From: a virus
Length of the DNA stretch: 64,000 nt
IMG/VR virus record: IMGVR_UViG_3300045988_169015
Span: 78,001-142,000 of that record
Strand: one strand, 5' to 3'
Of the stretch, positions 1 through 64,000 are shown piece by piece (positions within the stretch are counted from its first letter, which is position 1; every line of letters starts with the position of its first letter). The notes below the pieces were generated by a model. It did not search any database. It was not told where the DNA came from and saw only the letters and a program-made list of their open reading frames with translations. The translations under genes were made by a program, and so were the position numbers.

Positions 1-209
1 TCCCTGTCATATTCGATATCTCCTCTTAATGAGACCTTATCAGGATCGATTCCGAATTCATTGGCGATGTTGCGGAAGCTGCGTCTTTCGCAGTAGCTCA
101 TATCAGGGTGTGCTTCATCTGAAACAGCGTGCTCGATCCTGTTGAAAAAATCTGTAAGTGCATCATCATTTCCAAAAAATCTTATCTGTGTAGAGCAAAT
201 GTTAGCCAT
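1..209 (-). CDS. hypothetical protein, N-terminal part only (gene runs off the left edge)
   Basis: ATG at 209-207 with GGAGG (rc of 218-222) 8 nt upstream; frame stays open to position 1; begins MANICSTQIRFFGNDD. Confidence 0.5.
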   Translation of the reverse strand, partial: MANICSTQIRFFGNDDALTDFFNRIEHAVSDEAHPDMSYCERRSFRNIANEFGIDPDKVSLRGDIEYDR

Positions 210-268
210 AATAGTTACCTCCAAATTCCATAAGCAGATAATCATAAAAACTTTTATCAGTGGTTGAA

Positions 269-493
269 TTACCATGTAATGCGTTTGGGTATAAATTCAA
301 TTTCTGCATTGCTATATGCAGTTATACAGTCTATCGGTGTATCAGGTTCGCCATCGAAATTTTGATATTTTGTGCATATTTTTGGCTCATGATCTTTGCG
401 AGGATCAACATCAACAAATAACTTTCCGTTTTCGTTTTTATAAACGGGTCTGTTGTAACTGTCGTTTCCAATATAAATTAATGTTATTCTCAT
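269..493 (-). CDS. hypothetical protein (74 aa)
   Basis: ORF track 269..496; ATG at 493 with GGAGG 8 nt upstream; its start overlaps the stop of a 14-codon upstream mini-ORF (493..537). Confidence 0.65.
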   Translation of the reverse strand: MRITLIYIGNDSYNRPVYKNENGKLFVDVDPRKDHEPKICTKYQNFDGEPDTPIDCITAYSNAEIEFIPKRITW

Positions 494-596
494 CAAAAAA
501 TCCTCCTATCAAATGTGAATTTTACTATCTTTTTCATTATTTATAACCTCCATTAAACAATTATTTTGTTTTGCAATTAGCATAACAAGATGTTTT

Positions 597-1683
597 CTAC
601 AAAGGTTTAGATGTATTGGAGGAGAGTGTCCGTGACACCCGCTGATAAGCGGGGTGTAACTGGACTGATCGCCTCCTATAGTACAAAGCTATTATGCTGA
701 TTGCAGTTATCAAAACCGAGCCTGGCGGCAATTTACTAAAACAGTTTAGATATGAGGGATCTGAAACGTCGGGCACTTGTCAGGTATGAATAGTGCCCGT
801 CGGTGTAAGATCCCGAAATGCAGTTTGCCAAACTCGGTTATGCAGCCGGAATATCCATGGTATCGCTAAAGGAATTTAGATATGAACCTTCTGAAAGAAG
901 AGTCATCGACGCTTCAATCAACGAAGTTGATTGAGGGTCATCGACTCATCTTTCGAAGGTGCAGTGCATATTGGATATCACGGTTACTGAATTTAATTGA
1001 AGTGCTTATTGTATTGCTGAAAGATTTTTAGATACAATGTCGTGGGTGCATCTTGAAGCTCGCACGTTTGCGAGCGGTTTTGTGATGATTCTCAATGACA
1101 TTATTGCATTTAAGGTGCTGCAATTATTTATATATATTTCCTGACCGCCGAATTTTCGCTAAAAGCATTTAGATAACATGTATCACGGAGATGAGAAACA
1201 TCCAGCAGTGTGCTGGATGGCTCTCATCTGAGGGATTACATGTTTGCATTAGGACGGACAGAAATCAGATCAGCAATTTCCGGCAGCAGTTGTTCGCTAA
1301 ATTGATTTAGATAATACCATCTTGTCTGAGGAAAGAGTACTGGGAGTGTCCCAGTACATTTCTTCGGACCAGATGCGTATTTGCATTTTGCCGCCGGGAA
1401 TTAAGAAATCATAACACCGAATTGTCGCTAAAGTAATTTAGATATAAAGAATCACGACAGCGGCGTGAAGCGATGGGTGACGCATCACGAGCGCCGAGGG
1501 AGGGATTATTGATTGCATTTTGTGTTATGAATTAGGAATTATTCGGCTTGTGGAAACATATGCTTACTAAAGATATTTAGATAAGAGGCAGCATAAACGA
1601 TCTCGAACTCTGGAGGTCTCCAGGATGAGAAGATCGTGTTGCTGCGGACTTGAATGTTGTTTCCGCAAGTCGTTTTGCAGTTA
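597..1683. repeat. tandem array of 8 structured units (conserved CTAAA-N4-TTTAG-ATA box + unit-specific long hairpin + TTGCAKT)
   Basis: TTTAGAT at 606, 745, 875, 1027, 1168, 1306, 1437, 1576 (period 130-152 bp). Units are approx 597-707, 736-824, 866-965, 1017-1110, 1159-1250, 1297-1387, 1428-1519, 1567-1683. The box is followed directly by a 65-95 nt imperfect hairpin, e.g. unit 5 ACATGTA..AGATGAGA..CATCCAGCA-gtg-TGCTGGATG..TCTCATCT..TACATGT. Each unit ends at TTGCA[TG]T (ATGCAGT and GTGCAGT in units 2 and 3). No consistent ORFs. Confidence 0.85.
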
Positions 1684-1983
1684 GTGATTTGCCGCTATAG
1701 CGTCCAGCTCAGATTGGAATTCGGACACAACATATTCGGCGTCGTAATGCCACTGCTCATCGTTGTTTCTGCAGTCCTCATACATGTCTAATATGTCACG
1801 CCAAAGTTCCTGATTTGCAGTTACCTTTTCCTGCGTCTGAGCGCCATACTCTTCTTCGATAGTCATCGCCATATCTTCTGCGTTGTATTCACTCTTGACG
1901 AATTTATAAACATCGAAAGCATCGTAAGAACTAAGCACTGTGCCGTTGACAACGTATTCGCCATTACTGTTTCGTGTTACCAT
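1681..1983 (-). CDS. hypothetical protein (100 aa), embedded between repeat units 8 and 9
   Basis: ORF track; SD ACGGAGG 7 nt upstream of ATG; its TAA stop is part of a TAACTGCAA motif copy. Confidence 0.75.
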   Translation of the reverse strand: MVTRNSNGEYVVNGTVLSSYDAFDVYKFVKSEYNAEDMAMTIEEEYGAQTQEKVTANQELWRDILDMYEDCRNNDEQWHYDAEYVVSEFQSELDAIAANH

Positions 1984-2036
1984 ATGTATTCCTCCGTTAC
2001 AATTATAATAGTATAACTCTCAGCCGCAGCGATTTA

Positions 2037-2153
2037 CTAAAACCATTTAGATTAAGAGTCCGTGATTTACGAGCATCGTACGGGAGTGATAACTGTCGTC
2101 GATGCTTATAAATCCGGATGATATGCACTTTGCTGACTGAGAGTTTGCAGTTA
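2037..2153. repeat. ninth copy of the structured unit, separated from the array by one gene
   Basis: CTAAA-acca-TTTAG-AT at 2037-2052; nested hairpin TCCG/GATTTA/AGCATCG...CGATGCT/TAAATC/CGGA; ends TTGCAGTTA at 2145-2153. Confidence 0.8.
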
Positions 2154-2158
2154 TTTTT

Positions 2159-2989
2159 TTATTCCATATTCGCAAAAGGATCGCTGAGGCTGATGTAGTT
2201 TTCCGCCATAGAAACCTTAAGTGCCTTATAGAAATAGTAGTCGGGTGACTGAATCTCGAGTCTGAGTTTTCTGAGGGCATTCTCTCTGGTGTAAACTTCA
2301 TCGAACCAGTGAAGAATAAATCTTCCGTCAAACATGATATAGTTTTTGAGAGTATAATAAGCGCCAGCCTTCTTGAAGCTGCGAATAAACGCATCAGCAA
2401 GCTCGTGGTTCTTGAAGTATCTGCCGCCCTTCATGCCTGTGCCTTCGGGGATATCAAACGCTCTCTTTGCAATTACCAGTTCAATAGCCTCTGCAATTAC
2501 AGCGAAGTCTGAGTATGACCAAGCGGTATTTATAAGGCTCTGAAGACTGGGCTGGAACTCCTTAGCGAAGTTCATAAATATATCGGCGATGCTATTCACA
2601 TCAAAGAAATGCTTGCGCTCTTCAAATGCAACGGGGTCGTTATCTTTGAGGTGAGCCAGCAGCTTAGCTTCCTTACAGGTATAGAGGATACTGTACTTAT
2701 AGGTATAGAAATTTGCGATTACCTGATTGATACTTGTGGTGACACTCTCCTGTCTCATAAGTCTAATGAACTGAGCGGAGATCCAACGTCTTGTTGTTCT
2801 GGGGTTATAGACTTCGCCGCAGATCGTCTTGCCAAAATACTTACCGTGCGCAGGAATTGAGTTATCATTGTCGGCAGGGATTGGAGTATTAGCCATATCG
2901 AGCATTGACTTTGCCACCAGTTTTGCGAACTCATTCATATCGAGGTTGCTGTTGTTAAGGTTAACGTTGTTCGTGTTGTTGTTAGTCAT
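2159..2989 (-). CDS. hypothetical protein (276 aa), third gene of the RT operon
   Basis: ORF track; SD AAAAGGAG upstream; no motif recognised. Confidence 0.8.
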   Translation of the reverse strand: MTNNNTNNVNLNNSNLDMNEFAKLVAKSMLDMANTPIPADNDNSIPAHGKYFGKTICGEVYNPRTTRRWISAQFIRLMRQESVTTSINQVIANFYTYKYSILYTCKEAKLLAHLKDNDPVAFEERKHFFDVNSIADIFMNFAKEFQPSLQSLINTAWSYSDFAVIAEAIELVIAKRAFDIPEGTGMKGGRYFKNHELADAFIRSFKKAGAYYTLKNYIMFDGRFILHWFDEVYTRENALRKLRLEIQSPDYYFYKALKVSMAENYISLSDPFANME

Positions 2990-3032
2990 AATAAATTTCT
3001 CCTTTTAATATGTATGGTTTATGGTTTTCGGG

Positions 3033-3476
3033 TTACTGGATATAGCTGCGATAGATTATGAAACTATCGGTCAGTTTACGGAACCAGCCGGGCGTTTCCC
3101 ATTTAAGGGTACCGTTAAGACTTCCGATTATAATAGCGGCACAAAGCTTTGCGTGCATTACATCTCGGTTATCGTTACGGTAAAAGTCGGTCATGCTCAG
3201 CTCATCGGCAGACAGAGGTTTAAACAGGTAAGTCTTGCGGCTGTTCTCACTGCTCGGTGACGAATGAATAAAGTTCTCGTAAAGAGTTACCAGATCGTCA
3301 TAGCCGGACACAGGAGACCCCAACGAGTCGATAACTTCGCCGCCTATCATATCAGCTACAAGCTTGCCGTTTTCCATTACGACACGCTTATCTATTCTGA
3401 TATTCTTTTTGACCAGATCGAACCTGAGCTTATGCCCCGATTCTGATTTTGCAATTAACGCATCATACAGCGTCAT
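3033..3476 (-). CDS. hypothetical protein (147 aa), translationally coupled to the RT
   Basis: ATG at 3476 with AAAGGAGG 9 nt upstream, lying inside the last 14 nt of the RT gene (track start 3485 is a GTG). Confidence 0.75.
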   Translation of the reverse strand: MTLYDALIAKSESGHKLRFDLVKKNIRIDKRVVMENGKLVADMIGGEVIDSLGSPVSGYDDLVTLYENFIHSSPSSENSRKTYLFKPLSADELSMTDFYRNDNRDVMHAKLCAAIIIGSLNGTLKWETPGWFRKLTDSFIIYRSYIQ

Positions 3477-4842
3477 GTATAACACCTCCTTTTATTTTGT
3501 TTATCTCGCTCAGCCAGAGTTCGTGGTCGGTATGATAGACTTTGTACATATGATTAAGGCTGTACCAACCGGCAGCCCTTACCATATCTATTCCGTCTGC
3601 CACAGTCCTTTTCCTGTTGGCTTTAACGTTTATTCCTTTCTGGAACTGGATCGTGTAATTGGGGTTATTATCTGTAGAACCGAGACCCCAAACCTTATTG
3701 CGACCTGTTATCACTGCTCTTAAACAATCTTTACAATACCTGTCTATCATGTCGATATCATGTTTGCAGTTAACGGTTCCGAACAGATACTGACACATGC
3801 CGAACTGGTTGCTGTTCTCTTCATATGCAAGGAACAGATACCTCTGGAGCCGCCTGCATATCCGCTTGGTCTCCGCTTCGGTAGCCGGTCTTTTGTGTTC
3901 TCTGCTCCACTGTATCGTTTCAGATTTTATATGCTGCTCGATACCTCTGAGAGTTTTTGCAGACACAGTTATCAAGTCGCCACGTATCTTAAAGCCCAGA
4001 AACTCGAACCAGTCTTTATCTGCCTGTAACGCTTTGACCTTTTTGGGATTAAGAGTTACACCCTTTGGTTCGAGCATCTGCTTTATAACTTCGAGGGCGT
4101 GGTCAGCTTCCCTGCCGAGGATTATGATATCGTCAGAATAGCGATAATAGATAACATCCATATTACTTATGGTCTCATCTATATCTCTCAAGCACAGGTC
4201 AGCCAGCAGACAGGCGATAGGATTGCCCTGACTTAGTGATTTATATCTGTATTCGGGTTTTCCGTTTATGATTATAGTATCGTCGTGATAATGTTTAATT
4301 ACTATGTTATCGATACAATCCTTATCGGGAGTTATGATATCGAGTGTTCTGTCAAGCGTTTCACGATTTACGGTATCAAAGAACTTGCTCAGGTCAAGCT
4401 TGTATCCTTTGTACCATTTCTTACGGTTCATCTCACTGACAAGAGCCTTTACGGTCTTGCCGGCTGACAGTCCCCTGCGGTAAGAAACGCAGTTAGGATG
4501 TATCAGGTGGTGAAAATCGTCGTAATACATCTTATAGAATGTATTGCACAGAACTCGGTCAAACGTTTCGAGAACTGCAAGCTTGCGGACTTCTTCAAAG
4601 TTTCGCTTCTCTGCTTCGGCGAATGTCAACCAGTTGTCTGTAAGCTTGTCAATGTACATCTCTACAGGGGCTTTGAACTCGATTTTGCAATTAGCGATAA
4701 GGTCGCCTGCAAGAGCCCACGCTGCATCTTGCGAAAACGTGGACAGCACGCACATATCGAGTCCCTTGCGGTCGATGTGCAAAAGCGCTCTTTCATGCAG
4801 CTCTCGGTCGTTCACAAACCGTTCAAGTTTATTCGGTTTCAT
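3463..4842 (-). CDS. reverse transcriptase (RNA-directed DNA polymerase), unclassified group
   Basis: 459-aa ORF. RT motifs read by eye: KLDLSKFFDTV (motif 2), SLSQGNPIACLLADLCL (motif 4), YYRYSDDIIILG (YxDD), LNPKKVK (motif 6), FEFLGFKI (motif 7), plus about 180 aa of C-terminal extension. SD GGAAAGGAG. Confidence 0.9.
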   Translation of the reverse strand: MKPNKLERFVNDRELHERALLHIDRKGLDMCVLSTFSQDAAWALAGDLIANCKIEFKAPVEMYIDKLTDNWLTFAEAEKRNFEEVRKLAVLETFDRVLCNTFYKMYYDDFHHLIHPNCVSYRRGLSAGKTVKALVSEMNRKKWYKGYKLDLSKFFDTVNRETLDRTLDIITPDKDCIDNIVIKHYHDDTIIINGKPEYRYKSLSQGNPIACLLADLCLRDIDETISNMDVIYYRYSDDIIILGREADHALEVIKQMLEPKGVTLNPKKVKALQADKDWFEFLGFKIRGDLITVSAKTLRGIEQHIKSETIQWSREHKRPATEAETKRICRRLQRYLFLAYEENSNQFGMCQYLFGTVNCKHDIDMIDRYCKDCLRAVITGRNKVWGLGSTDNNPNYTIQFQKGINVKANRKRTVADGIDMVRAAGWYSLNHMYKVYHTDHELWLSEINKIKGGVIHDAV

Positions 4843-4958
4843 TTATCTCTTCTCCTTTCCGATTATTCTTATTACAGTTATCAGTTCATCGTCATACAGA
4901 TAACATTCGCAGTCATCTCCATGACGGCATGATGTTGTCCCCTTGTCATCATATACAG

Positions 4959-5126
4959 TTATTCTTCTTCCACCTCCCAAGTATCTGTTTCTGCATCGTC
5001 AAGATAGAGATTACAGTTATTATAAAATGATTTCTCTGCCGCTTTCACCGCTGCATCTTTATTTTCAGCTTCGATGTGAAGCGTTGTATATCCAGTTACT
5101 AAAAGTGTTACACTGTACTTCTTCAT
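4959..5126 (-). CDS. hypothetical small protein (55 aa)
   Basis: Below the track cut-off. ATG at 5126 overlaps the upstream TGA (ATGA); GGAGG 7 nt upstream; MKKYSVTLLVTGYTTLHIEAENKDAAVKAAEK... Confidence 0.5.
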   Translation of the reverse strand: MKKYSVTLLVTGYTTLHIEAENKDAAVKAAEKSFYNNCNLYLDDAETDTWEVEEE

Positions 5127-5371
5127 TTATAAGCCTCCTCTACTGTATATGTAACGATGTTACCGTCGGTCAGACTTATTGTTTTCAGATTCTCCCTTTC
5201 GTCGCACGTTTCATCTACGTGTATGTGAAGGTTGTCATATTCCAATAAGTCAAGGCAGTATGCCCTCTGCAGTTCTTCAACTGCGGTATCATAATCATCG
5301 CAGAGCTGAACAAGAAGTATGCCGTCATAAGCACTGCGAATAATTACAGCATAACCTATCTGATTCATCAC
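5123..5371 (-). CDS. hypothetical protein (82 aa)
   Basis: ORF track; GTG 5371 or ATG 5368; packed head to tail with neighbours. Confidence 0.7.
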   Translation of the reverse strand: MMNQIGYAVIIRSAYDGILLVQLCDDYDTAVEELQRAYCLDLLEYDNLHIHVDETCDERENLKTISLTDGNIVTYTVEEAYK

Positions 5372-5374
5372 CTA

Positions 5375-5548
5375 TCACTTCTCCTTTATAGATATGATTA
5401 CATTTTTCCTAACCTTGAAATTATCGAAAACGAATAACATCTTTGTTTCCTTTTCAAATTTTCCGGTTAGAATAACGTCGCACGTCACCAGCGGTTTCGT
5501 ATGGACTTTTATTCTTTTGGTTATTTCATATGACTGACCTATGTTCAT
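5375..5548 (-). CDS. hypothetical small protein (57 aa)
   Basis: Below the track cut-off; ATG at 5548 preceded by TAACTGCAAAAGGAGAACGAGA; MNIGQSYEITKRIKVHTKPL... Confidence 0.55.
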   Translation of the reverse strand: MNIGQSYEITKRIKVHTKPLVTCDVILTGKFEKETKMLFVFDNFKVRKNVIISIKEK

Positions 5549-5567
5549 TCTCGTTCTCCTTTTGCAG

Positions 5568-6143
5568 TTACGGTCTTAATGACCACTTGACTGTTTTGAT
5601 AAATGTTTCCTCAAAATAGTTATCGAGGCCGAAGCGATAGTTATTATAGACTTCTTTCATATCGCTCTTACTGAACCCGGTTTCGTCAAGGATATCTTCT
5701 ATACCGTCGCTGCCGTAAAAACCGCCACAGCTGTATAATGGCCCATCGAATTCATACAAGGTGTACCCGTACACCTCGCCGCTCGCATACTGATTGAGTG
5801 CCTCTATTTCGCCCTGCAAAACTGTTTTCGCAGTTGCAATTGTAGAATCGTCAACCTTTCCGTATTCTTTTTCGATCTCATCATAGGTGACATAGATAAG
5901 ACCGCATATTCCGCTGTCCCATCTGTCGCCAAAATCCGAAAGTGAAAATGTTACTCCGCTATGTACGTAAGCATACACAGGATACTGAACTCTTTTGATA
6001 CCGGAAAGTGCAGTTGTCAGCTCCTGAAATGATTTGTAGTTATGCTTGTCTCCGTAAGCTCTTGTATCTCTTCCAAAGAGAATCAGATGTCCGAGACTGT
6101 CCCATTCTCTCGGTGATTCGCAGTCGTAATCTTTATAAATCAC
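5568..6143 (-). CDS. hypothetical protein (191 aa)
   Basis: ORF track; GTG start overlaps the TGA of an 18-codon upstream mini-ORF (GTGA); contains a CESPREWDSLG segment. Confidence 0.75.
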   Translation of the reverse strand: MIYKDYDCESPREWDSLGHLILFGRDTRAYGDKHNYKSFQELTTALSGIKRVQYPVYAYVHSGVTFSLSDFGDRWDSGICGLIYVTYDEIEKEYGKVDDSTIATAKTVLQGEIEALNQYASGEVYGYTLYEFDGPLYSCGGFYGSDGIEDILDETGFSKSDMKEVYNNYRFGLDNYFEETFIKTVKWSLRP

Positions 6144-6211
6144 AAGAGTGTTTTACCTTTTGTACCTACCATAACAATTTCATTATTGCATACCATATTG
6201 AATGCCTCCTA

Positions 6212-6913
6212 TTACCACCAAGGACAAAATACTGTCTTGCCATTTTCCCATTTTTCCAAAAACTCTTCACTTAAACCACCTGTCTTACATAAGGTCTCTA
6301 TTACCCTCTCGTCTCCACAATAAGAACAATTTTCCGGAAGTGCATCCCAACCCGCATCTGTCAATCCCTTACGCTGATAACAAATCTCTTCAAGATTTAC
6401 AACATAAACCACCTCATACTGCTCCACTATGTATTTACCGTTATATTTTCGTCCGCCACTTTCTGTGAAACTATTTTCGAAAATTACCTCTGCTTTGTAT
6501 GTAGCAGTTTCAACATCCTCTTCCTTTAATTCCACATTACATTTTATTGCAAAGCCATCATCTTGCTGTACAACAGTTGAATTGCCTGTTTTCACTTTAT
6601 AGTCTTTCTTAATGGTTATGTATAGCATATTAACTGTTTGATTATCACAATATTTTACACCACCATATTTAGATGTTATAACCATATCGCTTGTAAGACC
6701 CATAACATCTATAAGTATCTGCTTGATCTCTATATACCATTTCTTTATTTCACCTTTTACTAAATACTCTTTATATGGAAATGCAATATATTCCTCTTCG
6801 TTAAATAAGACCAGTCCATCTTCTTCTCGGGTATAAATCTCATCTTCCGTTAAACTAAAACCCTCTGCTATATCAGGTTTACTTACTTCATATAAATACA
6901 TATCAAGTCCCAT
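6212..6913 (-). CDS. hypothetical protein (233 aa)
   Basis: ORF track; SD GAAAGGAGAA upstream. Confidence 0.8.
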   Translation of the reverse strand: MGLDMYLYEVSKPDIAEGFSLTEDEIYTREEDGLVLFNEEEYIAFPYKEYLVKGEIKKWYIEIKQILIDVMGLTSDMVITSKYGGVKYCDNQTVNMLYITIKKDYKVKTGNSTVVQQDDGFAIKCNVELKEEDVETATYKAEVIFENSFTESGGRKYNGKYIVEQYEVVYVVNLEEICYQRKGLTDAGWDALPENCSYCGDERVIETLCKTGGLSEEFLEKWENGKTVFCPWW

Positions 6914-6933
6914 AGGTATTTTCTCCTTTCAAA

Positions 6934-7293
6934 TTATACAATAGCCCATGTCACACCGTGATAAACATCATTAAGGGTACAGATGGGTACGTAAAGTATT
7001 TCTGCATTATCCCAAGATTTAAGTTCATTTTCTTCGATAACTCTAATTTTTAAACGCAAGTCAAAATAATCGGCTACGTCTCCAACATCATCAGCTTTAC
7101 CCCACCATATCGCTTTGCGAAGTTGATAAGCAGCTGAAAGATATTTTACAATTCCATCACGAAACAATGGATAATTGTCATTGATATTAAATTCACCATC
7201 GTTATTTGTTATCTGTTCTATCAGATACTGTCCGAGACCGTTAAGCTCTCTACCAAAATCATTATCGTGCAGAGTTATTTCAAGATACTTCAT
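6934..7293 (-). CDS. hypothetical protein (119 aa)
   Basis: In-frame ATG at 7293 preceded by AAAAGGAGGACTGCAA; the track ORF 6934..7374 over-extends into the upstream gene. Confidence 0.7.
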   Translation of the reverse strand: MKYLEITLHDNDFGRELNGLGQYLIEQITNNDGEFNINDNYPLFRDGIVKYLSAAYQLRKAIWWGKADDVGDVADYFDLRLKIRVIEENELKSWDNAEILYVPICTLNDVYHGVTWAIV

Positions 7294-7307
7294 TTGCAGT
7301 CCTCCTT

Positions 7308-7709
7308 TTATGCAGTTCTTATCAGTCCGCCGAACATCGGTGTCACTCCAATGCTTCCCATATCGGAACACCATTCGTCGTCGAGGTTTATAACCATTGC
7401 AATAGGGTAGCCTGCTTTGATATCCTTGTTATCCATTTCCCATTCCTCTTCATACTGACTTACAAACAGCATAGAAAAGCAGCGCCCGAAATGTGTCGGG
7501 GTATAAATGGCGTGATATACAAGTGCATTGTGCTCGGCTTCAAATTTTTCGATTATCTTCTGTTCATCTTCATTTGCCCAGTAGAGAGCACCCATCTGCT
7601 TGCTGACGTTTACTCTCCCCTGCTTTAAGTCTGCGATTGTGTTTTTATGAAGCTTCAGTGCTTTCATTCTTTCGATTGCTTCTGTGAGCTGCTGTTCTTT
7701 TGTTACCAT
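7308..7709 (-). CDS. hypothetical protein (133 aa)
   Basis: ATG at 7709 with AAGGAGG 8 nt upstream (track start 7736 is upstream of the SD). Confidence 0.75.
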   Translation of the reverse strand: MVTKEQQLTEAIERMKALKLHKNTIADLKQGRVNVSKQMGALYWANEDEQKIIEKFEAEHNALVYHAIYTPTHFGRCFSMLFVSQYEEEWEMDNKDIKAGYPIAMVINLDDEWCSDMGSIGVTPMFGGLIRTA

Positions 7710-7780
7710 AATAATTTCCTCCTTACTCGGTTTCAATAAGATTTACAATGAGCATAATAATCGCAATTACAAAACTCAAA

Positions 7781-7990
7781 TTACCACTCCCTTGATAGTA
7801 CATCTCCATGAGGCATTCTTTTCCTCCTCCTGCAGATATCTTCGGCTATCTCCCGCATAAGCTCATAACTGTAATTCTCGGGACAGCTTTTTATATATTT
7901 GACAGACGACTTACAGATAGAACATCTGCCTTTTGTGTTATAAGCACACTCAGTGCAGATGCCGTTATCAAACCCTGTTTTCGTAGGCAT
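7781..7990 (-). CDS. small Cys-rich protein (69 aa)
   Basis: ATG at 7990 with AAAGGAG upstream, just after the stop of 7998..9380; CTEC...CSIC...C pattern. Confidence 0.65.
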   Translation of the reverse strand: MPTKTGFDNGICTECAYNTKGRCSICKSSVKYIKSCPENYSYELMREIAEDICRRRKRMPHGDVLSREW

Positions 7991-7997
7991 CACTCCT

Positions 7998-9380
7998 TTA
8001 TTTTTTGTAGTAATCAAGTTCATCATTGACGACGAACACGTACTCAGCTTCAGTTTCATCATACCTACAGATGGTATTGTTCTTAGTAAAGGCAACTGCG
8101 TCAATTGGAGTTACGATAATATTGAACTTATCATAATCTTCATCTTCATTGGAACTATAGTCAATAAGCTTGTAGATCTTATTATCTTTACCGATATAGA
8201 AATCGTCAGTACCGTCTGTTTCAATCATTGAACCGTCTGCAAGCATAAGATATTCAGAGTTGTAGAGCAGAGTTGCCTTTATCATATTGTCCCAGAGCGA
8301 CTCATCTTCTTCATAATCAGTTTCATCATCTGGGAAAGAATTGATAACAGTTTTACCGGTCTTGTCCTTGCCGTAGTATCTGCCGTAATCGAAGTCGTCA
8401 TATCCGTCATCGCCGTCCCAGCCGTAGTATCTTTTACTGGCATAACCTCGGTAGCTGTATATAGCTTCAATGTATTCGTACTTTGCAGTTTTACCCTCGG
8501 CTACATCCTTGATAATTGTATTTACTCTTTCGATAACGTTATAAAGCTCATCAAGAACGATATACTCGCTTGTGGTATGAGCATTGTAATATCCGCTGCT
8601 GAAGTTTACAGCTGCAACACCGAGAGCGGGAGCTACATATGAGATGTCAGAGCAGGAACCATATGCAGTCTTAAAGCCGTATGTGTCAATGAACTTCTCA
8701 AATTCGGGATTATCGCAGTCATAGTACACGCTGTCGTTTGAGCCTTTGCGATCCACTTCAATTATGAAGTTGATGTTTATGTCTTCGAGATTGATAATGC
8801 TATTACGGATATCGTCTGCGAAGTAATCAGCTCCCACACAGCCTATCTCTTCGTCTTCGGTAAAGAGAATGTAAGGCTTAATGCCATCTCTGATACTCAT
8901 AAGTGCAGTATAGATACCGCATCTGTCATCGCCGCCGATACCCTGCGGAGACCAGACGCAGCCCTTATCGGACATATAAATGTCTCGAACGGGTTCCTTA
9001 TGAACAGTATCCATATGAGCACACATCATTACGGGAACATTGCCTTTTGCGAATAAGTATCCGTCCGCATAGACAACATCATAACCGAAGCCGACGAGTA
9101 TCGAGTAAAGAAAATCTTTGAGAGCATACTGCTCAAGTCGGATTATCTTTTCAAACAGAGATGAAAGAGGTCTGAAATCTCTTGTGCTGCCGATGATAGA
9201 ATTATATTTTTCGATCATCTTATTTACGTTGTCGAGATCGGGTGTTTTGGGATTGAGGTTTCTTACGTGTTTTTCCGGTTCGTATTTCTTTACCTTGGGT
9301 GATAAAGTATTAAATGCGGAAATATTTGCGGTTGCGGGAGTGGTAGTAGTAGTTGTAGTAGTTGTTGTAGGCATAGCCAT
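7998..9380 (-). CDS. M20/M28/M42-type metallopeptidase-like protein with N-terminal poly-Thr tract
   Basis: 460 aa. Metal-ligand-like motifs CAHMDTVH, GGDDRCG, FTEDEEIG (remembered family pattern). T10 run at the N-terminus; Tyr/Asp-rich C-terminal half. Confidence 0.6.
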   Translation of the reverse strand: MAMPTTTTTTTTTTPATANISAFNTLSPKVKKYEPEKHVRNLNPKTPDLDNVNKMIEKYNSIIGSTRDFRPLSSLFEKIIRLEQYALKDFLYSILVGFGYDVVYADGYLFAKGNVPVMMCAHMDTVHKEPVRDIYMSDKGCVWSPQGIGGDDRCGIYTALMSIRDGIKPYILFTEDEEIGCVGADYFADDIRNSIINLEDININFIIEVDRKGSNDSVYYDCDNPEFEKFIDTYGFKTAYGSCSDISYVAPALGVAAVNFSSGYYNAHTTSEYIVLDELYNVIERVNTIIKDVAEGKTAKYEYIEAIYSYRGYASKRYYGWDGDDGYDDFDYGRYYGKDKTGKTVINSFPDDETDYEEDESLWDNMIKATLLYNSEYLMLADGSMIETDGTDDFYIGKDNKIYKLIDYSSNEDEDYDKFNIIVTPIDAVAFTKNNTICRYDETEAEYVFVVNDELDYYKK

Positions 9381-9402
9381 TTTCCTCCATTAAATTATTT
9401 GA

Positions 9403-10680
9403 TTAGAAGCGGTCATAATCATCATAAGAATCGACATCGGGGGCATCGTCATCACAATTATCATTTGCAATTGACGAATCGCAGTTATCACAATAAAGTG
9501 AACTGCACATTATATCATTAACATCTGATGTTGAGCGGTACTTCTGTGCCCCGCATTCTATACAATATGTACTACCGCCGACTGATATTGTGTTGCTCTG
9601 CTTCGGCAAATCGGGATTATCATATTTAAGTACCGTATAAAACTTCCAGTCGGGGTACATAAACGTATCGGGGTTGCTTTTGATTATTGTGTGATTTGGC
9701 GTCCACGAGCCGGGGACACCTTCGCACTCCGAAAGAATTTTCTGGACACGGTTTCGATATATGAAATACGGATTGCTGTCGCTCTCACAATAGTCTATTG
9801 ACTTGGGGTATATTCTTTCGTGAACTATGTGGGGCGACTTATAGAATATCACTTGTCGGGTTATCTTCGGTATCTTCCACAATTCTCTTGATTCGAAGTT
9901 CTTATCATCAAGAGTGTAGAACAGAAGTGAAACCCTGTCAGTCAGATAGGACATACAACCTGCTTTGTGCTTTCCTTTATACTCAAAGCCATCGAAATTG
10001 CGGCTTGGAGTTAAACACATACAGTTGCTCCATGAGTTGCCATGGCTCATTGTAAGGTAATCCATAGGATTGACTGAGAGAACCGCAGTTCGCTTGAAGG
10101 CTCGGGGTGATATGCAGTCGCTTATCTTTGCGAAGATGCGGTTATACTCCGGGTGTTTTGTAAAACCGAAGTATTCATAGACTTTGTTCAGAATTCGTGT
10201 CGATTTTTGACCGCTCTTGAATTTAAATTCGGGAGCTATCAGATTTATTGTGGACACGATATCGCCATCAACAGTTTCCGAAAAACAATGCTGAGTTACA
10301 AATCGGAGAGCAGTGTCGTTATTGTTATTCATTGAAAAGAACATCCTGAACTCATCGGGGACGTTTCCACCGTGATTATCGAAGATGTGCTTTCTCAGTT
10401 TTGTAATTATGTTATATGAAACATCGCTGTTTTCAAAAATCAGTGCCCGCATCTCATCGCAGAAACTAAAGTAATTGCTGTCAAGTTCTCGCTTCTCGGT
10501 TATTGTAGTAACGATTGCGAGCTCGTCCTCTCGCCACATAGGGTGTTTGCGAAGTAACTCAAGAAGCGGAGTTTTATTTTTGCTCCACTCGTTTATGTTT
10601 TTGGCAACACCAAGCTCGGAGCAGGATATCCCGAGGCTTCTGAGATAATTGACTGCGGTTGTTGTTATGCTGTTTACCAT
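9403..10680 (-). CDS. hypothetical protein, shorter paralog of 10680..12752, Cys-rich C-terminus
   Basis: 425 aa. Shares the blocks LLELLRKHPMW, FGFTKHPEYNRIFAKISD, LSVNPMDYLTMSHGNSWSNC, GGSTYCIECGA with the upstream gene. ATG overlaps the upstream stop. Confidence 0.8.
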   Translation of the reverse strand: MVNSITTTAVNYLRSLGISCSELGVAKNINEWSKNKTPLLELLRKHPMWREDELAIVTTITEKRELDSNYFSFCDEMRALIFENSDVSYNIITKLRKHIFDNHGGNVPDEFRMFFSMNNNNDTALRFVTQHCFSETVDGDIVSTINLIAPEFKFKSGQKSTRILNKVYEYFGFTKHPEYNRIFAKISDCISPRAFKRTAVLSVNPMDYLTMSHGNSWSNCMCLTPSRNFDGFEYKGKHKAGCMSYLTDRVSLLFYTLDDKNFESRELWKIPKITRQVIFYKSPHIVHERIYPKSIDYCESDSNPYFIYRNRVQKILSECEGVPGSWTPNHTIIKSNPDTFMYPDWKFYTVLKYDNPDLPKQSNTISVGGSTYCIECGAQKYRSTSDVNDIMCSSLYCDNCDSSIANDNCDDDAPDVDSYDDYDRF

Positions 10681-12752
10681 TATGCAGTTACCTCCTCAGA
10701 GCTTTCGGGTTCTTCTGTTTCCTCATTTTCCATATGCTTGTCATAGCAAGCTTCGCAAAAACAATCGCTACCAAGCTCAAATATATTTTCACGGTGGAAA
10801 TATTCGTCGCAGTCATCACACTGTATGTAATATTCCTTAAGACAATTATCACAGACTTCGATCTCATCATCGTATCTGTCATAGACAGTTGTAGTTGGTT
10901 CGTCGTAATGCCACTCCCCACACTGATCGCAGCAACAGAAATCACCAATATAAAGACCGTTTTCACAAACGTTGCCATAATTTTCGACGTATGTGTAATT
11001 GCCTGTTTCATATTCCTGATGATATTCACAATAGAAACAGCAGTTATCACAATACCACTCGCCGTCTATGCAGTGCATATCATCACGATCGTTGTAACAA
11101 CCGCATTCATCACAATAAGCTGTTTCCTCATCGGGGTGACACTTGTGACAAAGAAGACCGTTATGAGAATTTTCACTGTCTTCAAATTCATCTTTACATT
11201 TTTCAGCTCCGCAGTTTATGCAATAGCTTGTACCGCCCACGACAATATACTTTGCAGAACGAATAACGTAATCAGAGTCACGGTTTTCAGTATCGCTGCC
11301 CTCTTCAACCTCGTTTTCGGAAACGGAAATTTCCTTTTTCAGATGTACAATGTAGTTAGGGAAATTATTCCAATCATCGTACATAAAAGTATCATCACGG
11401 TTACATACACTTGCTCTGTTGCGGTTCTCCCTGACCCAAAGATTCGGAGTTTCAAGACAGGTTGCAAAGATATCCTCAACAACAGTTCTGTACTGCTTAA
11501 CAAGGGCTTTTCCTTGTTCCGTGTCATCGTTACACTGCGGGTAAAGGCGTTCCTGTACGAGCACAGGATAACTCCAGAAGAAAATCTGGCGATTAATTTT
11601 AGGTTCAAAGCAATAATCTGTGCCGTGATAATCCTTATCGACAGTATAGAATATCATTGATTCGGAATCATTGGCGTAACTAAGTGTTCCGCCCATATAG
11701 CAGCCACCGTAATTATCGGGACCACCTGAGAGGATAGTATGGCAGGAACGCCACGAGTTGCCGTTTGACATCAGCAAAAAGTCGATGATGTTTGCAGAAA
11801 GAACTGTAATACGTTCTACGTCAAACGGATTCATGCTATCCGCAAGCTTTGCAAACTCACGGTTATAGTTTGGGGTTTTATCAAAACCGAATTTACAGAA
11901 CAACTTATTTGCAATTCGGCTTGTCTTTTGACCAACGTGTGCTCTGATATCGGGATAGATTCGATTTACGCAGTCGGCAACTTCTTTGGACATTGTATTC
12001 ATCGGCTCTTGAGAAAAGAGTGCTAAGAATACGGTGGCAAAAAGCCTTTTACTGTCAACATAGGAATCTGATATCCAACTCCAATTGCAAATATGCGATT
12101 TGTTTATCATTGTCTGCCAATCTATCTGAGACATTTCAGAAAAGCAAGTGTAAACATTGTCCCAAGGAGTTGTACCAGATTCAATGTGGTCGTATCCACA
12201 AAATTCTATAAGGTGACTAAATGCGGATTCTGAATCTGCCGATGATGGCATACGGTGCTCGGTCTGATGATAGACGACTGCTTTTGCCTCTTCGTTCCAG
12301 TTAGGGTGTTTACGAAGAAGTCTGAAAAGTGGAGCCTTCATGTTGAGCCACTCTTCGACATTCTTACGGATGCCATCTTTGGTAAACTTATTCGCACGGT
12401 CGATAAGTGCGCCATTGCGAGCAAATCTGTTGAACATATCATACACCTTGTTGGTGTAGTAATCGACAGAGAACTCGTTAAACTCTTTGGGCTCCGGTTC
12501 TGCAGTTTCCATCAGTCGTGCTGTTGCTTCGTGGTCGATCATACCGTCTGACCAATGCCAACGGCGTCCACTGTTGTCGTTTTCATCTTCGACCATATAA
12601 TAAGGGCAGGTGACACTTCCCGAATGCGTTGTGTAAATTGTCATTGTTGTGCCTGCATATTTGTACATTTCAGACACTGTGTATAATACATGCCTTAAAG
12701 TCTCTTCATTTGCAATTACGACCTTCTGACCAACTTCATATCTTGTACTCAT
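10680..12752 (-). CDS. hypothetical protein with a long multi-CxxC C-terminal region, longer paralog of 9403..10680
   Basis: 690 aa. Same conserved blocks (LFRLLRKHPNW, FGFDKTPNYNREFAKLAD, LSANIIDFLLMSNGNSWRSC, GGTSYCINCGA), then about 190 aa with more than 12 CxxC pairs. Confidence 0.8.
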   Translation of the reverse strand: MSTRYEVGQKVVIANEETLRHVLYTVSEMYKYAGTTMTIYTTHSGSVTCPYYMVEDENDNSGRRWHWSDGMIDHEATARLMETAEPEPKEFNEFSVDYYTNKVYDMFNRFARNGALIDRANKFTKDGIRKNVEEWLNMKAPLFRLLRKHPNWNEEAKAVVYHQTEHRMPSSADSESAFSHLIEFCGYDHIESGTTPWDNVYTCFSEMSQIDWQTMINKSHICNWSWISDSYVDSKRLFATVFLALFSQEPMNTMSKEVADCVNRIYPDIRAHVGQKTSRIANKLFCKFGFDKTPNYNREFAKLADSMNPFDVERITVLSANIIDFLLMSNGNSWRSCHTILSGGPDNYGGCYMGGTLSYANDSESMIFYTVDKDYHGTDYCFEPKINRQIFFWSYPVLVQERLYPQCNDDTEQGKALVKQYRTVVEDIFATCLETPNLWVRENRNRASVCNRDDTFMYDDWNNFPNYIVHLKKEISVSENEVEEGSDTENRDSDYVIRSAKYIVVGGTSYCINCGAEKCKDEFEDSENSHNGLLCHKCHPDEETAYCDECGCYNDRDDMHCIDGEWYCDNCCFYCEYHQEYETGNYTYVENYGNVCENGLYIGDFCCCDQCGEWHYDEPTTTVYDRYDDEIEVCDNCLKEYYIQCDDCDEYFHRENIFELGSDCFCEACYDKHMENEETEEPESSEEVTA

Positions 12753-12804
12753 GATAATACCTCTTTCTGCCTTTCGGCGTTAAAATTTATTTGATAGTTC
12801 AAGC

Positions 12805-12840
12805 TATCAGAAAAGCCCACCAGACAGGCTGATGGGCTTG
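12805..12840 (-). terminator. intrinsic terminator (minus strand)
   Basis: On the minus strand AGCCCATCAG-cctgt-CTGGTGGGCT is followed by TTTTCTGAT; it lies downstream of 12863..13093. Confidence 0.6.
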
Positions 12841-12862
12841 AGCTCATAGTTTGAAGTTGTAA

Positions 12863-13093
12863 TTATCCCTCGATGACGACAAACTTGGCATTGTTGTGAC
12901 AAAGCATATAGTATCCGATATTGGGATCGTCGCACCCGTATTCTTTGAGCTGTCCATACTCACCTTCTGTATGAACATCGGTGAGCACGTTGTAAGCTAA
13001 CGCATCACATTCATAACAAGAATTATGAATGCCAACATAAGCATCAAGGTCACAGGTTTCGAGTTTTGCAATAAGTTCTTTTACGGTCATCAT
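12863..13093 (-). CDS. hypothetical protein (76 aa)
   Basis: ORF track; SD AAAAGGAGAG upstream. Confidence 0.75.
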   Translation of the reverse strand: MMTVKELIAKLETCDLDAYVGIHNSCYECDALAYNVLTDVHTEGEYGQLKEYGCDDPNIGYYMLCHNNAKFVVIEG

Positions 13094-13130
13094 AATAATA
13101 TCTCTCCTTTTAAATATGTGTGTATGATTA

Positions 13131-13628
13131 TCAGAACCACTTGGGGCGGTTTTCGGTGAGCCATTTTATTTCGTCACCGAATTCCTCGATCGCGGCTTCG
13201 GCAAGTTCTTTAGTTACAAAATATACTTGTCCACAATCAATGCCAGTGATATAACCATACGCTTCAACTTTCTGAGTTACATTATTCCAAACAGGAGACC
13301 ATTTGGGTGTATGACAATCCCAATCAGCAGGTTTGGTATTATGCCCCGCTGCCCAACGCCTCATTTGGCGGGTAAGAGTGTCGCTGCGTTTACACCATTC
13401 GGCAAGTCGCCTATTGGTGTAGTAGTTTGCCACCGCATAATGACAATCGGAATTTACATCATCTTCGTCATAACCCAACCCTATGTCGCCCTCGGAGTCG
13501 ATATACAAATAACTATCGGCTCTTTCAAAGCCCGTGACTTTCTTAGGCGCAGTCAGCTCTTCCACCTGTTTATCTGAGATCTGAACCTCGATCTCTTTAC
13601 CGTCAATAATAAGTTTTGCAGTTTTCAT
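13131..13628 (-). CDS. hypothetical protein (165 aa)
   Basis: ORF track; starts ATGAAAACTGCAAAA (MKTAK), the same 15 nt as gene 14643..14906; SD AGGAGG. Confidence 0.8.
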   Translation of the reverse strand: MKTAKLIIDGKEIEVQISDKQVEELTAPKKVTGFERADSYLYIDSEGDIGLGYDEDDVNSDCHYAVANYYTNRRLAEWCKRSDTLTRQMRRWAAGHNTKPADWDCHTPKWSPVWNNVTQKVEAYGYITGIDCGQVYFVTKELAEAAIEEFGDEIKWLTENRPKWF

Positions 13629-13657
13629 ATGTGTTTACCTCCTATTTGATTTTGCAA

Positions 13658-14434
13658 TTACGCATTTACGCCTTCGCCCTGATTGTCGATCGCATCAAGG
13701 GGAACGTAATTATCGTGGGCGAATTTGACCAGTTTAAGAAATGCGTTAAAATCCATTCCGTACTTTTCCATGCCTCTGAGCTTGCCCTTGTTTATGCAAG
13801 TCAGCATCTGAGACTGGATCTCAGGAACGCACTTGCAAATATAAGCAAATTTAAACCGTTCCAGCATGGGAGAGAACAGCTTTTGTAATGCGGCTTCGTT
13901 CATCTGTTCAAACCGATTCTTCATATCATAGTATGCCTTGACGTTTGGGTCTTCGTTGATTGTTTTGTCGATGTGTATGAGCACATCTATTGGACTGACA
14001 TACTCGGTAGCAGGTTCGGGATTTGCGGTTACGGGGACAACGACGGCAGAAGTTTCGGGCTCCGACTTTGCCGATTTGCCGTTAAGATATTCCTTGAAAC
14101 CGTCAAGTGTCTCTCTGGAAAAACGATTAGGAAATTGTCCCCTGCCATGAATGTCGGGGACTATGAGTCCCCTCTTTATGTAATAGTTCAATGTGGGATA
14201 TGAAATTCCCAGATATTTAGCTGCTTCTGAACTGGTCAGCATATCGGAATTTCCGACTACACCTTCGACATAGCGAAGGATATCCTCTTTTGTCCACTTG
14301 CTACGATTCGCATTGCGAAATGCAAGGCGAATTGTAGAATGTGGTGCATCAATAATATGTGCGACCTGAGAAATGGTAAATTCGGTCTGTGCTGTTACCT
14401 CGAGAGCTGCTTTGATTTCTGCGATTGTTTTCAT
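13658..14434 (-). CDS. DNA-binding protein with two helix-turn-helix segments (excisionase/MerR-like)
   Basis: FTISQVAHIIDAPHSTIRLAF and LTSSEAAKYLGISYPTLNYYIKRGLI resemble excisionase-family HTH. ATG 14434 with AAAGGA upstream (track TTG 14452). Confidence 0.7.
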   Translation of the reverse strand: MKTIAEIKAALEVTAQTEFTISQVAHIIDAPHSTIRLAFRNANRSKWTKEDILRYVEGVVGNSDMLTSSEAAKYLGISYPTLNYYIKRGLIVPDIHGRGQFPNRFSRETLDGFKEYLNGKSAKSEPETSAVVVPVTANPEPATEYVSPIDVLIHIDKTINEDPNVKAYYDMKNRFEQMNEAALQKLFSPMLERFKFAYICKCVPEIQSQMLTCINKGKLRGMEKYGMDFNAFLKLVKFAHDNYVPLDAIDNQGEGVNA

Positions 14435-14453
14435 AATATCATTTCCTTTCAAA

Positions 14454-14472
14454 TATCTAATATGTTTAGGCG
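14454..14472 (-). promoter_or_regulatory. isolated inverted copy of the array box (CGCCTAAA-cata-TTAGATA on the minus strand): candidate operator or promoter
   Basis: The plus strand reads TATCTAA-TATG-TTTAGGCG. It sits 20 nt upstream of the HTH gene start, between that start and the stop of the preceding ORF. Confidence 0.5.
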
Positions 14473-14473
14473 A

Positions 14474-14650
14474 TTACGCAAGTTCTCTTGCAAGGTCACG
14501 CTTGCAAAGAACTATCTCTGCCTTAACGGTTGAGATGTTATCTCTTATTAAGGCAGCCTCATATTTGCTGTTTGCAGATATGAGGTCGGAATTAAGGTCG
14601 GCGAGCTGTTTTGTTAGCATCGCCAATTCCTGCTTGTAGTATTCAGCCAA
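14474..14650 (-). CDS. small coiled-coil protein (58 aa)
   Basis: Below the track cut-off. TTG at 14650 overlaps the upstream gene end; (M)AEYYKQELAMLTKQLADLNSDLISANSKYEAAL...; heptad-like sequence. Confidence 0.45.
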   Translation of the reverse strand: MAEYYKQELAMLTKQLADLNSDLISANSKYEAALIRDNISTVKAEIVLCKRDLARELA

Positions 14651-14906
14651 TGTACTTCACCGCCCTTTTTAATATGTGTTCGCAACCGTATTTTACAGTT
14701 GTAAAAATGACTGTCTTGATAATAAACAGCCAGTCATATACACATCTTGCGATTATCCCGCAGAACAGTGCGGGGAAAATTACTATTCCTGTCATATCCT
14801 GCTCCCATGGAGAAATCAGGGAAACAAGAATTATTGTTGCTACGATAATGGCAACGGAGAGTACATGCCACTCGGTGGGAGCGTATTTGTGTTTTGCAGT
14901 TTTCAT
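14643..14906 (-). CDS. small membrane protein (87 aa, 2-3 predicted TM helices)
   Basis: ORF track; hydrophobic stretches VLSVAIIVATIILVSLI and IVIFPALFCGIIA; SD AAAGGAG; starts MKTAK. Confidence 0.75.
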   Translation of the reverse strand: MKTAKHKYAPTEWHVLSVAIIVATIILVSLISPWEQDMTGIVIFPALFCGIIARCVYDWLFIIKTVIFTTVKYGCEHILKRAVKYIG

Positions 14907-14949
14907 TCAGAAAACTCCTTTCATATGTATTTTGCAGTTACCTGCTGGG

Positions 14950-16150
14950 GCGGAGTGATTGGTAGAGCAGCACCCCGCTAAGCTGCTTGTGGTGTTAGGG
15001 CATTGGTATCACGTCCTTTCGTTGATTTCGGGTTTTGTTCAGGCAGTTCCCGAAACTGCTCTTGTGATTACTGACATAACTACCTCCAAAGTCCACCACG
15101 GACTTTTACTTTTTAATTTAAGCCCCTGACTATCGACCAACCCAGTTCAGATTTGCCGTGTGGGATTATCGGTTCGCATTTACCAAGTGCGAATCGTACA
15201 TCCTACGTACAGAGCTGTCGGATGTCAGGTTCGTGCCGCCTATTTCCGGTCGCTGGCACTTGGACCATTAGTAGTGCATTGGAAACACCTACTTTCTAAT
15301 ATTGCTTGGCAATTAGACGATGAGTGTCAGAGGACACTCAAAATTGCGCAGCTTGAACTCGTTCCAGTCTGCAGAATAGGTATGACCTGCGAACTTGATA
15401 AATGCTATGGACGAATCCATAGCGTCTCTGCGAAGGGTTATGTCACTCCGTGAGTGACAGCCCAGTGCAAAGAGGTTAAGTGTGAGATTGGGCATAGTAG
15501 TTTCCTTTCTGCTCGGTTTAATGACATGAGCTGGTCGATAAGTTGTGCTCCGCCGCCCTCGTGCAGACTTTGGAGTGTATTAAGGGTGTGCAAGAATAGC
15601 TCTTCGCATTTTACGGGCAAGGCATTTGCTAAACGTGTGCTCACGTACCAGTGCCCAACTTGCTGCCTGCTCACACATTGCTGTGTGGTAACACCCTTAT
15701 TGTTTGTGCGGATTTCCGCAAAAAAATGAGCGGTTTAATGACGTGCTCAGGTCAAAAGTGATACTATTCGCTAAGGTGGAATTCCATATAAAGAACCAAT
15801 GTGTAAGCATGGTGGGTCATAGCGCATACTACTATATGCCAGCAACAACCAGTTGCTCAAGAAATACATAAGACTAACCACTATAGTCTTACACATACTT
15901 GTGGAGTAATACTTGTCCGTGTTCTCTATACGGGCGTATGAATTTATTTTCAACTTTTTTACCCCTCATGAGCGATAAAATTACCCCCTGTCGGCGCTCA
16001 TCTCCGCAGAGGGTTAGTGGGTTGGAGCCATTTGTTTTAGGTCGTTGACCCCAACAGGACGACCTGTGCCCGGTATTGGGCATGGCGTGGCATAGGATTA
16101 CCTCACTTACTGAGCTTTTGCGCCTGTACTGCCTTAATCTGCTCGGGAGT
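14950..16150. ncRNA. candidate large structured non-coding RNA region (class and strand unresolved)
   Basis: No ORF with an SD. Visibly GC-richer than the flanks. Perfect hairpins at 15088-15106 (7 bp), 15322-15339 (7 bp), 15404-15423 (8 bp), 15442-15458 (7 bp), 15672-15687 (6 bp), 15841-15857 (6 bp), 15869-15891 (8 bp), 15968-16001 (7 bp), plus many imperfect ones. Confidence 0.45.
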
Positions 16151-16158
16151 AAGCAGAT

Positions 16159-16764
16159 TCATAATAAACGTAACCATGGTTTCGTTCTGCTCATTCTTAG
16201 CCTTTCAGCCTCGTATGCCTCCTTGTTCTTACGCATCTGCTCTGCAAGATCGTCCATTTCGGACTTGCTTGTCTTACGGGAAGACTTAGGGTCACACCAT
16301 GTTCCGTCGTTGAGAACATGATTAGTAAGGTAGAGAGCATATTTGATAAATGTAGACTTGGTAGTGTAACCGCCAAGGACACTTTTTTCCTTGGTGTCTT
16401 TATCGGTCTTAGTCTGTCTCTTAGGGGCAAAGAGAGCCGTGAGCATAGCTATATTTCCTATGCCGCAACCGAGACCAACCGCTTTAAGATATGAGCGGGC
16501 AAAGTCGTGAGCTTTGTTGACCGATTTATCTCTCTGGTTGTCAGTCCGTGATGTGGCGGCGGTTTCAAGATACTCAAAGACCTTGACAAGGTTGCCGAGA
16601 GCAGACTTGGCGGACTCGTCCTCGATGTCGGACAGCTTGGGGGCGTGTGCAAAGCTGTCAGCAAGAGCTGTTGTTGTCATGACAATATACTTGCCGTCAC
16701 TGGACTTCTTCTTGTAGGTTACGGGCGCATTGATGATAGCGCTGAATGTAGAGTTAATAGTCAT
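16159..16764 (-). CDS. hypothetical protein (201 aa)
   Basis: ATG at 16764 with GGAGG 5 nt upstream (track start 16788 lies upstream of the SD); its stop is followed directly by hairpin 16134-16158. Confidence 0.7.
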   Translation of the reverse strand: MTINSTFSAIINAPVTYKKKSSDGKYIVMTTTALADSFAHAPKLSDIEDESAKSALGNLVKVFEYLETAATSRTDNQRDKSVNKAHDFARSYLKAVGLGCGIGNIAMLTALFAPKRQTKTDKDTKEKSVLGGYTTKSTFIKYALYLTNHVLNDGTWCDPKSSRKTSKSEMDDLAEQMRKNKEAYEAERLRMSRTKPWLRLL

Positions 16765-16916
16765 AAAGACCTCCATTTTTAAAGTCACGTGGACTATATA
16801 TTTGAGTGTTTAGCACTCTATAGAGCGCACAAAGTCCGCACGGTTATCCCTATGCAAAGCGGCGGAAATGTTGGCGGTATGCGCTCGAACAATGCTAAAA
16901 TGCCCCATTATTTCAC

Positions 16917-16945
16917 TTGACAAAATGGGACAGTTGTGTTATAAT
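16917..16945 (+). promoter_or_regulatory. consensus sigma-A/sigma-70 promoter firing rightward, antisense to the 43-aa ORF
   Basis: TTGACA (16917-16922), 17-nt spacer ending TGT, TATAAT (16940-16945). Confidence 0.7.
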
Positions 16946-17077
16946 TTAATCGTCATCTATGATGTCGAACAGCTCGTCATCTGAAACGGCGGTATATACA
17001 ACCCCGTTTATAATCCGGGTGTATGAGTAGCCGTCGTCGCAGATTCCGAGCTCCGGGTCGTCTGAAAAGTCTGTCAT
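16946..17077 (-). CDS. small acidic protein (43 aa)
   Basis: ATG 17077 preceded by GGAGGGAGGTGACAACT; MTDFSDDPELGICDDGYSYTRIINGVVYTAVSDDELFDIIDDD; below the track cut-off. Confidence 0.55.
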   Translation of the reverse strand: MTDFSDDPELGICDDGYSYTRIINGVVYTAVSDDELFDIIDDD

Positions 17078-17105
17078 AGTTGTCACCTCCCTCCGGAGGG
17101 AATTT

Positions 17106-17139
17106 CCGCCACGTATTGCCAGTACGGGCGGATTTTTCT
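17106..17139 (+). terminator. intrinsic terminator (plus strand)
   Basis: CCGCC(a)CGTA-ttgccag-TACGGGCGG (9 bp, one bulge) followed by ATTTTTCT. Confidence 0.6.
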
Positions 17140-17511
17140 ATGTATAACTATGTGTCACACCCCAAAGACATAGAGACTTTGGGCATAGTTTTTGTGTACT
17201 TGTTATTTTCACCCTTTATGTATAGACATATGCAACGTTGCCAAACGATTGATAATATTCTACACGCTTATTCAGCTCTCCCGCTTTTAGCCGTGTATAA
17301 GCCCTATCAAAAGCGCCGTGCGCCCATTTTATCGGTGTTTTATAGACTTTACATATGCGTACAGTCAAGCCCCATTGGCAAGCCGTGCGTAAAGTCATTC
17401 AGTACGTATTCAGTTTTCAAGGTACACCCACAAAGTGGGGATTTTTACCCACCGACAAGCGGTGCTTTTTGGATATTCAAGGTGTTTTCTGTCTCTGTCG
17501 TTTCTGTTCCC

Positions 17512-17540
17512 TTGACTGTAGCTATAATATATCTCATAAT
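17512..17540 (+). promoter_or_regulatory. rightward promoter
   Basis: TTGACT (17512-17517), 17 nt, CATAAT (17535-17540). Confidence 0.5.
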
Positions 17541-17554
17541 ATCCAATATGTCAA
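17526..17554 (-). promoter_or_regulatory. leftward promoter overlapping the rightward one
   Basis: On the minus strand: TTGACA (rc of 17549-17554), 17 nt, TATATT (rc of 17526-17531). Confidence 0.5.
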
Positions 17555-17948
17555 TAGACAACTGCAAAATCCCCGTTTTTGGCTTGCCTACGTTGTCCCA
17601 CTACTCGAAAAAGAGGGACAACGGGGTGTATTTTACAAGAAATTTTCGGTTAAAAATTCACTTTTCCTCGTAGTCACTTTTTGTTCATCACCCCTCACAA
17701 ACCGCCCCATCAAACCGCTCCGCACAGCCCCGACTCCACTCAAAAATCCCACCCAATCGCACTCAACCAGCTCCGATCCGCAAATCTCATTTTGTCCCTC
17801 TTTTTACGCCCAACAGCTCACACCTCTTTTCGTTACAATCCACAAACTCTCCCCACATTCCTTGTCACATTCTACAAAAAATTCACACTCAAAAAACTTC
17901 GTCACATTGCACAAAACGCAAAAAATCCCTTGCAATATCCAAAAATGC

Positions 17949-17977
17949 TTGACAAATCCAGTAAAAAAGCCTATAAT
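17949..17977 (+). promoter_or_regulatory. consensus sigma-A/sigma-70 promoter for the rightward operon
   Basis: TTGACA (17949-17954), 17 nt, TATAAT (17972-17977), about 37 nt upstream of the recombinase ATG. Confidence 0.7.
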
Positions 17978-18013
17978 TAGAGTATTAAAACACATTAGAA
18001 AGGGTTGACCAAT

Positions 18014-18814
18014 ATGTACGCAATAGCCAATTCGCCCGTAGTTTCTCTCGCCAATGTTATCAACATAGATCGTCGTCCGAAACCTGTCCCCTCTAATTAC
18101 ACGGCCCGAGGAAAGCGCAAAGCAACACCGGGAGACCCATTCCGAGAGCTCTCAGACATTCAGCTTTTCAAGAACTACTTTCACGAGCACTCCCTCCGTA
18201 ACTATGCACTCTTTGTCCTTGGCATTTCAATCGGTATAAGAGGCAAAGACTTACTCCGCCTGCAAGTTCGTGATGTAGTAACCAACGACGGGTTCGTTGC
18301 TGATGAGATATCAACTTTCGAATCTAAGACACACAAGATGAACCACCCAATCATCAATGCCGAAGCCAAGGCAGCAATAGCTGAATATTTGAGCAGTCTT
18401 TCCGTAGTTCACCCCGATGACTATCTCTTCAGAGCCTCGTCTGACGAAAACAAGCCTCTTGAAACTAATTCTCTTCGTCGTCTTCTGGTCAGAGCAAAGG
18501 AAGCGCTTGCTCCTCAGCTCTCATGTAACTTCAGTCTCAACGTTCGTTCACTTCGCAAGACGTTCGCATATTGGATAATTGTTCAGCATTATGATGATCC
18601 CCACGTAATGGCTTCACTGCAGGAAATGCTCAACCACGACTCAATGCTCACAACGCTCCATTATTCCGGACACACTCGTGATCATCTGTCCGTCATGTAC
18701 CAAGACATGGGAAACGTTGTTGCTGGCACGGCAACCAGAGCTCTCCCTCAAACAGAAAGTGTCGAAGCAATGCTCGAAAAGCTGCTTGATGCCCTTAAGC
18801 TCGATGCTGAGTAA
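18014..18814 (+). CDS. int: tyrosine recombinase / integrase
   Basis: ORF track 18005..18814 (TTG); ATG at 18014. Catalytic-domain-like segments GIRGKDLLRLQ, SLRKTFAYW, LNHDSMLTTLHYSGH (terminal Tyr region). Confidence 0.75.
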   Translation: MYAIANSPVVSLANVINIDRRPKPVPSNYTARGKRKATPGDPFRELSDIQLFKNYFHEHSLRNYALFVLGISIGIRGKDLLRLQVRDVVTNDGFVADEISTFESKTHKMNHPIINAEAKAAIAEYLSSLSVVHPDDYLFRASSDENKPLETNSLRRLLVRAKEALAPQLSCNFSLNVRSLRKTFAYWIIVQHYDDPHVMASLQEMLNHDSMLTTLHYSGHTRDHLSVMYQDMGNVVAGTATRALPQTESVEAMLEKLLDALKLDAE

Positions 18815-18908
18815 CCCCGGGGGTACGATTAACACGAAGCACAACGTCACACACTCCGTATTGGTGGGGCTTAAAGCCCCTGCTATGCAATATTAGAAAG
18901 GATTAGCA

Positions 18909-19226
18909 ATGACATACACTATATTCCAATGCCCAGTAACGATCCCCTATTGTTTCATGCCTTATGATGAAACCGAATTCTCGCCTGCTGATTATATTCC
19001 GGTTTACGAAGGAGAGATCTCAGGCGATGTCAACAGTCGAACGCTTGAAGCGCTCTACGAGGCTCTCAATATACACCATCCGAATGATTATCACGCCCGT
19101 TCTCTCTCGGTAAGCGATGTTATTGTGTTTGATATTGCCGGTAATCGCAAGGCATATTATGTTGAACCTATTGGCTTCAAAGAAATTAATTTCCCTACTG
19201 CCATTTCCTATCAGAAGCGTCACTAA
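18909..19226 (+). CDS. YodL-like domain protein
   Basis: 105 aa. The pattern FMPYDE...YEGEI...LEALYEALNIHHPNDYHARSLSVSDVIVF recalls YodL-like domains of conjugative-element and phage proteins (from memory). Confidence 0.55.
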   Translation: MTYTIFQCPVTIPYCFMPYDETEFSPADYIPVYEGEISGDVNSRTLEALYEALNIHHPNDYHARSLSVSDVIVFDIAGNRKAYYVEPIGFKEINFPTAISYQKRH

Positions 19227-19255
19227 CTATACTATATATAAAGGAGTAATTAACC

Positions 19256-19441
19256 ATGAACAAAATAGCCATCACTCTCACGTCCGCAGAAATCGAAACT
19301 CTCATCTATGGCTGTATGGCAGCCACTTCCTACTACTGTCACGAAGAAAACGAAGCTCTCCCATATCGGGAGCTTATACGTAAACTCGAAGCCTTACAGC
19401 AATCTACATCACACTATTCAAAAGGAGATAGAAAAATATGA
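19256..19441 (+). CDS. hypothetical protein (61 aa)
   Basis: ORF track; SD AAAGGAG; stop overlaps the next start (ATGA). Confidence 0.7.
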   Translation: MNKIAITLTSAEIETLIYGCMAATSYYCHEENEALPYRELIRKLEALQQSTSHYSKGDRKI

Positions 19442-20250
19442 AACTATCTACTTATCAGTTTGATACCAATGAACACGCAAAAGAACAATATTCGACAAAC
19501 AGACGAAACTCTACCTGGAAGGCTGAACATTTTTTTATGTATATTTTCGGGCCGAATAGCAGCTTATCCGACCTGAAACCTCAGACGGCGACAAGGCTTA
19601 TATATCTTGCTACATGGCTGAATTATAACGATAACTGCCTAAAAATCGGCAATAACGCCATGACCAGAGGACAGATGCAAAGACTTATGCTGCTTGAAGA
19701 AAGTACATTCAAGCGATTTTTGAAAGAAGTTACCGAAAAGGGATATCTAATAAAATCAGGGTGTCAGTATTGTCTTAACAAAGACAACTTTAAAAAGGGA
19801 GAGTTTAAAACTAATGCTCCGCTTACGGAAAAGCGCTTTGTTAGAGTGTATATTTCATATGTCCGCAGGCTTTATGAACAGACTCCTCAGTCACTGCATA
19901 AACACCTTGGATATGTATTCAAGATGATACCTTACGTAAATATAAAGTATAATATCATCTGTCACAATCCACTTGAAGAGGACGAAAGCAGCATTATTCC
20001 TATGACTATTGGCGAGTTCTGCGATGCGATAGGTTATGACAAAAATCAGGTTTCCAGACTGATAAAAATATATAATGATATCACATTTGAAGCAGACGGG
20101 AAAAAATACGTATTCTGCGGCTATAGATATGCTCCGCAAAAGAAGAATATGCGTTTCTATGTAAATCCGCTTATCTTCTATGCCGGTAATAATCAAGATA
20201 AAATCGATATAATTAAAATTTTATATGTTCAATCAAAGGAGTATAAATAA
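19438..20250 (+). CDS. putative winged-helix DNA-binding protein (replication-initiator or regulator-like), paralog A
   Basis: 270 aa; collinear similarity to 33543..34427 (LKPQTATRLIYLATWL / LSPQTAIRLVYLSTFL; FKRFLKEVTEKGYLIK / FKRFLAEVVSAGYLIK; MRFYVNPLIFYAG / MRFFANPNIFFAG). Confidence 0.6.
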   Translation: MKLSTYQFDTNEHAKEQYSTNRRNSTWKAEHFFMYIFGPNSSLSDLKPQTATRLIYLATWLNYNDNCLKIGNNAMTRGQMQRLMLLEESTFKRFLKEVTEKGYLIKSGCQYCLNKDNFKKGEFKTNAPLTEKRFVRVYISYVRRLYEQTPQSLHKHLGYVFKMIPYVNIKYNIICHNPLEEDESSIIPMTIGEFCDAIGYDKNQVSRLIKIYNDITFEADGKKYVFCGYRYAPQKKNMRFYVNPLIFYAGNNQDKIDIIKILYVQSKEYK

Positions 20251-20963
20251 TGAGAAATAAAAAAACGTATAAATCTGAAGATATCATCGGACAACGCTTT
20301 GGAAGATTAGTCGCATTAGAAGAAGTAAGATGTGAATCAAATCCTAAATATAGGTATTTTAAATGTAAATGTGATTGCGGTAATATTAAAAATATCAGAT
20401 TGTCTTGTTTAGTGTATGGGAGCACAATATCTTGTGGATGTTATCGAAACCCTGGAGAATTTAAAAAGGGGCGTAATATTTATGAATTCCAGGGAGACAT
20501 TTGTAAGGTTTATACTAATAAAGGCGAGTATTTTATAATTGACACAGATAAATATGATATAATAAAAGATCATTACTGGGCAATAGGAAATATGGGATAT
20601 GTTGTGTCTGTTTTTAGCTATAATAAACAGGTTCAGTTACATAGATTCTTAACTAATTGCCCCGACAATATGGTAGTGGATCATAAAAACCATGATAAAA
20701 AAGATAATCGATTATGCAATTTGAGAATATGTACACAATCTGAAAATTCTCAAAATAGAATTCCAGTATTCTGGAAAAATGTTAAAGGCGTAACCACTTT
20801 AAAAAGTGGTAAATATGGTGCATCGATTAAATATGGAGATAATTCAAGAACAGAATATCTTGGAACATTTAATACCTTGAAAGAAGCTGCTGACGCTTAT
20901 GATGAAGCTGCGAAAAAATATTTTGGAGAATTTGCACATTTAAATAATTATTACAATCATTAA
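20250..20963 (+). CDS. HNH homing endonuclease with AP2-type DNA-binding domain
   Basis: VDHKNHDKKDNRLCNLRICTQSENSQN (HNH) followed by KYGASIKYGDNSRTEYLGTFNTLKEAADAYDEAAKKYFGEFA (AP2-like). Confidence 0.8.
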   Translation: MRNKKTYKSEDIIGQRFGRLVALEEVRCESNPKYRYFKCKCDCGNIKNIRLSCLVYGSTISCGCYRNPGEFKKGRNIYEFQGDICKVYTNKGEYFIIDTDKYDIIKDHYWAIGNMGYVVSVFSYNKQVQLHRFLTNCPDNMVVDHKNHDKKDNRLCNLRICTQSENSQNRIPVFWKNVKGVTTLKSGKYGASIKYGDNSRTEYLGTFNTLKEAADAYDEAAKKYFGEFAHLNNYYNH

Positions 20964-21105
20964 AATAATAGCCGTAAATAAAGTATAGTTACATTTAATA
21001 CATGTACATTCTCTATGAGTGTTATAATGTCGGCTGTATGATGCCGCATATGGACTACACGCCAAGAACATTGACAGAGATTATAGAAAGGTCAAGGTAA
21101 TTTAA

Positions 21106-21723
21106 ATGAGTATGTGGACATATATTAACGGCACCATCACGGTCGATGCGATCGGCAGAACTCAGGCGGAGAAAGAATATATTCTCCGCACAGTTCTCGA
21201 TCATCTGCCATTGGTCACAGGTTCCGAGGAAGATATGAACGTATATCTTATTCAAGCCAACGGGCACGATTGCAGCAGGTCGGTCGATGAATTTGAGAAC
21301 CATTCAAATCAGTTGGTCGATTCTTACGGTGCTCACAGCCAAAAATACGGTTGGCTCAAAACACAGAGCAAATATATCATCGTAATTGATGGAGCACTCC
21401 GTGACCGAACGTTTGACACAACTTTTGCTGAGTTTAACAAGTGGCTTTGCAGACTGGCCAAAAGAGTTCGCATTGACAAGGTTCTGGTTGAGCTGACCGG
21501 AGAAGACAAAATCTATGTATTTGACGACCACAGCGGCATTTACAGAGACATGTTTGAGTATCCATCGTGGAGCTGCCTCAATGATGATGGCGAACCCGCC
21601 TGGTGGGAATATCTGTACTGGCAGCCAGATTCAGTCGGATTTCCAAGACAATTGGCTTACAAATATTACATTGATCCCGATAACGACAAGCGTGTCGAGG
21701 ATTGGATAAGGAGAGATAAATAA
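21106..21723 (+). CDS. hypothetical protein (205 aa)
   Basis: ORF track; tight packing. Confidence 0.75.
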   Translation: MSMWTYINGTITVDAIGRTQAEKEYILRTVLDHLPLVTGSEEDMNVYLIQANGHDCSRSVDEFENHSNQLVDSYGAHSQKYGWLKTQSKYIIVIDGALRDRTFDTTFAEFNKWLCRLAKRVRIDKVLVELTGEDKIYVFDDHSGIYRDMFEYPSWSCLNDDGEPAWWEYLYWQPDSVGFPRQLAYKYYIDPDNDKRVEDWIRRDK

Positions 21724-22544
21724 TGAATAAAAATGATAGTCTTGGTGACAGAATGAAAACATACGAAAATGTAACCCGCACACATCTTACTCGCAGAACG
21801 CCTGTTATCATCAGGATTGACGGCAAAGCATTTCACACATTTACAAGAGGCTTTGTTAAGCCGTTTGATGATATTCTCGTTGAGACTATGCAGGACACAA
21901 TGAAATATCTTTGTGAAAACATCGAAGGCTGTGTTCTCGGCTACACTCAGTCTGATGAAATAACTCTTGTGCTTTGTGACTATAAGAAGCTTACATCTCA
22001 GGCTTGGTTTGATAATAACATTCAGAAGATGTGCAGTATTTCAGCAAGTATGGCAACATTGGAATTTAACAGAAAATTTTGTGAAAATAAAGACCGATGG
22101 ATTATGAATACTCATTCAAACGAAGATATGCTTGAAAAATGGTTCAAGATAAGGAACGCTTATGACGACGCAGATTTTCACGGAGCACTCTTCGATAGCC
22201 GAGTATTTAATATTCCAAAAGAAGAGGTTAATAACTGCCTGCTCTGGAGACAGCAGGATGCGACCCGCAATTCTATTCAGTCTGTAGCTCAGGCAAATTT
22301 CTCGCACAAACAGCTGCAAAATAAGAATTGTTCAGAGCTTCAGGAAATGCTGTTTCAGGAAAAAGGTATCAACTGGAATGATATTCCCACTCATTTAAAG
22401 CGTGGTTCTTGCTGTGTCAAAAAACAGTATGAGATTGAAACTGGAGATGGCGTGGCACTGCGTTCTCGTTGGGTTATTGATAAAGAAATACCTGTTTTCT
22501 CACAGGATACAAGCTATGTAAATAGCAGGATAATGTTTGAATGA
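21723..22544 (+). CDS. Thg1-like protein (tRNA-His guanylyltransferase family, 3'-5' nucleotide addition)
   Basis: N-terminus GDRMKTYE...RTPVIIRIDGKAFHTFTRGF...GYTQSDEITLVL matches the remembered Thg1/TLP signature. Confidence 0.8.
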   Translation: MNKNDSLGDRMKTYENVTRTHLTRRTPVIIRIDGKAFHTFTRGFVKPFDDILVETMQDTMKYLCENIEGCVLGYTQSDEITLVLCDYKKLTSQAWFDNNIQKMCSISASMATLEFNRKFCENKDRWIMNTHSNEDMLEKWFKIRNAYDDADFHGALFDSRVFNIPKEEVNNCLLWRQQDATRNSIQSVAQANFSHKQLQNKNCSELQEMLFQEKGINWNDIPTHLKRGSCCVKKQYEIETGDGVALRSRWVIDKEIPVFSQDTSYVNSRIMFE

Positions 22545-22783
22545 AGGAGAAATGGATAATGATTGGTGCAATTATTGTTATTATTATCATATGTGCATTT
22601 ATAACACTTTGGGTATTCATCCCATTATGTGCAGATGCTGATGCTTGGATATTCAATAAAGATTACTACAAAGACTGCTACAGCAACAAAGTCGCAATTT
22701 TACATGAAATCAAGCAGCTGCGTAAAGAGGTCGCAGACCTCAAAAATCAGACGAACGATGCGGGCTTTTTTAAGAAGGAGTGA
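22541..22783 (+). CDS. small membrane protein
   Basis: ORF track; TM helix IGAIIVIIIICAFITLWVFIPL; an alternative ATG at 22559 has a better SD spacing. Confidence 0.7.
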   Translation: MKEKWIMIGAIIVIIIICAFITLWVFIPLCADADAWIFNKDYYKDCYSNKVAILHEIKQLRKEVADLKNQTNDAGFFKKE

Positions 22784-22788
22784 TAAGA

Positions 22789-23136
22789 ATGATTGAGATT
22801 GATCTTTACATTGATAATGATTGGGAGCATTTTGAATTAGATGACGCATTAAAAATAATTAAAATAAGCAACAACACGAACGACGCAGATAATGAGGACA
22901 TTGAATATGCAACAAAAGCTCTTAATAGTCCTTGGAGTGAAAACGGTCATTGGTTTAAAATAAAATACGATCGTGATAAAAAACTTTGGATATGCAAGCG
23001 AATAGTGGATTTTTATGATGGCTGCCAAGCAACTTTGAGCGTTTATTGTAACGATTATTACAAAGCGTTGAGAGAAAACGAAGATGTTTTTCATAAGCTT
23101 CAGCAATTTTATAATCCTGAAAATATTTCGTTTTAA
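22789..23136 (+). CDS. hypothetical protein (115 aa)
   Basis: ATG 22789 with AAGGAG 9 nt upstream (track GTG 22780). Confidence 0.7.
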   Translation: MIEIDLYIDNDWEHFELDDALKIIKISNNTNDADNEDIEYATKALNSPWSENGHWFKIKYDRDKKLWICKRIVDFYDGCQATLSVYCNDYYKALRENEDVFHKLQQFYNPENISF

Positions 23137-23151
23137 AGGAGACGATGAATA

Positions 23152-23586
23152 ATGAACATAAAAGCCAAATATAAGTTCTATATTTATCCTTATTTCAAGT
23201 GTCCTATGGTGAAAATTTCTTTTATTTATAATAGACATATTTTTAAGATCAACAAAGACATTTCCCGTGACCTTACATGGATTAACTGTCTTAATAAAGA
23301 TATATATAATTTTACATTCTCAAATGGGTGTACGTTAAGATCAAAAGCAAAACTGCGAACAAGCTTTTATGATTGCTTAACCTTGGATGAAATATATCAA
23401 GTATTACAGCGCATAGGATTGGAGACGATCGTGAAAGAATATATAATTGATACCCTGAAAACATATATTGAAGCCCACAGAGACAAGGTAATAATGTCTG
23501 AACAGATGTCTTATCTGAAGAGTCTGACCACAAAGAAGTGGGAAACGCTCAATATTGAAATAAGTAGTATATTGGAGGAAAAATAA
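23152..23586 (+). CDS. hypothetical protein (144 aa)
   Basis: ORF track; SD GGAG. Confidence 0.7.
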   Translation: MNIKAKYKFYIYPYFKCPMVKISFIYNRHIFKINKDISRDLTWINCLNKDIYNFTFSNGCTLRSKAKLRTSFYDCLTLDEIYQVLQRIGLETIVKEYIIDTLKTYIEAHRDKVIMSEQMSYLKSLTTKKWETLNIEISSILEEK

Positions 23587-23978
23587 TGAATAAATCAAAT
23601 ATGTCCGGCGCTTATGACATATACCGCCAAATGTTCAAGCAGATAATGTGGTGGGATCTGAGTCCTAAAGAAATTGGCAATACATACTTCAAAGACGGCA
23701 CCCACCAAGTTCTTGGAAACGAAGACGGTCATTATCTTTATGATCTCGGCTGGTTAATGGGTGATATAGGGTATCATGGCTGGTCTGGTTCGGCTGCTGA
23801 AAATGAATGTAATATTTACAACAAGGTTGAAACTGCATATTTCTATCTGCTTAAATCTCTTGCCGAAGCTATCGGTTTTGAATATACAGATGAAGACGTA
23901 TGGAAGTACCACTTGAAAGACATCGACACGGATGATATGTTGAAGCTGTATGAAGCCAACAAGCAGAAAAAGGGGTGA
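23586..23978 (+). CDS. hypothetical protein (130 aa)
   Basis: ORF track; start overlaps the previous stop. Confidence 0.75.
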   Translation: MNKSNMSGAYDIYRQMFKQIMWWDLSPKEIGNTYFKDGTHQVLGNEDGHYLYDLGWLMGDIGYHGWSGSAAENECNIYNKVETAYFYLLKSLAEAIGFEYTDEDVWKYHLKDIDTDDMLKLYEANKQKKG

Positions 23979-23983
23979 TGGCA

Positions 23984-24292
23984 ATGACCCCACAAGAAGC
24001 AATAGATACGCTCAAGATTGCTATAGCTGAGGTCGAGTGGAACTATCCACTTGACTATGCTGTGGCAATGGAGATGGCTATTAAAGCACTGAAAAAAGAA
24101 GTACCGGCAGAACCCATAATACAGGAAGAAGAAAATTTTATTCAAGGGTATCTTATTTTTGATAAATATTTCTGCTGTCCTATTTGTAAATATTGTTTTG
24201 GTCTGGTTGAATATGTTGATAAAGCGGGGAAAAAGATAAAATCCGAATGTTGTCCAAAATGCGGTCAAAAACTTGATTGGAGCGACGATTAA
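23984..24292 (+). CDS. hypothetical zinc-ribbon protein
   Basis: CCPICKYC...CCPKCGQKL; ATG 23984 has the best spacing to AAGGGG (track start 23975). Confidence 0.7.
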   Translation: MTPQEAIDTLKIAIAEVEWNYPLDYAVAMEMAIKALKKEVPAEPIIQEEENFIQGYLIFDKYFCCPICKYCFGLVEYVDKAGKKIKSECCPKCGQKLDWSDD

Positions 24293-24293
24293 A

Positions 24294-24527
24294 ATGGCTG
24301 AACATACTGCTTATATATGTGATATCTGCGGCAAGATTATTTTTGATTATGATGAAATAGTTAGACTAAAAGTTAAGATATACCATCAGTCAGCACGCTA
24401 CGACACAAAACTTTTAGATGTTTGCAGTGATTGTGTCAAAAGTTTTGAAAAATGGATAGGTGAAAGAAATGAAAACAGTGAACAAACACGAGTACATAGA
24501 CCGTCGTATGGTGATCTTGACCATTGA
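24294..24527 (+). CDS. hypothetical zinc-ribbon protein (77 aa)
   Basis: CDICGK...CSDC; ATG 24294 (the track starts 21 nt earlier at a non-ATG codon). Confidence 0.6.
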   Translation: MAEHTAYICDICGKIIFDYDEIVRLKVKIYHQSARYDTKLLDVCSDCVKSFEKWIGERNENSEQTRVHRPSYGDLDH

Positions 24528-24789
24528 TAACTGCATTTCCTCGATGACGCCTGAAGAGTATGACGCATGCCGTCTTACTCTTGACGATTTAAAAAATTTC
24601 ATCAAGACGTTTGCCGCCGCTGACGTCGAGCCGGTCATACGCTGCCGAAGGTGTGAATATGCTCGGCAGACACTTGACAAAAGGCTTTGTTGCAAGCGTT
24701 ACGATTATGCAATAGTAGAAAAAGACTACTACTGTGCTTACGGAGAAAAATCAAAGTCTCCTATTGAAATGAAAGGATGGGTATTATGA
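24469..24789 (+). CDS. hypothetical protein (106 aa)
   Basis: ATG 24469 with AGGTGA 6 nt upstream; overlaps the previous ORF by 59 nt. Confidence 0.65.
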   Translation: MKTVNKHEYIDRRMVILTIDNCISSMTPEEYDACRLTLDDLKNFIKTFAAADVEPVIRCRRCEYARQTLDKRLCCKRYDYAIVEKDYYCAYGEKSKSPIEMKGWVL

Positions 24790-24820
24790 CTATAATGGAA
24801 ACATCAAATGGAGGTAATAA

Positions 24821-25117
24821 ATGATGAATGCTGATATTAAAGCACAAATCAAGAGTAAGATACATAAAGTTTGCGTGAATAGATTTCCCGTGTATGACAG
24901 TGACGGAAGAGTTCAACTTTATAGACGACCAGACCTGTCTGAATGGGCAGCGAAAGCAGCAGCCGATGGTGAAAGATACTTCTATGTTGAGGCTGTAAAC
25001 CCTAATATCAATGGTGGTAAGCTTAGACTATGCTGTCCTAAGTACGAGTACAGAGTTAATAGTCTCACGCAGGAAGAATATGATGTTCTGAAAGAACTGT
25101 TAAATGGAGGTAAATAA
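24821..25117 (+). CDS. hypothetical protein (98 aa)
   Basis: ORF track; SD GGAGG. Confidence 0.75.
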   Translation: MMNADIKAQIKSKIHKVCVNRFPVYDSDGRVQLYRRPDLSEWAAKAAADGERYFYVEAVNPNINGGKLRLCCPKYEYRVNSLTQEEYDVLKELLNGGK

Positions 25118-25119
25118 TA

Positions 25120-25626
25120 ATGACGACAGAAGAAAAAATTTCCAAGCTTGAAGCTAACTATGAGGCAATGGCAGCATAGATTGAAAAGCTCAAGGCTGAA
25201 CTTGCTGAAAAGAATGAAACCGTGTGGATACCCCAAAAGGGTGAAAAATATCTGTGTATTTGTAATAATGGCAGAATTGCTTCACAAATTTATAACCCAT
25301 CTTCTATATTTGACATAGAAATAATTGATATGAATGCTAAATTTAAGCCAGTTGCTGGGTGTAAAAAACATCTCGAATGGTATCGTGACAACGTTTTGCG
25401 TGTCCAGAATAAGCTGATGCAGCTCCACGAGTTATTGTGTCCCGATTGTTTTCCTGATTGGGATACAGGTAAAGAAACATGGACTATATATTATGATAAT
25501 ACATATAAGTGTTTTAGTTATACTCTTCAGTGTTCTTGTAATTTCTTTGTTGTTTGTTTTACCAGAGAAGCAGCCGAAAAGGCTTGTGAAATTCTTAACC
25601 GAGAGAAATTTATGATGGAGGAATGA
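25120..25626 (+). CDS. hypothetical protein whose frame carries one in-frame TAG (25177-25179); track ORF 25222..25626 is the downstream part
   Basis: ATG 25120 has GGAGG 9 nt upstream and is in the same frame as 25222..25626. The coiled-coil sequence EEKISKLEANYEAMAA-TAG-IEKLKAELAEKNE is continuous across the stop. The downstream part has no SD of its own. Confidence 0.5.
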
Positions 25627-25630
25627 TACT

Positions 25631-26656
25631 ATGACAATAAATGAAATCAAGTTTGCGCTCCGCAGCTCTGAATACAGCTTCCTGTCGGATAATCCACATC
25701 TTGGCTCTAATATCATCTTGTTGACAGTCGGCGGTTCCCACGCTTACGGAACGGATACGCCCACCAGCGACTTGGATATCCGAGGATGTGCTCTGAATAC
25801 TCCAAGGGAGCTGCTTACCAGCGAAAATTTCGAGCAGTTTGTAAATGAGGAGACCGACACGACGATATATTCGTTCAACAAGTTGGTCTCACTGCTCACT
25901 AATTGTAACCCCAACACCATCGAGATGCTGGGAAACAAGCCAGAGCATTATTTCTATATCTCCCCTATTGGGCAGGAACTTATTGACAACGTTGAGCTGT
26001 TTCTCTCCCAGAAGGCAGCATACAGCTTCGGTGGGTATGCAACCGCTCAGCTTCGTCGCCTTGAAAATAAAGCCAACCGCCTTGTTGGTCAGGAACAGCT
26101 GGAACAGTATATCTATAACACACTGTCTCAAGTTGCCGAAAACTTTGAAGAAAAATATGGTATTCCTGCTGGTCAGCTTCGACTGTATATCGACAAGGCT
26201 GTAAATCCCGATATGGAAACTGAGATTTTCATGGACACTAACTTGACTCACTACCCTATCAGAGACTACGCCGGAATGTGGGATGAAATGAAGAGCATTA
26301 TCAAGTCTTACAATAACATCGGCTGTCGCAATAGCAAGGCTATCGAAAACGGAAGGCTTGGCAAGCATATGATGCACTTGATTCGTCTGTATCTCATGTG
26401 TACTGACATTCTTGAGGGACGAGGCGTAATAACATACCGTGAAAAGGATCGTGACCTGCTGATAGACATCCGCAACGGCAAGTACCTTGATGAAAATCAG
26501 CAGCCCACTTCCGAGTTCTATGAGATGATAGACGAATATGAAAAGAAATATCAGTATGCGAAAGAGCACACTGAACTCCCACCTAAGCCAAACTACAAGG
26601 CAATAAATGATTTCGTTCAGAGCGTCAATGAAAGAGTGATAAAAAATGAAGTATAA
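25631..26656 (+). CDS. RlaP-like (pol-beta superfamily) nucleotidyltransferase
   Basis: LLTVGGSHAYGTDTPTSDLDIRG is the GS..YG...SD.D signature remembered for the RNA-repair-associated RlaP family. Confidence 0.65.
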   Translation: MTINEIKFALRSSEYSFLSDNPHLGSNIILLTVGGSHAYGTDTPTSDLDIRGCALNTPRELLTSENFEQFVNEETDTTIYSFNKLVSLLTNCNPNTIEMLGNKPEHYFYISPIGQELIDNVELFLSQKAAYSFGGYATAQLRRLENKANRLVGQEQLEQYIYNTLSQVAENFEEKYGIPAGQLRLYIDKAVNPDMETEIFMDTNLTHYPIRDYAGMWDEMKSIIKSYNNIGCRNSKAIENGRLGKHMMHLIRLYLMCTDILEGRGVITYREKDRDLLIDIRNGKYLDENQQPTSEFYEMIDEYEKKYQYAKEHTELPPKPNYKAINDFVQSVNERVIKNEV

Positions 26657-27986
26657 AATTGATATGCCGCCCAATGCAAATGTAATCATTCATGCACTTC
26701 AAGATGCAGGTTACAAAGCATATATCGTTGGCGGCTGTGTCAGAGATAGTCTAATGAACAGATTTCCTCATGACTGGGATATATGCACTTCTGCGAGACC
26801 GGAGCAAACGCTTGAAGTGTTTAAAGATTACCGTGTTATCGAGACGGGGTTGCAGCATGGCACGGTAACAGTAGTCATTGATGGCGAGCAGTATGAATGC
26901 ACTTCGTTTCGTATCGACGGGGTGTATTCCGACAATCGCAGACCTGACAGCGTGACGTTCGTTGATGATCTTACAGAAGACTTAAGACGTCGAGATTTTA
27001 CAATCAATGCAATGGCATATAATGACGAAGAAGGTCTTATCGATCCGTTTGATGGAATGGGTGATATAAAGCGTGGCATAATCAGATGCGTTGGGAATGC
27101 GGCAGATAGGTTTAACGAAGATGCTCTCAGAATACTTAGAGCCATTCGATTTGCCGCACAGCTGCGTTTTGTTATTGAAGACAACACGTCTTCTGAACTA
27201 AACAGACAGAGGGATTCTTTAGCAAATATATCCACTGAAAGAATTACCAGCGAATTCAATAAAATCGTTATATCCAATCGATTTGTCACAATGTTAGTCC
27301 TATATTTTCACGTATTCACACAATTTATTCCAGAGCTTAAGGATATGCTTAAGTTTCCTCAGAATAATCCTCATCATATGTACGATGTACTTATTCACAC
27401 ACTTTATACAGCAGTATCCTGTCAGAACGATCTTATCCTTCGATTGGCGGCATTATTCCACGATATCGGGAAACCTCATTCATACCAAGACGAACCTGAC
27501 GGTATCAGACATTTTGTGGGACACAATATTGTCGGGGCGGATATGACAGATAAAATCATGAGGCGCTTGAAATATGACAGCAACACCCGAAATGCTGTTG
27601 TTCAGTTGATTTTATATCACGATTCTTCGTTTATAGCAAAGCCATCAGCTGTTAAGCGTTGGCTAAACAAAGTGGGAGAAGTTCAATTAAAGCGTCTCAT
27701 CGATCTTCGCAGGGCTGATATTAGGGGGCAGAAAATTCCTTATGATAGGGAGAAAATGAGGAAAATTGATGATCTTGCAGATGTTTTAAACCAAGTTCTC
27801 GAAGAACAACAATGCTTTTCTATGAAAGACCTCGCAATCAATGGAGATGATCTTATTGTCTTGGGTTTTGTCCCGGGCAAGGAATTAGGGGAGGTGCTCA
27901 CAGGGTTGTTAAACTCCGTAACAGATGACGCTCTTCCGAACGATAAAGAAACGCTTTTAAAGGAGGCTCAGAAATGGCTCAAGTAA
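26646..27986 (+). CDS. cca: CCA-adding enzyme / tRNA nucleotidyltransferase with HD domain
   Basis: GGCVRDSLMNRFPHDWDICT head motif; RRDFTINAMAY; HDIGKP HD motif. Confidence 0.85.
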   Translation: MKYKIDMPPNANVIIHALQDAGYKAYIVGGCVRDSLMNRFPHDWDICTSARPEQTLEVFKDYRVIETGLQHGTVTVVIDGEQYECTSFRIDGVYSDNRRPDSVTFVDDLTEDLRRRDFTINAMAYNDEEGLIDPFDGMGDIKRGIIRCVGNAADRFNEDALRILRAIRFAAQLRFVIEDNTSSELNRQRDSLANISTERITSEFNKIVISNRFVTMLVLYFHVFTQFIPELKDMLKFPQNNPHHMYDVLIHTLYTAVSCQNDLILRLAALFHDIGKPHSYQDEPDGIRHFVGHNIVGADMTDKIMRRLKYDSNTRNAVVQLILYHDSSFIAKPSAVKRWLNKVGEVQLKRLIDLRRADIRGQKIPYDREKMRKIDDLADVLNQVLEEQQCFSMKDLAINGDDLIVLGFVPGKELGEVLTGLLNSVTDDALPNDKETLLKEAQKWLK

Positions 27987-28708
27987 CCACATTTGACAAC
28001 ATTTATATCACGGGTGATAAGCACGGAGATTTCTCGGGGCTTATGCGATTCTGTGACCAGCAAGGCACCACCCGTAACGACCTGATAATAGTTCTTGGAG
28101 ATGCGGGCGTTAACTATTACCGAAATGGACGTGATCAGAGGCTAAAAGAAATGCTCGCCCAGTCCCCTATCACACTGCTATGCGTTCATGGCAACCACGA
28201 AGAGAGACCTGAGAACATCTCTACATATACCGAGACGGAATTTTGTGGGGATACGGCTTACTACGAACCCAAATATCCAAATCTGATTTTTGCCAAGGAT
28301 GGCAGCATTTACAAGCTTAACGGCGCTAAGACATTGATTCTCGGCGGTGCATATTCGGTGGACAAGTATTACAGGCTGATGAAAGGCTGGAACTGGTTCG
28401 AGTCAGAGCAGATTACAGATAAGCGTAAGGCTGAGATAGAGCAAATACTTGACAAAGCCGGATGGAGCGTTGACTACGTACTGTCTCATACTTGTCCTTA
28501 TGATACGAGACCCACACACCTTTTCCTGAGAGGTATTGACCAGTCCCTCGTGGACAGCTCTATGGAAGTCTGGTTTCAGAAGGTTGCCGACAGGCTTGAC
28601 TTCAAGCACTGGTATTTTGGACATTATCACGACGACTGGGATAATGGCAAATATACGATGTTTTATACAGACATTGAAAAGTTTCCGTATGAGCCGGCGG
28701 ATGAATGA
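27974..28708 (+). CDS. calcineurin-like metallophosphoesterase
   Basis: GDKHGD, GDAGVNY, HGNHE, GHYHDD motifs in canonical order. Confidence 0.8.
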   Translation: MAQVTTFDNIYITGDKHGDFSGLMRFCDQQGTTRNDLIIVLGDAGVNYYRNGRDQRLKEMLAQSPITLLCVHGNHEERPENISTYTETEFCGDTAYYEPKYPNLIFAKDGSIYKLNGAKTLILGGAYSVDKYYRLMKGWNWFESEQITDKRKAEIEQILDKAGWSVDYVLSHTCPYDTRPTHLFLRGIDQSLVDSSMEVWFQKVADRLDFKHWYFGHYHDDWDNGKYTMFYTDIEKFPYEPADE

Positions 28709-28718
28709 GGTAAGATTT

Positions 28719-29009
28719 ATGCGCACGAAAATACAAAAATTATTAACGGAAAGGAGTGGCTGTATGACAAATAATGAGATCGACAATCTCACAAGCCTTT
28801 TGCAGCGAGCACAGGCCACTATAAATCATATGGCAGCTGATCTCAATGAGCATGACCTCGACTGTTACTATTGCGCTCATTTTCCAGATGGCGGAGACGG
28901 CAAATGCCCTATGTATTCAGATGATGGCAGCAATGGTTGGTGTCATTTCAGATGGAGACTTGACGATGAGATAGACAAAACTATCGAGAAGCTTCAGGCA
29001 GAATTGTAA
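28719..29009 (+). CDS. hypothetical protein (96 aa)
   Basis: In-frame ATG 28719 with GAGG upstream (alternative ATG 28764 with AAAGGAG); the track ORF 28536.. overlaps the previous gene. Confidence 0.6.
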   Translation: MRTKIQKLLTERSGCMTNNEIDNLTSLLQRAQATINHMAADLNEHDLDCYYCAHFPDGGDGKCPMYSDDGSNGWCHFRWRLDDEIDKTIEKLQAEL

Positions 29010-29051
29010 AGTCCCATAGTAACACTACAGTAATAAGAAAGGAATAATTTT

Positions 29052-29831
29052 ATGGCTATAATTGGAGCAATTTTAGGAGATATCGCAGGTTCTCAGTTTG
29101 AGTTTACCCGTCCCGATGATCTCGACTGGCAGCACTGCGAACTCTTTACAGATAAATGTCACTTTACAGATGACACAGTAATGACACTGGCAACAAAGAT
29201 GGCAGTGTTTAATAAAGGCTCATTTACAAAATACTACAGGGAATTCGGCAGGCAATATCCCCACGCCGGATATGGTGGAATGTTTCATTGGTGGATAAAA
29301 CACAACGATGAGAGTCCATACGGCAGTTTCGGAAACGGTTCAGCAATGCGATGCTCTTATATTGGAGAACATTACCAGCTTATCCCCGATGTATATGTAT
29401 ATGCAAGAATGTCAGCAGATTGCACCCATAATCACGAAGAAGGTATAAAAGGCGCAGTAGTAACAGCCGTGTGCATAAATCTGGCAAAGAACGGGAAAAG
29501 CAAAGGGGATATTTATGAATACGTGTCAACAGAATATCCTTCAAGCAAATATAAATACGGCATCGACCAGACTCTCGATAGTTACAGAGAGACTTATAAA
29601 TGGGATGTGACTTGTCAGGGCAGTGTGCCGGTAGCTATCAGATGTTTTCTCGAAAGCGAGAGTTATGAGAGTTTCATCAGAAATGTACTGTCACTGCCTT
29701 GCGATACTGATACACTATGTGCGATCGGCGGAGGCATTGCCGAGGAATTCTACCACGGAACAGGTTTCGATGAAGATACACTACTGAGAAGATATCTTGA
29801 CAATAATCTGTATAGGATCGTGAAAATGTGA
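29052..29831 (+). CDS. ADP-ribosylglycohydrolase family protein
   Basis: GAILGDIAGSQFEF, FTDDTVMTLA, GNGSAMR, CDTDTLCAIGGGIAE are typical family motifs. Confidence 0.85.
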   Translation: MAIIGAILGDIAGSQFEFTRPDDLDWQHCELFTDKCHFTDDTVMTLATKMAVFNKGSFTKYYREFGRQYPHAGYGGMFHWWIKHNDESPYGSFGNGSAMRCSYIGEHYQLIPDVYVYARMSADCTHNHEEGIKGAVVTAVCINLAKNGKSKGDIYEYVSTEYPSSKYKYGIDQTLDSYRETYKWDVTCQGSVPVAIRCFLESESYESFIRNVLSLPCDTDTLCAIGGGIAEEFYHGTGFDEDTLLRRYLDNNLYRIVKM

Positions 29832-29873
29832 AAGAAACAAATAATACACTACTATAGTAGGAGATGATTAAAT

Positions 29874-30113
29874 ATGAGCAACTGTCAAAGGCAATATACT
29901 AAAACCGAAGGTCATATACAAGAAGCCTATCAGCACATCAAGCCTTATCTTGACGATGAGACCAGCTGTAAGGCATTACACGATATGTGCCGAAACTGTG
30001 AGAGATGGTGCGGCGAAGACCACGATTATGGCGAATGTGAGAATATGAATTGTTTCAAATTTTATCTCGCATACGAATACTTATGCTGGTGCGAAGCGTG
30101 GGATGAATATTGA
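29874..30113 (+). CDS. small Cys-rich protein (79 aa)
   Basis: ORF track; SD AGGAGA. Confidence 0.7.
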   Translation: MSNCQRQYTKTEGHIQEAYQHIKPYLDDETSCKALHDMCRNCERWCGEDHDYGECENMNCFKFYLAYEYLCWCEAWDEY

Positions 30114-30147
30114 TAAGCCGTATCAGTACGCCAACGGAGGTGATTAA

Positions 30148-30258
30148 ATGTTCTGGATAGGTTTTGTAGTTGGGATGTTCGCAGGCAGCTGTGCGCTTGC
30201 TGCTATAGCATGTGTAATTGCATCAAGTGACGAGGAGGATAATAATGAGACACGTTGA
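30148..30258 (+). CDS. small membrane protein (36 aa)
   Basis: Below the track cut-off; GGAGG 8 nt upstream; MFWIGFVVGMFAGSCALAAIACVIASSDEEDNNETR. Confidence 0.45.
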   Translation: MFWIGFVVGMFAGSCALAAIACVIASSDEEDNNETR

Positions 30259-30523
30259 AAATATTGTTATCGGGACGCCTATTGTAGATCCTGCTGAAAT
30301 ATTTGCCGCAACCAGCGACGATTGGATCGGTAGCGAGTCTGAGAAAACATATTATACCGATGAAAGATATTTGCCTAAAATCCTTGTAGAATTAGGCATT
30401 TATCCATCGGTCAGCGAGATAAGGCGCAATAAGCCTGAACTGATTCGAACTTTAGACACCGTGGACTTTATAGAAATAAAGCCTAAGAAGAAAATTCCTT
30501 TATGGATATTGATAGGAAAATAA
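30245..30523 (+). CDS. hypothetical protein (92 aa)
   Basis: ATG 30245 with GAGGAGG upstream (track start 30218). Confidence 0.7.
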   Translation: MRHVENIVIGTPIVDPAEIFAATSDDWIGSESEKTYYTDERYLPKILVELGIYPSVSEIRRNKPELIRTLDTVDFIEIKPKKKIPLWILIGK

Positions 30524-30837
30524 TAATGATGATGATAACAATTAACTCAAAGAATGATATGACGTTTGGGACAGAATTTTCCACTTGGATAATAGCATTC
30601 TGCCCTGACTCTGACTCATGGTTTGTAACTAATCAGAGATTTTGGTGGTATGAATATCCTATAGAGTTTCAAAGCGAACAAGAGGGTATTTACTACTTTG
30701 TTAGTAATTATCAACTTTTTGACAAATTAGAAAACGAAATGAAAATACAAAGATATGAAAAAGGAACCGTATTTCTTGAAAATACAAGAAGCGTTTATGG
30801 TAAGCCCAAGGAAAATGGAGGTAAAAATGAAAATTAA
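30502..30837 (+). CDS. hypothetical protein
   Basis: ORF track; start uncertain (30502 or 30526). Confidence 0.6.
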   Translation: MDIDRKIIMMMITINSKNDMTFGTEFSTWIIAFCPDSDSWFVTNQRFWWYEYPIEFQSEQEGIYYFVSNYQLFDKLENEMKIQRYEKGTVFLENTRSVYGKPKENGGKNEN

Positions 30838-31102
30838 TTACATATTGGCAGGCTGTGTGCTTGCGGTGGGAATGTTGGCAGTAGGAGCAATAGCACTGGG
30901 AATATTTACAGTGCGCAGTAGATCACAAAACAACACCATTGAAAATCCTATGGTAAAAGTATATGAGGATTCTAATAGCACTATTTGGTACGACAAGGAT
31001 ACAATGGTAATGTATTATGAACGTAACTGTACTTATTGCGTCGAAATAACCGTTATGGTCAATGCCGATGGAACTCCGAAGCTGTATAAAGAAGAAAATT
31101 AA
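30827..31102 (+). CDS. membrane-anchored hypothetical protein (91 aa)
   Basis: ATG 30827 with GGAGG upstream; N-terminal TM helix ILAGCVLAVGMLAVGAIALGIF. Confidence 0.7.
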   Translation: MKINYILAGCVLAVGMLAVGAIALGIFTVRSRSQNNTIENPMVKVYEDSNSTIWYDKDTMVMYYERNCTYCVEITVMVNADGTPKLYKEEN

Positions 31103-31108
31103 AGAAAG

Positions 31109-32233
31109 GTGGAAATAACAGTGGCATTATCGGTTTATAAGGATCATTCATTCTTAATTTTTAATCAAGACGATAAGATTTGCAAATATGATTTTGCAAC
31201 AAAGACTACATACGGATGGAGTGGAAGAAAAGTCAATTCGCTTCAAACACAGCTTCGTAATATTTCAATAAAAGAATTAATTGATGCCTGCTCCGATAAA
31301 AATTATGGTTTATTTTTACAGTCTATTATGGAATGGGAAGTAAAGGGCGGATCCAATATTTCAAATATAGGAACAATTTTAGATCGCATTCCTTTATATT
31401 CCAATCTTGAACAATATTACAGCGCAGGAATAACAAATATAAGTAAAAATATGTACGCAATACCCTTTTCCGATATTCCTAAAGGATTAAAAAAGATATG
31501 TAAAGAAAATAATATCTGTTTACAGCAAAACACATATGAATCCTATAAAAAACACGCAGATATATTTAATTTTGCAGCTTCGGAGCAACTTACGTCTCTT
31601 TCGTTTGGAACTATCGTAGAATATATACTTGCTCAACATGATTATCGAAATAATGATTTTTATATTGATTCTTTTATCAGATATAATTATCAGCCTAAAG
31701 CTCTCCTTAGATACATAGACGACCTGATAACTTACGAAGCGTGTAATTTAAATATCATAAGAGAAGTGCTCGATTATGCAACTATGATGTCAAAAATCAG
31801 TCCTAAATTTGATAAATACCCTCGACATTTTCTTACTACTCACGCTATCGCTTGTCGAAACTATAATCGTTTAAAACAGCAGTTTCAAGAAGATCAATTT
31901 GTAGCAAGAATAGATACTACTCTTGAAGACAAAATTGATGGGTATGTATTCATATATCCCAAGAGCTCTCAAGATATTAAAGATGAAGCCGTACAGCAGA
32001 ACAACTGTGTTGCTTCATATATTAGTAGGGTTATATCCGGTGATTGCCATGTCATGTTTATGAGATACGCTGCTACTCCAAATGACAGCTTGGTAACTTT
32101 AGAGATCCGAGACGGTTATATTGTTCAGGCAAAGCAGAGATTTAATGATCCTATTACTAAAGAACAGCAAGAAGCAATCGACAAATGGAACGTGAAGCAT
32201 CAACAGTCCAATATATTGACACAGAGAGGTTAA
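31109..32233 (+). CDS. PcfJ-like domain protein
   Basis: C-terminal DEAVQQNNCVASYISRVISGDCHVMFMR...VTLEIRDGYIVQAKQRFN recalls the PcfJ-like family (from memory); GTG 31109 or GTG 31121. Confidence 0.55.
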   Translation: MEITVALSVYKDHSFLIFNQDDKICKYDFATKTTYGWSGRKVNSLQTQLRNISIKELIDACSDKNYGLFLQSIMEWEVKGGSNISNIGTILDRIPLYSNLEQYYSAGITNISKNMYAIPFSDIPKGLKKICKENNICLQQNTYESYKKHADIFNFAASEQLTSLSFGTIVEYILAQHDYRNNDFYIDSFIRYNYQPKALLRYIDDLITYEACNLNIIREVLDYATMMSKISPKFDKYPRHFLTTHAIACRNYNRLKQQFQEDQFVARIDTTLEDKIDGYVFIYPKSSQDIKDEAVQQNNCVASYISRVISGDCHVMFMRYAATPNDSLVTLEIRDGYIVQAKQRFNDPITKEQQEAIDKWNVKHQQSNILTQRG

Positions 32234-32239
32234 ACAATA

Positions 32240-32500
32240 ATGAACGAGATAACAATATGTGATACTTTAATCGGTATCAAGGAGTACAAAGGACAGCGTG
32301 TTGTGACATTCAAGGATATTGACGCCGTACATGGCATTCGTACATGTAGTATTGTTTATGGAATAATAGGTACTAAAGCGAGCTGGAGCCAGCTTATGAG
32401 AAGATGTGGCGCAAGAACCAAGAATGAAGTTATTCTTGCTCGCCCTGATAAATATGAGCTTTTCTGCGAATGTATAGAAAAACTGATGAATGAAATATAA
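32240..32500 (+). CDS. hypothetical protein with ORF6N-like N-terminus
   Basis: IKEYKGQRVVTFKDIDAVHG resembles ORF6N/antirepressor N-termini, but the rest does not. Confidence 0.5.
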   Translation: MNEITICDTLIGIKEYKGQRVVTFKDIDAVHGIRTCSIVYGIIGTKASWSQLMRRCGARTKNEVILARPDKYELFCECIEKLMNEI

Positions 32501-32521
32501 GTATAGAAAGGATAATAGTAA

Positions 32522-33163
32522 ATGTATTACATAGGCACAGGCAATAAGTACATTGCCACTAAATCTGATGGATATATGTTTGTAACAGAAGATCTCAGCA
32601 AAGCAAGAAGATATTCTACTGTTCAGAGAGCAGGACAGGCTCTTGTATCGCTACCTCGTAGATTCTACAATATTAGCACTCAGTGGTCTGTAAGACAGGA
32701 TATTGTAGAAGATAATGAGCTACAGGGAGAGATTCAGAGCAAGACAGAACAGCAAACAGTGGATCGTGAGCCTGATGAAACAGTCGATGTCATAGAAACA
32801 TTTGATAATGATGAGATTGATTATCTTACATTATTTGATGAAATGGCTGAGCTTAAAGCAAGAAAGAACGGATGTTTATCGAAGCTTCAGGGGAGATTAT
32901 CTGAAATAAATGAGGAAATAACAGACATAGAACATCTGATTGAGTTTAGCAAGTTTAACGTGTCTGATGCTTATGCTGCCTATAAGATGCTGAGAGATAC
33001 ACTGCAGGAGAGACGTAAGATCAAAGATAACATAGTGGCCGTGAAAAGCTTGTATGACAACTGTAATGTAAATAAGTTAGCCGAAGATCATAAGCAGCTT
33101 GAGAATAGAGTCTACAAGCCAAGAAGACTGACCAAGTTGTTTGATGAAATCAGTGACAAATAA
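32522..33163 (+). CDS. hypothetical coiled-coil protein (213 aa)
   Basis: ORF track. Confidence 0.75.
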   Translation: MYYIGTGNKYIATKSDGYMFVTEDLSKARRYSTVQRAGQALVSLPRRFYNISTQWSVRQDIVEDNELQGEIQSKTEQQTVDREPDETVDVIETFDNDEIDYLTLFDEMAELKARKNGCLSKLQGRLSEINEEITDIEHLIEFSKFNVSDAYAAYKMLRDTLQERRKIKDNIVAVKSLYDNCNVNKLAEDHKQLENRVYKPRRLTKLFDEISDK

Positions 33164-33402
33164 ACTACTTTGCAGCAGGAAACAAGTTGCAGTAGGAATA
33201 CAGCGTAATGAACTTACGTTCATTCCACTGGTCGTGACGTTTCACGTCCCGACTCTTAAAAATTCCCTTTTCTCCTAACGACAAGAGAGGAAGTGATTCC
33301 GATGTGGTAGCTGATCGTATGAAGTAAGGTATAAAGAACAATGTAATTTTGCCTCAAAAAAGTGCCTTTTTGCCTGTTCCTGCCTAACAAAAACGCAATT
33401 TT

Positions 33403-33456
33403 AAAAAGGCTCAAATTTGACGAGAAATCGGGCAAAAAAGGCTCAAATTTGACGAG
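33403..33456 (+). repeat. two perfect 22-bp direct repeats (iteron- or operator-like)
   Basis: AAAAAGGCTCAAATTTGACGAG at 33403-33424 and 33435-33456 (period 32 bp); upstream cluster of TGCCT pentamers at about 33349-33385. Confidence 0.8.
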
Positions 33457-33542
33457 GTGAATCTGTCCATGATTATTGAGGAGGGATTTTTATAGGATCG
33501 TATATAGATGCAAACACAGGAGAAATATTTGATGATGCAACA

Positions 33543-34427
33543 TTGATCACCAAAGAACAGAAAGAAGTCAGAAAACAATATGCTGAAAACAATGAGCAGG
33601 TAGAATGTTTTAAATATCTGACAAAAAAAGAGCAGTTTGTCATGTACTTATTTAATATTCATAAGTCTATGACGGACTTGTCTCCTCAAACGGCAATCAG
33701 ATTGGTATATCTTTCAACGTTTTTGGAATATGATGGGAAGTTCCTGAAATCAAATGGAAAATATATAACCCGAGAAAAGATGCAAAATTTGATGGTGTTA
33801 AAGCCGGCAACATTTAAAAGATTTTTAGCTGAAGTAGTATCAGCAGGATATTTGATCAAAGAGAAAAAGCTTTACAGACTTAATACCGACCATTTTTACA
33901 GAGGAGAGCTTTCGATAGATTCGTCTGACAAGAAGCAGAGATACGTTCGTGTTTACATAAATAATTTGAGGAAATTATATTTGTCCGTCCCCCAGAACAA
34001 GCACGTATATCTTGGGTATATATTTCAGCTTATTCCCTACATAAATCGTGAATGGAATGTAATTTGTTATAACCCTGAAGAAACAGATGAAGATGCAATA
34101 ATCCCTATGAGCGTTGGAGATTTTTGTGAATTGGTAGGATATGACAGAACTAATGCGGCTCGTTTCATGAGAGAATATCGAGACATTAAGTTTGATTGGA
34201 ACGGTTATAATCAAAGTTTCTTAGGATATTTTTATAATTATGAAGATGATAAAGCCGACATGAGGTTCTTTGCCAATCCGAATATCTTCTTTGCAGGACA
34301 TGATTATAATCGTGTAAAAATACTGAAAATAGTCTTCACGCAAAAAAAAGATTATATAGAACCTACGCCGGATCCTATTCAGTTTGTAGATGATTTTGAT
34401 TGTCCGGATAGATGGGATCTTTATTAA
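33543..34427 (+). CDS. putative winged-helix DNA-binding protein, paralog B
   Basis: 294 aa, paralog of 19438..20250. The TTG start overlaps the TGA of a 4-codon mini-ORF that carries the SD (AGGAGA-8 nt-ATGATGCAACATTGA). Confidence 0.6.
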   Translation: MITKEQKEVRKQYAENNEQVECFKYLTKKEQFVMYLFNIHKSMTDLSPQTAIRLVYLSTFLEYDGKFLKSNGKYITREKMQNLMVLKPATFKRFLAEVVSAGYLIKEKKLYRLNTDHFYRGELSIDSSDKKQRYVRVYINNLRKLYLSVPQNKHVYLGYIFQLIPYINREWNVICYNPEETDEDAIIPMSVGDFCELVGYDRTNAARFMREYRDIKFDWNGYNQSFLGYFYNYEDDKADMRFFANPNIFFAGHDYNRVKILKIVFTQKKDYIEPTPDPIQFVDDFDCPDRWDLY

Positions 34428-34462
34428 GGCTTGCTGAACATATTAGAAAGGAGATAAACATC

Positions 34463-34633
34463 TTGGAAACATCACCATGTAAAGACTGTTCTGAGCGCTG
34501 TTATAATTGTCATTCTGCTTGTGGTAAGTATCAGAAATATTCTGCTAAAAGGAAGACTATATTGGCAAGGACTCGTTCAGAAGACCTTCGGGCATACTAT
34601 TGTGAAAAATATGCTCGTATAGGGAAAAGGTAA
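34463..34633 (+). CDS. small Cys-rich protein (56 aa)
   Basis: TTG 34463 with AAAGGAG 9 nt upstream; CKDCSERCYNCHSAC. Confidence 0.55.
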   Translation: METSPCKDCSERCYNCHSACGKYQKYSAKRKTILARTRSEDLRAYYCEKYARIGKR

Positions 34634-34648
34634 AAGGAGGTTATTTCT

Positions 34649-37435
34649 CTGTCAAAACAAAAGACATATCAGAAGTACATTTTTAAGCTACGTAGTGGCA
34701 GGATATTATCTGCCCCTCGTAAGAGCTTAACTTTGTCTCTGGAAGACGCCAGACGTAATGACGAAATAATTGCTCTGGGAGATCGTGAAGTTATGCGCTT
34801 CATCGATGAAATTAACGGACTCGATGTTCAGGCAACAGAAGAAAAAATCAAAACCATTCGGCGTGAGATACGAAGCATACAAAAAATGCCCAAATCACTG
34901 GCAAATAAACGCCGCATAAAAGCACTATATTCTGAGTTGGATCGGCTTCAATTTAAACCTGATTATGTTGCGGTCATAATGGATAGAATGTCAGATTTTA
35001 AAAAGTTAAATACAGGATTTAAGATTAACGGATTGTCTTATAAGAGATTGATAGGAACGACCAATGGTGTAAAGAAATCTACGATAATATATGCAAGCGA
35101 GATATCTAATCAAGGGAAAATAATACATAAAGAGCTTGCCCGTAGACTTGATAACGACAGAGACCTTAGTATCAAACTGGTTCCTGCAAAATTCGAGGCT
35201 TATAAATCACTTTCATGCAGTACGTCTACTCCGGTTTCGATGCCTAAAGGTATTCTTGTGGTAGATGATGTTTTTACTCATTTTCGTGAAAGGGTAATAA
35301 ATCTTGATGATGTTAACAGTAATGAGCCGGTAATGACTGTTGCGGAGCAGGAAGTGGAGTTAAATACTAATGATGGATACGGACTTATTTGTCCTGCTTT
35401 AGCTGAAAAATGGAGCTCCGAAATGGGAGAGCATTATCTTGTATCTGGGTTCTGTACAAGAAATGCCTTTTTCAAAGGAATGATGTTTACTTTTGATTTT
35501 CATAGTTTTTGCGAAGAATATGGTGGAAACAAGATAATCAAAGATGTATGGGGAAATAAACATAATCTCGACGATATTGAGATGATAACAACTCCATCGA
35601 TGCTTAAACTTTGGGACTCGTATAAGAGTATAGATGATTACATAGAAAAAAGCACGGGTAATCATTACGGGTTTGCGATAACTAAAGCTTTACCTGAGAA
35701 ACTTGAAAGTGAAAGAAATCTTAATTATCAGTTTATTCAAAGTTACGAGCTAAATGATAAACAGATTGAAGAGCTTATCTCCCCTACCGTATCAGAGATT
35801 AAAGACGTTATCAGCGGAGATGTGAATAAGACGATTTTGTTTCTTAAAGGTATGGGCTTAACTGCAGATAATATCAATTCTGTCGAAAATGATTTCGCTA
35901 AGGCAATAATGATAGACCCTCGAATGCTTAAGGACAATTACGTAATAAACAGACTCAACTATATGCTCAAGAAAAAAATTGATGAGGCTAAGATCGGCGT
36001 ACTTAAAATACATGGTAATTATGCGACAATTTCGGGAGATCCTGTTGCTTTATGTCAAAAAACATTCGGTATCGAAACAGATGAGAGTAAGCTGGGGCTG
36101 TTAAATGCCGGGGAAATTTATTCGGAGTATTGGGCGGATCTCGGAGTGAAAGAAATTGTGTGCTTTAGGGCTCCTATGTCGGCGGCAAATAATATAAGAA
36201 GAATGAAGATAGCTGACAACCCTGAAATACGTCGATGGTATAAATATATACACGTTGTAAACGTGTTAAATGCTCACGACTCGTTCTGCCATGCGCTGAA
36301 TGGGTGTGACTTTGATGGAGACGCATTGATAACAACAGATAATAAAGTCCTTCTTGAGAACACAAGAGATTTACCTGCAATAATGTGTGCTCAAAGAAAA
36401 GCAGAAAAAAAGATCATAACCGAAGAATTACTCGTAGAAGCTAATCAAAACAGCTTTGGCGATGAAATAGGTACGACAACTAATCACATAACAGCTATGT
36501 ATGATCTCTTGCCTTTGTTTGATAAGAATAGCGAAGAGTACAAGACGCTGGAATATAGGATAATGTGTGGACAGTTATACCAGCAGAATTGTATAGATCG
36601 TACAAAAGGCATAATCTCCAAACCTATGCCTGATTATTGGTATAATATGTCCAAAAACAAAGTCAAAGATAATAGCACACCTGAAGAAACATTGAAAAAG
36701 AAATTCAACTCTTCTATCTGTGCAAATAAAAAGCCATATTTCACGAATTATATATATCCGGACCAGATGACCGAATACAATCAATATATAAAAAGCACGA
36801 ATCAAAAATGCAGAATGCTTTATCAGATGGATATTGCGGAGTTAGAAGCTCTGCCCGAGAAGACAGAAGAGCAAAACGACTTTCTTCATTGGTATTATTT
36901 GTTACTGCCCGTAAGTGATAATAGTTCGACGATGAATAAAATTTGTCATAAAATAGAACAGGAATTTGATGGATATATATCATCTGTAAAGTCATCGTCT
37001 GATTTCGATTATAGTATAATGAAAAGCGGTGTAGAATATAGCAAATACGATTATACAAAAATCAAACAACTGTATGACGAATACTTAAAAAGAACAGTCG
37101 ATTTTCAAATTAGATCGAAACAGCAAAGATTAGATAAGGAAGAAACATCTATTCAATTTTTAGTGATGAGGGATGAGTTCAAGAGGGAATGTCAAGCTAT
37201 TTGCCCTAATGAATGCGAATTGTGTGATATTATCCTTGATATGTGCTACAAGTCCTCACATTCTAAGCAGTTTGCATGGGAAATATGTGTAGATACGATT
37301 ATTCATAATCTTCTTGCTAAAAATAATAATGAAATCTCATATGTATATAAAGATAAAGACGGTGAGATTATTTATTGTGGAGAAAATTTCAGCGTTGGGA
37401 AAGCAAAGGTGGAGACGAAGAATGATAATACTTAA
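34649..37435 (+). CDS. YonO / RdRP-like single-subunit RNA polymerase (double-psi beta-barrel type)
   Basis: IVCFRAPMSAANNIRRMKI...LNGCDFDGDALITTDN contains the DxDGD catalytic loop in the context typical of YonO and cellular RdRP-like polymerases. The track starts at TTG 34733; the frame is open from 34634 and AAAGGAGG sits 8 nt upstream of CTG 34649. Confidence 0.6.
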   Translation: MSKQKTYQKYIFKLRSGRILSAPRKSLTLSLEDARRNDEIIALGDREVMRFIDEINGLDVQATEEKIKTIRREIRSIQKMPKSLANKRRIKALYSELDRLQFKPDYVAVIMDRMSDFKKLNTGFKINGLSYKRLIGTTNGVKKSTIIYASEISNQGKIIHKELARRLDNDRDLSIKLVPAKFEAYKSLSCSTSTPVSMPKGILVVDDVFTHFRERVINLDDVNSNEPVMTVAEQEVELNTNDGYGLICPALAEKWSSEMGEHYLVSGFCTRNAFFKGMMFTFDFHSFCEEYGGNKIIKDVWGNKHNLDDIEMITTPSMLKLWDSYKSIDDYIEKSTGNHYGFAITKALPEKLESERNLNYQFIQSYELNDKQIEELISPTVSEIKDVISGDVNKTILFLKGMGLTADNINSVENDFAKAIMIDPRMLKDNYVINRLNYMLKKKIDEAKIGVLKIHGNYATISGDPVALCQKTFGIETDESKLGLLNAGEIYSEYWADLGVKEIVCFRAPMSAANNIRRMKIADNPEIRRWYKYIHVVNVLNAHDSFCHALNGCDFDGDALITTDNKVLLENTRDLPAIMCAQRKAEKKIITEELLVEANQNSFGDEIGTTTNHITAMYDLLPLFDKNSEEYKTLEYRIMCGQLYQQNCIDRTKGIISKPMPDYWYNMSKNKVKDNSTPEETLKKKFNSSICANKKPYFTNYIYPDQMTEYNQYIKSTNQKCRMLYQMDIAELEALPEKTEEQNDFLHWYYLLLPVSDNSSTMNKICHKIEQEFDGYISSVKSSSDFDYSIMKSGVEYSKYDYTKIKQLYDEYLKRTVDFQIRSKQQRLDKEETSIQFLVMRDEFKRECQAICPNECELCDIILDMCYKSSHSKQFAWEICVDTIIHNLLAKNNNEISYVYKDKDGEIIYCGENFSVGKAKVETKNDNT

Positions 37436-38174
37436 TGAACGTGCAGAAGCAGAAAGAATCATTGAGACGGGGAACATTGGAGAGAAGCCTTCTGAGACCC
37501 TATTACTGCTTGCAAGATACTATTATAATGTTGAAAAGCTCACGGGTAAAAAAATATATAATAAGCTGAATGAGTTTATGCAAAATAATTATCCTAAGTA
37601 TGATTCGAAATTATGGGAGAATACTTTACAGAACAAAGTGAAAAAGGCAGATAAATACCCTCTTACAGAGATAAACGAAGTCGTTATTACGAGGGCGGAA
37701 ATGGAAACTATAAAAAATCTAAAATCTCCACCTCTCGAAAGACTTGCGTTTACGTTGTTGTGTCTTGCGAAATTCGGAGATAAAAGAAATATAAACAACA
37801 ATGGTTGGGTTTGTCGTTCTCATGATGAAATATTCAAAATCGCTGCTGTACCAGCTACTATCAAAAAACAAGCAGCAATGCTGAATAGTTTATATCGAGC
37901 CGGATTGATTGGGTTCAGCATGAAAGTTACTAATACAAACATTCAGGTTCTATATATTCAGGAAGAATCGTATATGGCGATAAGAATATCTGATTTCAGG
38001 GAGCTTGGACATGAATACATGAATTACTTAGGCAAGCATAAGTATATCAGATGTGCAGAGTGTGGGCGCTTGACAAAGTGTAAAGGGAATGCCCGCACAA
38101 AATACTGTAAGAACTGTAGTGTGAAAGTAAATATTGAACAGACAAGAATGCGCAAATTGCAAGATAAAGTTTGA
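37422..38174 (+). CDS. hypothetical protein with C-terminal zinc ribbon (250 aa)
   Basis: ATG 37422 with GGAG upstream; overlaps the polymerase stop by 14 nt; CAECGR...CKNC. Confidence 0.7.
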   Translation: MIILNERAEAERIIETGNIGEKPSETLLLLARYYYNVEKLTGKKIYNKLNEFMQNNYPKYDSKLWENTLQNKVKKADKYPLTEINEVVITRAEMETIKNLKSPPLERLAFTLLCLAKFGDKRNINNNGWVCRSHDEIFKIAAVPATIKKQAAMLNSLYRAGLIGFSMKVTNTNIQVLYIQEESYMAIRISDFRELGHEYMNYLGKHKYIRCAECGRLTKCKGNARTKYCKNCSVKVNIEQTRMRKLQDKV

Positions 38175-38203
38175 TATTCAAGTTGATTTGTAATAGTAAA
38201 TTG

Positions 38204-38257
38204 AACACGCTCGAATGGCTATAATACGTTATTTGAGCGTGTTTTTCTTTCGTTTTT
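38204..38257 (+). terminator. intrinsic terminator
   Basis: AACACGCTC...GAGCGTGTT (9 bp, 22-nt loop) followed by TTTCTTTCGTTTTT. Confidence 0.6.
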
Positions 38258-38329
38258 GATTGTTGTTTATATAGTAGGAATTTATGCCTTCGGTGGTACC
38301 GAGACTTTTCCTAAAATACGAGTAAAAGG

Positions 38330-38527
38330 ATGAACAAAATGATACAAATCAGTAAAGACGAATATTTATTTATCTGCAAGCATGTGCGTGACCCTTATAT
38401 TACCATCTGTTCGAAGCGTAAACATGGAGCAAAGGGAAGTAGAATGAGCGGCAAGACATATTATTGTCCTGAAAGCAACAGATATCTCGGACTCATCAGA
38501 GAATATCGCAATATACGTGAGGGCTAA
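38330..38527 (+). CDS. hypothetical basic protein (65 aa)
   Basis: ORF track. Confidence 0.6.
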   Translation: MNKMIQISKDEYLFICKHVRDPYITICSKRKHGAKGSRMSGKTYYCPESNRYLGLIREYRNIREG

Positions 38528-38530
38528 AGC

Positions 38531-39217
38531 ATGACAGAGAATAAACAGACTGACAATATTGAAGCGGTAATTTCTGAAGAGAAGAGCTGCGAATGTGGTG
38601 AAATGAATGTTCTTGAATGTGCATCATCAAATAATTTCAATTATGGACTCGAAGAAATGTTTGTTATGTCGGACATTGAGGACAGAAAACTTTTTATCAA
38701 TGGAGAAATCACCCCTGAGACCAGAGCCAATATTTCATATCATATCATGAGATATAATGCACTTGATATTGACGTACCCGTTACAGAGAGAACTCCAATC
38801 ATCATATACATATCATCTACCGGAGGTTCTACGTGGGACGGTATGGGAATCTGTGACTGCATCAAAAATTCAAAGACACCTGTAATTGGTGTTTGTACAT
38901 CATATGCACTGTCCATGGGATTCTATATCTATATTTCGTGCCACAAAAGATATGCTTCTGAAAACGCATTCTTTTTAAATCATGAAGGAAGAGACGGAGA
39001 TTATGGCAGTCCTTCTAAGGTTGATGACTATTGGAGATTTGGTCAAAAATATAAAGAGCGCTTGATGCAGTTTGTTGTGTCAAGAACAAAGCTTTCCATA
39101 AAAGACCTGAAAAAGACAGAGAGAATTGAAAATTATTATTTTGCAGATGAAGCCAAAACGCTTGGCATTGTAGATTCAATCATCGGCAAAGACTGTGACA
39201 TTGATGAGGTCGTATAA
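38531..39217 (+). CDS. clpP: ClpP-family serine protease
   Basis: IIIYISSTGGSTWDG, SYALSMGFYI (Ser), FFLNHEG (His) in ClpP order; about 60-aa N-terminal extension. Confidence 0.8.
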   Translation: MTENKQTDNIEAVISEEKSCECGEMNVLECASSNNFNYGLEEMFVMSDIEDRKLFINGEITPETRANISYHIMRYNALDIDVPVTERTPIIIYISSTGGSTWDGMGICDCIKNSKTPVIGVCTSYALSMGFYIYISCHKRYASENAFFLNHEGRDGDYGSPSKVDDYWRFGQKYKERLMQFVVSRTKLSIKDLKKTERIENYYFADEAKTLGIVDSIIGKDCDIDEVV

Positions 39218-39218
39218 T

Positions 39219-40508
39219 ATGGACAATCAATATTATATAGATCTTTACAATATTCTCTGTGAGAAGCAGCACAACGAGGATATTGAATGGCAGGATGTTG
39301 CCGATATGAGAGCCAGATATGGTATAAACGAAACCAGAGACTGTGCCCGTAAAGGTGCAAAGTTCTTCTATGAGTTTATCAACGGTGGCTGGGAAATCAA
39401 GCCTAAAACCAATGCTGCGACTATATCCACCAAGGAAACCGTTACGATAAACGCAGACAGATCGGAAACAAGCGAACGTACATTCTATATTGAGGATGAA
39501 AGTAAACTTCGTGACGTTGATTATCTTTTGCGCTTACATAATTATGATCCACGTTTCTTTGATGTTTCATCTGCTAAAAACAGCAAATGGAACAGTGGAG
39601 ACAAGACACTATATTCAAGCAAGATAACTGTAAAGCCCAAAGTCCCCGAACTAATGGACTCTGACATGAAGCAGTGGTTCGATGATTTAGATAGAAGATA
39701 CAGTAATATTACCATTCCCGTAGTATCATCAGATTACGGAACGGGTGATAATCTGCTTATTTTACCCATATCTGACCTTCACTTTGCTCTCAGATCCAGT
39801 ATGCTTGAGACCGGAAGCGAATATAACTGCGAGATTGCTGAAAATCTATTTTACTATGTCATTAAAGATGTGATGTCTCGTGTGAAACATATCAAGCTTA
39901 GTAGGATTATATTTACTATAGGCGGAGATCAAAGTAATTTTGATAATCTTGCCGGAACAACTACTAAGGGAACACCGCAAGATAATGCTTGTGGATATTT
40001 TGATATGATGCAGAAGCTGTTCGATATGACTATTATAGCTATTGATATGCTTGCAAATATCGCACCTGTAGATGTTGTCTTGGTGAATGCTAATCATGAC
40101 AAGACTGTTGGATATTCTCTTGCACAATATTGCTATGCCTGGTATAAGGATGACAAAAGAGTAACGGTAGATATGTCCCCTGCTCCTCGTAAGTATCGTG
40201 TTTTTGGTAAAACACTTTTCGTGTTCGCACATGACGCTGATATTAAAAAGCTTCCTGCCCTCATCCCTGATGAGTGTAGAAAAGTATGGAGCAGTGTAAC
40301 TAATACTGAAGTATTTTTACAGCATCTACATAGTGAAATGGTTCTCGATGAAAACAATCACATGAGAATTCAAAGATTGCCCACTATCAGTGCGCCATCA
40401 GCGTGGACTACTGAGCAAGGATATCGTTCAAAGAGACAATGTAAGTCTTTTATTTTCGATAAAGAATATGGACTTACGGATGTTCTATACACAAATATTA
40501 AAGAATAA
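39219..40508 (+). CDS. metallophosphoesterase (Mre11/SbcD-like motifs)
   Basis: ISDLHF, IGGDQSNFDN, NANHDK, FAHDAD, LQHLH; ATG 39219 (track start 39195). Confidence 0.65.
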   Translation: MDNQYYIDLYNILCEKQHNEDIEWQDVADMRARYGINETRDCARKGAKFFYEFINGGWEIKPKTNAATISTKETVTINADRSETSERTFYIEDESKLRDVDYLLRLHNYDPRFFDVSSAKNSKWNSGDKTLYSSKITVKPKVPELMDSDMKQWFDDLDRRYSNITIPVVSSDYGTGDNLLILPISDLHFALRSSMLETGSEYNCEIAENLFYYVIKDVMSRVKHIKLSRIIFTIGGDQSNFDNLAGTTTKGTPQDNACGYFDMMQKLFDMTIIAIDMLANIAPVDVVLVNANHDKTVGYSLAQYCYAWYKDDKRVTVDMSPAPRKYRVFGKTLFVFAHDADIKKLPALIPDECRKVWSSVTNTEVFLQHLHSEMVLDENNHMRIQRLPTISAPSAWTTEQGYRSKRQCKSFIFDKEYGLTDVLYTNIKE

Positions 40509-40522
40509 AAGGAGAAATTATT

Positions 40523-40795
40523 ATGACTAAGAAGGAATTTATCGCTGCTATCGCAGCAAACGCTAACATGACAAAGAATGATGCTGAGACTGCGCTTAAT
40601 GCGGTTGTTGACACAATTATCTCAGCTCTGGACAAGAAGGACACTGTAAAGCTTTATGGCTTTGGCACCTTCTCTACTGCTGACGTAGAGGCTTGTGAAA
40701 GACAGAATCCCCGCACCAAGGAAAAGTTTGTTTCCCCTGCTCATACTGTCCCCAAGTTCAAGTTCAGTTCTACTTTTAAGAAGTCGTTTAAGTAA
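40523..40795 (+). CDS. hup: HU/IHF-family DNA-binding protein
   Basis: MTKKEFIAAIA...LYGFGTFSTADVEACERQNPRTKEKFVSPAHTVPKFKFS is a classic HU fold signature. Confidence 0.9.
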   Translation: MTKKEFIAAIAANANMTKNDAETALNAVVDTIISALDKKDTVKLYGFGTFSTADVEACERQNPRTKEKFVSPAHTVPKFKFSSTFKKSFK

Positions 40796-40810
40796 TAAGG
40801 GGGCGATATT

Positions 40811-41179
40811 ATGTCGTCTTCCAAGAAAAATCAGCCTGAAATGATCACTAAGACAGAATTTATAAAAAGGATGTCTTATGATACTGGCTTCACTCAGGCT
40901 AATTGTAGAATTGCTTATGACTCCTTTGTCAATATAATGAAAGAGACTTTGCTTGAAGGCAGAGGTCTTTATTTCATTAAGCTCGGTTGGCTTGAGCCCT
41001 ATATCAAGCCGCCCAGAAAAATGTTTCGTCTTGACGGAAACGGAGTAATGCTCGACGAAAATGGTAACAAAGTTGAGTATATTTTTCCCGAAACAAGATG
41101 GGTCAAGTTCCGTATCACTCAGAAGTTTAAGAGAGATATGAACCCCGGAATATATGACAAAGACGAAGAAGAAGATTAA
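40811..41179 (+). CDS. divergent HU/IHF-like protein
   Basis: ITKTEFIKRMSYDTGFTQANCRIAYDSFVNIMKETL... has an HU-like N-terminal helix pattern and an extended arm region. Confidence 0.55.
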   Translation: MSSSKKNQPEMITKTEFIKRMSYDTGFTQANCRIAYDSFVNIMKETLLEGRGLYFIKLGWLEPYIKPPRKMFRLDGNGVMLDENGNKVEYIFPETRWVKFRITQKFKRDMNPGIYDKDEEED

Positions 41180-41184
41180 CGATG

Positions 41185-41213
41185 GTGCTGCCCCAATAGG
41201 GGCGCACTATTTT
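41185..41213 (+). terminator. intrinsic terminator
   Basis: GTGC(t)GCCCC-aata-GGGGCGCAC followed by TATTTT, immediately before the tRNA. Confidence 0.65.
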
Positions 41214-41288
41214 GGTGCGATGGTCAAGTGGTTAAGATGGTGCCCTTTCACGGCGTCGGCTCGGGTTCGAATCCCGATCGCATCCCCA
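41214..41288 (+). tRNA. tRNA-Glu (anticodon UUC), CCA encoded
   Basis: Hand-folded cloverleaf. Acceptor GGTGCGA/TCGCATC; anticodon stem GTGCC/GGCGT with loop CTTTCAC; T arm TCGGG-TTCGAAT-CCCGA; discriminator C, then CCA (41286-41288). Confidence 0.85.
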
Positions 41289-41384
41289 ATGAGCTTTCAG
41301 AGGCTTTGTGCTCCGAACAAGCCTTCGCCCTTGTGGCAAAATAATATATATAATAGTATATCAGAATGAAAGGAAGATTTATGA

Positions 41385-42014
41385 ATGTCATATTCAGGAT
41401 ACCGCACAATTTATTTACCATCTGATCCTGAAGCTGATAAACGTGGCTTTGTTCCCGAACACAGAGTTGTGGCAAGGAAAATCCTTGGCAGACCTTTGAA
41501 GCCGGGCGAAGTGGTTCACCACAAGGATCAGAATCGATTGAATAATAGCGAAGATAACATAATCGTGTTTGTCTCCCGAGAAGCTCATACGAGATATCAT
41601 CAGGGAGGCACTTTGGTTGAGACCGACGAACCTAACGTTTACACGAGTTATTTTTATCGTCCCGAAATTCCCTGTGCTTACTGTGGACAAATGTTTAAAC
41701 CCAAAAGAGCTGATGCTAAGTTCTGTTGCTCTGAATGCAGCTCTTTAGCGCAGCGTAAAACAGATCGTCCAAGCAGAAGGGAACTTAAGAGATTGTTATT
41801 GGAATACAATATTACTCAGATTTCTCATATGTATGGTTTGACTGATAATGGCATCAGACGTTGGTGCCAAGCAGAAAAGCTGCCGTATAAGAAAAAAGAT
41901 CTTGATAAAATGAGAGAAAAGGAAAGACTTAAAGCCGAAGAAAAGGCTTTAGAGAAAGAAATGAAGGAACGCATTGCAGAGCGTGACAGGATGATTAAAA
42001 AAAATAGCAAATGA
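41385..42014 (+). CDS. HNH endonuclease
   Basis: VVHHKDQNRLNNSEDNIIVFVSREAHTRYH; C-terminal zinc ribbon and basic tail; sits just upstream of the terminase genes. Confidence 0.85.
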   Translation: MSYSGYRTIYLPSDPEADKRGFVPEHRVVARKILGRPLKPGEVVHHKDQNRLNNSEDNIIVFVSREAHTRYHQGGTLVETDEPNVYTSYFYRPEIPCAYCGQMFKPKRADAKFCCSECSSLAQRKTDRPSRRELKRLLLEYNITQISHMYGLTDNGIRRWCQAEKLPYKKKDLDKMREKERLKAEEKALEKEMKERIAERDRMIKKNSK

Positions 42015-42043
42015 CATTAGTTCCTTCATAAAAAGGAGGAATT

Positions 42044-43090
42044 ATGCCGAAGCAAAATTTAGGACGTAAAGCTCCTCAGCAACAAAAGAAAAAAGCTGTA
42101 GATACGCGTGTTGAGATGCTTAAACAAATTGCTGCTGGTAACGAGAATGTCCCATTTATGTATCGCTGCGAAAAATGCGGCAAACAAGTTATGGACGATG
42201 ACAGAGAATTTATGATCAGCTTCAGCAAGCTTCACGTAGGACACAGATGCAGGCTTCCAATATGCAAAGACTGTTTGGATTCGTTATATGAGGAATATCT
42301 CGAAGAGCTTGGCAGCGAAGAAGAAGCGGTTCGCAGAGTGTGCATGAAGTTTGACATATATTATAATAAAGAGATCGTCAATTTGATGAAGAGCGCTTCT
42401 AAGCCTTTGAAGCGAATGACATACTATGTTGGTAAAACCCATACTGCAAAGTATGCAAACAAAACATATGACACTACTATATTGGAAGAAAAGGCAGAAG
42501 AGGATAAAATAACTACATATGAGGATATGTATTCTTCAAAAGAGATAGATCCAGATACGGTGTCTTTCTGGGGTTCCGGATTTAAACCCGAAGATTACGA
42601 ATATTTGGATAGCCGATATTCTGAATGGATCCTATCTTATCCTGTACAGGCAAAGGCTATGGAAGCAATTATTCAGAAAATATGTTTGCTTGAGCTTCAG
42701 ATTATGAGAGGTATTCAAAAGGGAGATAAGGTTGATAGCTTATGTAAGGCTATGAACGACCTTATGAATTCTGCGGGCATTCAGCCTAAACAAAGCAGCG
42801 AGAACACAATGAGCGACACTGCTTCATTCGGGGTCCTGATAAAACGTTGGGAAGACGAAGAGCCTATACCCGAACCTGAAGAAAAATGGAAAGATATCGA
42901 TGGAATCAGACGCTATATCAGCGTCTTTTTCTTTGGACATTTATCTAAGATGTTCGGATTTAAAAATAACTGGAGTCAACTCTATGAAGACGAAATAAGA
43001 AAATATACTGTTAATCGTCCTGAGCTTGAAGAAGAAGATATCAATCAGATCACATATGAAGATATTTTTGGGTCCGGTGATGAGCCTTGA
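42044..43090 (+). CDS. terS: putative terminase small subunit
   Basis: Position only: directly upstream of and overlapping the large terminase; zinc ribbon CEKCGK...CKDC. Confidence 0.4.
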   Translation: MPKQNLGRKAPQQQKKKAVDTRVEMLKQIAAGNENVPFMYRCEKCGKQVMDDDREFMISFSKLHVGHRCRLPICKDCLDSLYEEYLEELGSEEEAVRRVCMKFDIYYNKEIVNLMKSASKPLKRMTYYVGKTHTAKYANKTYDTTILEEKAEEDKITTYEDMYSSKEIDPDTVSFWGSGFKPEDYEYLDSRYSEWILSYPVQAKAMEAIIQKICLLELQIMRGIQKGDKVDSLCKAMNDLMNSAGIQPKQSSENTMSDTASFGVLIKRWEDEEPIPEPEEKWKDIDGIRRYISVFFFGHLSKMFGFKNNWSQLYEDEIRKYTVNRPELEEEDINQITYEDIFGSGDEP

Positions 43091-44850
43091 GTAAATATAG
43101 ACAGTATAATACAGGAATACAGGACAAGTCTGAAAAGATGATGACTACGATAGCAAAGCGTGCAGCATTCTACAGAGAAAATCCTAACAGATTTGTAAAG
43201 GATTATCTGGGAATAGAGCTGAAATTATTCCAAGAGATTATTCTTGTGATGATGAATTACTGCACGAACAGTATGTTTTTGGCCGCAAGAGGCCTCGGAA
43301 AAACATACTTAACAGCTATTTTCTGTGTTGTCAGATGTATCTTGTATCCCGGTACCAAAATATGCGTAGCATCAAAAACACTTAAGCAGGCCAAGGAAGT
43401 TCTGAAGAAGATAACGTCAGAGCTTATGCCGAATTCTCCAAATCTTAGATTGGAGATAAAACAAATAACGCTCAATAGTGTTGATGCTCAGATTGAATTT
43501 AAAAATGGTTCTATGATTTTCGTAACCACTACGACCGATACAGCTCGTGGCGGCAGATGTCACATACTTCTTGTGGATGAGTTCCGTCTGTGCAAGAAAG
43601 AAGTTATTGAAACCGTTCTCAGACCTTTTATGCGTTCGGAGCGTATGCCTGGTTTCTTCAAGAAGAAAGAATATGTTAACTATCCCAAGGAACGTAATAA
43701 AGAAATTTACATGTCTTCGGTGTGGCTTAAGTCACATTGGGCATATAAAGAAGCACAGAGCTATGTTGTCGATCTGATGAATCAAAAGAAGAAAACATTT
43801 ATATGCGGACTTCCCTATCAGATGTCTATCAAAGAAGGACTTTTGAATCCAGAGCAAGTATTGGAAGAAATGATGAGCCCGACTTTTAATGAAATTTCAT
43901 TCAGCATGGAGTCTGGCTGCTTATGGTGGGGCGAAAGTGAAGATTCATTTTTCAGGTTTGACGACTTGATGAAAGCCAGAAGAATCAAAGAAGCTATATA
44001 TCCCAAAGAGATATATACTCAGATCTCGAACAAAATCATTAAGTATCCCGAAAAAACACCGGGAGAACTTAGATTGCTTTCTGCCGATATTGCTGTAATG
44101 AGTTCGAAGCGCAATAAAAATGATGCAACATCAATTTTTGTTACTCAGCTGCTTCCCACTAAAGACGGTCAATATATCAGAAATGTCCTCTATTCTGAAA
44201 ATAAAGAAGGCGGACATACTGAAGATCAAGCCCTAACCATCCGTCGAATTTTTGAGCAAATGGATTGTGATTACATAGTTATAGATACTCAAGGTGTTGG
44301 TGTTGGAGTATTTGATAATCTTGTTAAGGATATGACTGATGATATAACCGGAGAATTTTATCCTGCTTTCACTTGTATTAACGATGCTGAGATGGCTGAG
44401 CACTATAAAGGATCAAGCACTAATCCTGCAAAAGTTATATATAGTGTAAAAGCTAACACGAAATGGAACTCACAATGCGCATATGCTCTAAGAGACTGTA
44501 TTCGTCGTGGTAAAATGAGACTTCTTCTTGATGAAGAGGAATTTAATGATGAATATGAAAGCAATAAAGCATTTTATAATTTGAGTGCTGAAGATAAGCT
44601 CACCATTAAAATGCCTTATATCCAGACATCGTTGCTCATCAATGAATTGGTCAATCTTGAATATACGACTGTTGGAGCAGAAATAAAGATCAAAGAGACC
44701 GGAACAAATCGAAAAGACCGATACAGCTCACTATCTTATGCAAATCAGATTGCAAATGAGCTTGAACGTAAATTGAGTAAGCCTAAACTTTCCCAGAGTG
44801 CATTTAGGCTTCAATGCAGAAGCCCTAAATGTATGTCGATAGGAAGGTGA
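43087..44850 (+). CDS. terL: terminase large subunit
   Basis: Walker A-like AARGLGKT, Walker B HILLVDEF, C-terminal nuclease-like IVIDTQGVGVGVFD; 587 aa. Confidence 0.85.
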   Translation: MSKYRQYNTGIQDKSEKMMTTIAKRAAFYRENPNRFVKDYLGIELKLFQEIILVMMNYCTNSMFLAARGLGKTYLTAIFCVVRCILYPGTKICVASKTLKQAKEVLKKITSELMPNSPNLRLEIKQITLNSVDAQIEFKNGSMIFVTTTTDTARGGRCHILLVDEFRLCKKEVIETVLRPFMRSERMPGFFKKKEYVNYPKERNKEIYMSSVWLKSHWAYKEAQSYVVDLMNQKKKTFICGLPYQMSIKEGLLNPEQVLEEMMSPTFNEISFSMESGCLWWGESEDSFFRFDDLMKARRIKEAIYPKEIYTQISNKIIKYPEKTPGELRLLSADIAVMSSKRNKNDATSIFVTQLLPTKDGQYIRNVLYSENKEGGHTEDQALTIRRIFEQMDCDYIVIDTQGVGVGVFDNLVKDMTDDITGEFYPAFTCINDAEMAEHYKGSSTNPAKVIYSVKANTKWNSQCAYALRDCIRRGKMRLLLDEEEFNDEYESNKAFYNLSAEDKLTIKMPYIQTSLLINELVNLEYTTVGAEIKIKETGTNRKDRYSSLSYANQIANELERKLSKPKLSQSAFRLQCRSPKCMSIGR

Positions 44851-44856
44851 TATAAA

Positions 44857-46332
44857 ATGGCAGAACAAATAAACTATAACGAACAATGGAAGAATGCTAT
44901 GAAAGATTTGCGATTTTCTAAGTTGACCGACGTGCAACTTTTAAATTTAGCAAGTAATACTCATACTTCCGTTATTTATACCAAATATACAAAAGAAAAC
45001 ATTATCAAGTATCTTAAAAATCCCGAAACTAATGCCAAACAGCTGCGCAATGCTTCGATATACTTATATGAAGTTTCGTCACAGTATCGTAGAGTAGTCA
45101 ATTATTTTGCTCATATGTGTCCGCTTAATTATATAATGTATCCGTTTAAGTTTGACGCCACTAAGGAAATAAATGATAAGGCTTTTAAAGCCTCATATAA
45201 AAAGGCTACAGATTTCATGTCGATATTTAATCTGCGTCATGAAATGAGAAAAGCATTAACTATCGCTTGGAGAGAGGATATCTTTGCAGGATACATTTAT
45301 CAGACAAAAGACTCGTTTTACATAAGAAAGCTTCCTGCTGATTATGTTAAGATAGCCTCAATAGTCGATGGCTGTTATATTGTAGCTTTTGATTTCAGTT
45401 ATTTCCGTGGAAAAGAAGATGAACTTGAATCGTATGGACAGGAATTTATTGATAAATACGAAATTTATAAGAAAGATTCCTCTCAGCGCTGGCAGCTTCT
45501 CGATGAAAAGAAACAGTTTTGCTTAAAAATTTCTGAAGATGTTACTTACCCTCTTATCCCTCTTGCCGGTTGTTTAGTGGGCATTTATGACATTGAAGAT
45601 TATAAGGATCTTCAGAAGGGCGCCTCAATCCTGAGAAATTATAAGGCTCTTGGATTGAAGCTTCCTACTGATGAAACCGGAAATCTTCTTATTGACAAAA
45701 CGCTTGCAGATCAATTTTATGCTCAGCTGACAAACATTACGCCTGATAATATTGGCGTTTTTGAGACCCCTATGGATGTACAAGTATTTGATTTCGAGAA
45801 GTCCGGAGCAGAAGATCCGGATAAAACCTATGAAGCTATCCGAAATTTCTATAACGATGTTGGAGTTTCTTCATTGCTTTTTGGCAGTGATAAACAAACT
45901 GCAGCATCGTTGAATATTTCAATAACAGCAGATGAGTGTCTGACGTTCGCTGTCAATCGTCAGATCGAACGTAATGTAAACAGGTTACTTAAAAATCTTA
46001 GTGGCACACAGAAATTCCAGATAACCATTTTGGATATAAGTGAATACCACAGACAACAGTTTCATGATTTACTTCTTAAGGATGCTCAATACGGAGTGCC
46101 TGTTAAGTCTGCTATTGCAGCCTCAGTAGGCATCGATCAACCTGCAATGAATGCTATGCTATTTATGGAAAATGATTTCCTGAAAATGCACGAAAAAATG
46201 ATACCTCTAAGCTCTTCATATACTTTAGCTTCTGGGGATGAAGCAGGTCGCCCGACCGCCGAAGAAAATGGAGAAGAAATCTCCGACTCAAACGAAAACA
46301 CAAGAGAACATGACAGTAACGCATCGAGGTGA
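44857..46332 (+). CDS. portal protein
   Basis: 491 aa, immediately after terL; acidic C-terminus; call by position and size. Confidence 0.65.
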   Translation: MAEQINYNEQWKNAMKDLRFSKLTDVQLLNLASNTHTSVIYTKYTKENIIKYLKNPETNAKQLRNASIYLYEVSSQYRRVVNYFAHMCPLNYIMYPFKFDATKEINDKAFKASYKKATDFMSIFNLRHEMRKALTIAWREDIFAGYIYQTKDSFYIRKLPADYVKIASIVDGCYIVAFDFSYFRGKEDELESYGQEFIDKYEIYKKDSSQRWQLLDEKKQFCLKISEDVTYPLIPLAGCLVGIYDIEDYKDLQKGASILRNYKALGLKLPTDETGNLLIDKTLADQFYAQLTNITPDNIGVFETPMDVQVFDFEKSGAEDPDKTYEAIRNFYNDVGVSSLLFGSDKQTAASLNISITADECLTFAVNRQIERNVNRLLKNLSGTQKFQITILDISEYHRQQFHDLLLKDAQYGVPVKSAIAASVGIDQPAMNAMLFMENDFLKMHEKMIPLSSSYTLASGDEAGRPTAEENGEEISDSNENTREHDSNASR

Positions 46333-46336
46333 CAGT

Positions 46337-46519
46337 ATGAAATTTATTATTACACAAAGTGAGAGTGTTGCTGACGCTTTGATTAAATCTGGATATGAGC
46401 CGTTACCTAATATGGGTAGCGGTTTTTTCATATTTAAAAACGAGCCATCAATCAGGAAGTTTTGTAAAGAAAATCTCGAAAATGGTGCTTACGTTTTTAC
46501 AGACAAAATATTTCTTTGA
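46337..46519 (+). CDS. hypothetical protein (60 aa)
   Basis: ATG 46337 with GAGGTGA upstream (the track ORF starts inside the portal gene). Confidence 0.6.
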   Translation: MKFIITQSESVADALIKSGYEPLPNMGSGFFIFKNEPSIRKFCKENLENGAYVFTDKIFL

Positions 46520-47976
46520 GAAGGGCGGTGAAAAATTTGGCATTAAGCGAATTAAATAATGTTTCTCTCGCAGTAACATATGACCTTGATGAAAGTTTTG
46601 ACACTGACCGATTCATTAAGATGAGACTCAGAGTATGTCATGATGGAGTGAATCCTAATGGTTCAAATTTCAACGTTGATGATATGAACTCTGCGAAAGA
46701 TACACTGAAAAACATTCCTATTCTTGCAAACGTTGAATTTGACGAGAATGGCCAGCCCCAGTTTGGCTCTCATGATATGTCTATTGAAAAGGATAAGGTC
46801 AATGAGGGAGAATATCGTATGATTTACAAAGAAGTTCCCATTGGTGTTATTCCTGAGACGAACAATTATGAGGTAGCTGAATATGACGGCAAAAACTATG
46901 TATTTGTAGATGGATATGTATGGCGAGGATATTCAAATTACGCTGAGGATATTATCGAACGTGATAAAAATATCAAGCTTTCTATGGAAATAAGTGTTAA
47001 TGAATTTACTTTTAATGCTGCCAAGAAAATCTATAACATAACCGACTATAAATACACCGGTATTACTTTTCTTAACAATGAGCTTGGTACAGGCATGAAA
47101 AATGCAATGGGTACTACAGACACATTCGCAGAAAAGGACAATATCAATGAAAAAATGCTTATTATCATGCAAGAGCTGAATGAAACTCTTGTCGCTTTTA
47201 ATAAGAAAAATACTGAAGAAGGAGGTAAAAAACAAATGGATGAGAATATTGTAACAAACGCTACACCCGAAGAGCAGCCTGCTGCTCCTGCGGAAAATTT
47301 TGAAGGAGAGCCTGCTGCACCCGAAATTCCTGCTTCAGTTGAAAGCGGAGCTCCCGCAAATGATAAATTTGTAAAGACTTTTGAGCTCTCTCATGACGAC
47401 GTTCGTTGTGCTCTCTATGCTCTTCTTGAACCTATCGAGACGGAGAATAATGATTGGTACTATATAGACGCCGTATATGATACATACTTCGATTATGCTT
47501 CTTGGTCTGGCAACTCTCTGTACAGACAGAAGTACACAAAGAATGGCGAAAACATTACTTTTGAGGGCGATCCCTATGAAGTATTCGTTGAAAAACTGAC
47601 TTCCGATGAGAAGGCGGCTCTTGACACAATGAGAGCAAATTATGAGTCTATGCAGACAGAGATGATTTCACTCAGAGATTACAAGGCAAAGATTGAAGCT
47701 GAGTTTGCTCTTGCAGAAAAACAGGAGATCATTGACAAGTGGTCTGAGAATCTGAAAGATTCTGCTGAGTTTGCAGCCCTTAAGGATAAGCTTAATGAGT
47801 ATTCCAAGGAAGACCTTGAAAGGGAATGTAAGTGTATTTTTGCTGATGCGAAAGCAAGCTTTACATTTTCAGCAAAACCTAAAGATGATGGAGTAGTTAG
47901 AATACCTATCGTAGAAAAAGATTCCGTACCTTCCAGTCCCTATGGCGACTTGTTTGATTTGTACGGCACAAAGTAA
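46516..47976 (+). CDS. putative scaffolding / prohead-processing protein
   Basis: Between portal and capsid; Pro/Ala/Glu linker EEQPAAPAENFEGEPAAPEIPA and C-terminal coiled coil; non-ATG start. Confidence 0.5.
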   Translation: MRRAVKNLALSELNNVSLAVTYDLDESFDTDRFIKMRLRVCHDGVNPNGSNFNVDDMNSAKDTLKNIPILANVEFDENGQPQFGSHDMSIEKDKVNEGEYRMIYKEVPIGVIPETNNYEVAEYDGKNYVFVDGYVWRGYSNYAEDIIERDKNIKLSMEISVNEFTFNAAKKIYNITDYKYTGITFLNNELGTGMKNAMGTTDTFAEKDNINEKMLIIMQELNETLVAFNKKNTEEGGKKQMDENIVTNATPEEQPAAPAENFEGEPAAPEIPASVESGAPANDKFVKTFELSHDDVRCALYALLEPIETENNDWYYIDAVYDTYFDYASWSGNSLYRQKYTKNGENITFEGDPYEVFVEKLTSDEKAALDTMRANYESMQTEMISLRDYKAKIEAEFALAEKQEIIDKWSENLKDSAEFAALKDKLNEYSKEDLERECKCIFADAKASFTFSAKPKDDGVVRIPIVEKDSVPSSPYGDLFDLYGTK

Positions 47977-47996
47977 TATTAGAAAGGATGAATAAT

Positions 47997-48494
47997 ATGG
48001 CATATACAGTTGTAAATCTCGATCGTATGAGCGGTACAGAAGATAGCACTCTTCTTGTATCTCTCAAGTATTTTGTTTCCGAGAACCCTGCCGAGATTGA
48101 AAACGGCGGAATTGTTGAGATTGGCGATTTTATCGACAATGAGAGAGAAGTCAGAAAGGCAACAGCGCCTACAGCTTCTACTCCCATTACCAAGCTTGTA
48201 CTCGTTGCGAATCCCGAAATAATTTATGATGAGACCAGACATCATGGTCTTGAAGAGTATGTTAACGAGGCTGGCAAGGTTATACGTGGCTATCGTTTCC
48301 ACAGCGGAGATGGTTTTTCAATGACCGCTGAAGGCTTCTCCGGCACACCCGCTAAGGGTAAGTATATTAAGGTTGGTACTACCACAAAGCCTGTAATCGC
48401 AAACGACGCAAGCACTGGTACTATTATCGGTAAGATTACAGATGTGTACACCCTTGGTGCACATACTTTCTATTACGTTGATCTTGCACTTTAA
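47997..48494 (+). CDS. head-associated hypothetical protein (165 aa)
   Basis: ATG 47997 with GAAAGGA 9 nt upstream; directly precedes the capsid gene. Confidence 0.6.
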   Translation: MAYTVVNLDRMSGTEDSTLLVSLKYFVSENPAEIENGGIVEIGDFIDNEREVRKATAPTASTPITKLVLVANPEIIYDETRHHGLEEYVNEAGKVIRGYRFHSGDGFSMTAEGFSGTPAKGKYIKVGTTTKPVIANDASTGTIIGKITDVYTLGAHTFYYVDLAL

Positions 48495-48514
48495 TTTGAG
48501 AGGAGTGATTTTTA

Positions 48515-49516
48515 ATGGCTACAGTAAATGATATTGTAAAGCTTGCAGTTGATACATATAACGGCACCCCTGCCGGTCAGTATTCCCTTGATGAATCTCA
48601 CGAGGTTGTTTATAACGCTATCGTTGCTGCAAATAATGGTAAGAAATATCTTGATAGAAAAGATATCCGTGACGGCAAGTGCGGCGAGCTCTTTGCTATC
48701 ATCGAAGAGACTATTGTTAAGACAGTAATTGATGGTCTTCAGGGTAATGAGTTCTTCATGAATATGGTTGAATACAAGAACCTTGCTCTTGGCGATACTA
48801 ATGAGTTTTATATTCCTAATGACTCCCTTTTCTATGTTGACGAGGTAGCTCGTGGTACTCAGGGTCTCAGACGTCAGAGACTTGGCGGCGGTAATCGTAT
48901 TTCTGTCAATATGAAGACTTACGGCGTAAAGGTTTACGAGGAACTTGACAGAATGCTGTCTGGAAGAGCTGATCTCAACAATATAATTGATAGAGTCGGC
49001 AGATCTATTGTTAAGAAGCAGTACGATGATATTTTTACTGCATGGACAGGTCTTGTTAACAATTCCGGTTCTACTTACATTCCTGCATCTGGTTCTTATT
49101 CTGAAGCAGTTCTTCTTGAGCTTTGCGAGCACGTTGAAGTAAACAATGGACAGACACCCATAATTATGGGTACTCGTGCAGCTCTCAGAAAGGTTACTAC
49201 TGCTACTGTTTCTGAGACCGCTAAGGAAGATATGTATAACATGGGCTACTATGGCAACTTCAATGGTATTCCTATGGTAAGAATCAACCAGATCCATAAG
49301 ACAAATACTGATTCTTTCCTGCTTCCTGACAATCAGCTTTATATCATAGGTATTAACACTAAGCCTATTAAGTATGTAAATGAAGGCGAGGCACTTATTG
49401 TTCCTCCTACTTACGGTATGAATGCTGATTTCTCCGAGGACTATCTGTTCGTAAACAATGCAGGCATTCAGGTTATTATTCCTGATAAGAAGTTTGCTGT
49501 TTACACAATGTCTTAA
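48515..49516 (+). CDS. major capsid protein (putative)
   Basis: 333 aa; strong SD GAGGAG; canonical position after the scaffold-like genes. Confidence 0.6.
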   Translation: MATVNDIVKLAVDTYNGTPAGQYSLDESHEVVYNAIVAANNGKKYLDRKDIRDGKCGELFAIIEETIVKTVIDGLQGNEFFMNMVEYKNLALGDTNEFYIPNDSLFYVDEVARGTQGLRRQRLGGGNRISVNMKTYGVKVYEELDRMLSGRADLNNIIDRVGRSIVKKQYDDIFTAWTGLVNNSGSTYIPASGSYSEAVLLELCEHVEVNNGQTPIIMGTRAALRKVTTATVSETAKEDMYNMGYYGNFNGIPMVRINQIHKTNTDSFLLPDNQLYIIGINTKPIKYVNEGEALIVPPTYGMNADFSEDYLFVNNAGIQVIIPDKKFAVYTMS

Positions 49517-49547
49517 TTACTATTGAGAATTTAAAGGAGAAGAATAT

Positions 49548-50093
49548 ATGGCGTATTCAAAAGCTAAAACTGCCGATATTGAGAAAACACAGGATTCGGG
49601 TACTGCTGAAACAGTGCCCGAAACTGTTTCTGCCACTTATGTTCCTCGCAGAAAGATTCCCCTTGACGCTCAGGTTATGGTTAAAAATCTAACCGGAGGC
49701 AAGCTTATTTATGTAAGTAAAAGACTTGTGGGTTATTCTGAGGAATGGCATGAGTTTGGTGAGGAAATTCCAATGGAAATGGCAGAACTATATTCTATGA
49801 AGAATACTGATAGACGTTTCTTTACTGAAAATTGGATTGAAGTTGACATGGCTGTTCTGCGTGATTTGCAGATGGATCGTTTCTATGAAAATGCTATTAC
49901 TGCGGACGAGATTGAAAACCTTTTCAATATGGATCAAGAAGAACTTATAACCAAGATTAAAACAATGAGTTCTGTTATTAAGAATTGCGTTGGCATTAAA
50001 GCTATGGAGATGATTAAAGATGGTCGTCTTTCCAACATCAATACTATTGCAGCTTTGGAAAAAGCTTTAAAGTGTGAGCTTTATGAAAGATAA
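49548..50093 (+). CDS. hypothetical head-module protein
   Basis: ORF track; SD AAAGGAG. Confidence 0.7.
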   Translation: MAYSKAKTADIEKTQDSGTAETVPETVSATYVPRRKIPLDAQVMVKNLTGGKLIYVSKRLVGYSEEWHEFGEEIPMEMAELYSMKNTDRRFFTENWIEVDMAVLRDLQMDRFYENAITADEIENLFNMDQEELITKIKTMSSVIKNCVGIKAMEMIKDGRLSNINTIAALEKALKCELYER

Positions 50094-50104
50094 GGAGGTG
50101 GGCT

Positions 50105-50548
50105 ATGGCTACCCCTTATTCAAAAATTTATGAGGCGTTTGTTTTCAAGGTAAAGGCCTATGACCTTTTAATGCTACTCGAAGAAGACAGAGAAGACATA
50201 TTGTATTTGTATATGACATCCGTATGTCGTAAAGTGGCAAAAACCGTAAAGACATATGCCAATCTCACTGACAGAGACGATGAAGTTAAAGAATTTCAGA
50301 CAGAACTGGACGATGACATGATAGATATTATTGCTGAATGTATGATTACTGAATGGCTAAAACCTCAAATGTATTCGGATGAATTGCTTGAAAGTCGTTT
50401 GAACACTAAGGATTTTACCGAATACTCCCCTGCTAAGCTTATTGAACAAATGCGATATGTATATGAAATGAGTAAAAAAGAGTCGAGAGTTGCTATCAAT
50501 AATTATACTTTTTCTCATGGCGATATTGCGGAGTTGAATAAATCATGA
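50105..50548 (+). CDS. putative head-tail connector protein
   Basis: Position only; overlapping start and stop with neighbours. Confidence 0.45.
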   Translation: MATPYSKIYEAFVFKVKAYDLLMLLEEDREDILYLYMTSVCRKVAKTVKTYANLTDRDDEVKEFQTELDDDMIDIIAECMITEWLKPQMYSDELLESRLNTKDFTEYSPAKLIEQMRYVYEMSKKESRVAINNYTFSHGDIAELNKS

Positions 50549-50871
50549 TAACTACAAAATATAATTCAATTCCTGATGAACTATGCGAGAACTATTTTAA
50601 TATTCTTATCAATCGTCTGTATAAAATTCTCCCTTTGAAAGAAGAATATTCCCCCACTGTATCAGTCTATATTGAGAGCTTGCTTTCAGAAATGACTGGT
50701 GGACAAGATGTAATTCTATTTATTCGTAATGACGGACAATATCTTAGTATCATCAATTCATTGGAATACATAAAAGACTGTGAAGATATCTCAATTTGCA
50801 AGCGAGAAATTTTTAGATGTATTCGAATCGTGGGAACATTGAAGAGAAAGTATTTTGAGGTGAAAGAATGA
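50545..50871 (+). CDS. hypothetical head-tail joining protein
   Basis: Position only; ATGA overlap. Confidence 0.5.
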   Translation: MITTKYNSIPDELCENYFNILINRLYKILPLKEEYSPTVSVYIESLLSEMTGGQDVILFIRNDGQYLSIINSLEYIKDCEDISICKREIFRCIRIVGTLKRKYFEVKE

Positions 50872-51902
50872 ATTGGTCATTGTATAATCAAAATCTCACT
50901 GTAAAAGGTGATACTCGCAGAGACCGAGCAATTTTTGAAACTCAACGTTCAATGAATAAAAGAATCCCAAGGTCTCCTGGGTACAAGAATGTTATTATCG
51001 ATGGAGAACAGCAGAATGTTGTTATTACTTCTTCTACTGAAAAGTATCACAAAAAAATAAATGCTATGCCCGGAGAGCATATTTATGCCGGAAGCATTGT
51101 CGAATGGAATAACTCTCATTTTCTCATTACTGACACAGATGTCGAAGATGAGATATATCAAAGCGGCGAAATGTATAGATGTAATATCTATTTAAAATGG
51201 CAGAATGAAAAAGGAGAGATAATCGGGCGATATGGATATTCAGAAGATATCAGTCAGTTTGCATCTGGTACAGTTGAATCTAAGGTTATGATGTCTATCG
51301 AACAGGTGTTTGTTGTAAAATTTCCCTGCGATGAAGAAACGATTAAATTAAGAAGAGATAAACGCTTTTTAATTGATATTATCAATGATAAGCCCAATGC
51401 TTATATTTTGACTGGCAGAAATGTTCTTAGTGGTAACTGGACTGCAGGTGATATTTCAGGAAAGGAATTTAATGGGAAGGACAAGGTTTTGACGCTGACA
51501 TTCTCTCAGACACAACTGAGTGATGATGACAACTTAGATCTTATGATTGCAGATTATTTTGACCCCAACAAATTAGGGGAGCAAACTGTAAAACAGGGTT
51601 CCTGCATTATCTCTTATACAGGAGAGCCAATCATAAAAGTTGGTGGAAGCTATAAAACTTTTTCTGTAAAATTCTTTGACTCAAAAGGTAATGAAATCGT
51701 CACTGAACCGCAATGGAAATTGACCACTGTGAAGCCTGAATATGACGGTAACTTCAAAACAATAGTTACGGACAATAAAATAAAAATAAAAGCTGATAAC
51801 GTTCTCGTTATGATAGGCGATCAAGTTCTTCTGGAAGTCTCCGACAAAACAGGAATGATATCGGCTCAACTTTTTATAAAGGTGGTGAGCCTGTATGGCT
51901 AA
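50868..51902 (+). CDS. hypothetical structural protein (344 aa)
   Basis: ORF track; overlaps both neighbours. Confidence 0.65.
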   Translation: MNWSLYNQNLTVKGDTRRDRAIFETQRSMNKRIPRSPGYKNVIIDGEQQNVVITSSTEKYHKKINAMPGEHIYAGSIVEWNNSHFLITDTDVEDEIYQSGEMYRCNIYLKWQNEKGEIIGRYGYSEDISQFASGTVESKVMMSIEQVFVVKFPCDEETIKLRRDKRFLIDIINDKPNAYILTGRNVLSGNWTAGDISGKEFNGKDKVLTLTFSQTQLSDDDNLDLMIADYFDPNKLGEQTVKQGSCIISYTGEPIIKVGGSYKTFSVKFFDSKGNEIVTEPQWKLTTVKPEYDGNFKTIVTDNKIKIKADNVLVMIGDQVLLEVSDKTGMISAQLFIKVVSLYG

Positions 51903-52377
51903 TTCATTTGAAATAATCAAATATAAACAGCAAATAGGCTCAATGCTGATTAACTGTCCCGAAATTGTTGAACTTATCAATAATGATGAAATCGAAGAAC
52001 CTGAAGACTTGATAGGAAAAAATATTTTCAACTTTATCAGATATCCGAACGCTCCGGAAGAAGAGATAACATTTATTGCATTTGAAGTCGATGTTCCGGA
52101 AGTTTATAGCGACAGAAACTACCTATTCAAACAGTTAACTATTACATTTTATATAGTATCACATGAAAGGCTTATGCCGACAGATGATGTGTCGGGTGGC
52201 GTAAGAAACGATCTTATTGCCGCTTACATAGATAAGCTTTTCAATGGATATGAAGGTATAGGCAAAAAAGAACTGAGACTTATCAGTAATACTGCTCAAG
52301 CCATAAGTGTAAAACATCGCTGCAGAATAATGAAATTTGTTGCTGATGACTTAAATAACAGCAGGTGTAAAATATGA
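51895..52377 (+). CDS. hypothetical structural protein (160 aa)
   Basis: ORF track. Confidence 0.65.
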   Translation: MANSFEIIKYKQQIGSMLINCPEIVELINNDEIEEPEDLIGKNIFNFIRYPNAPEEEITFIAFEVDVPEVYSDRNYLFKQLTITFYIVSHERLMPTDDVSGGVRNDLIAAYIDKLFNGYEGIGKKELRLISNTAQAISVKHRCRIMKFVADDLNNSRCKI

Positions 52378-53129
52378 GTGATATAAGTCTGTTAAACAAA
52401 ACTAAGTTTAAAGTTAACGATAATATTACAGTACATATTCCTACGCTGGGGGAAATCAAAGGTGACTCACCTAAGCTTTACGGAACAGATGAAGATGAAG
52501 CAAATTTTTATTCTTTAGTTAGCTTATTTACTTCGACCTCTTCAGATATCATGCTTGAATTGGATGAGGCAGGAATGGATTTTACAAAAATAACTGATTT
52601 TCAAACTTTTTTGATACTTTTTGGCGGAATGCCTAAAAAGGTTTTAGATGAAAAATCTTCTTTAATGTTTGAAAATATAAATCTTGCTAATTTCAAAGTT
52701 AGTTTGAGTACAATAAATGATTTACCTATACTGTACGATGAGGAGCATGATATCACGATTGACGAGTTGATGTATATGCAACTTTCAACGATTTTTTGTA
52801 CCGTGTATTCGATTGAAAAGAGACATCGCAAGCCTGGAGACACAACTGCTAAAGAATATATCATAGAACGTCAAAAGGTAAAGGCTAAAAGACGAAAGAA
52901 GCAAAAATATCATTCTCGACTGGACAAGCAGGTAATTGCGTTGGTTAACAATTCCAACTTTAAATACGATTTTGATACAGTAGAGAATCTTACGATATAT
53001 AACTTCATGTGTAGCTTAAAACAAATCGTTAAAAAATATCAAGTCGATAATTTAAACTCCGGAATATATGCCGGAACTGTTAATGCTAAGGGCTTAGGAG
53101 ATAAACTTAATTGGCTTGATTATGAGTAA
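52374..53129 (+). CDS. hypothetical structural protein (251 aa)
   Basis: ORF track. Confidence 0.65.
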   Translation: MSDISLLNKTKFKVNDNITVHIPTLGEIKGDSPKLYGTDEDEANFYSLVSLFTSTSSDIMLELDEAGMDFTKITDFQTFLILFGGMPKKVLDEKSSLMFENINLANFKVSLSTINDLPILYDEEHDITIDELMYMQLSTIFCTVYSIEKRHRKPGDTTAKEYIIERQKVKAKRRKKQKYHSRLDKQVIALVNNSNFKYDFDTVENLTIYNFMCSLKQIVKKYQVDNLNSGIYAGTVNAKGLGDKLNWLDYE

Positions 53130-53159
53130 AAGACGGCAAACGACCGTCTTATTTTTTTT
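53129..53159 (+). terminator. intrinsic terminator
   Basis: AAGACGG-caaacga-CCGTCTT followed by ATTTTTTTT. Confidence 0.75.
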
Positions 53160-53175
53160 ATAAGGAGGAAAAAAC

Positions 53176-53982
53176 ATGGCTGTTACAATCAATGGATTTA
53201 CTATTACTTCCCTTGAAACCATTCATGCTTACAACAGAACTACTGGTGTTTGCGAGCTTTATCTTGATGAGCTTCAGGAAGCAACTATTGAAAACTCAGA
53301 GGATACTCAGGATATTACAGGTAAGGGTGACAGACTGCTTAAGCAGATCAAGAAGAATAAGGCAACTACTGTAACCGGTACTTCTGCACTTATCTGTGGC
53401 GATCTTATGGCTGCACAGACTGGCTCTGAGGTTGAAACTCCCGAGGGCGGTGTAAAGGTAAGAAAGCCTGATATTCTTGATGTAGCTAAGGGAGCTAAGA
53501 ACGTAAAGACTACATTCAAGGCTGTTGGCGAGACTGGCGCAGAGATTTCTTCTCTCTGTATCCTTACTTCTAACGGTGCTCTTGGTAAGAAATTCACACA
53601 GGGTGCGGCTGTTTCTGCTGACGAATTTACATATGATCCTACTACTCAGGTAATCACTTTGCCTACAGATATTGCAAAGTCTGGCGACCTTAAGATCGTA
53701 GCATTTTACGATTATCTTGCAGATGGCTCTAAGGTTGTAAATAAGTCTGATATTTTCGGCAAGACTCTTAGAGTTTATGTTGACTGCATTGGTACCGATG
53801 TTTGCGATAATGAGTACAAGTGTCAGTTCGTAATTCCCAGAGGTCAGTTCTCCGGCGAATTCTCCATTTCTATGGGCGGAGATCAGACTGTTGAAGAATT
53901 TACTATCAACACACTTGTTGATACATGTCAGACTTCCGCAGCTGAGCTCTTTGAGTTCATTGTATATCAGGACGCAGTTTGA
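53176..53982 (+). CDS. major tail protein (putative)
   Basis: 268 aa; strong SD; bracketed by two intrinsic terminators, as expected for a highly expressed structural gene; upstream of the tape measure. Confidence 0.5.
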   Translation: MAVTINGFTITSLETIHAYNRTTGVCELYLDELQEATIENSEDTQDITGKGDRLLKQIKKNKATTVTGTSALICGDLMAAQTGSEVETPEGGVKVRKPDILDVAKGAKNVKTTFKAVGETGAEISSLCILTSNGALGKKFTQGAAVSADEFTYDPTTQVITLPTDIAKSGDLKIVAFYDYLADGSKVVNKSDIFGKTLRVYVDCIGTDVCDNEYKCQFVIPRGQFSGEFSISMGGDQTVEEFTINTLVDTCQTSAAELFEFIVYQDAV

Positions 53983-54003
53983 TTTTAAATCTATAATCAA
54001 AGG

Positions 54004-54028
54004 AGAGGGCTTTAAGCCCTCTTTCTTT
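54004..54028 (+). terminator. intrinsic terminator
   Basis: AGAGGGC-tttaa-GCCCTCT followed by TTCTTT. Confidence 0.7.
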
Positions 54029-54084
54029 GTACTTGTGCTTAGTGGCTCTGAGCCCGAGTACAAGGAAATTATTGAGGTGATTAT

Positions 54085-54492
54085 ATGAGTGAGATAAGAA
54101 AACCTAATACCATATGCCGCAATCCTAACTGTACTCATGGAGAAGATGGTGGCAGAAAGCATTTTTATGCTTGTTTGGCTTGTTTACGAACTGAAAGCTG
54201 GAGAGCGTACTGTTGTTCAAGAGAATGTTATGAAGAGTATGTTCAGCTCGTTCTTTTTAATCGTAGTAAGTCTCGTGAAGAGAAGTTCCCCGAAAGAACA
54301 GATATGACTATCCCTGAAATAGAAACCGTTTGGAATAAGCCAATAAAAGAGGTTGAAAATTATACCAAAGAAGTTGAGCTGAAAGATTATTTTGAAGAAA
54401 ATCCTGATATGCCTCTTGGTGATATCATTGATAAAGTTAATGAGGATATTGATTCCGCTCGCAATAAATCAAATAAGAAATATAAGCATTAA
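54085..54492 (+). CDS. Cys-rich hypothetical protein (135 aa)
   Basis: CRNPNCTH...CLACL...CCSRECYEEY. Confidence 0.7.
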   Translation: MSEIRKPNTICRNPNCTHGEDGGRKHFYACLACLRTESWRAYCCSRECYEEYVQLVLFNRSKSREEKFPERTDMTIPEIETVWNKPIKEVENYTKEVELKDYFEENPDMPLGDIIDKVNEDIDSARNKSNKKYKH

Positions 54493-54549
54493 CATAAATT
54501 AGGAGGTAAATGTCAAAGTTTATCTCCTATTTTTTTCAGAGGTGAACTA

Positions 54550-55116
54550 ATGAAAAAGTTAAAACTGATTTCGCCGATACCTCCTTCGGTCAATCATTAT
54601 CTCGGATATAGAGCAATTATGAAAAGCGGCAGACCAATGGCTGCAAGCTATGTTACGGCGGATGCTAAAAAATACAAGACGAATTTTACTTTGTATGTAA
54701 AAGATCAAGCTCGGAAACAAGGATATAAAATGTCCGAAAACCCATATCAACATTATTATGTGGACTGTGTGTTTTATTTCGACAGAACAGATCGGGATAG
54801 CAACAATTACATGAAGGTAATGCTTGATGCCATCACTGAAAGTGGCTGTGTCTGGATTGACGACAACGTTGTATGCGAACGAGTACAGGCGGTTTATTAT
54901 GATAAAACCAATCCAAGAATTGAGCTTGAAATATATCCGGTGGACTATATAGGTATTTTTGATAATGCCTCAGCGTTAAAGAATTTTGAAAACCGTTGCG
55001 TCGGGTGTATAAGATATACACGAAATTGTAGTCTGCTGCAGAAAGCAAAAGAAGGCAGAACTCAAGATGAAATTCATGATGGATTGTGTTTGTGCTATAG
55101 AAAGAAAGGAAAATAA
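54550..55116 (+). CDS. rusA: RusA-family Holliday junction resolvase
   Basis: PPSVNHY...; DRDSNNYMKVMLDAITESGCVWIDDNVV matches the RusA catalytic region pattern. Confidence 0.75.
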   Translation: MKKLKLISPIPPSVNHYLGYRAIMKSGRPMAASYVTADAKKYKTNFTLYVKDQARKQGYKMSENPYQHYYVDCVFYFDRTDRDSNNYMKVMLDAITESGCVWIDDNVVCERVQAVYYDKTNPRIELEIYPVDYIGIFDNASALKNFENRCVGCIRYTRNCSLLQKAKEGRTQDEIHDGLCLCYRKKGK

Positions 55117-55118
55117 TT

Positions 55119-55544
55119 ATGATAAAAGAAAGAATAACATTCGCAGAAATGAAAATTTGCATAGATGAAGTAACAGATCTGTGCTTTCCCAATGGAGAAT
55201 ACTTGCCATATATGAAGGATTTTGCTATTTGGTATGTTTTGATGGAGCATTTTACTAATTGGGTAAAGCCCGAAATGAGTCTTGATCAGAAGTATTCTAA
55301 AACCCTTGATTTTACTTTAAGAGAAGAACTCTTTCAGAATATTCAGGTAACTTCCATATACGAAACAATGGAAAATACTATCGAAACAAAACGTCAAAAA
55401 GAAGTACAAGCCGAAGCGCATAACATTAAGTTAAATAAGCTTATTGAAGAAATTTTTGAAAAGCTTGATAATCCTGAAACTGTAGAATTACTTTCAAAAT
55501 GGGGCGAAGAAATAGGAGTAAAAGAAAATGAGCAAACAAATTGA
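55119..55544 (+). CDS. hypothetical protein (141 aa)
   Basis: ORF track. Confidence 0.7.
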   Translation: MIKERITFAEMKICIDEVTDLCFPNGEYLPYMKDFAIWYVLMEHFTNWVKPEMSLDQKYSKTLDFTLREELFQNIQVTSIYETMENTIETKRQKEVQAEAHNIKLNKLIEEIFEKLDNPETVELLSKWGEEIGVKENEQTN

Positions 55545-56115
55545 TTTGCAAAAAATAATGAAAACAGCAGTAAAAAAAGCTTTGAAAGAAGATATTGAAC
55601 CTGCTGTAAAAGAAGTTTATAAAAAACATGCTGAAACGTTGAAAGATATAAAACCGGGAAAAAACGCCGAAGGAGTTACAAATGCTGCTGCTAAAAAAGC
55701 ACAGAAAAAGACTGCAAAGCATATAGCTCGCAGAATGTCTGATGAAAAATACATTGTAAGTAGTGATAAATACTTGGCGCCAGAATTCAAAGATACTGGC
55801 GCCTTTAGTGTTTATAACGATAAGCCGCTTGAAACTTTGATGGGCTGGAAGGATCCTTATTCAGGACAAACCGATGAATTGTCCTTTACCAGATTAGTAG
55901 TTGATGGTAATATTCTTATCCACCCTGCTCTTACAGACCATAGAAATAAAGAAAGAATGGATGAAAAGCAATGGGCAACGTATCGTGAAAATAATCGTTT
56001 TGAAAAAAAAGCTTTTATCAATCGGGCTATGCACGATCTGAAACAGAATTATAAAGATGAATTTCAAGAGATGATTGCTAAACGCTTATTGGAAGAATAT
56101 AAAAAAAATAAATAA
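55528..56115 (+). CDS. hypothetical basic protein (195 aa)
   Basis: ORF track; own SD AGGAG. Confidence 0.7.
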   Translation: MSKQIDLQKIMKTAVKKALKEDIEPAVKEVYKKHAETLKDIKPGKNAEGVTNAAAKKAQKKTAKHIARRMSDEKYIVSSDKYLAPEFKDTGAFSVYNDKPLETLMGWKDPYSGQTDELSFTRLVVDGNILIHPALTDHRNKERMDEKQWATYRENNRFEKKAFINRAMHDLKQNYKDEFQEMIAKRLLEEYKKNK

Positions 56116-56127
56116 GGTGTGTGTTTT

Positions 56128-56955
56128 ATGGATTACAAAGGTTATACAGAATATACTTTTGCAAACGATGTCGAAATGGCAAATTTTTACGAGAATATGG
56201 CAGAAAATTCTTTAGGCTTAATGGTTAACGAATATTGTTTATTGTATTCTCACGATGGAGTTTTGGTTGACAAAATTAAATGGGACGGTATTAAGAATAT
56301 TGCTGTTACATATAAAGCCATCAATAATGATTGGTTTTCAAAAATTAAACCGATCAACATAGAACAAGAACTTGCCTTTGATATGCTTCAAGATAAAAAT
56401 ACAACAATTAAATTAGTTACTGGAAGGATGGGCAGCGGTAAAACATACTTAACTGTTTGTCATGCTCTGCAGGCATTAAAACAAAATAAATTTGACAAGA
56501 TTATTTACTTGAGGAATAACGTCTCGGTCAAAGATGTCCCTGAAATAGGATATCTCCCCGGTACAGAATTGGAGAAAATTTGTAATTTTGCTCTTCCTGT
56601 TGCTGATGCGCTTGGTGGTAAAGATGGTTTGAATATTCTTATGATGCAAGGGAAACTTGAAATTGTGCCTTTAGGTTTTATAAGAGGTAGGGACTTCAAG
56701 AACTCTGCTATTATTGTATCGGAAGCCGAAAACCTCACGGCCCAGCACGTTCAGCTTATTATAGGACGTGTCGGCGAAGGTTCTACGCTTTATTTTGATG
56801 GAGATATCAAGCAGGTTGATAAGAAGATTTTTGAAACCAATAACGGAATTACAAAGGCTATAGATGTTTTAAAGGGCAACAGACTTTTTGGATATGTTCA
56901 GCTGCAGAAAACAGAACGTAGTGAAACCGCTGCGCTTGCAGATCTTTTTGATTGA
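56128..56955 (+). CDS. phoH: PhoH-like ATPase
   Basis: VTGRMGSGKTYL Walker A, IIVSEAENL, GYLPG pattern; ATG 56128 (track GTG 56119). Confidence 0.75.
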   Translation: MDYKGYTEYTFANDVEMANFYENMAENSLGLMVNEYCLLYSHDGVLVDKIKWDGIKNIAVTYKAINNDWFSKIKPINIEQELAFDMLQDKNTTIKLVTGRMGSGKTYLTVCHALQALKQNKFDKIIYLRNNVSVKDVPEIGYLPGTELEKICNFALPVADALGGKDGLNILMMQGKLEIVPLGFIRGRDFKNSAIIVSEAENLTAQHVQLIIGRVGEGSTLYFDGDIKQVDKKIFETNNGITKAIDVLKGNRLFGYVQLQKTERSETAALADLFD

Positions 56956-56977
56956 AGGGCGGTGAGCAGATTTGAAT

Positions 56978-57220
56978 ATGATAAAAACTAAAATGACTTT
57001 ACATAACGACATAACAGGAAGAAAAGCAGCTAACTTTGTTCATGGAGTTACAAGCAAACCTTACAATATATGGATTTATAAGAACGACAGAATGATAAAC
57101 GCCAAAAGCATTCTGGGATTACTTTCGCTGAATTTACAGAGTGGAGATGAAGTTGAAGTACAAATTAGTTGCGACAACGAGAATGAGCTTTCAATTGTAT
57201 GTAACGAAATTAATAATTAA
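56978..57220 (+). CDS. HPr/Crh-like phosphocarrier-fold protein lacking the His15 equivalent
   Basis: NAKSILGLLSLNLQSGDEVEV matches the HPr Ser46 region (NLKSIMGVMSLG). The IHARPA active-site segment is ITGRKA here. Confidence 0.6.
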   Translation: MIKTKMTLHNDITGRKAANFVHGVTSKPYNIWIYKNDRMINAKSILGLLSLNLQSGDEVEVQISCDNENELSIVCNEINN

Positions 57221-57259
57221 GGGCAGATGACTGCCCTGTGTTGAAAGGAGTAATAATAC

Positions 57260-60200
57260 ATGGCAGGAAATATGCTTATGTTAGATGTCGGCATAAATTC
57301 TAAGAGTGCCGAAGATGGATTAGAATCTCTTGAAAGGACTCTTGAGAAAATAAGTCAAAAGAATGATAATCTTAAAATAGGAGAGCAGTTGGCTAATGAT
57401 GCAAAACTTGCTCAACAAAGATATAATGATTTAATTCAACTTGTTGAAAAAGCAGAAAGCAAAACCAAACAGGTTTTTGCTATGGCAGGTTTAAAATATG
57501 TTATTGAAGATATAACTGCGCTAAACCAAAAAATTAAAGAGACCGGCGCAGAGATAGATCAAATCGAGCTAAAGTCTATTAAATTCGATGGTAAGGAATT
57601 ATTTGATATAAAAGGTATCGACAAGTCAATAGATAAATTCGCTAAGGAAATTGATAAGTCTGCTAATGATTCTTTGAGCAAAATTTTGAAAACTCAGCTG
57701 GGTGATAAATTCTTTGCGGAGCAGAAAAAGAATTTACAGGATCAACTGGAATACGACATGAAACAGCTTGCTAAGAATTTTTCACAAGATAAGCTTGAAG
57801 CATATATAAACAAATACTTTAAAACGAAAGCATTTTCTGCGGCAAAAAATGGAAGCGACACAATCGCTCTTAATGGCCGTTTCCCTAAAGAAATCGAACA
57901 GTTGCTGAATAATAAAAAGATCTCTGAGCAGCTTAATGCTAACAATATTGATGTTAAAGCGATTTTGCAGCAAAAAGCAAAGGACGTTGCTTATGTTAAG
58001 GATATGAAAGAACAAATAACTAAAGAATTCATAAGTTTCTTAAACAACAATACTGATGCAAACACTTTTGGTAAGAGTTATACCGACTCTGACATTAAGG
58101 CTATGACCAGTGGTTCAAATATTTCTGAAATAACAAATGAAACGCAGAAGTTAAAAGATGAACTTAAAGAGTTAATCGACCTTTATAATAATTTTAATCA
58201 TAACACAGATGAAAACGAAATATATGATACCGTTGCGCAAATAGAAGCTCTCCGAACAGCGTTAAAAAGTTTGGGTGAAGAATCTTCAAAGGTCGGGAAA
58301 ATTGACGATATGGAGATGTATAAAAAGTATCTGAAAACTGTTAAAGATACTCTATCTCTTTCAAGAGATATGAACGAACCGGGTAAGACTGATGATTATA
58401 GCGAAGAATATGCGGCGCATGCACAAGCATTATCATATGACATTGATACGTTAAATGAAGTAAATATGCAGGCAATTATTGATAGTAGCGCTAAAGCTGA
58501 AAATAAAATTTCAACTTTAAAGGAACGCTTGTCTGACATTGATATGCTGATAGCAAAAATAAATAGCTACAATTCTTTAGCTCCGGGATTCGTTGAAGCA
58601 ATATTTAATACGAAAGATATCAATAAGCTGAATGAACAAAGAGAAATTATTATTGCTGGGTTGAAAAAGATGGGGGTTGACATATCAGGCATTGGTTCTA
58701 TTTCAGGAGCTTTAACTGGCGGCAACGATAGCTTGACAAGTGGTACCGGTGACACTCCAAATAGTGATGAAATGCTATCATCTGAAGAAGCTGAAAAACT
58801 TAAGAAAAATTATGCCGATATTACCGCCGAAGTTGAAAAGTATAAGCAGCAGATTACGGAATTGACCGCCAAAATAAAAGAGTATCGCACAACTGCCGAT
58901 CAGCCTGATGATATCAAAAATAAACTTCTAACTACTGAACAGGCTCTTGAATCTGCCAAGCAGAAGATTGATGAACTCAATCAAAAAATAAGTGACTTAA
59001 ATGATAAATTGGAATTCGATTCAATAGTTGGCCCCGATGGTTTTGTGATAAATCAAGAAGATTATGATAATCTTACCTCTGCTCTTGAAAAAGTAAAAGC
59101 AGAGGCACAGAGTGCCAAAGACGAGCTTGAACAACTTAAAGCTACTTCTGTACAAGTAGGCGAAGGAGAACAAGTTGTTAAGGCTGGCAGCCCTGAAACT
59201 ATTAAGGAACTTGGAGAAGCCGTTAAAGCACTTCAGGAAAGAATGAATAAGGCAGAGGAAATTTTGAAAGATATCCCCGAAGGTATGAGTGGGTTAAAAA
59301 GACTTAGCGGACAAATTGAAAAAATGTCAGGGAACTTCAATGAAGATGGCAGTCTGAAAAATCTTGGCACCACTGCAGAGGAATTGGCCGAACAGTTTAA
59401 GCAACTTGAAAATCAATTTGATGCAAAGATAGATAAAAAAATTGCTAAATTTGAAAAGAACTCATATAAAGGGAAGATGTCAAATAAAAAGTTTAATTTG
59501 GCAGGATCACTTAAAGACTTAAAGGTCGGAAACAACAAGCCTCAAAACGATATTGCTGATGATGATCCACAGGAATCAACTGCCAACACTCAAGAACTCT
59601 ATAAGGAAACTGAAGCATATAAAAAATTATCTGAAGCAGTACAAGCTTTTAATGAGCTTACATCTCAAAAAATAGATAAAACCGATTTCGATGCAAGAAT
59701 AAAAAGGCTGCAAGATATGCAGTCTTGTGTCAAGGATATTATTGCTACTGTAGAAAACTACGAGGGTAAAGCTAACGAACTTTCTGCTCTTGTTTTAAAG
59801 AGTAAAAATGGAGACATATCAATTCAGGATAGCACAAAACTTGACGCATTGATGAATAAATTGCAGTCTGGAATCGGCACGAATACTGAAAAGAAAAATC
59901 AAATGGCGCAGGCCAAGGAAGATGCAAAGAAATATGAGGCTGTAATTGATGAATATAATCAGAAATTCCAGAGAATGATTTCGCAGAAAGTAACGTCTGG
60001 AAAGCAATTCAATGTTTTAAAGCAAAACTTAAAGTCGATGTCTAATAGTGTTGATGCTATTATGGAAAAGTATGATACATTTAAAGGTCAAGACTTTTAT
60101 TCATCTGATTTTGCAAACCGTGGAGAGGCTATTCGTGGGAAGATAAAGGACGCTTCTTTAGATTTGAATGAGATTTCTAAATATAAAAATTATGAAGAAG

Positions 60201-63200
60201 ATATATTTAATATCCAAGCAAAATACTCAGAATCTTTGAAGAAGCAGAAGCAAGAGCAGGATGCTATAGCTGAAGCAGCTCGTAAAAGAGCCGAAGCTGA
60301 AAAAGAGGCATCCAATGCAGTTGAGCCAAAAGAGGCACCTGTCCCTGAAAATATATCAGTTGCTGAAAAATCCAGAGAAGAGCAGAAACGTAAAGCTTTA
60401 GAGAGGCAAGCGGCCAATAACAATCAATCAGAAGTTGGATCTCCGTCATCTAATATCTTAGCTTCAGAGGTTGAAAACTTTGATGAAATTGATAAGGCTG
60501 TAACAAATTTAACTCAACACATCAATGAAAAGACCGAATCAATCAAAGCCGAAGCTGAAGAGATGACTGTGGCGTCGGCGTCTGAGGTTGAATCTGTAAC
60601 TTCAATCAGTAATGCTGTTGATGATCTAAAGGCAAAAGTTGAAAAGCCTTTTAAAATCAGTATTGGCAATACTCCCGTTGAAAATAAACCTTCTGAAGAC
60701 ACAACTAACGGCACCTTGACAGAAAGTTATAATGTTCTGAATGAAAATCAGGTTGCCTCTATTCGTGAGCAAATTGTTGCTGCACTCGGAGAAAATAATC
60801 CTATTCCAATTTCTTTCACGCCTAATGTTGAAGGACTAAAAAAGCAAATCGCCGACGAGTTGAAAAAGGTTCCTATTGAAATAACCAATAACAATATTAA
60901 GGAAACTCTGAACATACAGCATTTAAAAGTCGATCCAAAAGCATTTGGTCAGGGCATTAAAAATGTTAAAATCCAATCATTTAAACTAACTAAAGAAGCC
61001 AAGAATGGATTGAAAACTGATCTTGGCGAAGCAATGAAAAACGTTGGATTAAGCTTAGATACAAAACAACTTCAGGCTGATGTTGAGGCCGCCATCACCA
61101 ATGCTCGTGAAAAGGCTGCTCAAAGAGCAGTAAGAGAAGCTCAAAGACAAGAAGAACCGCAAGTTCCTAAGCCGTCTAAATCTCAGCTAAATGAATATGA
61201 CAAGGTTCAAAAGAGCATTGAGGACGCTTATAATGCTGCATCTAAGATGAAAGAGAATGTTTCCGGGGCACTTTCCAATATTTCCAGAGATCTCTCATCA
61301 GAACTTCAAAATACAGTTAACACATTGGGCGAAATAAATCCATTAGAAAATTTTGATGATGCAAATGTTTTGGGAGAATGGTTAAATCAAAATAAAGCTA
61401 TTATTGATAGTTGGAATACTCTTGAGAAAAAAATACAGGACGTTCTCAAGTTAAGCAATAACACAGCAGAAACTTATTCGGCTACAATGTCAAATACAGA
61501 CTTCGTTTCTAAGATGAGTAAGGACTTAGACAAAATAAAGAATAAGTTTAATGACGTATTTAGTGGAGATCAACTCGTAGCTTATAACAGTCTAATAGAA
61601 GCACTTGATAAGAAAATTCAGAATATTAATAGCGGTTCATCGAATTATAATATCGAAAATATTCAAGAAATCATCAATGCAATGAAGGCTTTGAATGAAA
61701 CTACCGATAGGTTTACCAATATCAATAAATCTGTCAATAATCTGGATAAGCTTTTAAATACACTTGAAGCCGCCAAGAAAAACACAGTTAATCGTGGCGG
61801 TCAAGGTGATGAATATTATAATAAGATAACAGATTTAATTGCCCGAATTGAGAAATTAAAAAATGAACAAAAGGATCTGACAACTGGTTCCAATAAGAAA
61901 ATCGGTGAGTCTCTTGGTAAAATAGAATCTATTTCTAAAGAAGTGGATGAGCTCAAGAAAAAAACTTCTGATTTCAAAGGTATGGATAATATTGCCGGTT
62001 CCGCAGAAAAGCTCGGCTCTAAATTTGATGATTTAATCTTTAAAATTCAGGATTTTATAGACAAAAACAGTAGGATCAATCAAGATAGCGGTCTTTCTGC
62101 CGAGTTTAATAAATTAATGATGTCGGTTCAAAATGCTGATAGATCAGCAAAATCATTGAATGAACTTACTGCGAAATTTAATTCTCTGAAATCTGTTGTT
62201 ATGAGCAAGGGCTTGACTGGAAGATCTTTAGGTGACGAACTTAGCTTTATCGCTTCAAAGATTGGGCTCAAAGCAATGATTGGTGGAGCTACGTATCAAG
62301 CATTAAATTATCTTAAACAGATGATTTCTGTAGTCAGAGAACTTGATACCGGGATGACGAATCTTAAACGTGTAAGTGAAGAGACTGAATCTACATATCA
62401 AAAATTTATGACTTCTGCTGCTAATCAAGCTCGTAATCTTGGATCAACTATGCAGCAGGTAATTGATGCAACTACTGATTTTAGCCGTTTGGGCTACAAC
62501 CTCAAAGAAGCTTCTGAGTTGGCTAACAATGCTTTAATGTATTCAAATGTAGGAGATTTGGATATCAATACCGCAACAGATGACATAGTATCATCAATGA
62601 AAGCGTTCAATATTGCTGCCGAAGATAGCATTAAGATCGTTGATACATTTAATACTTTAGGTAACAAATACGCTCTTGCTTCTGCGGATGTAGGACAGGG
62701 TTTAAGAGAGTCGGCATCGGCTTTAGCAACAGCAAACAATACAATGGAAGAATCAGCAGCGATGATTACAGCCATAACAGAAATTACACAGGACAGTGCA
62801 AGTGCGGGCAATGCCTTGAAAACTTTGTCAATGAGGCTTCGTGGAGCATCTTCATCTCTTGAGGCAGCAGGCGAAGATACTGACGGAATGTGTAATTCTG
62901 TTTCTAAATTGCGAGAAAAAATCAAAGGACTTTCTGGCGTAGACATTATGCTTGATGAAGACACGTTTAAATCAACATATCAAATTATGGGCGAAATAGC
63001 CGATAAGTGGGCCGATATGAGTGATATTAACCGTGCAAGCTTACTTGAAACTATTGCAGGCAAGACAAGAGCAAATCAGGTTTCAGCTTTGCTGAATAAC
63101 TGGACCACTGCGTCTTCGGCTCTGGTGGATTCTTTAAATTCAGCGGGTTCTGCATTAGATGAAAGCGCAACATATGTAGATTCTATTGAGGGTCGCATAG

Positions 63201-63556
63201 CACAGCTCAAAGCATCATATCAGAAATTAAGCAACGATGTCATTGATTCTGGTCTTATAAAATTCTTTGTCTCCACAGGAGACGCAATCGTAAGAGCAAC
63301 CGATTCACTTCTGTCATTTAGTCAGATATTCGAAAAAATTGCCCCAGATAGCAGCTGGGCGGAATATTTCGATGAGATCAAAGCTCTTCCCACTATAATT
63401 ACAGCTATCAGTGCCGGACTTTCAATAAAGAATAAGGGTCAAAAAGCTGATGGCATTTTAGGTATTAATATGCCCTTTGTTCAGGTAACTGAGCAAATGC
63501 ACAAACCGGAAAATTGCTGGAAATCACTAACGCCGTTCTACCAAAGCGCAGCCTGA
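57260..63556 (+). CDS. tail tape measure protein (coding part probably ends at 63439, where a group I intron begins)
   Basis: 2098-aa ORF. About 1,600 aa of coiled coil, then a TP901-type tape-measure core pattern (LGSTMQQVIDATTDFSRLGY, ALKTLSMRLRG, RASLLETIAGKTRANQVSALL) and a hydrophobic segment. The last 39 codons read into intron helices. Confidence 0.85.
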   Translation: MAGNMLMLDVGINSKSAEDGLESLERTLEKISQKNDNLKIGEQLANDAKLAQQRYNDLIQLVEKAESKTKQVFAMAGLKYVIEDITALNQKIKETGAEIDQIELKSIKFDGKELFDIKGIDKSIDKFAKEIDKSANDSLSKILKTQLGDKFFAEQKKNLQDQLEYDMKQLAKNFSQDKLEAYINKYFKTKAFSAAKNGSDTIALNGRFPKEIEQLLNNKKISEQLNANNIDVKAILQQKAKDVAYVKDMKEQITKEFISFLNNNTDANTFGKSYTDSDIKAMTSGSNISEITNETQKLKDELKELIDLYNNFNHNTDENEIYDTVAQIEALRTALKSLGEESSKVGKIDDMEMYKKYLKTVKDTLSLSRDMNEPGKTDDYSEEYAAHAQALSYDIDTLNEVNMQAIIDSSAKAENKISTLKERLSDIDMLIAKINSYNSLAPGFVEAIFNTKDINKLNEQREIIIAGLKKMGVDISGIGSISGALTGGNDSLTSGTGDTPNSDEMLSSEEAEKLKKNYADITAEVEKYKQQITELTAKIKEYRTTADQPDDIKNKLLTTEQALESAKQKIDELNQKISDLNDKLEFDSIVGPDGFVINQEDYDNLTSALEKVKAEAQSAKDELEQLKATSVQVGEGEQVVKAGSPETIKELGEAVKALQERMNKAEEILKDIPEGMSGLKRLSGQIEKMSGNFNEDGSLKNLGTTAEELAEQFKQLENQFDAKIDKKIAKFEKNSYKGKMSNKKFNLAGSLKDLKVGNNKPQNDIADDDPQESTANTQELYKETEAYKKLSEAVQAFNELTSQKIDKTDFDARIKRLQDMQSCVKDIIATVENYEGKANELSALVLKSKNGDISIQDSTKLDALMNKLQSGIGTNTEKKNQMAQAKEDAKKYEAVIDEYNQKFQRMISQKVTSGKQFNVLKQNLKSMSNSVDAIMEKYDTFKGQDFYSSDFANRGEAIRGKIKDASLDLNEISKYKNYEEDIFNIQAKYSESLKKQKQEQDAIAEAARKRAEAEKEASNAVEPKEAPVPENISVAEKSREEQKRKALERQAANNNQSEVGSPSSNILASEVENFDEIDKAVTNLTQHINEKTESIKAEAEEMTVASASEVESVTSISNAVDDLKAKVEKPFKISIGNTPVENKPSEDTTNGTLTESYNVLNENQVASIREQIVAALGENNPIPISFTPNVEGLKKQIADELKKVPIEITNNNIKETLNIQHLKVDPKAFGQGIKNVKIQSFKLTKEAKNGLKTDLGEAMKNVGLSLDTKQLQADVEAAITNAREKAAQRAVREAQRQEEPQVPKPSKSQLNEYDKVQKSIEDAYNAASKMKENVSGALSNISRDLSSELQNTVNTLGEINPLENFDDANVLGEWLNQNKAIIDSWNTLEKKIQDVLKLSNNTAETYSATMSNTDFVSKMSKDLDKIKNKFNDVFSGDQLVAYNSLIEALDKKIQNINSGSSNYNIENIQEIINAMKALNETTDRFTNINKSVNNLDKLLNTLEAAKKNTVNRGGQGDEYYNKITDLIARIEKLKNEQKDLTTGSNKKIGESLGKIESISKEVDELKKKTSDFKGMDNIAGSAEKLGSKFDDLIFKIQDFIDKNSRINQDSGLSAEFNKLMMSVQNADRSAKSLNELTAKFNSLKSVVMSKGLTGRSLGDELSFIASKIGLKAMIGGATYQALNYLKQMISVVRELDTGMTNLKRVSEETESTYQKFMTSAANQARNLGSTMQQVIDATTDFSRLGYNLKEASELANNALMYSNVGDLDINTATDDIVSSMKAFNIAAEDSIKIVDTFNTLGNKYALASADVGQGLRESASALATANNTMEESAAMITAITEITQDSASAGNALKTLSMRLRGASSSLEAAGEDTDGMCNSVSKLREKIKGLSGVDIMLDEDTFKSTYQIMGEIADKWADMSDINRASLLETIAGKTRANQVSALLNNWTTASSALVDSLNSAGSALDESATYVDSIEGRIAQLKASYQKLSNDVIDSGLIKFFVSTGDAIVRATDSLLSFSQIFEKIAPDSSWAEYFDEIKALPTIITAISAGLSIKNKGQKADGILGINMPFVQVTEQMHKPENCWKSLTPFYQSAA

Positions 63557-63943
63557 AAAGGTATTCGTCATGGTGAGGAAACTCAGAAAAAACAGAACGA
63601 CTCCCCTATGCCAAAAGCTAACGGGGTTAATAATGTGAAATCAGCAGCCAAGCCGCTAAGTCCATAAGGATAAAAATTGAAGGGTGAGACCTTCTGCGGT
63701 CGGTTCAGAGACTGTAAGTCGGTTGGCAAGTAATCTGTTCGTTGGATACTTGTCTGAGAGACAGTCCAATCTCACTCGATAGAGTGTCCATGCTCAAGTG
63801 TAAAGACACTTTTAGAAGTAGTATGGAGTTATCAACGCTATCTATCAACGTAAAAGATAGAAAAACAAATAACAAGCAAAAACCGCCGTGGTATTCGGCG
63901 GATTTTTTTTTACCATTTATGATTACAATCATTACATTATTTG
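63440..63943 (+). mobile_element. group I self-splicing intron (5' end well supported, 3' end uncertain and may lie beyond the window)
   Basis: P1 AAGGGU/GCCCUU with U63439:G63472; P2 63479-63494 (GUAA loop); P3 63504-08/63720-24; J3/4 AAAA; P4 63514-20/63641-47; P6 63652-56/63696-700; P7 63710-14/63762-66; P8 63725-32/63747-54; P9 63783-88/63805-10. Confidence 0.75.
63878..63911 (+). terminator. terminator-like hairpin (or peripheral intron helix)
   Basis: AAAAA-CCGCCG-tggtatt-CGGCGG-A-T9. Confidence 0.4.
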
Positions 63944-63990
63944 ATATGTGTTATATCATTTTAATATCAATAAAAGAAAGGAATTAATCA

Positions 63991-64000
63991 ATGAGTAAAA
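63991..64000 (+). CDS. start of next gene (partial; intron-encoded or tail gene)
   Basis: ATG 63991 with AAAGAAAGGAA upstream; only 10 nt lie in the window. Confidence 0.3.

What the first reader, a model, noticed from the sequence alone, without database searches (positions are those of the whole stretch)
597..2153. Nine tandem units of a conserved palindromic box plus unrelated long hairpins, downstream of a phage reverse transcriptase
Each unit reads (C)GCTAAA-N4-TTTAGATA, then immediately a 65-95 nt multi-segment imperfect hairpin, then TTGCA[TG]T, then a 30-45 nt spacer with a loosely conserved CCG..GAATT. The boxes are at 606, 745, 875, 1027, 1168, 1306, 1437, 1576 and 2046. The box and the flanks are conserved, but the hairpin sequences share no similarity with one another; only the fold is conserved. 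Unit 9 is separated from units 1-8 by a 100-aa gene, and the whole set lies two genes downstream of an orphan RT. I saw no consistent ORFs, no CRISPR-like identical repeats and no TR/VR pair. Two G:T pairs inside otherwise perfect stems (unit 3 CTTCAATCAAC/GTTGATTGAGG, unit 6 GAGG/CTTC) are tolerated only if the plus strand is the folded strand, i.e. antisense to the flanking genes. That is weak evidence. Hypotheses, in order of my preference: (1) a library of small structured RNAs used by the RT as templates or primers, since a small stem-loop followed by a long hairpin is retron msr/msd-like; (2) nine small RNAs, each with its own phage-specific promoter (the box) and the hairpin acting as terminator; (3) an array of protein-binding palindromes; (4) promoter/stem-loop recombination cassettes like T4 PeSLs. 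I know of no described element with this architecture.
Basis: partly seen in the sequence, partly recalled or inferred. Interest (0 to 1): 0.9.

Follow-up and report, generated by a model that had tools for sequence, protein, structure and literature searches.

The report
UG27 reverse-transcriptase template RNA array
The nine repeats are the template-RNA array of a phage UG27 reverse-transcriptase system, a kind described in a 2026 preprint in which each variable hairpin is copied into a short single-stranded DNA of still unknown use; it is real but not new.

Summary
Nine units, spaced 130-152 nt, each carry a conserved box and an unrelated long hairpin. Eight of the nine fold far better than shuffled sequence (z -3.6 to -7.6).

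The RT is not an orphan. It scores as RT_UG27 (E 5e-86), and the two genes between it and the array are the UG27 accessory proteins RTas346 and RTas337.

This architecture is described in bioRxiv 10.64898/2026.09.22.753630: variable ncRNA arrays next to UG27 RTs. [quoted passage not shown] Synthesis starts at an AUC and stops after a UUYA motif.

On the window's minus strand (the RT-coding strand) every unit reads: basal stem, U(G/U)CA loop, variable hairpin, AUC-N8-UUUAG, basal stem.

The same layout, always on the RT strand, occurs in relatives down to about 30% RT identity. One is the isolated Bacteroides phage BS-TP1.

Its strand call is wrong, and so is its claim that no such element has been described.

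The predicted cDNAs are plus-strand sequences of 74-90 nt. Their biological role is unknown.

The parts
3463..4842 (-). UG27-group reverse transcriptase, 459 aa, catalytic YSDD at residues 235-238
   Evidence: PADLOC RT_UG27 E 5.1e-86, next best UG26 at 9e-47. Pfam RVT_1 E 3e-21. Y235, D237 and D238 are invariant and S236 is in at least 90% of 37 homologues.
3033..3485 (-). Small accessory protein (sORF; RTas346 / Mestre cluster 346), 150 aa
   Evidence: PADLOC RTas346 E 7e-18. Homologues sit beside the RT in L121, L122, L123 and L233.
2159..2989 (-). Large accessory protein (bORF; RTas337 / Mestre cluster 337), 276 aa
   Evidence: PADLOC RTas337 E 1e-20. Homologues in L121, L122, L123 and L233.
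2015..2145 (-). ncRNA unit 9. AUC at 2052-2050, box 2037-2052, 5' loop UGCA at 2124-2127. Predicted cDNA is the plus-strand sequence 2050-2127 (78 nt).
   Evidence: Fold z -6.40. Motif positions. The middle of the hairpin is 61% and 79% identical to L119 and L120, against 94-99% in the flanking genes.
1681..1983 (-). 100-aa gene embedded between units 8 and 9; no known family; not known to be part of the system
   Evidence: No Pfam or PHROG hit. 46% identical to the 104-aa gene at the same place in L121. Absent from L122 and L123.
1544..1672 (-). ncRNA unit 8. AUC 1582-1580, 5' loop UUCA (plus TGAA 1651-1654). Predicted cDNA 1580-1654 (75 nt).
   Evidence: Fold z -5.56.
1409..1530 (-). ncRNA unit 7. 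The basal stem can be extended to 1399-1540. AUC 1443-1441, UGCA 1514-1517. Predicted cDNA 1441-1517 (77 nt).
   Evidence: Fold z -3.62. Inverted repeat I2, 1399-1422 / 1517-1540.
1274..1403 (-). ncRNA unit 6. AUC 1312-1310, UGCA 1382-1385. Predicted cDNA 1310-1385 (76 nt).
   Evidence: Fold z -7.59. The basal stem CCGGCGGCA/UGCUGCCGG has a G.U on the minus strand.
1137..1264 (-). ncRNA unit 5. AUC 1174-1172, UGCA 1245-1248. Predicted cDNA 1172-1248 (77 nt).
   Evidence: Fold z -7.62. Compensatory change CCAGCA/UGCUGG to CCAGGA/UCCUGG in L121.
994..1126 (-). ncRNA unit 4, apparently decaying in this genome. Box is AUCUAAAAAUCUUUCAG; two C.A mismatches in the basal stem. Predicted cDNA 1031-1108 (78 nt).
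   Evidence: Fold z only -2.30. L119 and L120 have intact boxes and paired basal positions. Hairpin 70-72% identical to L119/L120.
842..987 (-). ncRNA unit 3, the longest. AUC 881-879, UGCA 965-968. Predicted cDNA 879-968 (90 nt).
   Evidence: Fold z -7.00.
714..839 (-). ncRNA unit 2. AUC 751-749, UGCA 819-822. Predicted cDNA 749-822 (74 nt).
   Evidence: Fold z -6.61.
572..705 (-). ncRNA unit 1, last in the direction of transcription. Box is AUCUAAACCUUUGUAG; 5' loop UGUA (plus TACA 682-685). Predicted cDNA 610-685 (76 nt).
   Evidence: Fold z -6.14.

Best explanation
This is the non-coding RNA array of a phage-encoded UG27 (class 2 UG/Abi) reverse-transcriptase system.

**Shown here.** The RT, the small accessory gene, the large accessory gene and nine ncRNA units lie on the minus strand in that order. 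A 100-aa gene sits between units 9 and 8. Each unit, read on the minus strand, consists of:
1. a basal stem of 9-17 bp;
2. a 5' internal-loop motif, U(G/U)CA;
3. a 60-80 nt central hairpin of unrelated sequence;
4. the 3' internal-loop motif (U)AUC-UAAA-N4-UUUAG. In this clade it can also form a 5-bp mini-hairpin.

**Inferred from experiments on homologous systems.**
1. The array is transcribed together with the operon.
2. A complex of RT, sORF and bORF recognises the two internal-loop motifs of each unit.
3. It starts DNA synthesis at the AUC and copies the central hairpin.
4. It stops just after the 5' motif.
5. This releases nine different ssDNA hairpins of 74-78 nt, plus one of 90 nt, whose sequence equals the plus strand.

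**Unknown.** How synthesis is primed and what the cDNAs do.
For: - **Proteins.** RT_UG27 E 5e-86, RTas346 E 7e-18, RTas337 E 1e-20. YSDD is conserved.
- **Literature.** The preprint describes UG27 loci with three proteins and variable arrays of units of about 135, 149 or 167 nt. cDNAs are 50-100 nt and map to the central hairpins, starting at AUC within AUC-N7-UANAG and ending after UUYA. They are lost in YSAA, delta-sORF and delta-bORF constructs. Mestre 2022 placed UG27 in phages with a putative ncRNA.
- **Anatomy.** All nine units show the same layout on the minus strand. Unit spans are 122-146 nt.
- **Relatives.** The box lies on the RT strand in relatives with RTs 87% to about 30% identical and with different gene orders. 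Isolated Bacteroides phage BS-TP1 has 8 units with AUC-N8-UA(A/C)AG and UUYA, the same AUC-to-pentamer spacing as here.
- **Template length.** U[GU]CA peaks 70-75 nt upstream of the AUC in 23 of 46 distinct units.
- **Covariation.** 47 compensatory and 37 one-sided changes in homologous units of W, L119, L120 and L121.
- **Unit turnover.** L121 has one extra unit, and one unrelated unit in place of window units 4 and 3. The preprint reports the same kind of gain and loss.
Against: - No RNA or cDNA data exist for this phage. The product is inferred by homology from five other systems expressed in E. coli, reported in a preprint that is not peer reviewed.
- The published motifs are not matched letter for letter. 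Here the pentamer is UUUAG rather than UANAG. The 5' motif is UGCA in seven units, UUCA in one and UGUA in one, rather than UUYA.
- By my count the spacer is N8, in this window and in BS-TP1, against the N7 printed in the preprint.
- The authors' covariance model is not available, so membership of the RNA family could not be scored formally.
- No pseudoknot was found. The preprint does describe a pseudoknot-less class of about 135 nt.
- In the close-relative comparison 69 pair positions were broken, partly through misalignment of replaced hairpins.
- Central hairpins carry no strand information.
Confidence: 0.9

Rival explanations
1. Nine independent small-RNA genes on the plus strand. The box would be a phage-specific promoter and the long hairpin plus TTGCATTT a terminator.
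For: On the plus strand the hairpins are followed by T-rich TTTGCATTTT in units 4-7. Plus-sense folds have slightly lower energy in 8 of 9 units.
Against: - The asymmetric box is co-oriented with the RT gene in all relatives, 152 hits against 8. This holds whatever the gene order.
- Sigma-70-like promoters and intrinsic terminators are not enriched: 9 against 12.3 expected, and 6 against 4.2 expected.
- The energy asymmetry is a composition effect: shuffles give 2.15 kcal/mol against 2.7 observed, p = 0.12.
- Basal stems enclose the box, which would make no sense for a promoter. They favour the minus sense.
Confidence: 0.03
2. A DNA-level element: an array of protein-binding palindromes or cruciforms. 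Examples would be a replication origin, a packaging or partition site, or recombination cassettes like T4 PeSLs or integron attC sites.
For: CTAAA-N4-TTTAG is a perfect palindrome in most units. Units are gained, lost and replaced between related phages, as with cassettes.
Against: - The palindrome is not conserved in the family. L206 has AUCAUAAAAGAAUAAAG, and BS-TP1 has AUCGACACCAGUAAAG. Only the asymmetric AUC...U(A/U)NAG is kept.
- G.U-type mismatches exceed A.C-type in basal stems on one strand only, which points to RNA.
- There are no ORF cassettes between units.
- The element always travels with the three UG27 genes.
Confidence: 0.03
3. A retron-type msr/msd system, with branched msDNA primed from a 2'-OH of a conserved G.
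For: An RT sits beside structured RNA. The product of homologous systems is a hairpin ssDNA. A stem flanks the templated hairpin, as a1/a2 does in retrons.
Against: - The RT scores as UG27 at E 5e-86. Retron RT models score only about 1e-11 to 1e-12.
- There are nine tandem templates downstream rather than one ncRNA upstream.
- Two accessory proteins are required for synthesis in homologues.
- No branched RNA-DNA is reported.
Confidence: 0.03

Closest known systems
UG27 reverse-transcriptase systems with variable ncRNA arrays (bioRxiv 10.64898/2026.09.22.753630, 2026; UG27 group defined in Mestre et al., NAR 2022, PMC9226505)
   Same: - Three proteins: RT, small and large accessory protein.
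- Phage-borne.
- Tandem units of about 130 nt on the RT strand.
- Each unit is a basal stem, an asymmetric internal loop carrying short conserved motifs, and a central hairpin of unrelated sequence.
- AUC lies at the 3' foot of the hairpin.
- Extra units occur in a neighbouring intergenic region.
- Units are gained and lost between close relatives.
   Different: - The array lies after the large accessory gene rather than between the RT and the small one.
- The 3' pentamer is UUUAG, not UANAG, which makes a perfect CUAAA/UUUAG mini-hairpin.
- The 5' motif is mostly UGCA, not UUYA.
- No pseudoknot was seen, so it fits the short class of about 135 nt.
- No experimental data exist for this locus.
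Bacteroides phage BS-TP1 (PQ571274.1), an isolated phage
   Same: It carries a UG27-like RT (33% identical) followed by eight units on the RT strand. These have AUC-N8-UA(A/C)AG and UUYA motifs and the same AUC-to-pentamer spacing.
   Different: - Units are longer.
- The array sits between the RT and the accessory genes.
- The host is Bacteroides.
- The RT gene is annotated 'tail protein' in the record, and the array is not annotated.
Retrons (msr/msd with a retron RT)
   Same: An RT copies a hairpin-forming part of an adjacent structured ncRNA into a short ssDNA. A stem encloses the template.
   Different: - The RT belongs to a different clade.
- A retron has one ncRNA, not an array.
- Retron priming uses the 2'-OH of a branching G, which is not known for UG27.
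- Retrons are bacterial defence systems; this element is phage-encoded.
Other class 2 UG/Abi RTs with ncRNA templates (DRT2, DRT3, DRT9)
   Same: They belong to the same RT class. By PADLOC the next-best hits are UG26, UG17, Drt3a, Drt9 and Drt2. Each depends on a cognate ncRNA.
   Different: Per the preprint, those systems make long or concatemeric products from one ncRNA and act in host defence. UG27 makes many short discrete hairpin cDNAs and shows no defence-island association.
CRISPR arrays and integron attC sites (analogy only)
   Same: Conserved short motifs alternate with variable segments. In attC sites the fold is conserved while the sequence is not.
   Different: There are no identical repeats, no cas or integrase genes, and no cassette ORFs. 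The variable parts are self-complementary hairpins.

Membership tests
UG27 RT system with ncRNA array | RT belongs to the UG27 group of class 2 UG/Abi RTs | tested here: met
   PADLOC RT_UG27 E 5.1e-86, 287 bits, covering profile positions 65-416 of 420. Next best is UG26 at 9e-47.
UG27 RT system with ncRNA array | Catalytic YSDD motif (mutated to YSAA in the published control) | tested here: met
   RYSDDI at residues 234-239. R234, Y235, D237 and D238 are invariant and S236 is in at least 90% of 37 homologues.
UG27 RT system with ncRNA array | Small and large accessory proteins (clusters 346 and 337) encoded beside the RT | tested here: met
   RTas346 E 7e-18 for 3033-3485. RTas337 E 1e-20 for 2159-2989. 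Both are conserved next to the RT in L121, L122, L123 and L233.
UG27 RT system with ncRNA array | Tandem array of units of about 135-167 nt, on the RT-coding strand, with diverse sequences and a common fold | tested here: met
   Nine units of 122-146 nt on the minus strand. Eight have z -3.6 to -7.6. The same box on the RT strand gives 152 hits against 8 on the opposite strand in related loci.
UG27 RT system with ncRNA array | Main hairpin interrupted by an asymmetric internal loop that brackets the central stem | tested here: met
   The minimum-energy folds of units 1-3 and 5-9 show a basal stem, a 5' loop of 8-14 nt, the central hairpin and a 3' loop of 25-30 nt.
UG27 RT system with ncRNA array | 3' motif AUC-N7-UANAG with AUC at the foot of the central hairpin (the cDNA start) | tested here: inconclusive
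   AUC lies 1-5 nt after the hairpin in all nine units. The rest reads N8-UUUAG (UUCAG in unit 4, UGUAG in unit 1). Graded intermediates link it to the published form:
- L122: AUC-N8-UAAAG
- L123: AUC-N8-UUAAG
- BS-TP1: AUC-N8-UA(A/C)AG
- L233: AUG-N7-UA(A/U)AG
. It is homologous, but not a literal match to the printed consensus.
UG27 RT system with ncRNA array | [quoted passage not shown] | tested here: inconclusive
   UGCA in seven units, UUCA in unit 8 and UGUA in unit 1. Relatives L123, L204 and BS-TP1 have UUCA or UUUA. The position is conserved, 70-75 nt before the AUC.
UG27 RT system with ncRNA array | Pseudoknot (in the 149- and 167-nt classes; absent in the class of about 135 nt) | tested here: not met
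   I inspected the units by eye. No conserved complementarity links the N4 loop, or the 3' loop, to other parts of the unit. Unit size fits the published pseudoknot-less class. No formal pseudoknot search was run.
UG27 RT system with ncRNA array | RT-, sORF- and bORF-dependent ssDNA of 50-100 nt mapping to the central hairpins | not testable with these tools
   Only predicted: 74-78 nt for eight units and 90 nt for unit 3.
UG27 RT system with ncRNA array | Match to the authors' covariance models | not testable with these tools
   No supplementary files are held for the preprint. Rfam 15 has no such family; the only hit in the window is the tRNA.
Retron | RT of the retron clade with a single msr/msd ncRNA next to it | tested here: not met
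   Retron RT models score about 1e-11 to 1e-12, against 5e-86 for UG27. There are nine templates, downstream of the genes.
Retron | 2'-5' branched msDNA primed from a conserved G | not testable with these tools
   This needs biochemistry.
Promoter/stem-loop cassettes (T4 PeSL) or sRNA genes with own promoter and terminator | Promoter consensus upstream, and an intrinsic terminator formed by the hairpin | tested here: not met
   Sigma-70-like sites: 9 against 12.3 expected. Terminator-like sites: 6 against 4.2 expected, and none at the unit ends. Non-sigma-70 promoters are not covered by that scan.

The most novel reading that the evidence does not exclude
The array may be a library that diversifies in place. 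The templated segment keeps a near-fixed length (74-78 nt in eight of nine units, with U[GU]CA 70-75 nt before the AUC across clades). Individual hairpin stems are rewritten by runs of compensatory changes between phages that are otherwise 94-99% identical: unit 9 is 61-79% identical, unit 4 70-72% and unit 6 89%. That would make the cDNA hairpins fast-evolving specificity determinants, for example decoys or aptamers aimed at variable host defence or DNA-binding proteins, rather than a fixed structural product.
Probability: 0.25. Interest if true: 0.7.

Novelty: already known. Interest (0 to 1): 0.35.

Why it matters
The element is a real and unusual system: a phage RT that turns an array of unrelated RNA hairpins into short ssDNA hairpins. 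The kind was published in September 2026 and its proteins were catalogued in 2022, so this window adds a member, not a discovery.

Its remaining value is practical:
- It gives nucleotide-level predictions for nine cDNAs.
- It is a clade-specific variant of the recognition motifs (UGCA ... AUC-N8-UUUAG).
- It comes with natural comparisons, three near-identical phages and one with an RT 87% identical. These show which hairpins are kept, replaced or decaying.

Those comparisons could help with the open question of what the cDNAs do.

Tried and rejected
- **Rfam and tRNA scans.** Only tRNA-Glu at 41214 was found; nothing in the array.
- **Nucleotide search of 1-8000 against GenBank phages.** No match.
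- **Exact-box scan of IMG/VR.** Single chance hits everywhere. Only the close relative L029/L120 had a cluster.
- **Strand call from hairpin thermodynamics.** The plus (cDNA) sense is more stable in 35 of 44 distinct central hairpins. Shuffles with the same composition give almost the same bias, and z-scores are equal at -7.2 and -7.1. I rejected this as strand evidence.
- **Strand call from 1x1 mismatches in central hairpins.** G.U 8, A.C 8: uninformative.
- **Targets of the hairpins within the phage.** Short-word BLAST of the nine hairpins against the other 62 kb gave only chance-level matches of 12 nt or less, best E about 0.16.
- **Pseudoknot between the N4 loop and the 5' loop.** Only unit 5 could pair; rejected.
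- **Self-built covariance model.** Not built. Stem positions shift between units, so MAFFT columns would not carry a consistent structure. I used regex plus folding instead.
- **Hyper-variability in a second clade (L206 group).** One unit region (10140-10420) is strongly variable, but so are some coding stretches; inconclusive.
- **P0072-type 400-aa RTs and most of L129-L203 from genome contigs.** These are a different RT group beside SusC/SusD genes, not UG27, and were set aside.
Full report
**1. Observation**

Seven of the eight exact TTTAGATA copies in the 64-kb window lie at 745-1583 on the plus strand. They are spaced 130-152 nt apart. Variants lie at 606 and 2046. The intervening hairpins share no sequence with one another.

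**2. Context**

All genes from 1 to about 17000 are on the minus strand.
- The 459-aa RT (3463-4842) scores as PADLOC RT_UG27, E 5e-86.
- The next two genes score as RTas346 (150 aa, 3033-3485, E 7e-18) and RTas337 (276 aa, 2159-2989, E 1e-20). The RT is therefore not an orphan: these are its two accessory proteins.
- The catalytic motif is YSDD.
- The window is a tailed phage, with large terminase, portal and tape-measure genes.

**3. Literature**

Mestre et al. 2022 (PMC9226505) defined UG27 as a class 2 UG/Abi RT. It is found mainly in gut phages, with clusters 346 and 337 and a putative structured ncRNA.

[quoted passage not shown] Its main points:
- Units are about 135, 149 or 167 nt.
- Central hairpins are sequence-diverse.
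- Short conserved motifs lie in an asymmetric internal loop.
- Extra units can occur in neighbouring intergenic regions.
- Units are gained and lost between relatives.

In five systems expressed in E. coli, ssDNAs of 50-100 nt mapped to the central hairpins. Synthesis started at the AUC of AUC-N7-UANAG and ended after UUYA. It required RT activity and both accessory proteins. The function of the cDNAs is stated to be unknown.

**4. Anatomy on the minus strand**

Read in the RT sense, each unit has four parts:
1. a 5' basal arm;
2. a loop with U(G/U)CA (UGCA in seven units, UUCA in unit 8, UGUA in unit 1);
3. a central hairpin;
4. (U)AUC-UAAA-N4-UUUAG(C/U)(G/A)A, a short linker and the 3' basal arm.

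Strand folding returns this layout for eight of nine units, with z -3.6 to -7.6. Unit 4 has z -2.3. It also has a degenerate box and two C.A mismatches in its basal stem where L119 and L120 pair, so it looks decayed.

The units span 572-705, 714-839, 842-987, 994-1126, 1137-1264, 1274-1403, 1409-1530, 1544-1672 and 2015-2145. Its TTGCAGTT in units 1, 8 and 9 lies in or outside the basal stem.

**5. Strand**

- Over 44 distinct central hairpins from this and related loci, single mismatches are G.U 8 and A.C 8.
- The lower plus-sense energy (35 of 44) is reproduced by composition-matched shuffles: null 2.15 against 2.7 kcal/mol observed, p = 0.12. The z-scores are -7.2 and -7.1.
- Basal stems lean to the RT sense: G.U 15 against A.C 6, and the RT sense is more stable in 30 of 44 (p = 0.02).

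The decisive evidence is orientation. In 1.2 Mb of loci oriented by their RT gene, the asymmetric box occurs 152 times on the RT strand and 8 times on the other.

**6. Relatives**

| Locus | RT identity | Units and layout |
|---|---|---|
| L119, L120 | 97-98% | The same nine units |
| L121 | 87% | RT-sORF-bORF, two units, a 104-aa gene, seven units |
| L122, L123 | 48%, 42% | Units between RT and sORF and after bORF; AUC-N8-U(A/U)AAG and UUCAA |
| L206 clade | about 35% | AUCAUAAA...UA(A/G)AG |
| L233 | 30% | AUG-N7-UA(A/U)AG and UUUA |
| Bacteroides phage BS-TP1 | 33% | Eight units in a 1.35-kb gap after its RT (annotated 'tail protein'); AUC-N8-UA(A/C)AG and UUYA |

The AUC-to-pentamer spacing in BS-TP1 is the same as here. 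sORF and bORF homologues accompany the RT in L121, L122, L123 and L233.

**7. Covariation and turnover**

Alignments of homologous units from the window, L119, L120 and L121 show 47 compensatory and 37 one-sided changes. They also show 69 broken pairs, many of them in replaced hairpins.

Seven window units are syntenic with L121. L121 has one extra unit, and one unrelated unit where the window has units 4 and 3.

Against L119 and L120, genes are 94-99% identical and most hairpins 95-100%. Unit 9 is 61% and 79% identical, unit 4 is 72% and 70%, and unit 6 is 89%. Unit 1 is also 89% against L120. The feet of these hairpins are conserved while the stems are rewritten.

**8. Mechanism**

Shown: the gene set, the strand, the fold, the motifs and their conservation.

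Inferred by homology:
- co-transcription with the operon;
- recognition of the internal-loop motifs by the three-protein complex;
- initiation at AUC and termination after U(G/U)CA.

The predicted cDNAs equal the plus strand: 2050-2127, 1580-1654, 1441-1517, 1310-1385, 1172-1248, 1031-1108, 879-968, 749-822 and 610-685. That is 74-78 nt for eight units and 90 nt for unit 3. Across 46 distinct units, U[GU]CA peaks 70-75 nt before the AUC (23 units). Priming and biological role are unknown.

**9. Rivals**

- Promoter/terminator units: there is no enrichment of either signal, and the orientation data argue against it.
- DNA palindromes: the palindrome is clade-specific.
- Retron: the RT belongs to a different clade.
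- Self-targeting: the hairpins have no significant match elsewhere in the window.

**10. Verdict**

This is a real element. It is correctly sensed as an RT template library, but on the opposite strand from the one proposed. It is a member of a kind already described, and the interest is moderate to low. The in-place rewriting of single hairpins and the near-constant template length are the only points that may go beyond the preprint. I followed them up only partly.

Noticed in passing
window 2057-2118, 1036-1102, 1314-1380 (central hairpins of units 9, 4, 6) versus L119/L120: Between phages that are 94-99% identical in the flanking genes, these three hairpins are only 61-79%, 70-72% and 89% identical. 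The stem feet are conserved and the stems are rewritten by compensatory changes. The other six hairpins are 89-100% identical (only unit 1 against L120 falls below 95%).
   Followed up: partly
window 610-2127, and units in L121, L122, L123, L204: The distance from the AUC start to the U(G/U)CA stop motif is nearly constant. It is 74-78 nt in eight of nine window units. There is a peak at -75 to -70 in 23 of 46 distinct units, although the hairpin sequences are unrelated.
   Followed up: partly
window 994-1126 (unit 4): This unit looks degenerate in this genome. Its box is AUCUAAAAAUCUUUCAG, its basal stem has two C.A mismatches, and its fold z is only -2.3. L119 and L120 keep intact versions.
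   Followed up: yes
L235 4797-7409 (Bacteroides phage BS-TP1, PQ571274.1 79351-81963): The UG27-type RT gene of this isolated phage is annotated 'tail protein'. The 1.35-kb gap after it, which holds eight ncRNA units, carries no annotation.
   Followed up: partly
L230 3136-6203; also L231, L232 and many of L129-L203: A different group of 400-aa RTs, 24-29% identical to the query, sits in Bacteroidales and Prevotella chromosomes. Each lies next to a 204-aa gene and SusC/SusD genes, with about 1.1 kb of uncalled sequence upstream. It is not UG27, and I did not examine it for ncRNA.
   Followed up: no
window 1675, 2145, 5562 and others (TTGCAGTT on the + strand): TTGCAKTT occurs 21 times against 10.5 expected, 15 of them on the plus strand. 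On the minus strand TAACTGCAAA directly overlaps or follows the stop codons of the genes ending at 1681, 2159 and 5568. It resembles the unit 5'-loop motif.
   Followed up: no
window about 220-270 versus L119 10586-12134: L119 carries about 1.5 kb of extra DNA just downstream of the array, where the window and L120 are contiguous. The neighbouring ORF (window 1-219) is only 59% identical to L119.
   Followed up: no
window 26646-27986 and 41214-41288: The phage encodes a tRNA nucleotidyltransferase (CCA-adding enzyme) homologue (phrog_2244, E 8e-73) and one tRNA-Glu(UUC).
   Followed up: no
window 7998-9380 (minus strand): A 460-aa protein with weak M20/M28 peptidase similarity (phrog_34186, E 2e-50). 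It starts with a run of eleven threonines.
   Followed up: no
central hairpins, RT sense (44 distinct units): C exceeds G (825 against 650) on the RNA sense, so the predicted cDNAs are G-rich relative to C. This alone explains why the cDNA sense folds more stably.
   Followed up: yes

What the first reader, a model, noticed from the sequence alone, without database searches (positions are those of the whole stretch)
2159..5126. Orphan reverse-transcriptase operon in a phage early arm; not a DGR, group II intron or canonical retron
The 459-aa protein has all core RT motifs, including YSDD, and a long C-terminal extension. Its motif 4 (SQGNPIACLLADLCL) and motif 7 (FLGF) look group-II-intron-like or unknown-group rather than DGR (no SQ..AN) or retron (no VTG). 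The RT stop overlaps the start of a 147-aa gene by 14 nt. That gene is followed by a 276-aa gene and then the hairpin units. Upstream are two tiny ORFs: a 55-aa ORF, and a possible Cys-rich ORF of about 45 aa at 4843-4980 with no clear start. Phage-borne non-DGR RTs with co-translated partners are rare, and their roles (anti-defence, superinfection exclusion, genome maintenance) are largely unknown.
Basis: partly seen in the sequence, partly recalled or inferred. Interest (0 to 1): 0.75.

Follow-up and report, generated by a model that had tools for sequence, protein, structure and literature searches.

The report
Phage UG27 reverse transcriptase with template array
This is a typical phage-borne "UG27" reverse-transcriptase system: three proteins plus a neighbouring array of nine small RNA hairpin templates, a family named in 2022 and shown in a 2026 preprint to make short single-stranded DNA hairpins whose biological role is still unknown.

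Summary
Window 2159-4842 (minus strand) carries an intact 459-aa RT (YSDD), a 147-aa gene overlapping the RT stop by 14 nt, and a 276-aa gene.

The operon is not an orphan. The RT matches the PADLOC RT_UG27 profile nearly end to end (5e-86). The partners match the two UG27-associated profiles, RTas346 and RTas337. UG27 was defined by Mestre et al. 2022 as a gut-phage RT with these two partners. A bioRxiv preprint of 24 Sep 2026 shows that UG27 loci carry arrays of ncRNA units. All three proteins copy each unit's central hairpin into a 50-100 nt ssDNA.

The "hairpin units" below the 276-aa gene are that array. I count nine units (577-2147, minus strand). Each has a covarying basal stem, a UGCA loop, a 67-83 nt central hairpin and an AUC-UAAA-N4-UUUAG motif.

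Features specific to this clade:
- a variant 3' motif;
- short units of about 130 nt;
- a conserved acidic 100-aa gene inside the array;
- fast, structure-preserving turnover of units 1 and 6 among near-identical phages.

The 45-aa "Cys-rich ORF" is not a conserved gene. Verdict: a new member of a known kind. The family's biological function remains open.

The parts
3463..4842 (-). UG27 reverse transcriptase, 459 aa, YSDD active site, C-terminal extension conserved across the family
   Evidence: ORF. Pfam RVT_1 3.2e-21. PADLOC RT_UG27 5.1e-86, 287 bits, profile positions 65-416 of 420; the next best is RT_UG26 at 9e-47. Catalytic residues are invariant in a 28-sequence alignment.
3033..3476 (-). 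Small accessory protein (the preprint's sORF; Mestre cluster 346), 147 aa. Its ATG lies 14 nt inside the RT 3' end.
   Evidence: PADLOC RTas346 7.1e-18, full length. The same 14-nt overlap occurs in L029, L086 and L087. There are 117 representative homologues. The AF2 model has pLDDT 94 and pTM 0.90, with no PDB fold match.
2159..2989 (-). Large accessory protein (the preprint's bORF; Mestre cluster 337), 276 aa
   Evidence: PADLOC RTas337 1.1e-20, partial match. Conserved motifs YNPxxxRRWxxxQF, AFEERK and FKKAGAYYTLKN. The AF2 model has pLDDT 75 with a helical core at 63-276 and no PDB fold match.
2017..2147 (-). ncRNA unit 1; predicted template (central hairpin) 2053-2123
   Evidence: CM R1 71.6 bits; anatomy. 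The central part is hypervariable among near-identical phages.
1681..1983 (-). Conserved acidic 100-aa gene embedded between unit 1 and unit 2 (pI 4.05, net charge -16). A clade-specific passenger or a fourth component.
   Evidence: 93% aa identity in L001 and L002. 46% aa identity (E 1.6e-28) at the same position in L029. Called as a gene in L086-L091. No significant Pfam, PHROG or NCBIfam match: none in Pfam; PHROG E 0.058; one NCBIfam hit at E 0.0048, far below cut-off. Charge.
1547..1674 (-). ncRNA unit 2; template 1583-1650; its 5' loop carries UUCA instead of UGCA
   Evidence: CM R1 87.3 bits
1408..1537 (-). ncRNA unit 3; template 1444-1513
   Evidence: CM R1 78.4 bits; basal stem CATAACAC/GTGTTATG
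1277..1405 (-). ncRNA unit 4; template 1313-1381
   Evidence: CM R1 90.5 bits; basal stem CCGGCGGCA/TGCTGCCGG; compensatory changes in the apical stem relative to L001, L002 and L086
1139..1268 (-). ncRNA unit 5; template 1175-1244
   Evidence: CM R1 96.7 bits
998..1128 (-). ncRNA unit 6; template 1034-1104. In this window the basal stem and the mini-hairpin are damaged (AUCUAAAAAUCUUUCAG); they are intact in relatives.
   Evidence: CM R1 70.3 bits, but this unit is a seed member. Comparison with L001, L002 and L086.
846..988 (-). ncRNA unit 7; template 882-964 (the longest, 83 nt)
   Evidence: CM R1 87.2 bits
716..842 (-). ncRNA unit 8; template 752-818
   Evidence: CM R1 93.6 bits; 11-bp basal stem
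577..705 (-). ncRNA unit 9; template 613-681; motifs degenerate (UGUA; AUCUAAACCUUUGUAG)
   Evidence: It was not in the seed and scores 16.3 bits, E 0.08. Its fold shows the same architecture. The positional orthologue in L029 scores 42.7 bits.
4843..4958 (-). RT leader with the ribosome-binding site AAGGAG.

Best explanation
The locus is a complete UG27 (Class 2 UG/Abi) reverse-transcriptase system carried by a large, probably temperate, tailed phage.

**Proposed mechanism.**
- One leftward transcript carries the RT, the sORF (translationally coupled through a 14-nt overlap), the bORF and an array of nine structured ncRNA units. This is inferred.
- Each unit is a long hairpin with this layout: basal stem, 5' loop AAA-U(G/U)CA, central hairpin of 67-83 nt, 3' loop AUC-UAAA-NNNN-UUUAG plus about 8 nt, basal stem.
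- The three proteins form a complex. It starts DNA synthesis at the AUC just 3' of the central hairpin, copies the hairpin, and stops at the U(G/U)CA on the other side. This step rests on homology to the five systems tested in the preprint.
- Each unit therefore releases a distinct ssDNA hairpin of about 74-90 nt, with common 5'-GAT and TGCA-3' tails.

**What is shown here.** The family assignment of all three proteins, an intact active site, the array and its covarying structure, and the phage context.

**What is inferred by homology.** cDNA synthesis, its boundaries, and the requirement for all three proteins.

**What remains unknown.** The priming chemistry and the biological role. My best guess for the role, at low confidence (about 0.35), is that the ssDNA hairpins act as protein-binding decoys or aptamers in host takeover or counter-defence. 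The reasons are:
- the system is phage-borne;
- the family is not enriched in defence islands;
- no effector domain was recognisable;
- the templates show no complementarity to the phage;
- two templates evolve fast while keeping their structure.
For: **Family assignment.**
- PADLOC: RT_UG27 5.1e-86, RTas346 7.1e-18, RTas337 1.1e-20.
- Mestre 2022 defines UG27 as an RT with clusters 346 and 337 in gut phages, plus a putative ncRNA.
- The preprint describes RT, sORF and bORF plus an array of units of about 135, 149 or 167 nt. cDNA runs from AUC to UUYA. YSDD and both accessory ORFs are required.

**Array structure.**
- There are nine units with the same architecture.
- Across 30 units from the window and L001-L003, 83.7% of cells are paired, against 33-38% when the 3' partners are slid.
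- All 11 basal-stem pairs and all 8 outer central-stem pairs show double-sided changes.
- The covariation score is 0.63, against 0.15 in shuffles (0 of 500 reach it).

**Template properties.**
- Template length is 67-71 nt, and 83 nt in unit 7. Predicted cDNAs are 74-90 nt and fold as DNA hairpins.
- The same layout and a nine-unit array occur in relatives at 97% and 87% RT identity.

**Context and active site.**
- Phage context: TerL, portal and integrase.
- The active site is invariant.
- No match longer than 12 nt (or 16 nt with one mismatch) links the templates to the rest of the window, all at chance E-values. This agrees with the preprint.
Against: - No expression or cDNA data exist for this locus or its clade.
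- The RT is at most 48% identical to any cluster outside its two close subclades.
- The conserved motifs differ from the published consensus: AUC-N8-UUUAG versus AUC-N7-UANAG, and UGCA versus UUYA.
- I could not run the authors' covariance models.
- Unit 6 looks damaged in this window, and unit 9 is degenerate.
- The proposed role as decoy or aptamer has no direct support.
Confidence: 0.88

Rival explanations
1. A prophage-encoded anti-phage defence system of the DRT or abortive-infection type. The cDNA hairpins would act like retron msDNA, as guarded sensors that trigger an effector when a competing phage tampers with them.
For: - UG27 belongs to the UG/Abi family, many of whose groups are defence systems, and it sits in PADLOC as a "DRT" candidate.
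- The phage has an integrase, so it could protect a lysogen.
- Units 1 and 6 evolve fast, as expected in an arms race.
Against: - Mestre 2022 found no defence-island enrichment for UG27 and predicted a non-defence role.
- Neither accessory protein has a recognisable toxin or effector domain or fold.
- No defence phenotype has been reported.
Confidence: 0.2
2. A diversity-generating retroelement (DGR). The RT would copy a template repeat into a variable repeat of a target gene with adenine mutagenesis.
For: DGRs are the best-known phage-borne RTs, and the locus sits in a phage.
Against: - No direct repeats of 40 nt or more exist within 1-20000, so there is no TR/VR pair.
- The templates have no copy elsewhere in the window.
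- The partners match UG27-associated profiles, not Avd.
- The best RT profile by far is UG27.
Confidence: 0.01
3. A group II intron or a retron. The RT would be an intron maturase, or the RT of an msr/msd element making branched msDNA.
For: - The closest solved structures by sequence are retron-type and group II intron RTs.
- NCBIfam's best hit is the group II RT/maturase model.
- The product, a short ssDNA hairpin copied from a structured ncRNA, resembles msDNA.
Against: - All NCBIfam scores fall far below the curated cut-offs: group II 96 versus 300, retron St85 44 versus 235.
- Rfam finds no intron or other RNA family in 1-6000 at E<=1.
- Retron RT profiles in PADLOC score around 1e-12, against 5e-86 for UG27.
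- The arrangement of nine templates and two dedicated accessory proteins is not a retron layout.
Confidence: 0.02
4. An inactive relic. The genes and the array are decaying and make no product in this phage.
For: Unit 6 has a broken basal stem and mini-hairpin, and unit 9 has degenerate motifs.
Against: - All three ORFs are intact and 96-99% identical at the nucleotide level to L001 and L002 (the fourth close relative, L086, shares 97% RT aa identity).
- The catalytic residues are invariant, and seven units have intact architecture.
Confidence: 0.05

Closest known systems
UG27 reverse-transcriptase systems (Class 2 UG/Abi; Mestre et al. 2022, PMC9226505; Li et al. bioRxiv 2026, 10.64898/2026.09.22.753630)
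   Same: - The RT matches the UG27 profile, and both accessory proteins (clusters 346 and 337, i.e. sORF and bORF) are present.
- The system is phage-borne.
- It carries an array of sequence-diverse, structurally conserved ncRNA units. Each has a basal stem, an asymmetric internal loop carrying AUC..AG, and a central hairpin of a size that would give a 50-100 nt cDNA.
- The active site is YSDD.
   Different: - The 3' motif is AUC-UAAA-N4-UUUAG, a 5-bp mini-hairpin, rather than AUC-N7-UANAG.
- The 5' stop motif is mostly UGCA rather than UUYA.
- Units are short (127-143 nt), like the preprint's ~135-nt class that lacks the pseudoknot.
- A conserved acidic 100-aa gene is embedded in the array.
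- The RT is only 30-48% identical to other UG27 clusters.
Retrons (RT + msr/msd ncRNA giving msDNA)
   Same: An RT copies part of a neighbouring structured ncRNA into an abundant short ssDNA hairpin.
   Different: - The RT belongs to a different clade.
- There are nine templates per locus instead of one.
- Two accessory proteins are required for synthesis itself, rather than acting as effectors.
- No a1/a2 repeats or branching-G context were seen.
- The system is phage-encoded and has no defence association.
DRT2 (UG2) and DRT9 (UG28), UG/Abi RTs with cognate ncRNAs
   Same: They belong to the same superfamily. The ncRNA is encoded next to the RT and used as its template.
   Different: - According to the preprint, other Class 2 UG reverse transcriptases (DRT2 being the well-characterised case) make long, concatemeric cDNA products.
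- UG27 makes discrete short hairpins from many templates and needs two extra proteins.
- Profile scores are far lower: Drt2 3e-17 and Drt9 1.4e-20 in PADLOC.

Membership tests
UG27 system | The RT scores best, and near full length, against the UG27 RT profile | tested here: met
   PADLOC RT_UG27 5.1e-86, 287 bits, profile positions 65-416 of 420. The runner-up is RT_UG26 at 9e-47, 158 bits. No tree placement was made.
UG27 system | Adjacent cluster-346 protein (sORF) | tested here: met
   RTas346 7.1e-18, profile positions 2-144 of 147. It overlaps the RT by 14 nt.
UG27 system | Adjacent cluster-337 protein (bORF) | tested here: met
   RTas337 1.1e-20. The best stretch covers only profile positions 74-168 of 316, in two stretches.
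UG27 system | Array of ncRNA units, each with a basal stem, an asymmetric internal loop and a central hairpin | tested here: met
   Nine units. Covariation: 83.7% paired versus about 37% when slid, and 19 of 24 pairs with double-sided changes.
UG27 system | Published boundary motifs AUCNNNNNNNUANAG and UUYA | tested here: inconclusive
   AUC is invariant and sits at the base of the central stem. The rest reads UAAA-N4-UUUAG, with one extra nucleotide and UUUAG in place of UANAG. The 5' motif is UGCA in 7 of 9 units, UUCA in unit 2 and UGUA in unit 9. The published motif does occur in the distant loci L021 and L025. The authors' covariance models were not available to me.
UG27 system | Phage or prophage location | tested here: met
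   TerL 43087..44850, portal 44857..46332 and integrase 18005..18814. The nearest relatives are IMG/VR contigs of 111 and 146 kb.
UG27 system | RT-, sORF- and bORF-dependent synthesis of 50-100 nt ssDNA from each central hairpin | not testable with these tools
   This is known only from the preprint's five systems. The predicted products here are 74-90 nt.
DGR | A template repeat / variable repeat pair near the RT | tested here: not met
   No direct repeat of 40 nt or more in 1-20000. The templates have no second copy in the window.
Group II intron | Intron RNA domains flanking the ORF, and an RT/maturase above the family cut-off | tested here: not met
   No Rfam hit in 1-6000 at E<=1. TIGR04416 scores 96 bits against a cut-off of 300.
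Retron | A retron-clade RT with a single msr/msd | tested here: not met
   retron_St85_RT scores 44 bits against a cut-off of 235. PADLOC retron RT profiles score around 1e-12. The array of nine units is not an msr/msd layout.

The most novel reading that the evidence does not exclude
The cDNA hairpins would be specificity determinants in an arms race. The evidence comes from four phages whose RTs are 97-98% identical. Seven templates are 85-100% conserved among them. The apical parts of templates 1 and 6 have been rewritten (61-89% identity) while hairpin pairing is kept. On this reading the array is a modular, fast-evolving library of DNA decoys or aptamers against host proteins. The conserved, strongly acidic 100-aa protein embedded in the array would be a clade-specific fourth component.
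Probability: 0.2. Interest if true: 0.7.

Novelty: new member of a known kind. Interest (0 to 1): 0.3.

Why it matters
UG27 is one of the most abundant RT systems in gut phages, and nobody knows what its DNA hairpins do. This locus adds no new kind of system. It does offer a compact, well-delimited example from a divergent, probably Bacillota-infecting clade. Three things make it useful:
- predicted template boundaries that can be tested directly;
- a natural series of near-identical phages in which only two templates differ;
- an array-embedded acidic protein.

All three are handles for testing whether cDNA sequence or shape determines function.

Tried and rejected
- **GenBank phages.** Megablast of window 1-6000 found nothing. 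tblastn with the RT found only distant hits of 34% identity or less. One is Bacteroides phage BS-TP1, whose RT region is annotated "tail protein".
- **Rfam.** No family in 1-6000, even at E<=1.
- **DGR.** No repeats of 40 nt or more.
- **Extra units elsewhere in the window.** The only candidates were the CM hit at 52507-52599 (E 0.12) and a motif hit at 52633. Both lie inside the plus-strand ORF 52374..53129, so I rejected them as chance.
- **Accessory-protein function from structure.**
  - The sORF model is confident (pLDDT 94) and the bORF core is decent.
  - Foldseek against the PDB gave nothing: best E 3.9 and 0.7, TM below 0.25.
  - BFVD returned only one uncharacterised phage protein.
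  - Pfam, PHROGs and NCBIfam were empty for both.
- **Template complementarity to the phage.** Only chance matches of 12 nt or less (one 16-nt match with a mismatch, E 0.21).
- **Sigma-70 promoter and terminator scan.** Fewer promoter-like sites than in shuffles. The "terminators" are simply the central hairpins of the units.
- **One frameshifted gene upstream?** I considered whether the 55-aa and 45-aa ORFs are a single frameshifted gene homologous to the 91-aa ORF upstream of the RT in L029. There is no similarity.
- **Pseudoknot.** A search by eye involving the mini-hairpin loop found none. This was not tested rigorously.
Full report
**Observation**

- The RT is 459 aa (3463..4842).
- A 147-aa gene has its ATG at 3476, 14 nt inside the RT's 3' end.
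- A 276-aa gene sits at 2159..2989.
- Two small ORFs lie upstream: 55 aa at 4959..5126, and 45 aa with a TTG start at 4843..4980.

The RT has a Pfam RVT_1 domain (3.2e-21). I aligned it with 27 homologues spanning 24-87% identity. D150, Y235-S236-D237-D238 and F281-L282-G283 are invariant, so the active site is intact.

**Identity of the three genes**

Against PADLOC-DB the RT matches RT_UG27 at 5.1e-86. That is 287 bits over profile positions 65-416 of 420. The next best profile, RT_UG26, scores 9e-47, and retron, Cas-associated and other DRT profiles score far lower. The 147-aa protein matches RTas346 over its full length (7.1e-18). The 276-aa protein matches RTas337 (1.1e-20, partial).

These are the profiles of the two gene clusters that Mestre et al. 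2022 reported next to UG27 RTs. That paper makes four relevant points (PMC9226505).
- UG27 is a Class 2 UG/Abi RT.
- It is found mainly in human-gut phages of Bacteroidetes and Firmicutes, in 1447 dereplicated genomes.
- It shows no defence-island enrichment.
- It has a putative ncRNA.

NCBIfam places the RT far below the curated cut-offs of every family it touches.

| Family | Score (bits) | Cut-off (bits) |
|---|---|---|
| Group II RT/maturase | 96 | 300 |
| Drt3a | 60 | 200 |
| Drt2 | 49 | 390 |
| Retron St85 | 44 | 235 |

Rfam finds nothing in 1-6000. There is no direct repeat of 40 nt or more in 1-20000 that could be a DGR TR/VR pair. The label "orphan" does not hold.

**What is now known about the family**

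A bioRxiv preprint of 24 Sep 2026 (10.64898/2026.09.22.753630) reports the following.
- UG27 loci consist of the RT, a small accessory protein (sORF), a large accessory protein (bORF) and a variable array of ncRNA units.
- The units are structurally conserved but sequence-diverse. They are about 149 or 167 nt long, with a ~135-nt class that lacks a pseudoknot.
- Five systems were expressed in E. coli. [quoted passage not shown]
- The cDNAs start at the AUC of an AUCNNNNNNNUANAG motif and end after a UUYA motif.
- YSDD is required in all five systems. Deleting either accessory ORF, tested in two of them, abolished cDNA production.
- The biological role is stated to be unknown. No complementarity to phage or host genomes was found.

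**The hairpin units are the template array**

Reading the minus strand below the 276-aa gene, I found an invariant ATC followed by TAAA-N4-TTTAG. It occurs at 2052, 1582, 1443, 1312, 1174, 1033, 881 and 751, plus a degenerate copy at 612. A looser version of the motif gives 12 hits in the window, 8 of them here, against 3.35 expected.

Each unit has the same anatomy.
- A basal stem of 5-14 bp, whose sequence differs in every unit.
- A 5' loop ending in U(G/U)CA.
- A central hairpin of 67-71 nt, or 83 nt in unit 7. Its first and last nucleotides abut the UGCA and the AUC, and they pair in register.
- A 3' loop containing AUC, a 5-bp mini-hairpin CUAAA/UUUAG, and about 8 more nucleotides.
- The other strand of the basal stem.

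I built a covariance model from eight units. It recovers those eight by construction, finds the ninth (577-705) at 16 bits, and finds nothing credible elsewhere in the 64 kb. The hit at 52507-52599 lies inside a plus-strand ORF.

I then aligned 30 units from the window and three related loci to the model.
- 83.7% of pair cells are canonical, against 33-38% when the 3' partners are slid by 1-3 columns.
- All 11 basal-stem pairs and all 8 outer central-stem pairs show double-sided changes.
- The covariation score is 0.63, against 0.15 in shuffles (0 of 500 reach it).

Two cautions apply. Many of these units are orthologues from closely related phages. The alignment was also fitted to the model. 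Even so, the nine paralogous units within the window already differ completely in their stem sequences.

**Predicted products**

The predicted cDNAs run from AUC to UGCA and are 74-78 nt, or 90 nt for unit 7. They fold as DNA hairpins with dG of -11 to -25 kcal/mol. They share 5'-GAT and TGCA-3' tails. This fits the published size range. No template matches the rest of the window beyond chance-level matches (exact matches of 12 nt or less; one 16-nt match with a mismatch, E 0.21).

**How this clade differs from the published consensus**

The 3' motif is AUC-N8-UUUAG rather than AUC-N7-UANAG. The 5' motif is mostly UGCA rather than UUYA, although unit 2 has UUCA. The published motif is present in arrays of more distant UG27 loci that I fetched: L025 at 7218, 7414 and 7600, and L021 at 2984, 3239, 5685 and 5817. 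A 39%-identity relative, L003, uses AUCUAAA-N4-UUUAAG with UUCA.

The units are 127-143 nt long, which fits the preprint's short class without a pseudoknot. The preprint itself says some clades escape its models. I therefore treat the motif difference as clade variation, not as a failed membership test.

**Relatives and array evolution**

No GenBank phage is close. IMG/VR holds two contigs, of 146 and 111 kb, with 97-98% RT identity. Logan and ENA assemblies add one more close relative (L086) and a subclade at 87% identity (L029, L087-L091).

All share the same order: RT, sORF with the 14-nt overlap, bORF, unit(s), a 100-104-aa ORF, then more units. All also have nine units in total, arranged 1+8 in the window's subclade and 2+7 in the other.

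The embedded ORF (1681..1983) is conserved as a protein. It is 93% identical in the close relatives and 46% identical (E 1.6e-28) in the 87% subclade. It is strongly acidic, with pI 4.05 and net charge -16. It has no family match.

Against L001 and L002 the three genes are 96-99% identical at the nucleotide level. In pairwise comparisons among the four close phages (window, L001, L002, L086), most central templates are 85-100% identical. The central parts of unit 1 (68-89%) and unit 6 (61-82%) have been rewritten while pairing is preserved. Unit 4 shows compensatory changes. In this window unit 6 also has a damaged basal stem and mini-hairpin.

**Upstream ORFs**

The 45-aa ORF is not conserved. 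It is frame-split in L002, and only the RT leader is kept in L001. It covers the RT's AAGGAG ribosome-binding site. The 55-aa ORF is a variable neighbour and not part of the system.

**Context**

The window is phage DNA. It contains the following.
- Terminase large subunit at 43087..44850.
- Portal at 44857..46332.
- Exonuclease at 39195..40508.
- tRNA nucleotidyltransferase at 26646..27986.
- tRNA-Glu at 41214..41288.
- A tyrosine integrase at 18005..18814.
- An HTH protein at 13658..14452.

The RT block belongs to a leftward set of mostly small genes of unknown function. "Early" is plausible but untested. Strong GGAGG ribosome-binding sites point to a gut Bacillota host. So do the nearest genomic relatives, which are a Bacilli MAG at 41% and then Lachnospiraceae and Clostridia MAGs. 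This host assignment is an inference.

**Accessory proteins**

The sORF has 117 representative homologues and gives a confident AF2 model (pLDDT 94, pTM 0.90). The bORF gives pLDDT 75 with a well-predicted helical core. Neither has a structural neighbour in the PDB. BFVD returns only one uncharacterised phage protein for the sORF. This agrees with both papers' finding of no known domains. No UG27 protein has a solved structure. The nearest RT structures by sequence are retron-type and group II intron RTs.

**Mechanism and verdict**

The best-supported reading is a UG27 system that turns each of about nine RNA hairpins into a short ssDNA hairpin.
- Shown here: the gene families, the intact catalytic site, the array with covarying structure, and the phage context.
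- Inferred by homology: cDNA synthesis, its boundaries, and the requirement for three proteins.
- Open: the priming chemistry and the biological role.

I favour a protein-binding decoy or aptamer role in host takeover or counter-defence, at low confidence, over a lysogen-protecting defence role. My reasons are as follows.
- The system is phage-borne.
- The family is not enriched in defence islands.
- No effector domain is recognisable.
- There is no target complementarity.
- Two templates evolve fast while keeping their structure.

The locus is a new member of a known kind. Interest is modest, because the kind and its biochemical output are already published.

Noticed in passing
window, minus strand, 317-14940 (e.g. 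702, 1676, 1816, 2146, 3765, 4873, 4954, 5012, 5563, 10683, 14933): The octamer TAACTGYA is enriched: 19 hits against 4.7 expected, with 0 of 100 shuffles reaching 19. Twelve hits lie on the minus strand in the leftward gene block. Several overlap the TAA stop of a gene (ORF100, ORF55, the 191-aa ORF) or follow the bORF stop. Three lie within 180 nt upstream of the RT start. The octamer resembles the units' 5' loop motif AA(C/A)UGCA. Its function is unknown.
   Followed up: partly
window 2053-2123 and 1034-1104 versus L001, L002 and L086: The templates of units 1 and 6 are only 61-89% identical among four phages whose RTs are 97-98% identical. Hairpin pairing is kept. The other templates are 85-100% identical. 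This looks like unit-specific rapid turnover or cassette replacement.
   Followed up: partly
window 1681-1983 (-): A strongly acidic 100-aa protein (pI 4.05, charge -16) is conserved at the same place inside the array in both subclades (46% aa identity in L029). It has no known family. It could be a DNA-mimic-like passenger or a clade-specific fourth component.
   Followed up: partly
window 998-1128 (-): Unit 6 in this window has a 1-nt insertion and a U>C change in the otherwise invariant mini-hairpin, and three mismatches in its basal stem. Its orthologues in L001, L002 and L086 are intact. The unit may be decaying.
   Followed up: yes
sORF residues 101-136 (window 3069-3176 approx.): This stretch matches repeated segments of giant proteins in the representative library. 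P0135 (4428 aa) has 7 stretches at E 2e-13. P0200, P0214 and P0227 also match. It may be a shared repeat or motif, or a compositional artefact.
   Followed up: no
window 18005-18814 (+) and 13658-14452 (-): There is a tyrosine integrase (PF00589, 7e-11) and an HTH_17/MerR-type protein. The phage is probably temperate, which fits the preprint's finding of UG27 in prophages.
   Followed up: no
GenBank PQ571274.1 (Bacteroides phage BS-TP1) 79555-80517: An isolated phage carries a UG27-like RT (33% identity over 72% of the query) under a feature annotated "tail protein". This is probably a mis-annotation. The phage is a possible cultivable model for the family.
   Followed up: no
window 7998-9380 (-): A 460-aa protein has a run of ten threonines at its N-terminus and a weak M20/M28 peptidase-like core (below the Pfam cut-offs; PHROG peptidase 4e-29).
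   Followed up: no
L029 371-1228 and the synteny of L087/L088: In the subclade at 87% RT identity, an ArdC-N + MPTase-PolyVal (anti-restriction-like) gene lies about 4.3 kb upstream of the RT in the same gene block (seen in L029). This hints that the block holds counter-defence genes. No such gene was seen in the part of the window I examined.
   Followed up: no
window 57260-63556 (+): A 2098-aa ORF lies at the right end of the window, downstream of the head genes. I did not examine it.
   Followed up: no

What the first reader, a model, noticed from the sequence alone, without database searches (positions are those of the whole stretch)
14950..16150. 1.2-kb ORF-free, hairpin-dense, GC-richer segment: candidate large structured RNA
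No reading frame here has an SD or protein-like sequence, yet the segment sits inside a tightly packed operon. It contains at least five perfect hairpins with stems of 7 bp or more and small loops (15088, 15322, 15404, 15442, 15869). It also has several 6-bp hairpins, including one that gives a GCAA tetraloop on the minus strand (15672-15687), and many nested imperfect helices. For random sequence of this length I would expect on the order of one or fewer such 7-bp hairpins. Large ornate ncRNAs (ROOL, GOLLD) are known from prophages of Firmicutes, so this could be a member or a new class. A decayed gene remnant is the alternative. The G:T wobbles I could find (GGTTC/GGACC near 15230-15275, AGGCAGTT/AACTGCTCT near 15040-15062) favour the plus strand, but only weakly.
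Basis: partly seen in the sequence, partly recalled or inferred. Interest (0 to 1): 0.7.

Follow-up and report, generated by a model that had tools for sequence, protein, structure and literature searches.

The report
Structured RNA within a phage gene mosaic
The flagged 1.2 kb is not one giant RNA but a patchwork in a gut phage's early operon: a real 60-amino-acid gene, a frameshifted gene tail, strain-specific filler and one roughly 400-base conserved RNA, of unknown function, that matches no catalogued RNA family.

Summary
The hairpin density is real: 5 perfect hairpins of at least 7 bp against 0.45 expected, the densest tile in the 64 kb. The reading as a single 1.2-kb plus-strand RNA does not hold.

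All flanking genes are on the minus strand. Comparison with about 15 related gut-phage lineages splits the segment into modules:
- **16105-16206:** the out-of-frame tail of the upstream gene, caused by a 1-nt deletion in this window.
- **15969-16093:** a conserved noncoding module with a terminator-like hairpin.
- **15542-15968:** a 430-nt noncoding insert found only in this lineage and, in part, in one other.
- **15313-15495:** a genuine 60-aa gene. It has an SD, is 60 codons in every lineage, has dN/dS of 0.1-0.2, and its AlphaFold model has pLDDT 89. It holds three of the five hairpins, and two of those three are not conserved.
- **About 14926-15340:** a noncoding element that stays 85-94% identical where synonymous sites next door are saturated.

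This last element has 1-nt indels and no codon periodicity. Thirteen of its base pairs show compensatory changes (0 of 500 shuffles reach that), and a GNRA hairpin covaries on the minus strand. It has no Rfam match. It is a candidate new structured RNA of about 400 nt. It is dispensable, because some lineages have deleted its core. Its function is not known.

The parts
16105..16206 (-). Displaced C-terminal coding tail of the upstream gene, which is annotated mechanically as the 209-aa ORF 16159-16788. The window lacks one A in an A-run at about 16206, so the last 33 codons (...AKNEQNETMVTFIMNLLTPEQIKAVQAQKLSK*) are read in another frame and end at TGA 16105-16107.
   Evidence: L006 is identical to the window across 14608-16177 and has one extra A at 16206. 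The shifted-frame translation matches the C-termini of the intact 215-218-aa homologues in L010 and L012.
15969..16093 (-). Module A, a conserved noncoding stretch directly after the upstream gene. It has hairpin A1 (AGGTCGT/ACGACCT, 16039-16065) and a G+C-rich hairpin A2 (CCCTCTGCGG 16004-16013 with CCGACAGGGGG 15984-15994) followed by the U-rich TAATTTTAT (15975-15983), which looks like a terminator or attenuator. An 18-codon mini-ORF with an SD starts at 16093, but its frame is not conserved.
   Evidence: Module A is 87-100% identical in nearly all related loci. Indels change the frame of the mini-ORF between lineages. The sequences are too conserved to show compensatory changes.
15542..15968 (-). 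Module C, a lineage-specific noncoding insert. It contains the 8-bp hairpin at 15869-15891, the GNRA hairpin CACACA-GCAA-TGTGTG (15672-15687) and a degenerate second copy of the downstream leader (GTCATTAAACCG, once within module C and once in the leader at about 15516-15527).
   Evidence: The whole module is present only in the window and L006. Its 3' 280 nt (15545-15822) are 84% identical in L027, with 1- and 2-nt indels and no gene called there. All other lineages have about 30 nt in its place.
15496..15541 (-). Conserved leader with a Shine-Dalgarno sequence (AAAGGAAA). It precedes whichever gene comes next: the 60-aa gene here, and a 127-159-aa gene in other lineages.
   Evidence: It is 98-100% identical in L001, L003, L008, L009 and L011, up to and including the ATG.
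15313..15495 (-). A real protein-coding gene of 60 aa (MPNLTLNLFALGCHSRSDITLRRDAMDSSIAFIKFAGHTYSADWNEFKLRNFECPLTLIV) with no known relatives of assigned function.
   Evidence: It is 60 codons long in every full-length homologue. There are 16 clusters in the protein database, 14 of them 60 aa and two shorter (55 and 35 aa), and gene callers predict it on many contigs. dN/dS is 0.1-0.2 with synonymous sites near saturation. The AlphaFold2 model has mean pLDDT 88.7. It has no Pfam, PHROG or PDB match. Hairpins 1 and 2 are absent from most lineages.
14926..15340 (-). Module B, the candidate structured RNA. From 5' to 3' on the minus strand:
- Conserved hairpin at the end of the 60-aa ORF (15321-15340).
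- H1, AGGT 15287-15290 with GCCC 14998-15001, which closes a core of about 290 nt.
- H2, TTCCAA 15279-15284 with TTGGAG 15084-15089.
- Hairpin H4, 15233-15259.
- A 110-nt extended arm, H5-H9, 15122-15232.
- An A-rich linker.
- Hairpin H10, 15088-15106.
- H11, 15064-15083.
- H12, 15025-15056.
- H15, GCGGGG 14973-14978 with CTCCGC 14950-14955.
- GNRA hairpin H16, 14934-14945.

The SD (14915-14922) and ATG (14904-14906) of the next gene follow.
   Evidence: It is 85-94% identical among lineages whose neighbouring gene has dS of about 0.6 to more than 2. It has 1-nt indels and no codon periodicity. In the 13-sequence alignment A6, 13 pairs carry compensatory changes and 98.8% of cells are paired, with 0 of 500 shuffles reaching this and slid controls giving 4 pairs or fewer. 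The arm folds the same way as the minimum-free-energy structure in five divergent lineages. It has no Rfam match and is single-copy in the window.
15272..15296 (-). The 5' copy of a 25-nt imperfect direct repeat (GAAAGTAGGTGTTTCCAATGCACTA) bounding the core of module B.
   Evidence: There are two copies in the window against 0 expected by chance. Lineages L001, L011, L018-21 and L027 have one chimeric copy and lack the roughly 250 nt between the repeats.
14996..15020 (-). The 3' copy of the 25-nt direct repeat (GAAAGGACGTGATACCAATGCCCTA).

Best explanation
The flagged interval is a hypervariable accessory stretch of the long minus-strand operon of a temperate tailed phage (Caudoviricetes) from human gut metagenomes. 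An integrase gene and a divergent promoter region lie just upstream. The stretch is built from modules that related phages gain, lose and swap at short repeated junction sequences.

Most of the interval is noncoding, but it is not one RNA gene. It contains a frameshifted gene tail, a conserved terminator-like module, a lineage-specific noncoding insert, a bona fide 60-aa gene, and one element under strong nucleotide-level and base-pairing constraint (about 14926-15340).

I interpret that last element as a structured RNA domain of about 400 nt, transcribed on the minus strand as part of the operon transcript. No promoter or terminator of its own is evident on that strand. Its core of about 290 nt is closed by a long-range helix and contains a 110-nt extended arm and several hairpins. 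A tail with two hairpins, one a GNRA tetraloop hairpin, ends directly at the ribosome-binding site of whatever gene follows.

**Shown:** the conservation, the absence of coding, the covariation, and the dispensability (two kinds of natural deletion).

**Inferred (about 35% of my belief):** it acts in cis on the transcript. In this reading it sets the stability, processing or translation of the downstream cassette. Its invariant GGAGG-N5-AUG segment is paired with an upstream UUCCAA in the consensus fold.

**Also open (about 30%):** it is cut out and acts in trans as an autonomous accessory RNA.
For: - **Strand and context.** The genes flanking the interval are on the minus strand. An integrase lies at 18005-18814, a large terminase subunit is in the window, and relatives are IMG/VR viral contigs and human-gut assemblies.
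- **Mosaic structure.** BLAST against relatives shows blocks present or absent with sharp junctions.
- **60-aa gene.**
- **Frameshift.**
- **Module B conservation.** It is 85-94% identical while dS in the adjacent gene is 0.6 to more than 2.
- **Not coding.** Variable sites show no 3-nt periodicity (p=0.42), and single-base indels are scattered through it.
- **Structure, minus strand.** The RNAalifold consensus has 89 pairs, 13 of them with compensatory changes (33 cells). 98.8% of cells are paired, the covariation term is -2.4, 0 of 500 shuffles reach the observed values, and slid controls give 4 pairs or fewer. Compensatory changes cluster in hairpin H9 (G-C to A-U in L015 and L026; two more in L028), in H15 (three pairs) and in the long arm (L028). 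The arm is recovered as the minimum-free-energy structure in each of five lineages on its own. In the five-sequence alignment, variable columns are enriched in unpaired positions (p=0.0017).
- **Strand evidence.** The plus-strand consensus is worse: 9 pairs, 15 cells, 97.5% paired, covariation term +0.48. In strand-neutral Watson-Crick helices, 14 changed cells are G-U on the minus strand against 5 on the plus strand. H16 keeps a GNRA loop (GUAA, GCAA or GAAA) while its stem changes from GCAG/CUGC to AUGGC/GCCAU.
- **Dispensable.** The core is precisely absent in L001, L011, L018-21 and L027, and 63 nt are deleted in L008.
- **Not a known family.**
Against: - There are no expression data, so transcription, ends and processing are unknown.
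- The single-sequence folding energy of module B on the minus strand is unremarkable (z = -0.67), while the plus strand gives z = -3.0.
- On the plus strand, hairpin 15088-15106 is followed by a T-rich tract that stays T-rich in all lineages although its sequence varies. That is how an intrinsic terminator of an antisense transcript would look.
- The consensus structure was predicted from the same alignment on which covariation was counted. There are only about 12 lineages, several compensatory changes come from one divergent sequence (L028), and most pairs never vary.
- The high identity could partly reflect recent exchange of the module between phages and not purifying selection.
- The proposed cis role has no direct support, and the downstream gene differs between lineages.
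- Natural deletions show that the element is not needed for viability.
Confidence: 0.62

Rival explanations
1. The whole 1.2 kb is a single large ornate noncoding RNA on the plus strand, related to or comparable with ROOL or GOLLD.
For: Hairpin density is exceptional. The plus-strand fold of the 311-nt module B core is more stable than shuffles (z = -3.0).
Against: - A conserved protein gene sits in the middle on the other strand.
- About 430 nt (module C) are missing from nearly all relatives, and about 250 nt (the core of module B) are missing from others, independently of each other.
- No Rfam large-RNA family matches even at E<=10.
- Two of the five hairpins are not conserved.
- Covariation and GNRA loops fit the minus strand better.
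Confidence: 0.02
2. Module B encodes a plus-strand (antisense) small RNA that ends at the hairpin 15088-15106 and the T-tract after it. This RNA would regulate the minus-strand operon transcript by pairing with the region of the invariant GGAGG-AUG mini-ORF, as in antisense or type I toxin-antitoxin-like control.
For: A terminator-like site lies on the plus strand (AAAGTCC-ACCAC-GGACTTT followed by TACTTTTTAATTT). T-richness after the hairpin is kept in all lineages although the sequence varies. The plus-strand folding z-score is -3.0. The minus strand carries a perfectly conserved SD plus ATG that is predicted to be sequestered, and a long-range 5'-3' helix, as toxin mRNAs do.
Against: - No credible plus-strand promoter was found upstream. 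The best candidate is TGGTATCAC at about 15004-15012, a poor -10 that the scan did not report and that is absent from L026.
- The mini-ORF encodes 12 hydrophilic residues here, and 22-28 or more in other lineages, with changing frames. It is not a membrane toxin.
- The L003 substitution in this hairpin gives G-U on the minus strand but C-A on the plus strand.
- The overall pair statistics favour the minus strand.
- This model does not explain the conservation of the other 300 nt.
Confidence: 0.12
3. Module B works as DNA, not RNA. It could be a replication origin, a single-strand origin, or a cluster of protein-binding sites. In that case its conservation and palindromes reflect DNA-level recognition or folding of single-stranded DNA.
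For: It is a conserved noncoding island with inverted repeats, an A/T-rich tract and flanking direct repeats. Watson-Crick compensatory changes are strand-symmetric, so they would equally fit folded single-stranded DNA.
Against: - The core is cleanly deleted in several otherwise intact lineages, and partly deleted in L008, which is hard to reconcile with an essential origin.
- It has no iterons. The palindromes differ in sequence, so there is no common operator.
- The asymmetry in G-U pairs and the conservation of GNRA loops point to RNA of one strand.
- It is not attP, because the region is contiguous with the integrase in long, probably integrated contigs of 237-402 kb.
Confidence: 0.1
4. 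The noncoding parts are decaying remnants of genes (pseudogenes) or junk left by recombination. Their hairpins are accidental and they have no function of their own.
For: - 16105-16206 really is a frameshifted gene tail.
- Module C is found in only two lineages and contains a degenerate duplicate of the leader, as expected of recombination scars.
- Junctions fall at short repeats that resemble gene starts (SD-ATG-CCC).
- Hairpins 1 and 2 are recent and lineage-specific.
Against: For module B, neutral decay is contradicted by 85-94% identity where neighbouring synonymous sites are saturated, by compensatory base-pair changes, and by the preserved fold in the most divergent lineage. Module A is also 87-100% conserved in nearly all lineages. 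No protein similarity was found for any ORF in these stretches.
Confidence: 0.12

Closest known systems
ROOL (RF03087) and GOLLD (RF01998), large structured RNAs common in prophages of Firmicutes
   Same: Module B is also a noncoding RNA candidate of several hundred nucleotides with a multi-helix fold. It is phage-borne, dispensable, of unknown function, and sits among small hypothetical genes (from my own knowledge of these families).
   Different: It has no sequence or structure match to either covariance model, even at E<=10 with permissive filters. It is shorter, about 400 nt against roughly 580 and 800. It appears to lie inside a polycistronic operon, directly abutting the next gene's ribosome-binding site, and not to be a free-standing gene.
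Structured mRNA leaders and intercistronic elements that control downstream expression (riboswitch or attenuator expression platforms, and phage processive-antitermination RNAs such as HK022 put)
   Same: It is on the same strand as the operon and has no promoter or terminator of its own. Its structured tail ends at the downstream SD, and an invariant SD-like GGAGG is paired with an upstream anti-SD-like UUCCAA in the consensus.
   Different: It matches no riboswitch, T-box or leader family. The gene downstream differs between lineages (87-, 173-, 91-, 63-, 201- and 84-aa genes). The core is far larger than put (about 70 nt, from my own knowledge) and lies about 1.9 kb from the presumed promoter region.
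Type I toxin-antitoxin toxin mRNAs (hok/sok, fst/RNAII, bsrG/SR4)
   Same: It is a highly folded RNA of 300-400 nt with a long-range 5'-3' helix, a sequestered SD in front of a small ORF, and a terminator-like hairpin on the opposite strand. It is also accessory prophage cargo with presence/absence polymorphism.
   Different: The small ORF is 12 hydrophilic codons here, and its length and frame vary between lineages. It encodes no membrane peptide. No antisense promoter was found.
Group I introns of phages
   Same: Module B is a structured element of about 250-300 nt with precise presence/absence at one locus in related phages.
   Different: - No group I model matches.
- It interrupts no protein or RNA gene that I can recognise.
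- The possible junctions within CCAATGC cannot give both a U at the end of the 5' exon and a terminal G on the intron.
- The flanks are imperfect 25-nt direct repeats, which fits deletion by recombination.

Membership tests
ROOL / GOLLD / other Rfam large RNAs (OLE, HEARO, raiA, 6S, tmRNA, RNase P) | A match to the family covariance model at or near the curated gathering score | tested here: not met
   At gathering thresholds, cmscan of the whole window finds only tRNA-Glu at 41214. Scans at E<=10 of 14400-16700, 14900-15350 and 15490-16120, and a scan at E<=1 of five divergent homologous loci, give only chance-level hits to unrelated small families.
Structured noncoding RNA (generic) | Nucleotide conservation beyond the neutral expectation, without coding signal | tested here: met
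   Module B is 85-94% identical where dS of the adjacent gene is 0.6 to more than 2. It shows no 3-nt periodicity and has 1-nt indels. No ORF is conserved.
Structured noncoding RNA (generic) | Base pairs maintained by compensatory substitutions (covariation) | tested here: met
   13 of 89 pairs carry double changes (33 cells). 0 of 500 shuffles reach this, and slid controls give 4 or fewer. The same fold is recovered independently in five lineages. Caveats: there are about 12 lineages, and the structure was predicted on the same alignment.
Structured noncoding RNA (generic) | A stable transcript of defined strand and ends | not testable with these tools
   No expression data were available. 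Strand is inferred as minus from G-U asymmetry (14 against 5 cells), pair statistics and covarying GNRA hairpins. The folding z-score points the other way.
Protein-coding gene (the ORF at 15313-15495, minus strand) | Conserved length and frame, purifying selection on amino acids, a ribosome-binding site, and a foldable product | tested here: met
   It is 60 codons in every full-length homologue. dN/dS is 0.1-0.2. An AAAGGAAA SD lies 7 nt upstream. The AlphaFold2 model has pLDDT 88.7.
Group I intron | A conserved catalytic core (model match), a U at the 5' splice site and a terminal G, and insertion in a functional gene | tested here: not met
   There is no model match. The junction sequence cannot satisfy both splice-site rules, and no host gene spans the site in lineages that lack the element.
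Type I toxin-antitoxin locus | A small hydrophobic toxin ORF of about 25-60 aa conserved in frame | tested here: not met
   The only ORF preceded by an SD encodes MSVITRAVSGTA (12 aa). It is 22-28 or more aa with frame changes in other lineages, and it is not hydrophobic.
Type I toxin-antitoxin locus | An antisense RNA with its own promoter and terminator | tested here: inconclusive
   A plus-strand terminator-like hairpin with a T-tract is present and conserved. No convincing plus-strand promoter was found.
Noncoding RNA partner of a defence-type reverse transcriptase (retron or DRT-like) | It is encoded next to the RT gene and is present or absent together with it | tested here: not met
   The phage RT (3463-4842, PADLOC RT_UG27, E=5e-86) lies about 10 kb away with many genes in between. 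It is 97-98% conserved both in a relative that has the core of module B and in one that lacks it.
Intrinsic terminator (module A hairpin A2) | A G+C-rich stem followed directly by a U-tract on the transcribed strand | tested here: inconclusive
   CCCTCTGCGG...CCGACAGGGGG is followed by TAATTTTAT on the minus strand and is kept in most lineages. The loop is long and the U-tract is interrupted, and the pattern scan did not report it.

The most novel reading that the evidence does not exclude
Module B (14926-15340, minus strand) is the founding member of a new class of large, complex-folded phage RNAs. In this reading it is an autonomous accessory RNA of about 300-400 nt that is excised from the early transcript. 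It would then act in trans during infection or lysogeny, for example as a decoy or regulator aimed at a host or competitor system. Like ROOL, GOLLD and HEARO before their functions began to emerge, it would be an orphan large RNA with a sophisticated fold.
Probability: 0.3. Interest if true: 0.75.

Novelty: new variant of a known kind. Interest (0 to 1): 0.5.

Why it matters
Bacterial and phage noncoding RNAs longer than about 300 nt with multi-helix folds are rare, and they have repeatedly turned out to have unusual biochemistry. This element has no Rfam counterpart. It shows covariation in several helices, and natural deletion variants provide ready-made controls. It lies in the hypervariable, early-expressed accessory region of a family of human-gut temperate phages, the kind of locus where phages keep host-takeover and counter-defence cargo. 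It is therefore a concrete, testable candidate for a new phage RNA function.

The negative part is just as useful.

Tried and rejected
- **Stop-codon reassignment.** I tested whether it hides a long gene. All three stop codons occur in all six frames, so this is rejected.
- **DNA similarity to known phages and plasmids.** Sensitive blastn found no match.
- **A host-derived sequence such as attP or a host RNA gene fragment.** An invariant 20-mer has no match in 185,579 GTDB species genomes. The locus is contiguous with the integrase in very long contigs. Rejected.
- **More copies in IMG/VR by DNA patterns.** Only the two contigs already known were found.
- **A second copy in the window.** The nhmmer profile and a covariance model of the long arm, run with filters off, find only the element itself.
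- **A link to the phage reverse transcriptase.** Rejected.
- **An ORF-free gap upstream of the RT as its noncoding RNA.** That gap holds plausible small minus-strand ORFs. I did not pursue it.
- **Function of the neighbouring proteins.** The 60-aa, 87-aa, 128-aa, 173-aa and upstream-gene (215-aa homologue) proteins have no informative Pfam, PHROG or PADLOC match, and the searches run against NCBIfam and PDB sequences, and the fold search with the 60-aa model, were also uninformative.
- **An alternative helix pairing GGUAGUUAUGUC with GGACGUGAUACC.** It was predicted from 5 sequences. In the larger alignment it is broken in L026 and L030 and is no longer part of the consensus fold.
- **Covariation in module A.** None was found, because the sequences are too similar.
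- **Coding on the plus strand of module B (56- and 97-aa ORFs).** There is no periodicity and the ORFs are not kept in all lineages.
Full report
**1. What is in the sequence**

Five hairpins with a stem of at least 7 bp and a loop of 3-10 nt compare with a mean of 0.45 in 500 dinucleotide-preserving shuffles. The 1200-nt tiles that cover this region are the only ones in the 64-kb window with five or more.

The GC excess is slight: 0.43-0.48, the same as the coding sequence on the high-coordinate side. All three stop codons interrupt all six frames, so a recoded genetic code does not hide a long gene. The longest mechanical ORFs are shorter than 100 aa.

**2. Context**

The genes on both sides are on the minus strand. 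They are a 209-aa ORF at 16159-16788, an 87-aa membrane-like ORF at 14643-14906, a 58-aa ORF, a 264-aa HTH_17/MerR-type protein, and a long run of further genes. An integrase lies at 18005-18814 on the other strand. The window also holds a large terminase subunit, a 2098-aa ORF, a tRNA-Glu, a CCA-adding enzyme and a reverse transcriptase.

Relatives are IMG/VR viral contigs and human-gut metagenome assemblies. One database name for the family of the small gene is 'Caudoviricetes sp.'. So this is the leftward (minus-strand) operon of a temperate tailed phage, starting next to the integrase.

**3. Known RNA families**

Rfam 15 at gathering thresholds finds only the tRNA. I also ran permissive scans at E<=10 over 14400-16700, 14900-15350 and 15490-16120, and at E<=1 over five divergent homologous loci. 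They gave nothing but chance-level hits to unrelated short families. The segment is not ROOL, GOLLD, a group I or II intron, a riboswitch or any other curated family. Sensitive blastn finds nothing in GenBank phages or PLSDB plasmids.

**4. The segment is a mosaic**

I used the flanking proteins and the small ORF as anchors and collected about 30 loci, representing roughly 15 distinct lineages. All statements below use the minus-strand orientation. BLAST shows sharp-edged blocks:

- Window 16072-15969 is 87-100% conserved in almost all lineages.
- Window 15969-15542 is present only in the near-identical L006 and, for its 3' 280 nt, in L027. Other phages have about 30 nt there.
- A 45-50-nt leader (15541-15496) is 98-100% conserved.
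- The ORF at 15495-15313 is present everywhere.
- The following 400 nt are conserved in most lineages. About 250 nt (15272-15020) are cleanly missing in L001, L011, L018-21 and L027, and 63 nt (15160-15097) are missing in L008.

Other lineages carry extra genes at the same junctions. A 127-159-aa gene sits after the leader, a 101- or 105-aa gene after the small ORF, and 173-, 91-, 63-, 201- or 84-aa genes after the noncoding block. This is a hypervariable accessory region, not a single gene.

**5. The gene tail**

L006 is identical to the window from 16177 to 14608. It has one more A in the A-run at 16206. With that base, the upstream gene reads on to TGA at 16105-16107, ending ...TFIMNLLTPEQIKAVQAQKLSK. 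This matches the C-termini of the 215- and 218-aa homologues in L010 and L012. The window therefore carries a frameshift, or an assembly error, and about 100 nt of the 'ORF-free' segment is displaced coding sequence.

**6. The 60-aa gene**

The minus-strand ORF at 15313-15495 starts 7 nt after AAAGGAAA. It is 60 codons in every full-length homologue. The protein database has 16 clusters, 14 of them 60 aa and two shorter (55 and 35 aa), on hundreds of contigs where gene callers predict it.

Pairwise dN/dS is 0.1-0.2, with dS from 0.6 to saturation. AlphaFold2 with the family alignment gives a confident small sheet-plus-helix fold (pLDDT 88.7). It has no PDB, Pfam or PHROG relative.

- The hairpin at 15441-15459 is perfect only in the window's own lineage, though L026 keeps 7 of its 8 pairs.
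- The hairpin at 15404-15423 is confined to the clade with the 'AMDSS' protein variant.
- The hairpin at 15321-15340, at the very end of the ORF, is kept in most lineages. In the L012 clade it is kept through a G-C to C-G double change.

So the claim that no frame has an SD or protein-like sequence is wrong, and hairpin density as such is not evidence for an RNA gene here.

**7. The conserved noncoding element (module B)**

From the end of the small gene to the SD of the next gene (15340-14926), twelve lineages share a block that is 85-94% identical. In the same lineages, synonymous sites of the adjacent gene are at or near saturation.

The block is not coding. Variable positions are spread evenly over the three phases (42/49/55, p=0.42). 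Single-base indels are scattered along it, and no ORF on either strand is kept in all lineages.

RNAalifold on the 13-sequence alignment A6 (minus strand) predicts 89 pairs in 16 helices:

- A four-pair helix H1 (15287-15290 with 14998-15001) closes a core of about 290 nt.
- H2 pairs UUCCAA (15279-15284) with UUGGAG (15084-15089).
- These are followed by H11 and H12.
- After H1 come H15 (14973-14978 with 14950-14955) and the tetraloop hairpin H16 (14934-14945). The next SD is at 14915-14922.

Thirteen pairs carry compensatory double changes (33 cells) and 98.8% of cells are standard pairs. None of 500 column shuffles reaches these values, and sliding the partners by 1-3 columns leaves at most 4 such pairs.

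The changes are concentrated in particular places:

- H9: G-C to A-U in L015 and L026; U-A to C-G and C-G to U-A in L028.
- H15: three pairs.
- The long arm: three pairs in L028 and one pair with three different types.
- H1: three pairs.

The long arm is recovered as the minimum-free-energy fold when each of five lineages is folded alone, including L028. In the five-sequence alignment, variable columns are enriched in unpaired positions (p=0.0017).

**8. Which strand**

Watson-Crick covariation cannot tell the strands apart, so I looked at asymmetric signals.

- In helices defined only by Watson-Crick pairs in the window sequence, 14 changed cells become G-U on the minus strand and 5 on the plus strand.
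- The best plus-strand consensus has fewer compensated pairs (9 pairs, 15 cells), more broken cells (97.5% paired) and an unfavourable covariation term (+0.48 against -2.4).
- H16 keeps a GNRA tetraloop on the minus strand (GUAA, GCAA or GAAA) while its stem is replaced: GCAG/CUGC, UGCAG/CUGCA, AUGGC/GCCAU.
- The GCAA hairpin in module C is GUAA in L027.

Two observations point the other way. The plus strand of the window sequence folds better than shuffles (z = -3.0), whereas the minus strand does not (z = -0.67). On the plus strand, the 15088 hairpin is followed by a tract that stays T-rich in all lineages, like an intrinsic terminator.

I judge the minus strand more likely, at about 3:1. 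An antisense small RNA, instead of or in addition to the minus-strand RNA, is not excluded.

**9. What it might do**

On the minus strand I find no promoter in front of the element and no terminator behind it. The element is therefore probably part of the operon transcript. Its tail always ends at the ribosome-binding site of the next gene, whatever that gene is.

It contains an invariant GGAGG-N5-AUG that opens a mini-ORF of 12 codons here. In other lineages the mini-ORF has 22-28 or more codons and changes frame. In the consensus fold this segment is paired with the upstream UUCCAA.

My preferred reading is that the element acts in cis on the stability, processing or translation of the downstream cassette. 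This is an inference, at about 35%. An excised trans-acting RNA is about as likely, at about 30%.

The element is dispensable, because two kinds of natural deletion exist. The 250-nt deletion runs between two imperfect 25-nt direct repeats, GAAAGNANGTGNTNCCAATGCNCTA. That fits loss, or gain, by recombination at these repeats.

It is not the RNA partner of the phage's UG27-type reverse transcriptase. That gene lies about 10 kb away and is equally present in a relative that lacks the core. It is single-copy in the window, and an invariant 20-mer from it is absent from 185,579 reference genomes.

**10. The other noncoding modules**

Module A (16093-15969) is strongly conserved. It holds one hairpin with a conserved 13-nt loop and a G+C-rich hairpin followed by UAAUUUUAU, so a terminator or attenuator after the first gene is plausible. 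The sequences are too similar to test covariation. Its SD-preceded 18-codon mini-ORF is not kept in frame.

Module C has too few relatives to judge. Its 3' half is noncoding in both lineages that carry it, with 1- and 2-nt indels. It carries a degenerate duplicate of the leader, which looks like a recombination scar.

**11. Verdict**

The observation of hairpin density is confirmed. The observation of an ORF-free segment, and the interpretation as one 1.2-kb plus-strand RNA related to ROOL or GOLLD, are not.

What survives is smaller but real: a conserved, covarying, dispensable RNA candidate of about 400 nt with no counterpart in Rfam, embedded in a mosaic accessory region of a gut phage operon. 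It is a new family within a known kind of thing, namely orphan structured RNAs of phages. Its function remains to be found.

Noticed in passing
window 3463-4842 (minus strand): A phage-encoded reverse transcriptase of 459 aa (Pfam RVT_1). Its best match is the PADLOC model RT_UG27 (E=5e-86, full length), and it falls below the cut-offs of the group II intron, retron and Drt models. It lies in the same long minus-strand gene run as the finding and is 97-98% conserved in two IMG/VR relatives.
   Followed up: partly
window 16206 (A-run) within ORF 16159-16788 (minus strand): A one-base deletion relative to an independent, otherwise identical assembly (L006) truncates the upstream gene and displaces its last 33 codons into another frame. 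It could be a real frameshift mutation, slippage at the homopolymer, or an assembly error.
   Followed up: yes
window 15404-15423 and 15441-15459 (inside the 60-aa gene): Two perfect 8-bp hairpins with 3-4-nt loops, one with a UUCG loop on the minus strand, have arisen recently inside a 183-nt coding sequence. One is perfect only in the window's own lineage (L026 keeps 7 of 8 pairs). The other is restricted to one clade. Three such hairpins in so short a gene is far beyond chance and remains unexplained.
   Followed up: partly
window 25631-27986 and 41214-41288 (plus strand): The window holds a cluster of RNA-related genes: an RlaP-family nucleotidyltransferase (RNA repair pathway), and a CCA-adding enzyme with an HD domain. 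A tRNA-Glu (UUC) lies further on. This suggests that the phage repairs or supplies tRNAs.
   Followed up: no
window 15088-15115 (plus strand): A terminator-like hairpin (AAAGTCC-ACCAC-GGACTTT) is followed by TACTTTTTAATTT on the strand opposite to the operon. T-richness is kept in all lineages while the sequence varies. It may mark the end of an antisense transcript.
   Followed up: partly
loci L010 2253-2570, L030 1200-1505, L001 6840-7226, L003 5590-6111: Related phages carry different small genes of unknown function at the same junctions. One, in L030, has a precomputed Pfam hit to STIV_B116-like. Each is inserted right after a reused SD-ATG leader. The locus behaves like a cassette site for accessory genes.
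   Followed up: partly
window 31109-32233 (plus strand): A 374-aa protein has a PcfJ-like domain (E=1e-15), a family known from conjugative plasmids, here in a phage context.
   Followed up: no
window 4843-5567 (minus strand): The 725-nt gap in the 120-aa ORF list upstream of the reverse transcriptase is not empty. It holds three plausible small minus-strand ORFs of 57, 82 and 55 aa.
   Followed up: partly
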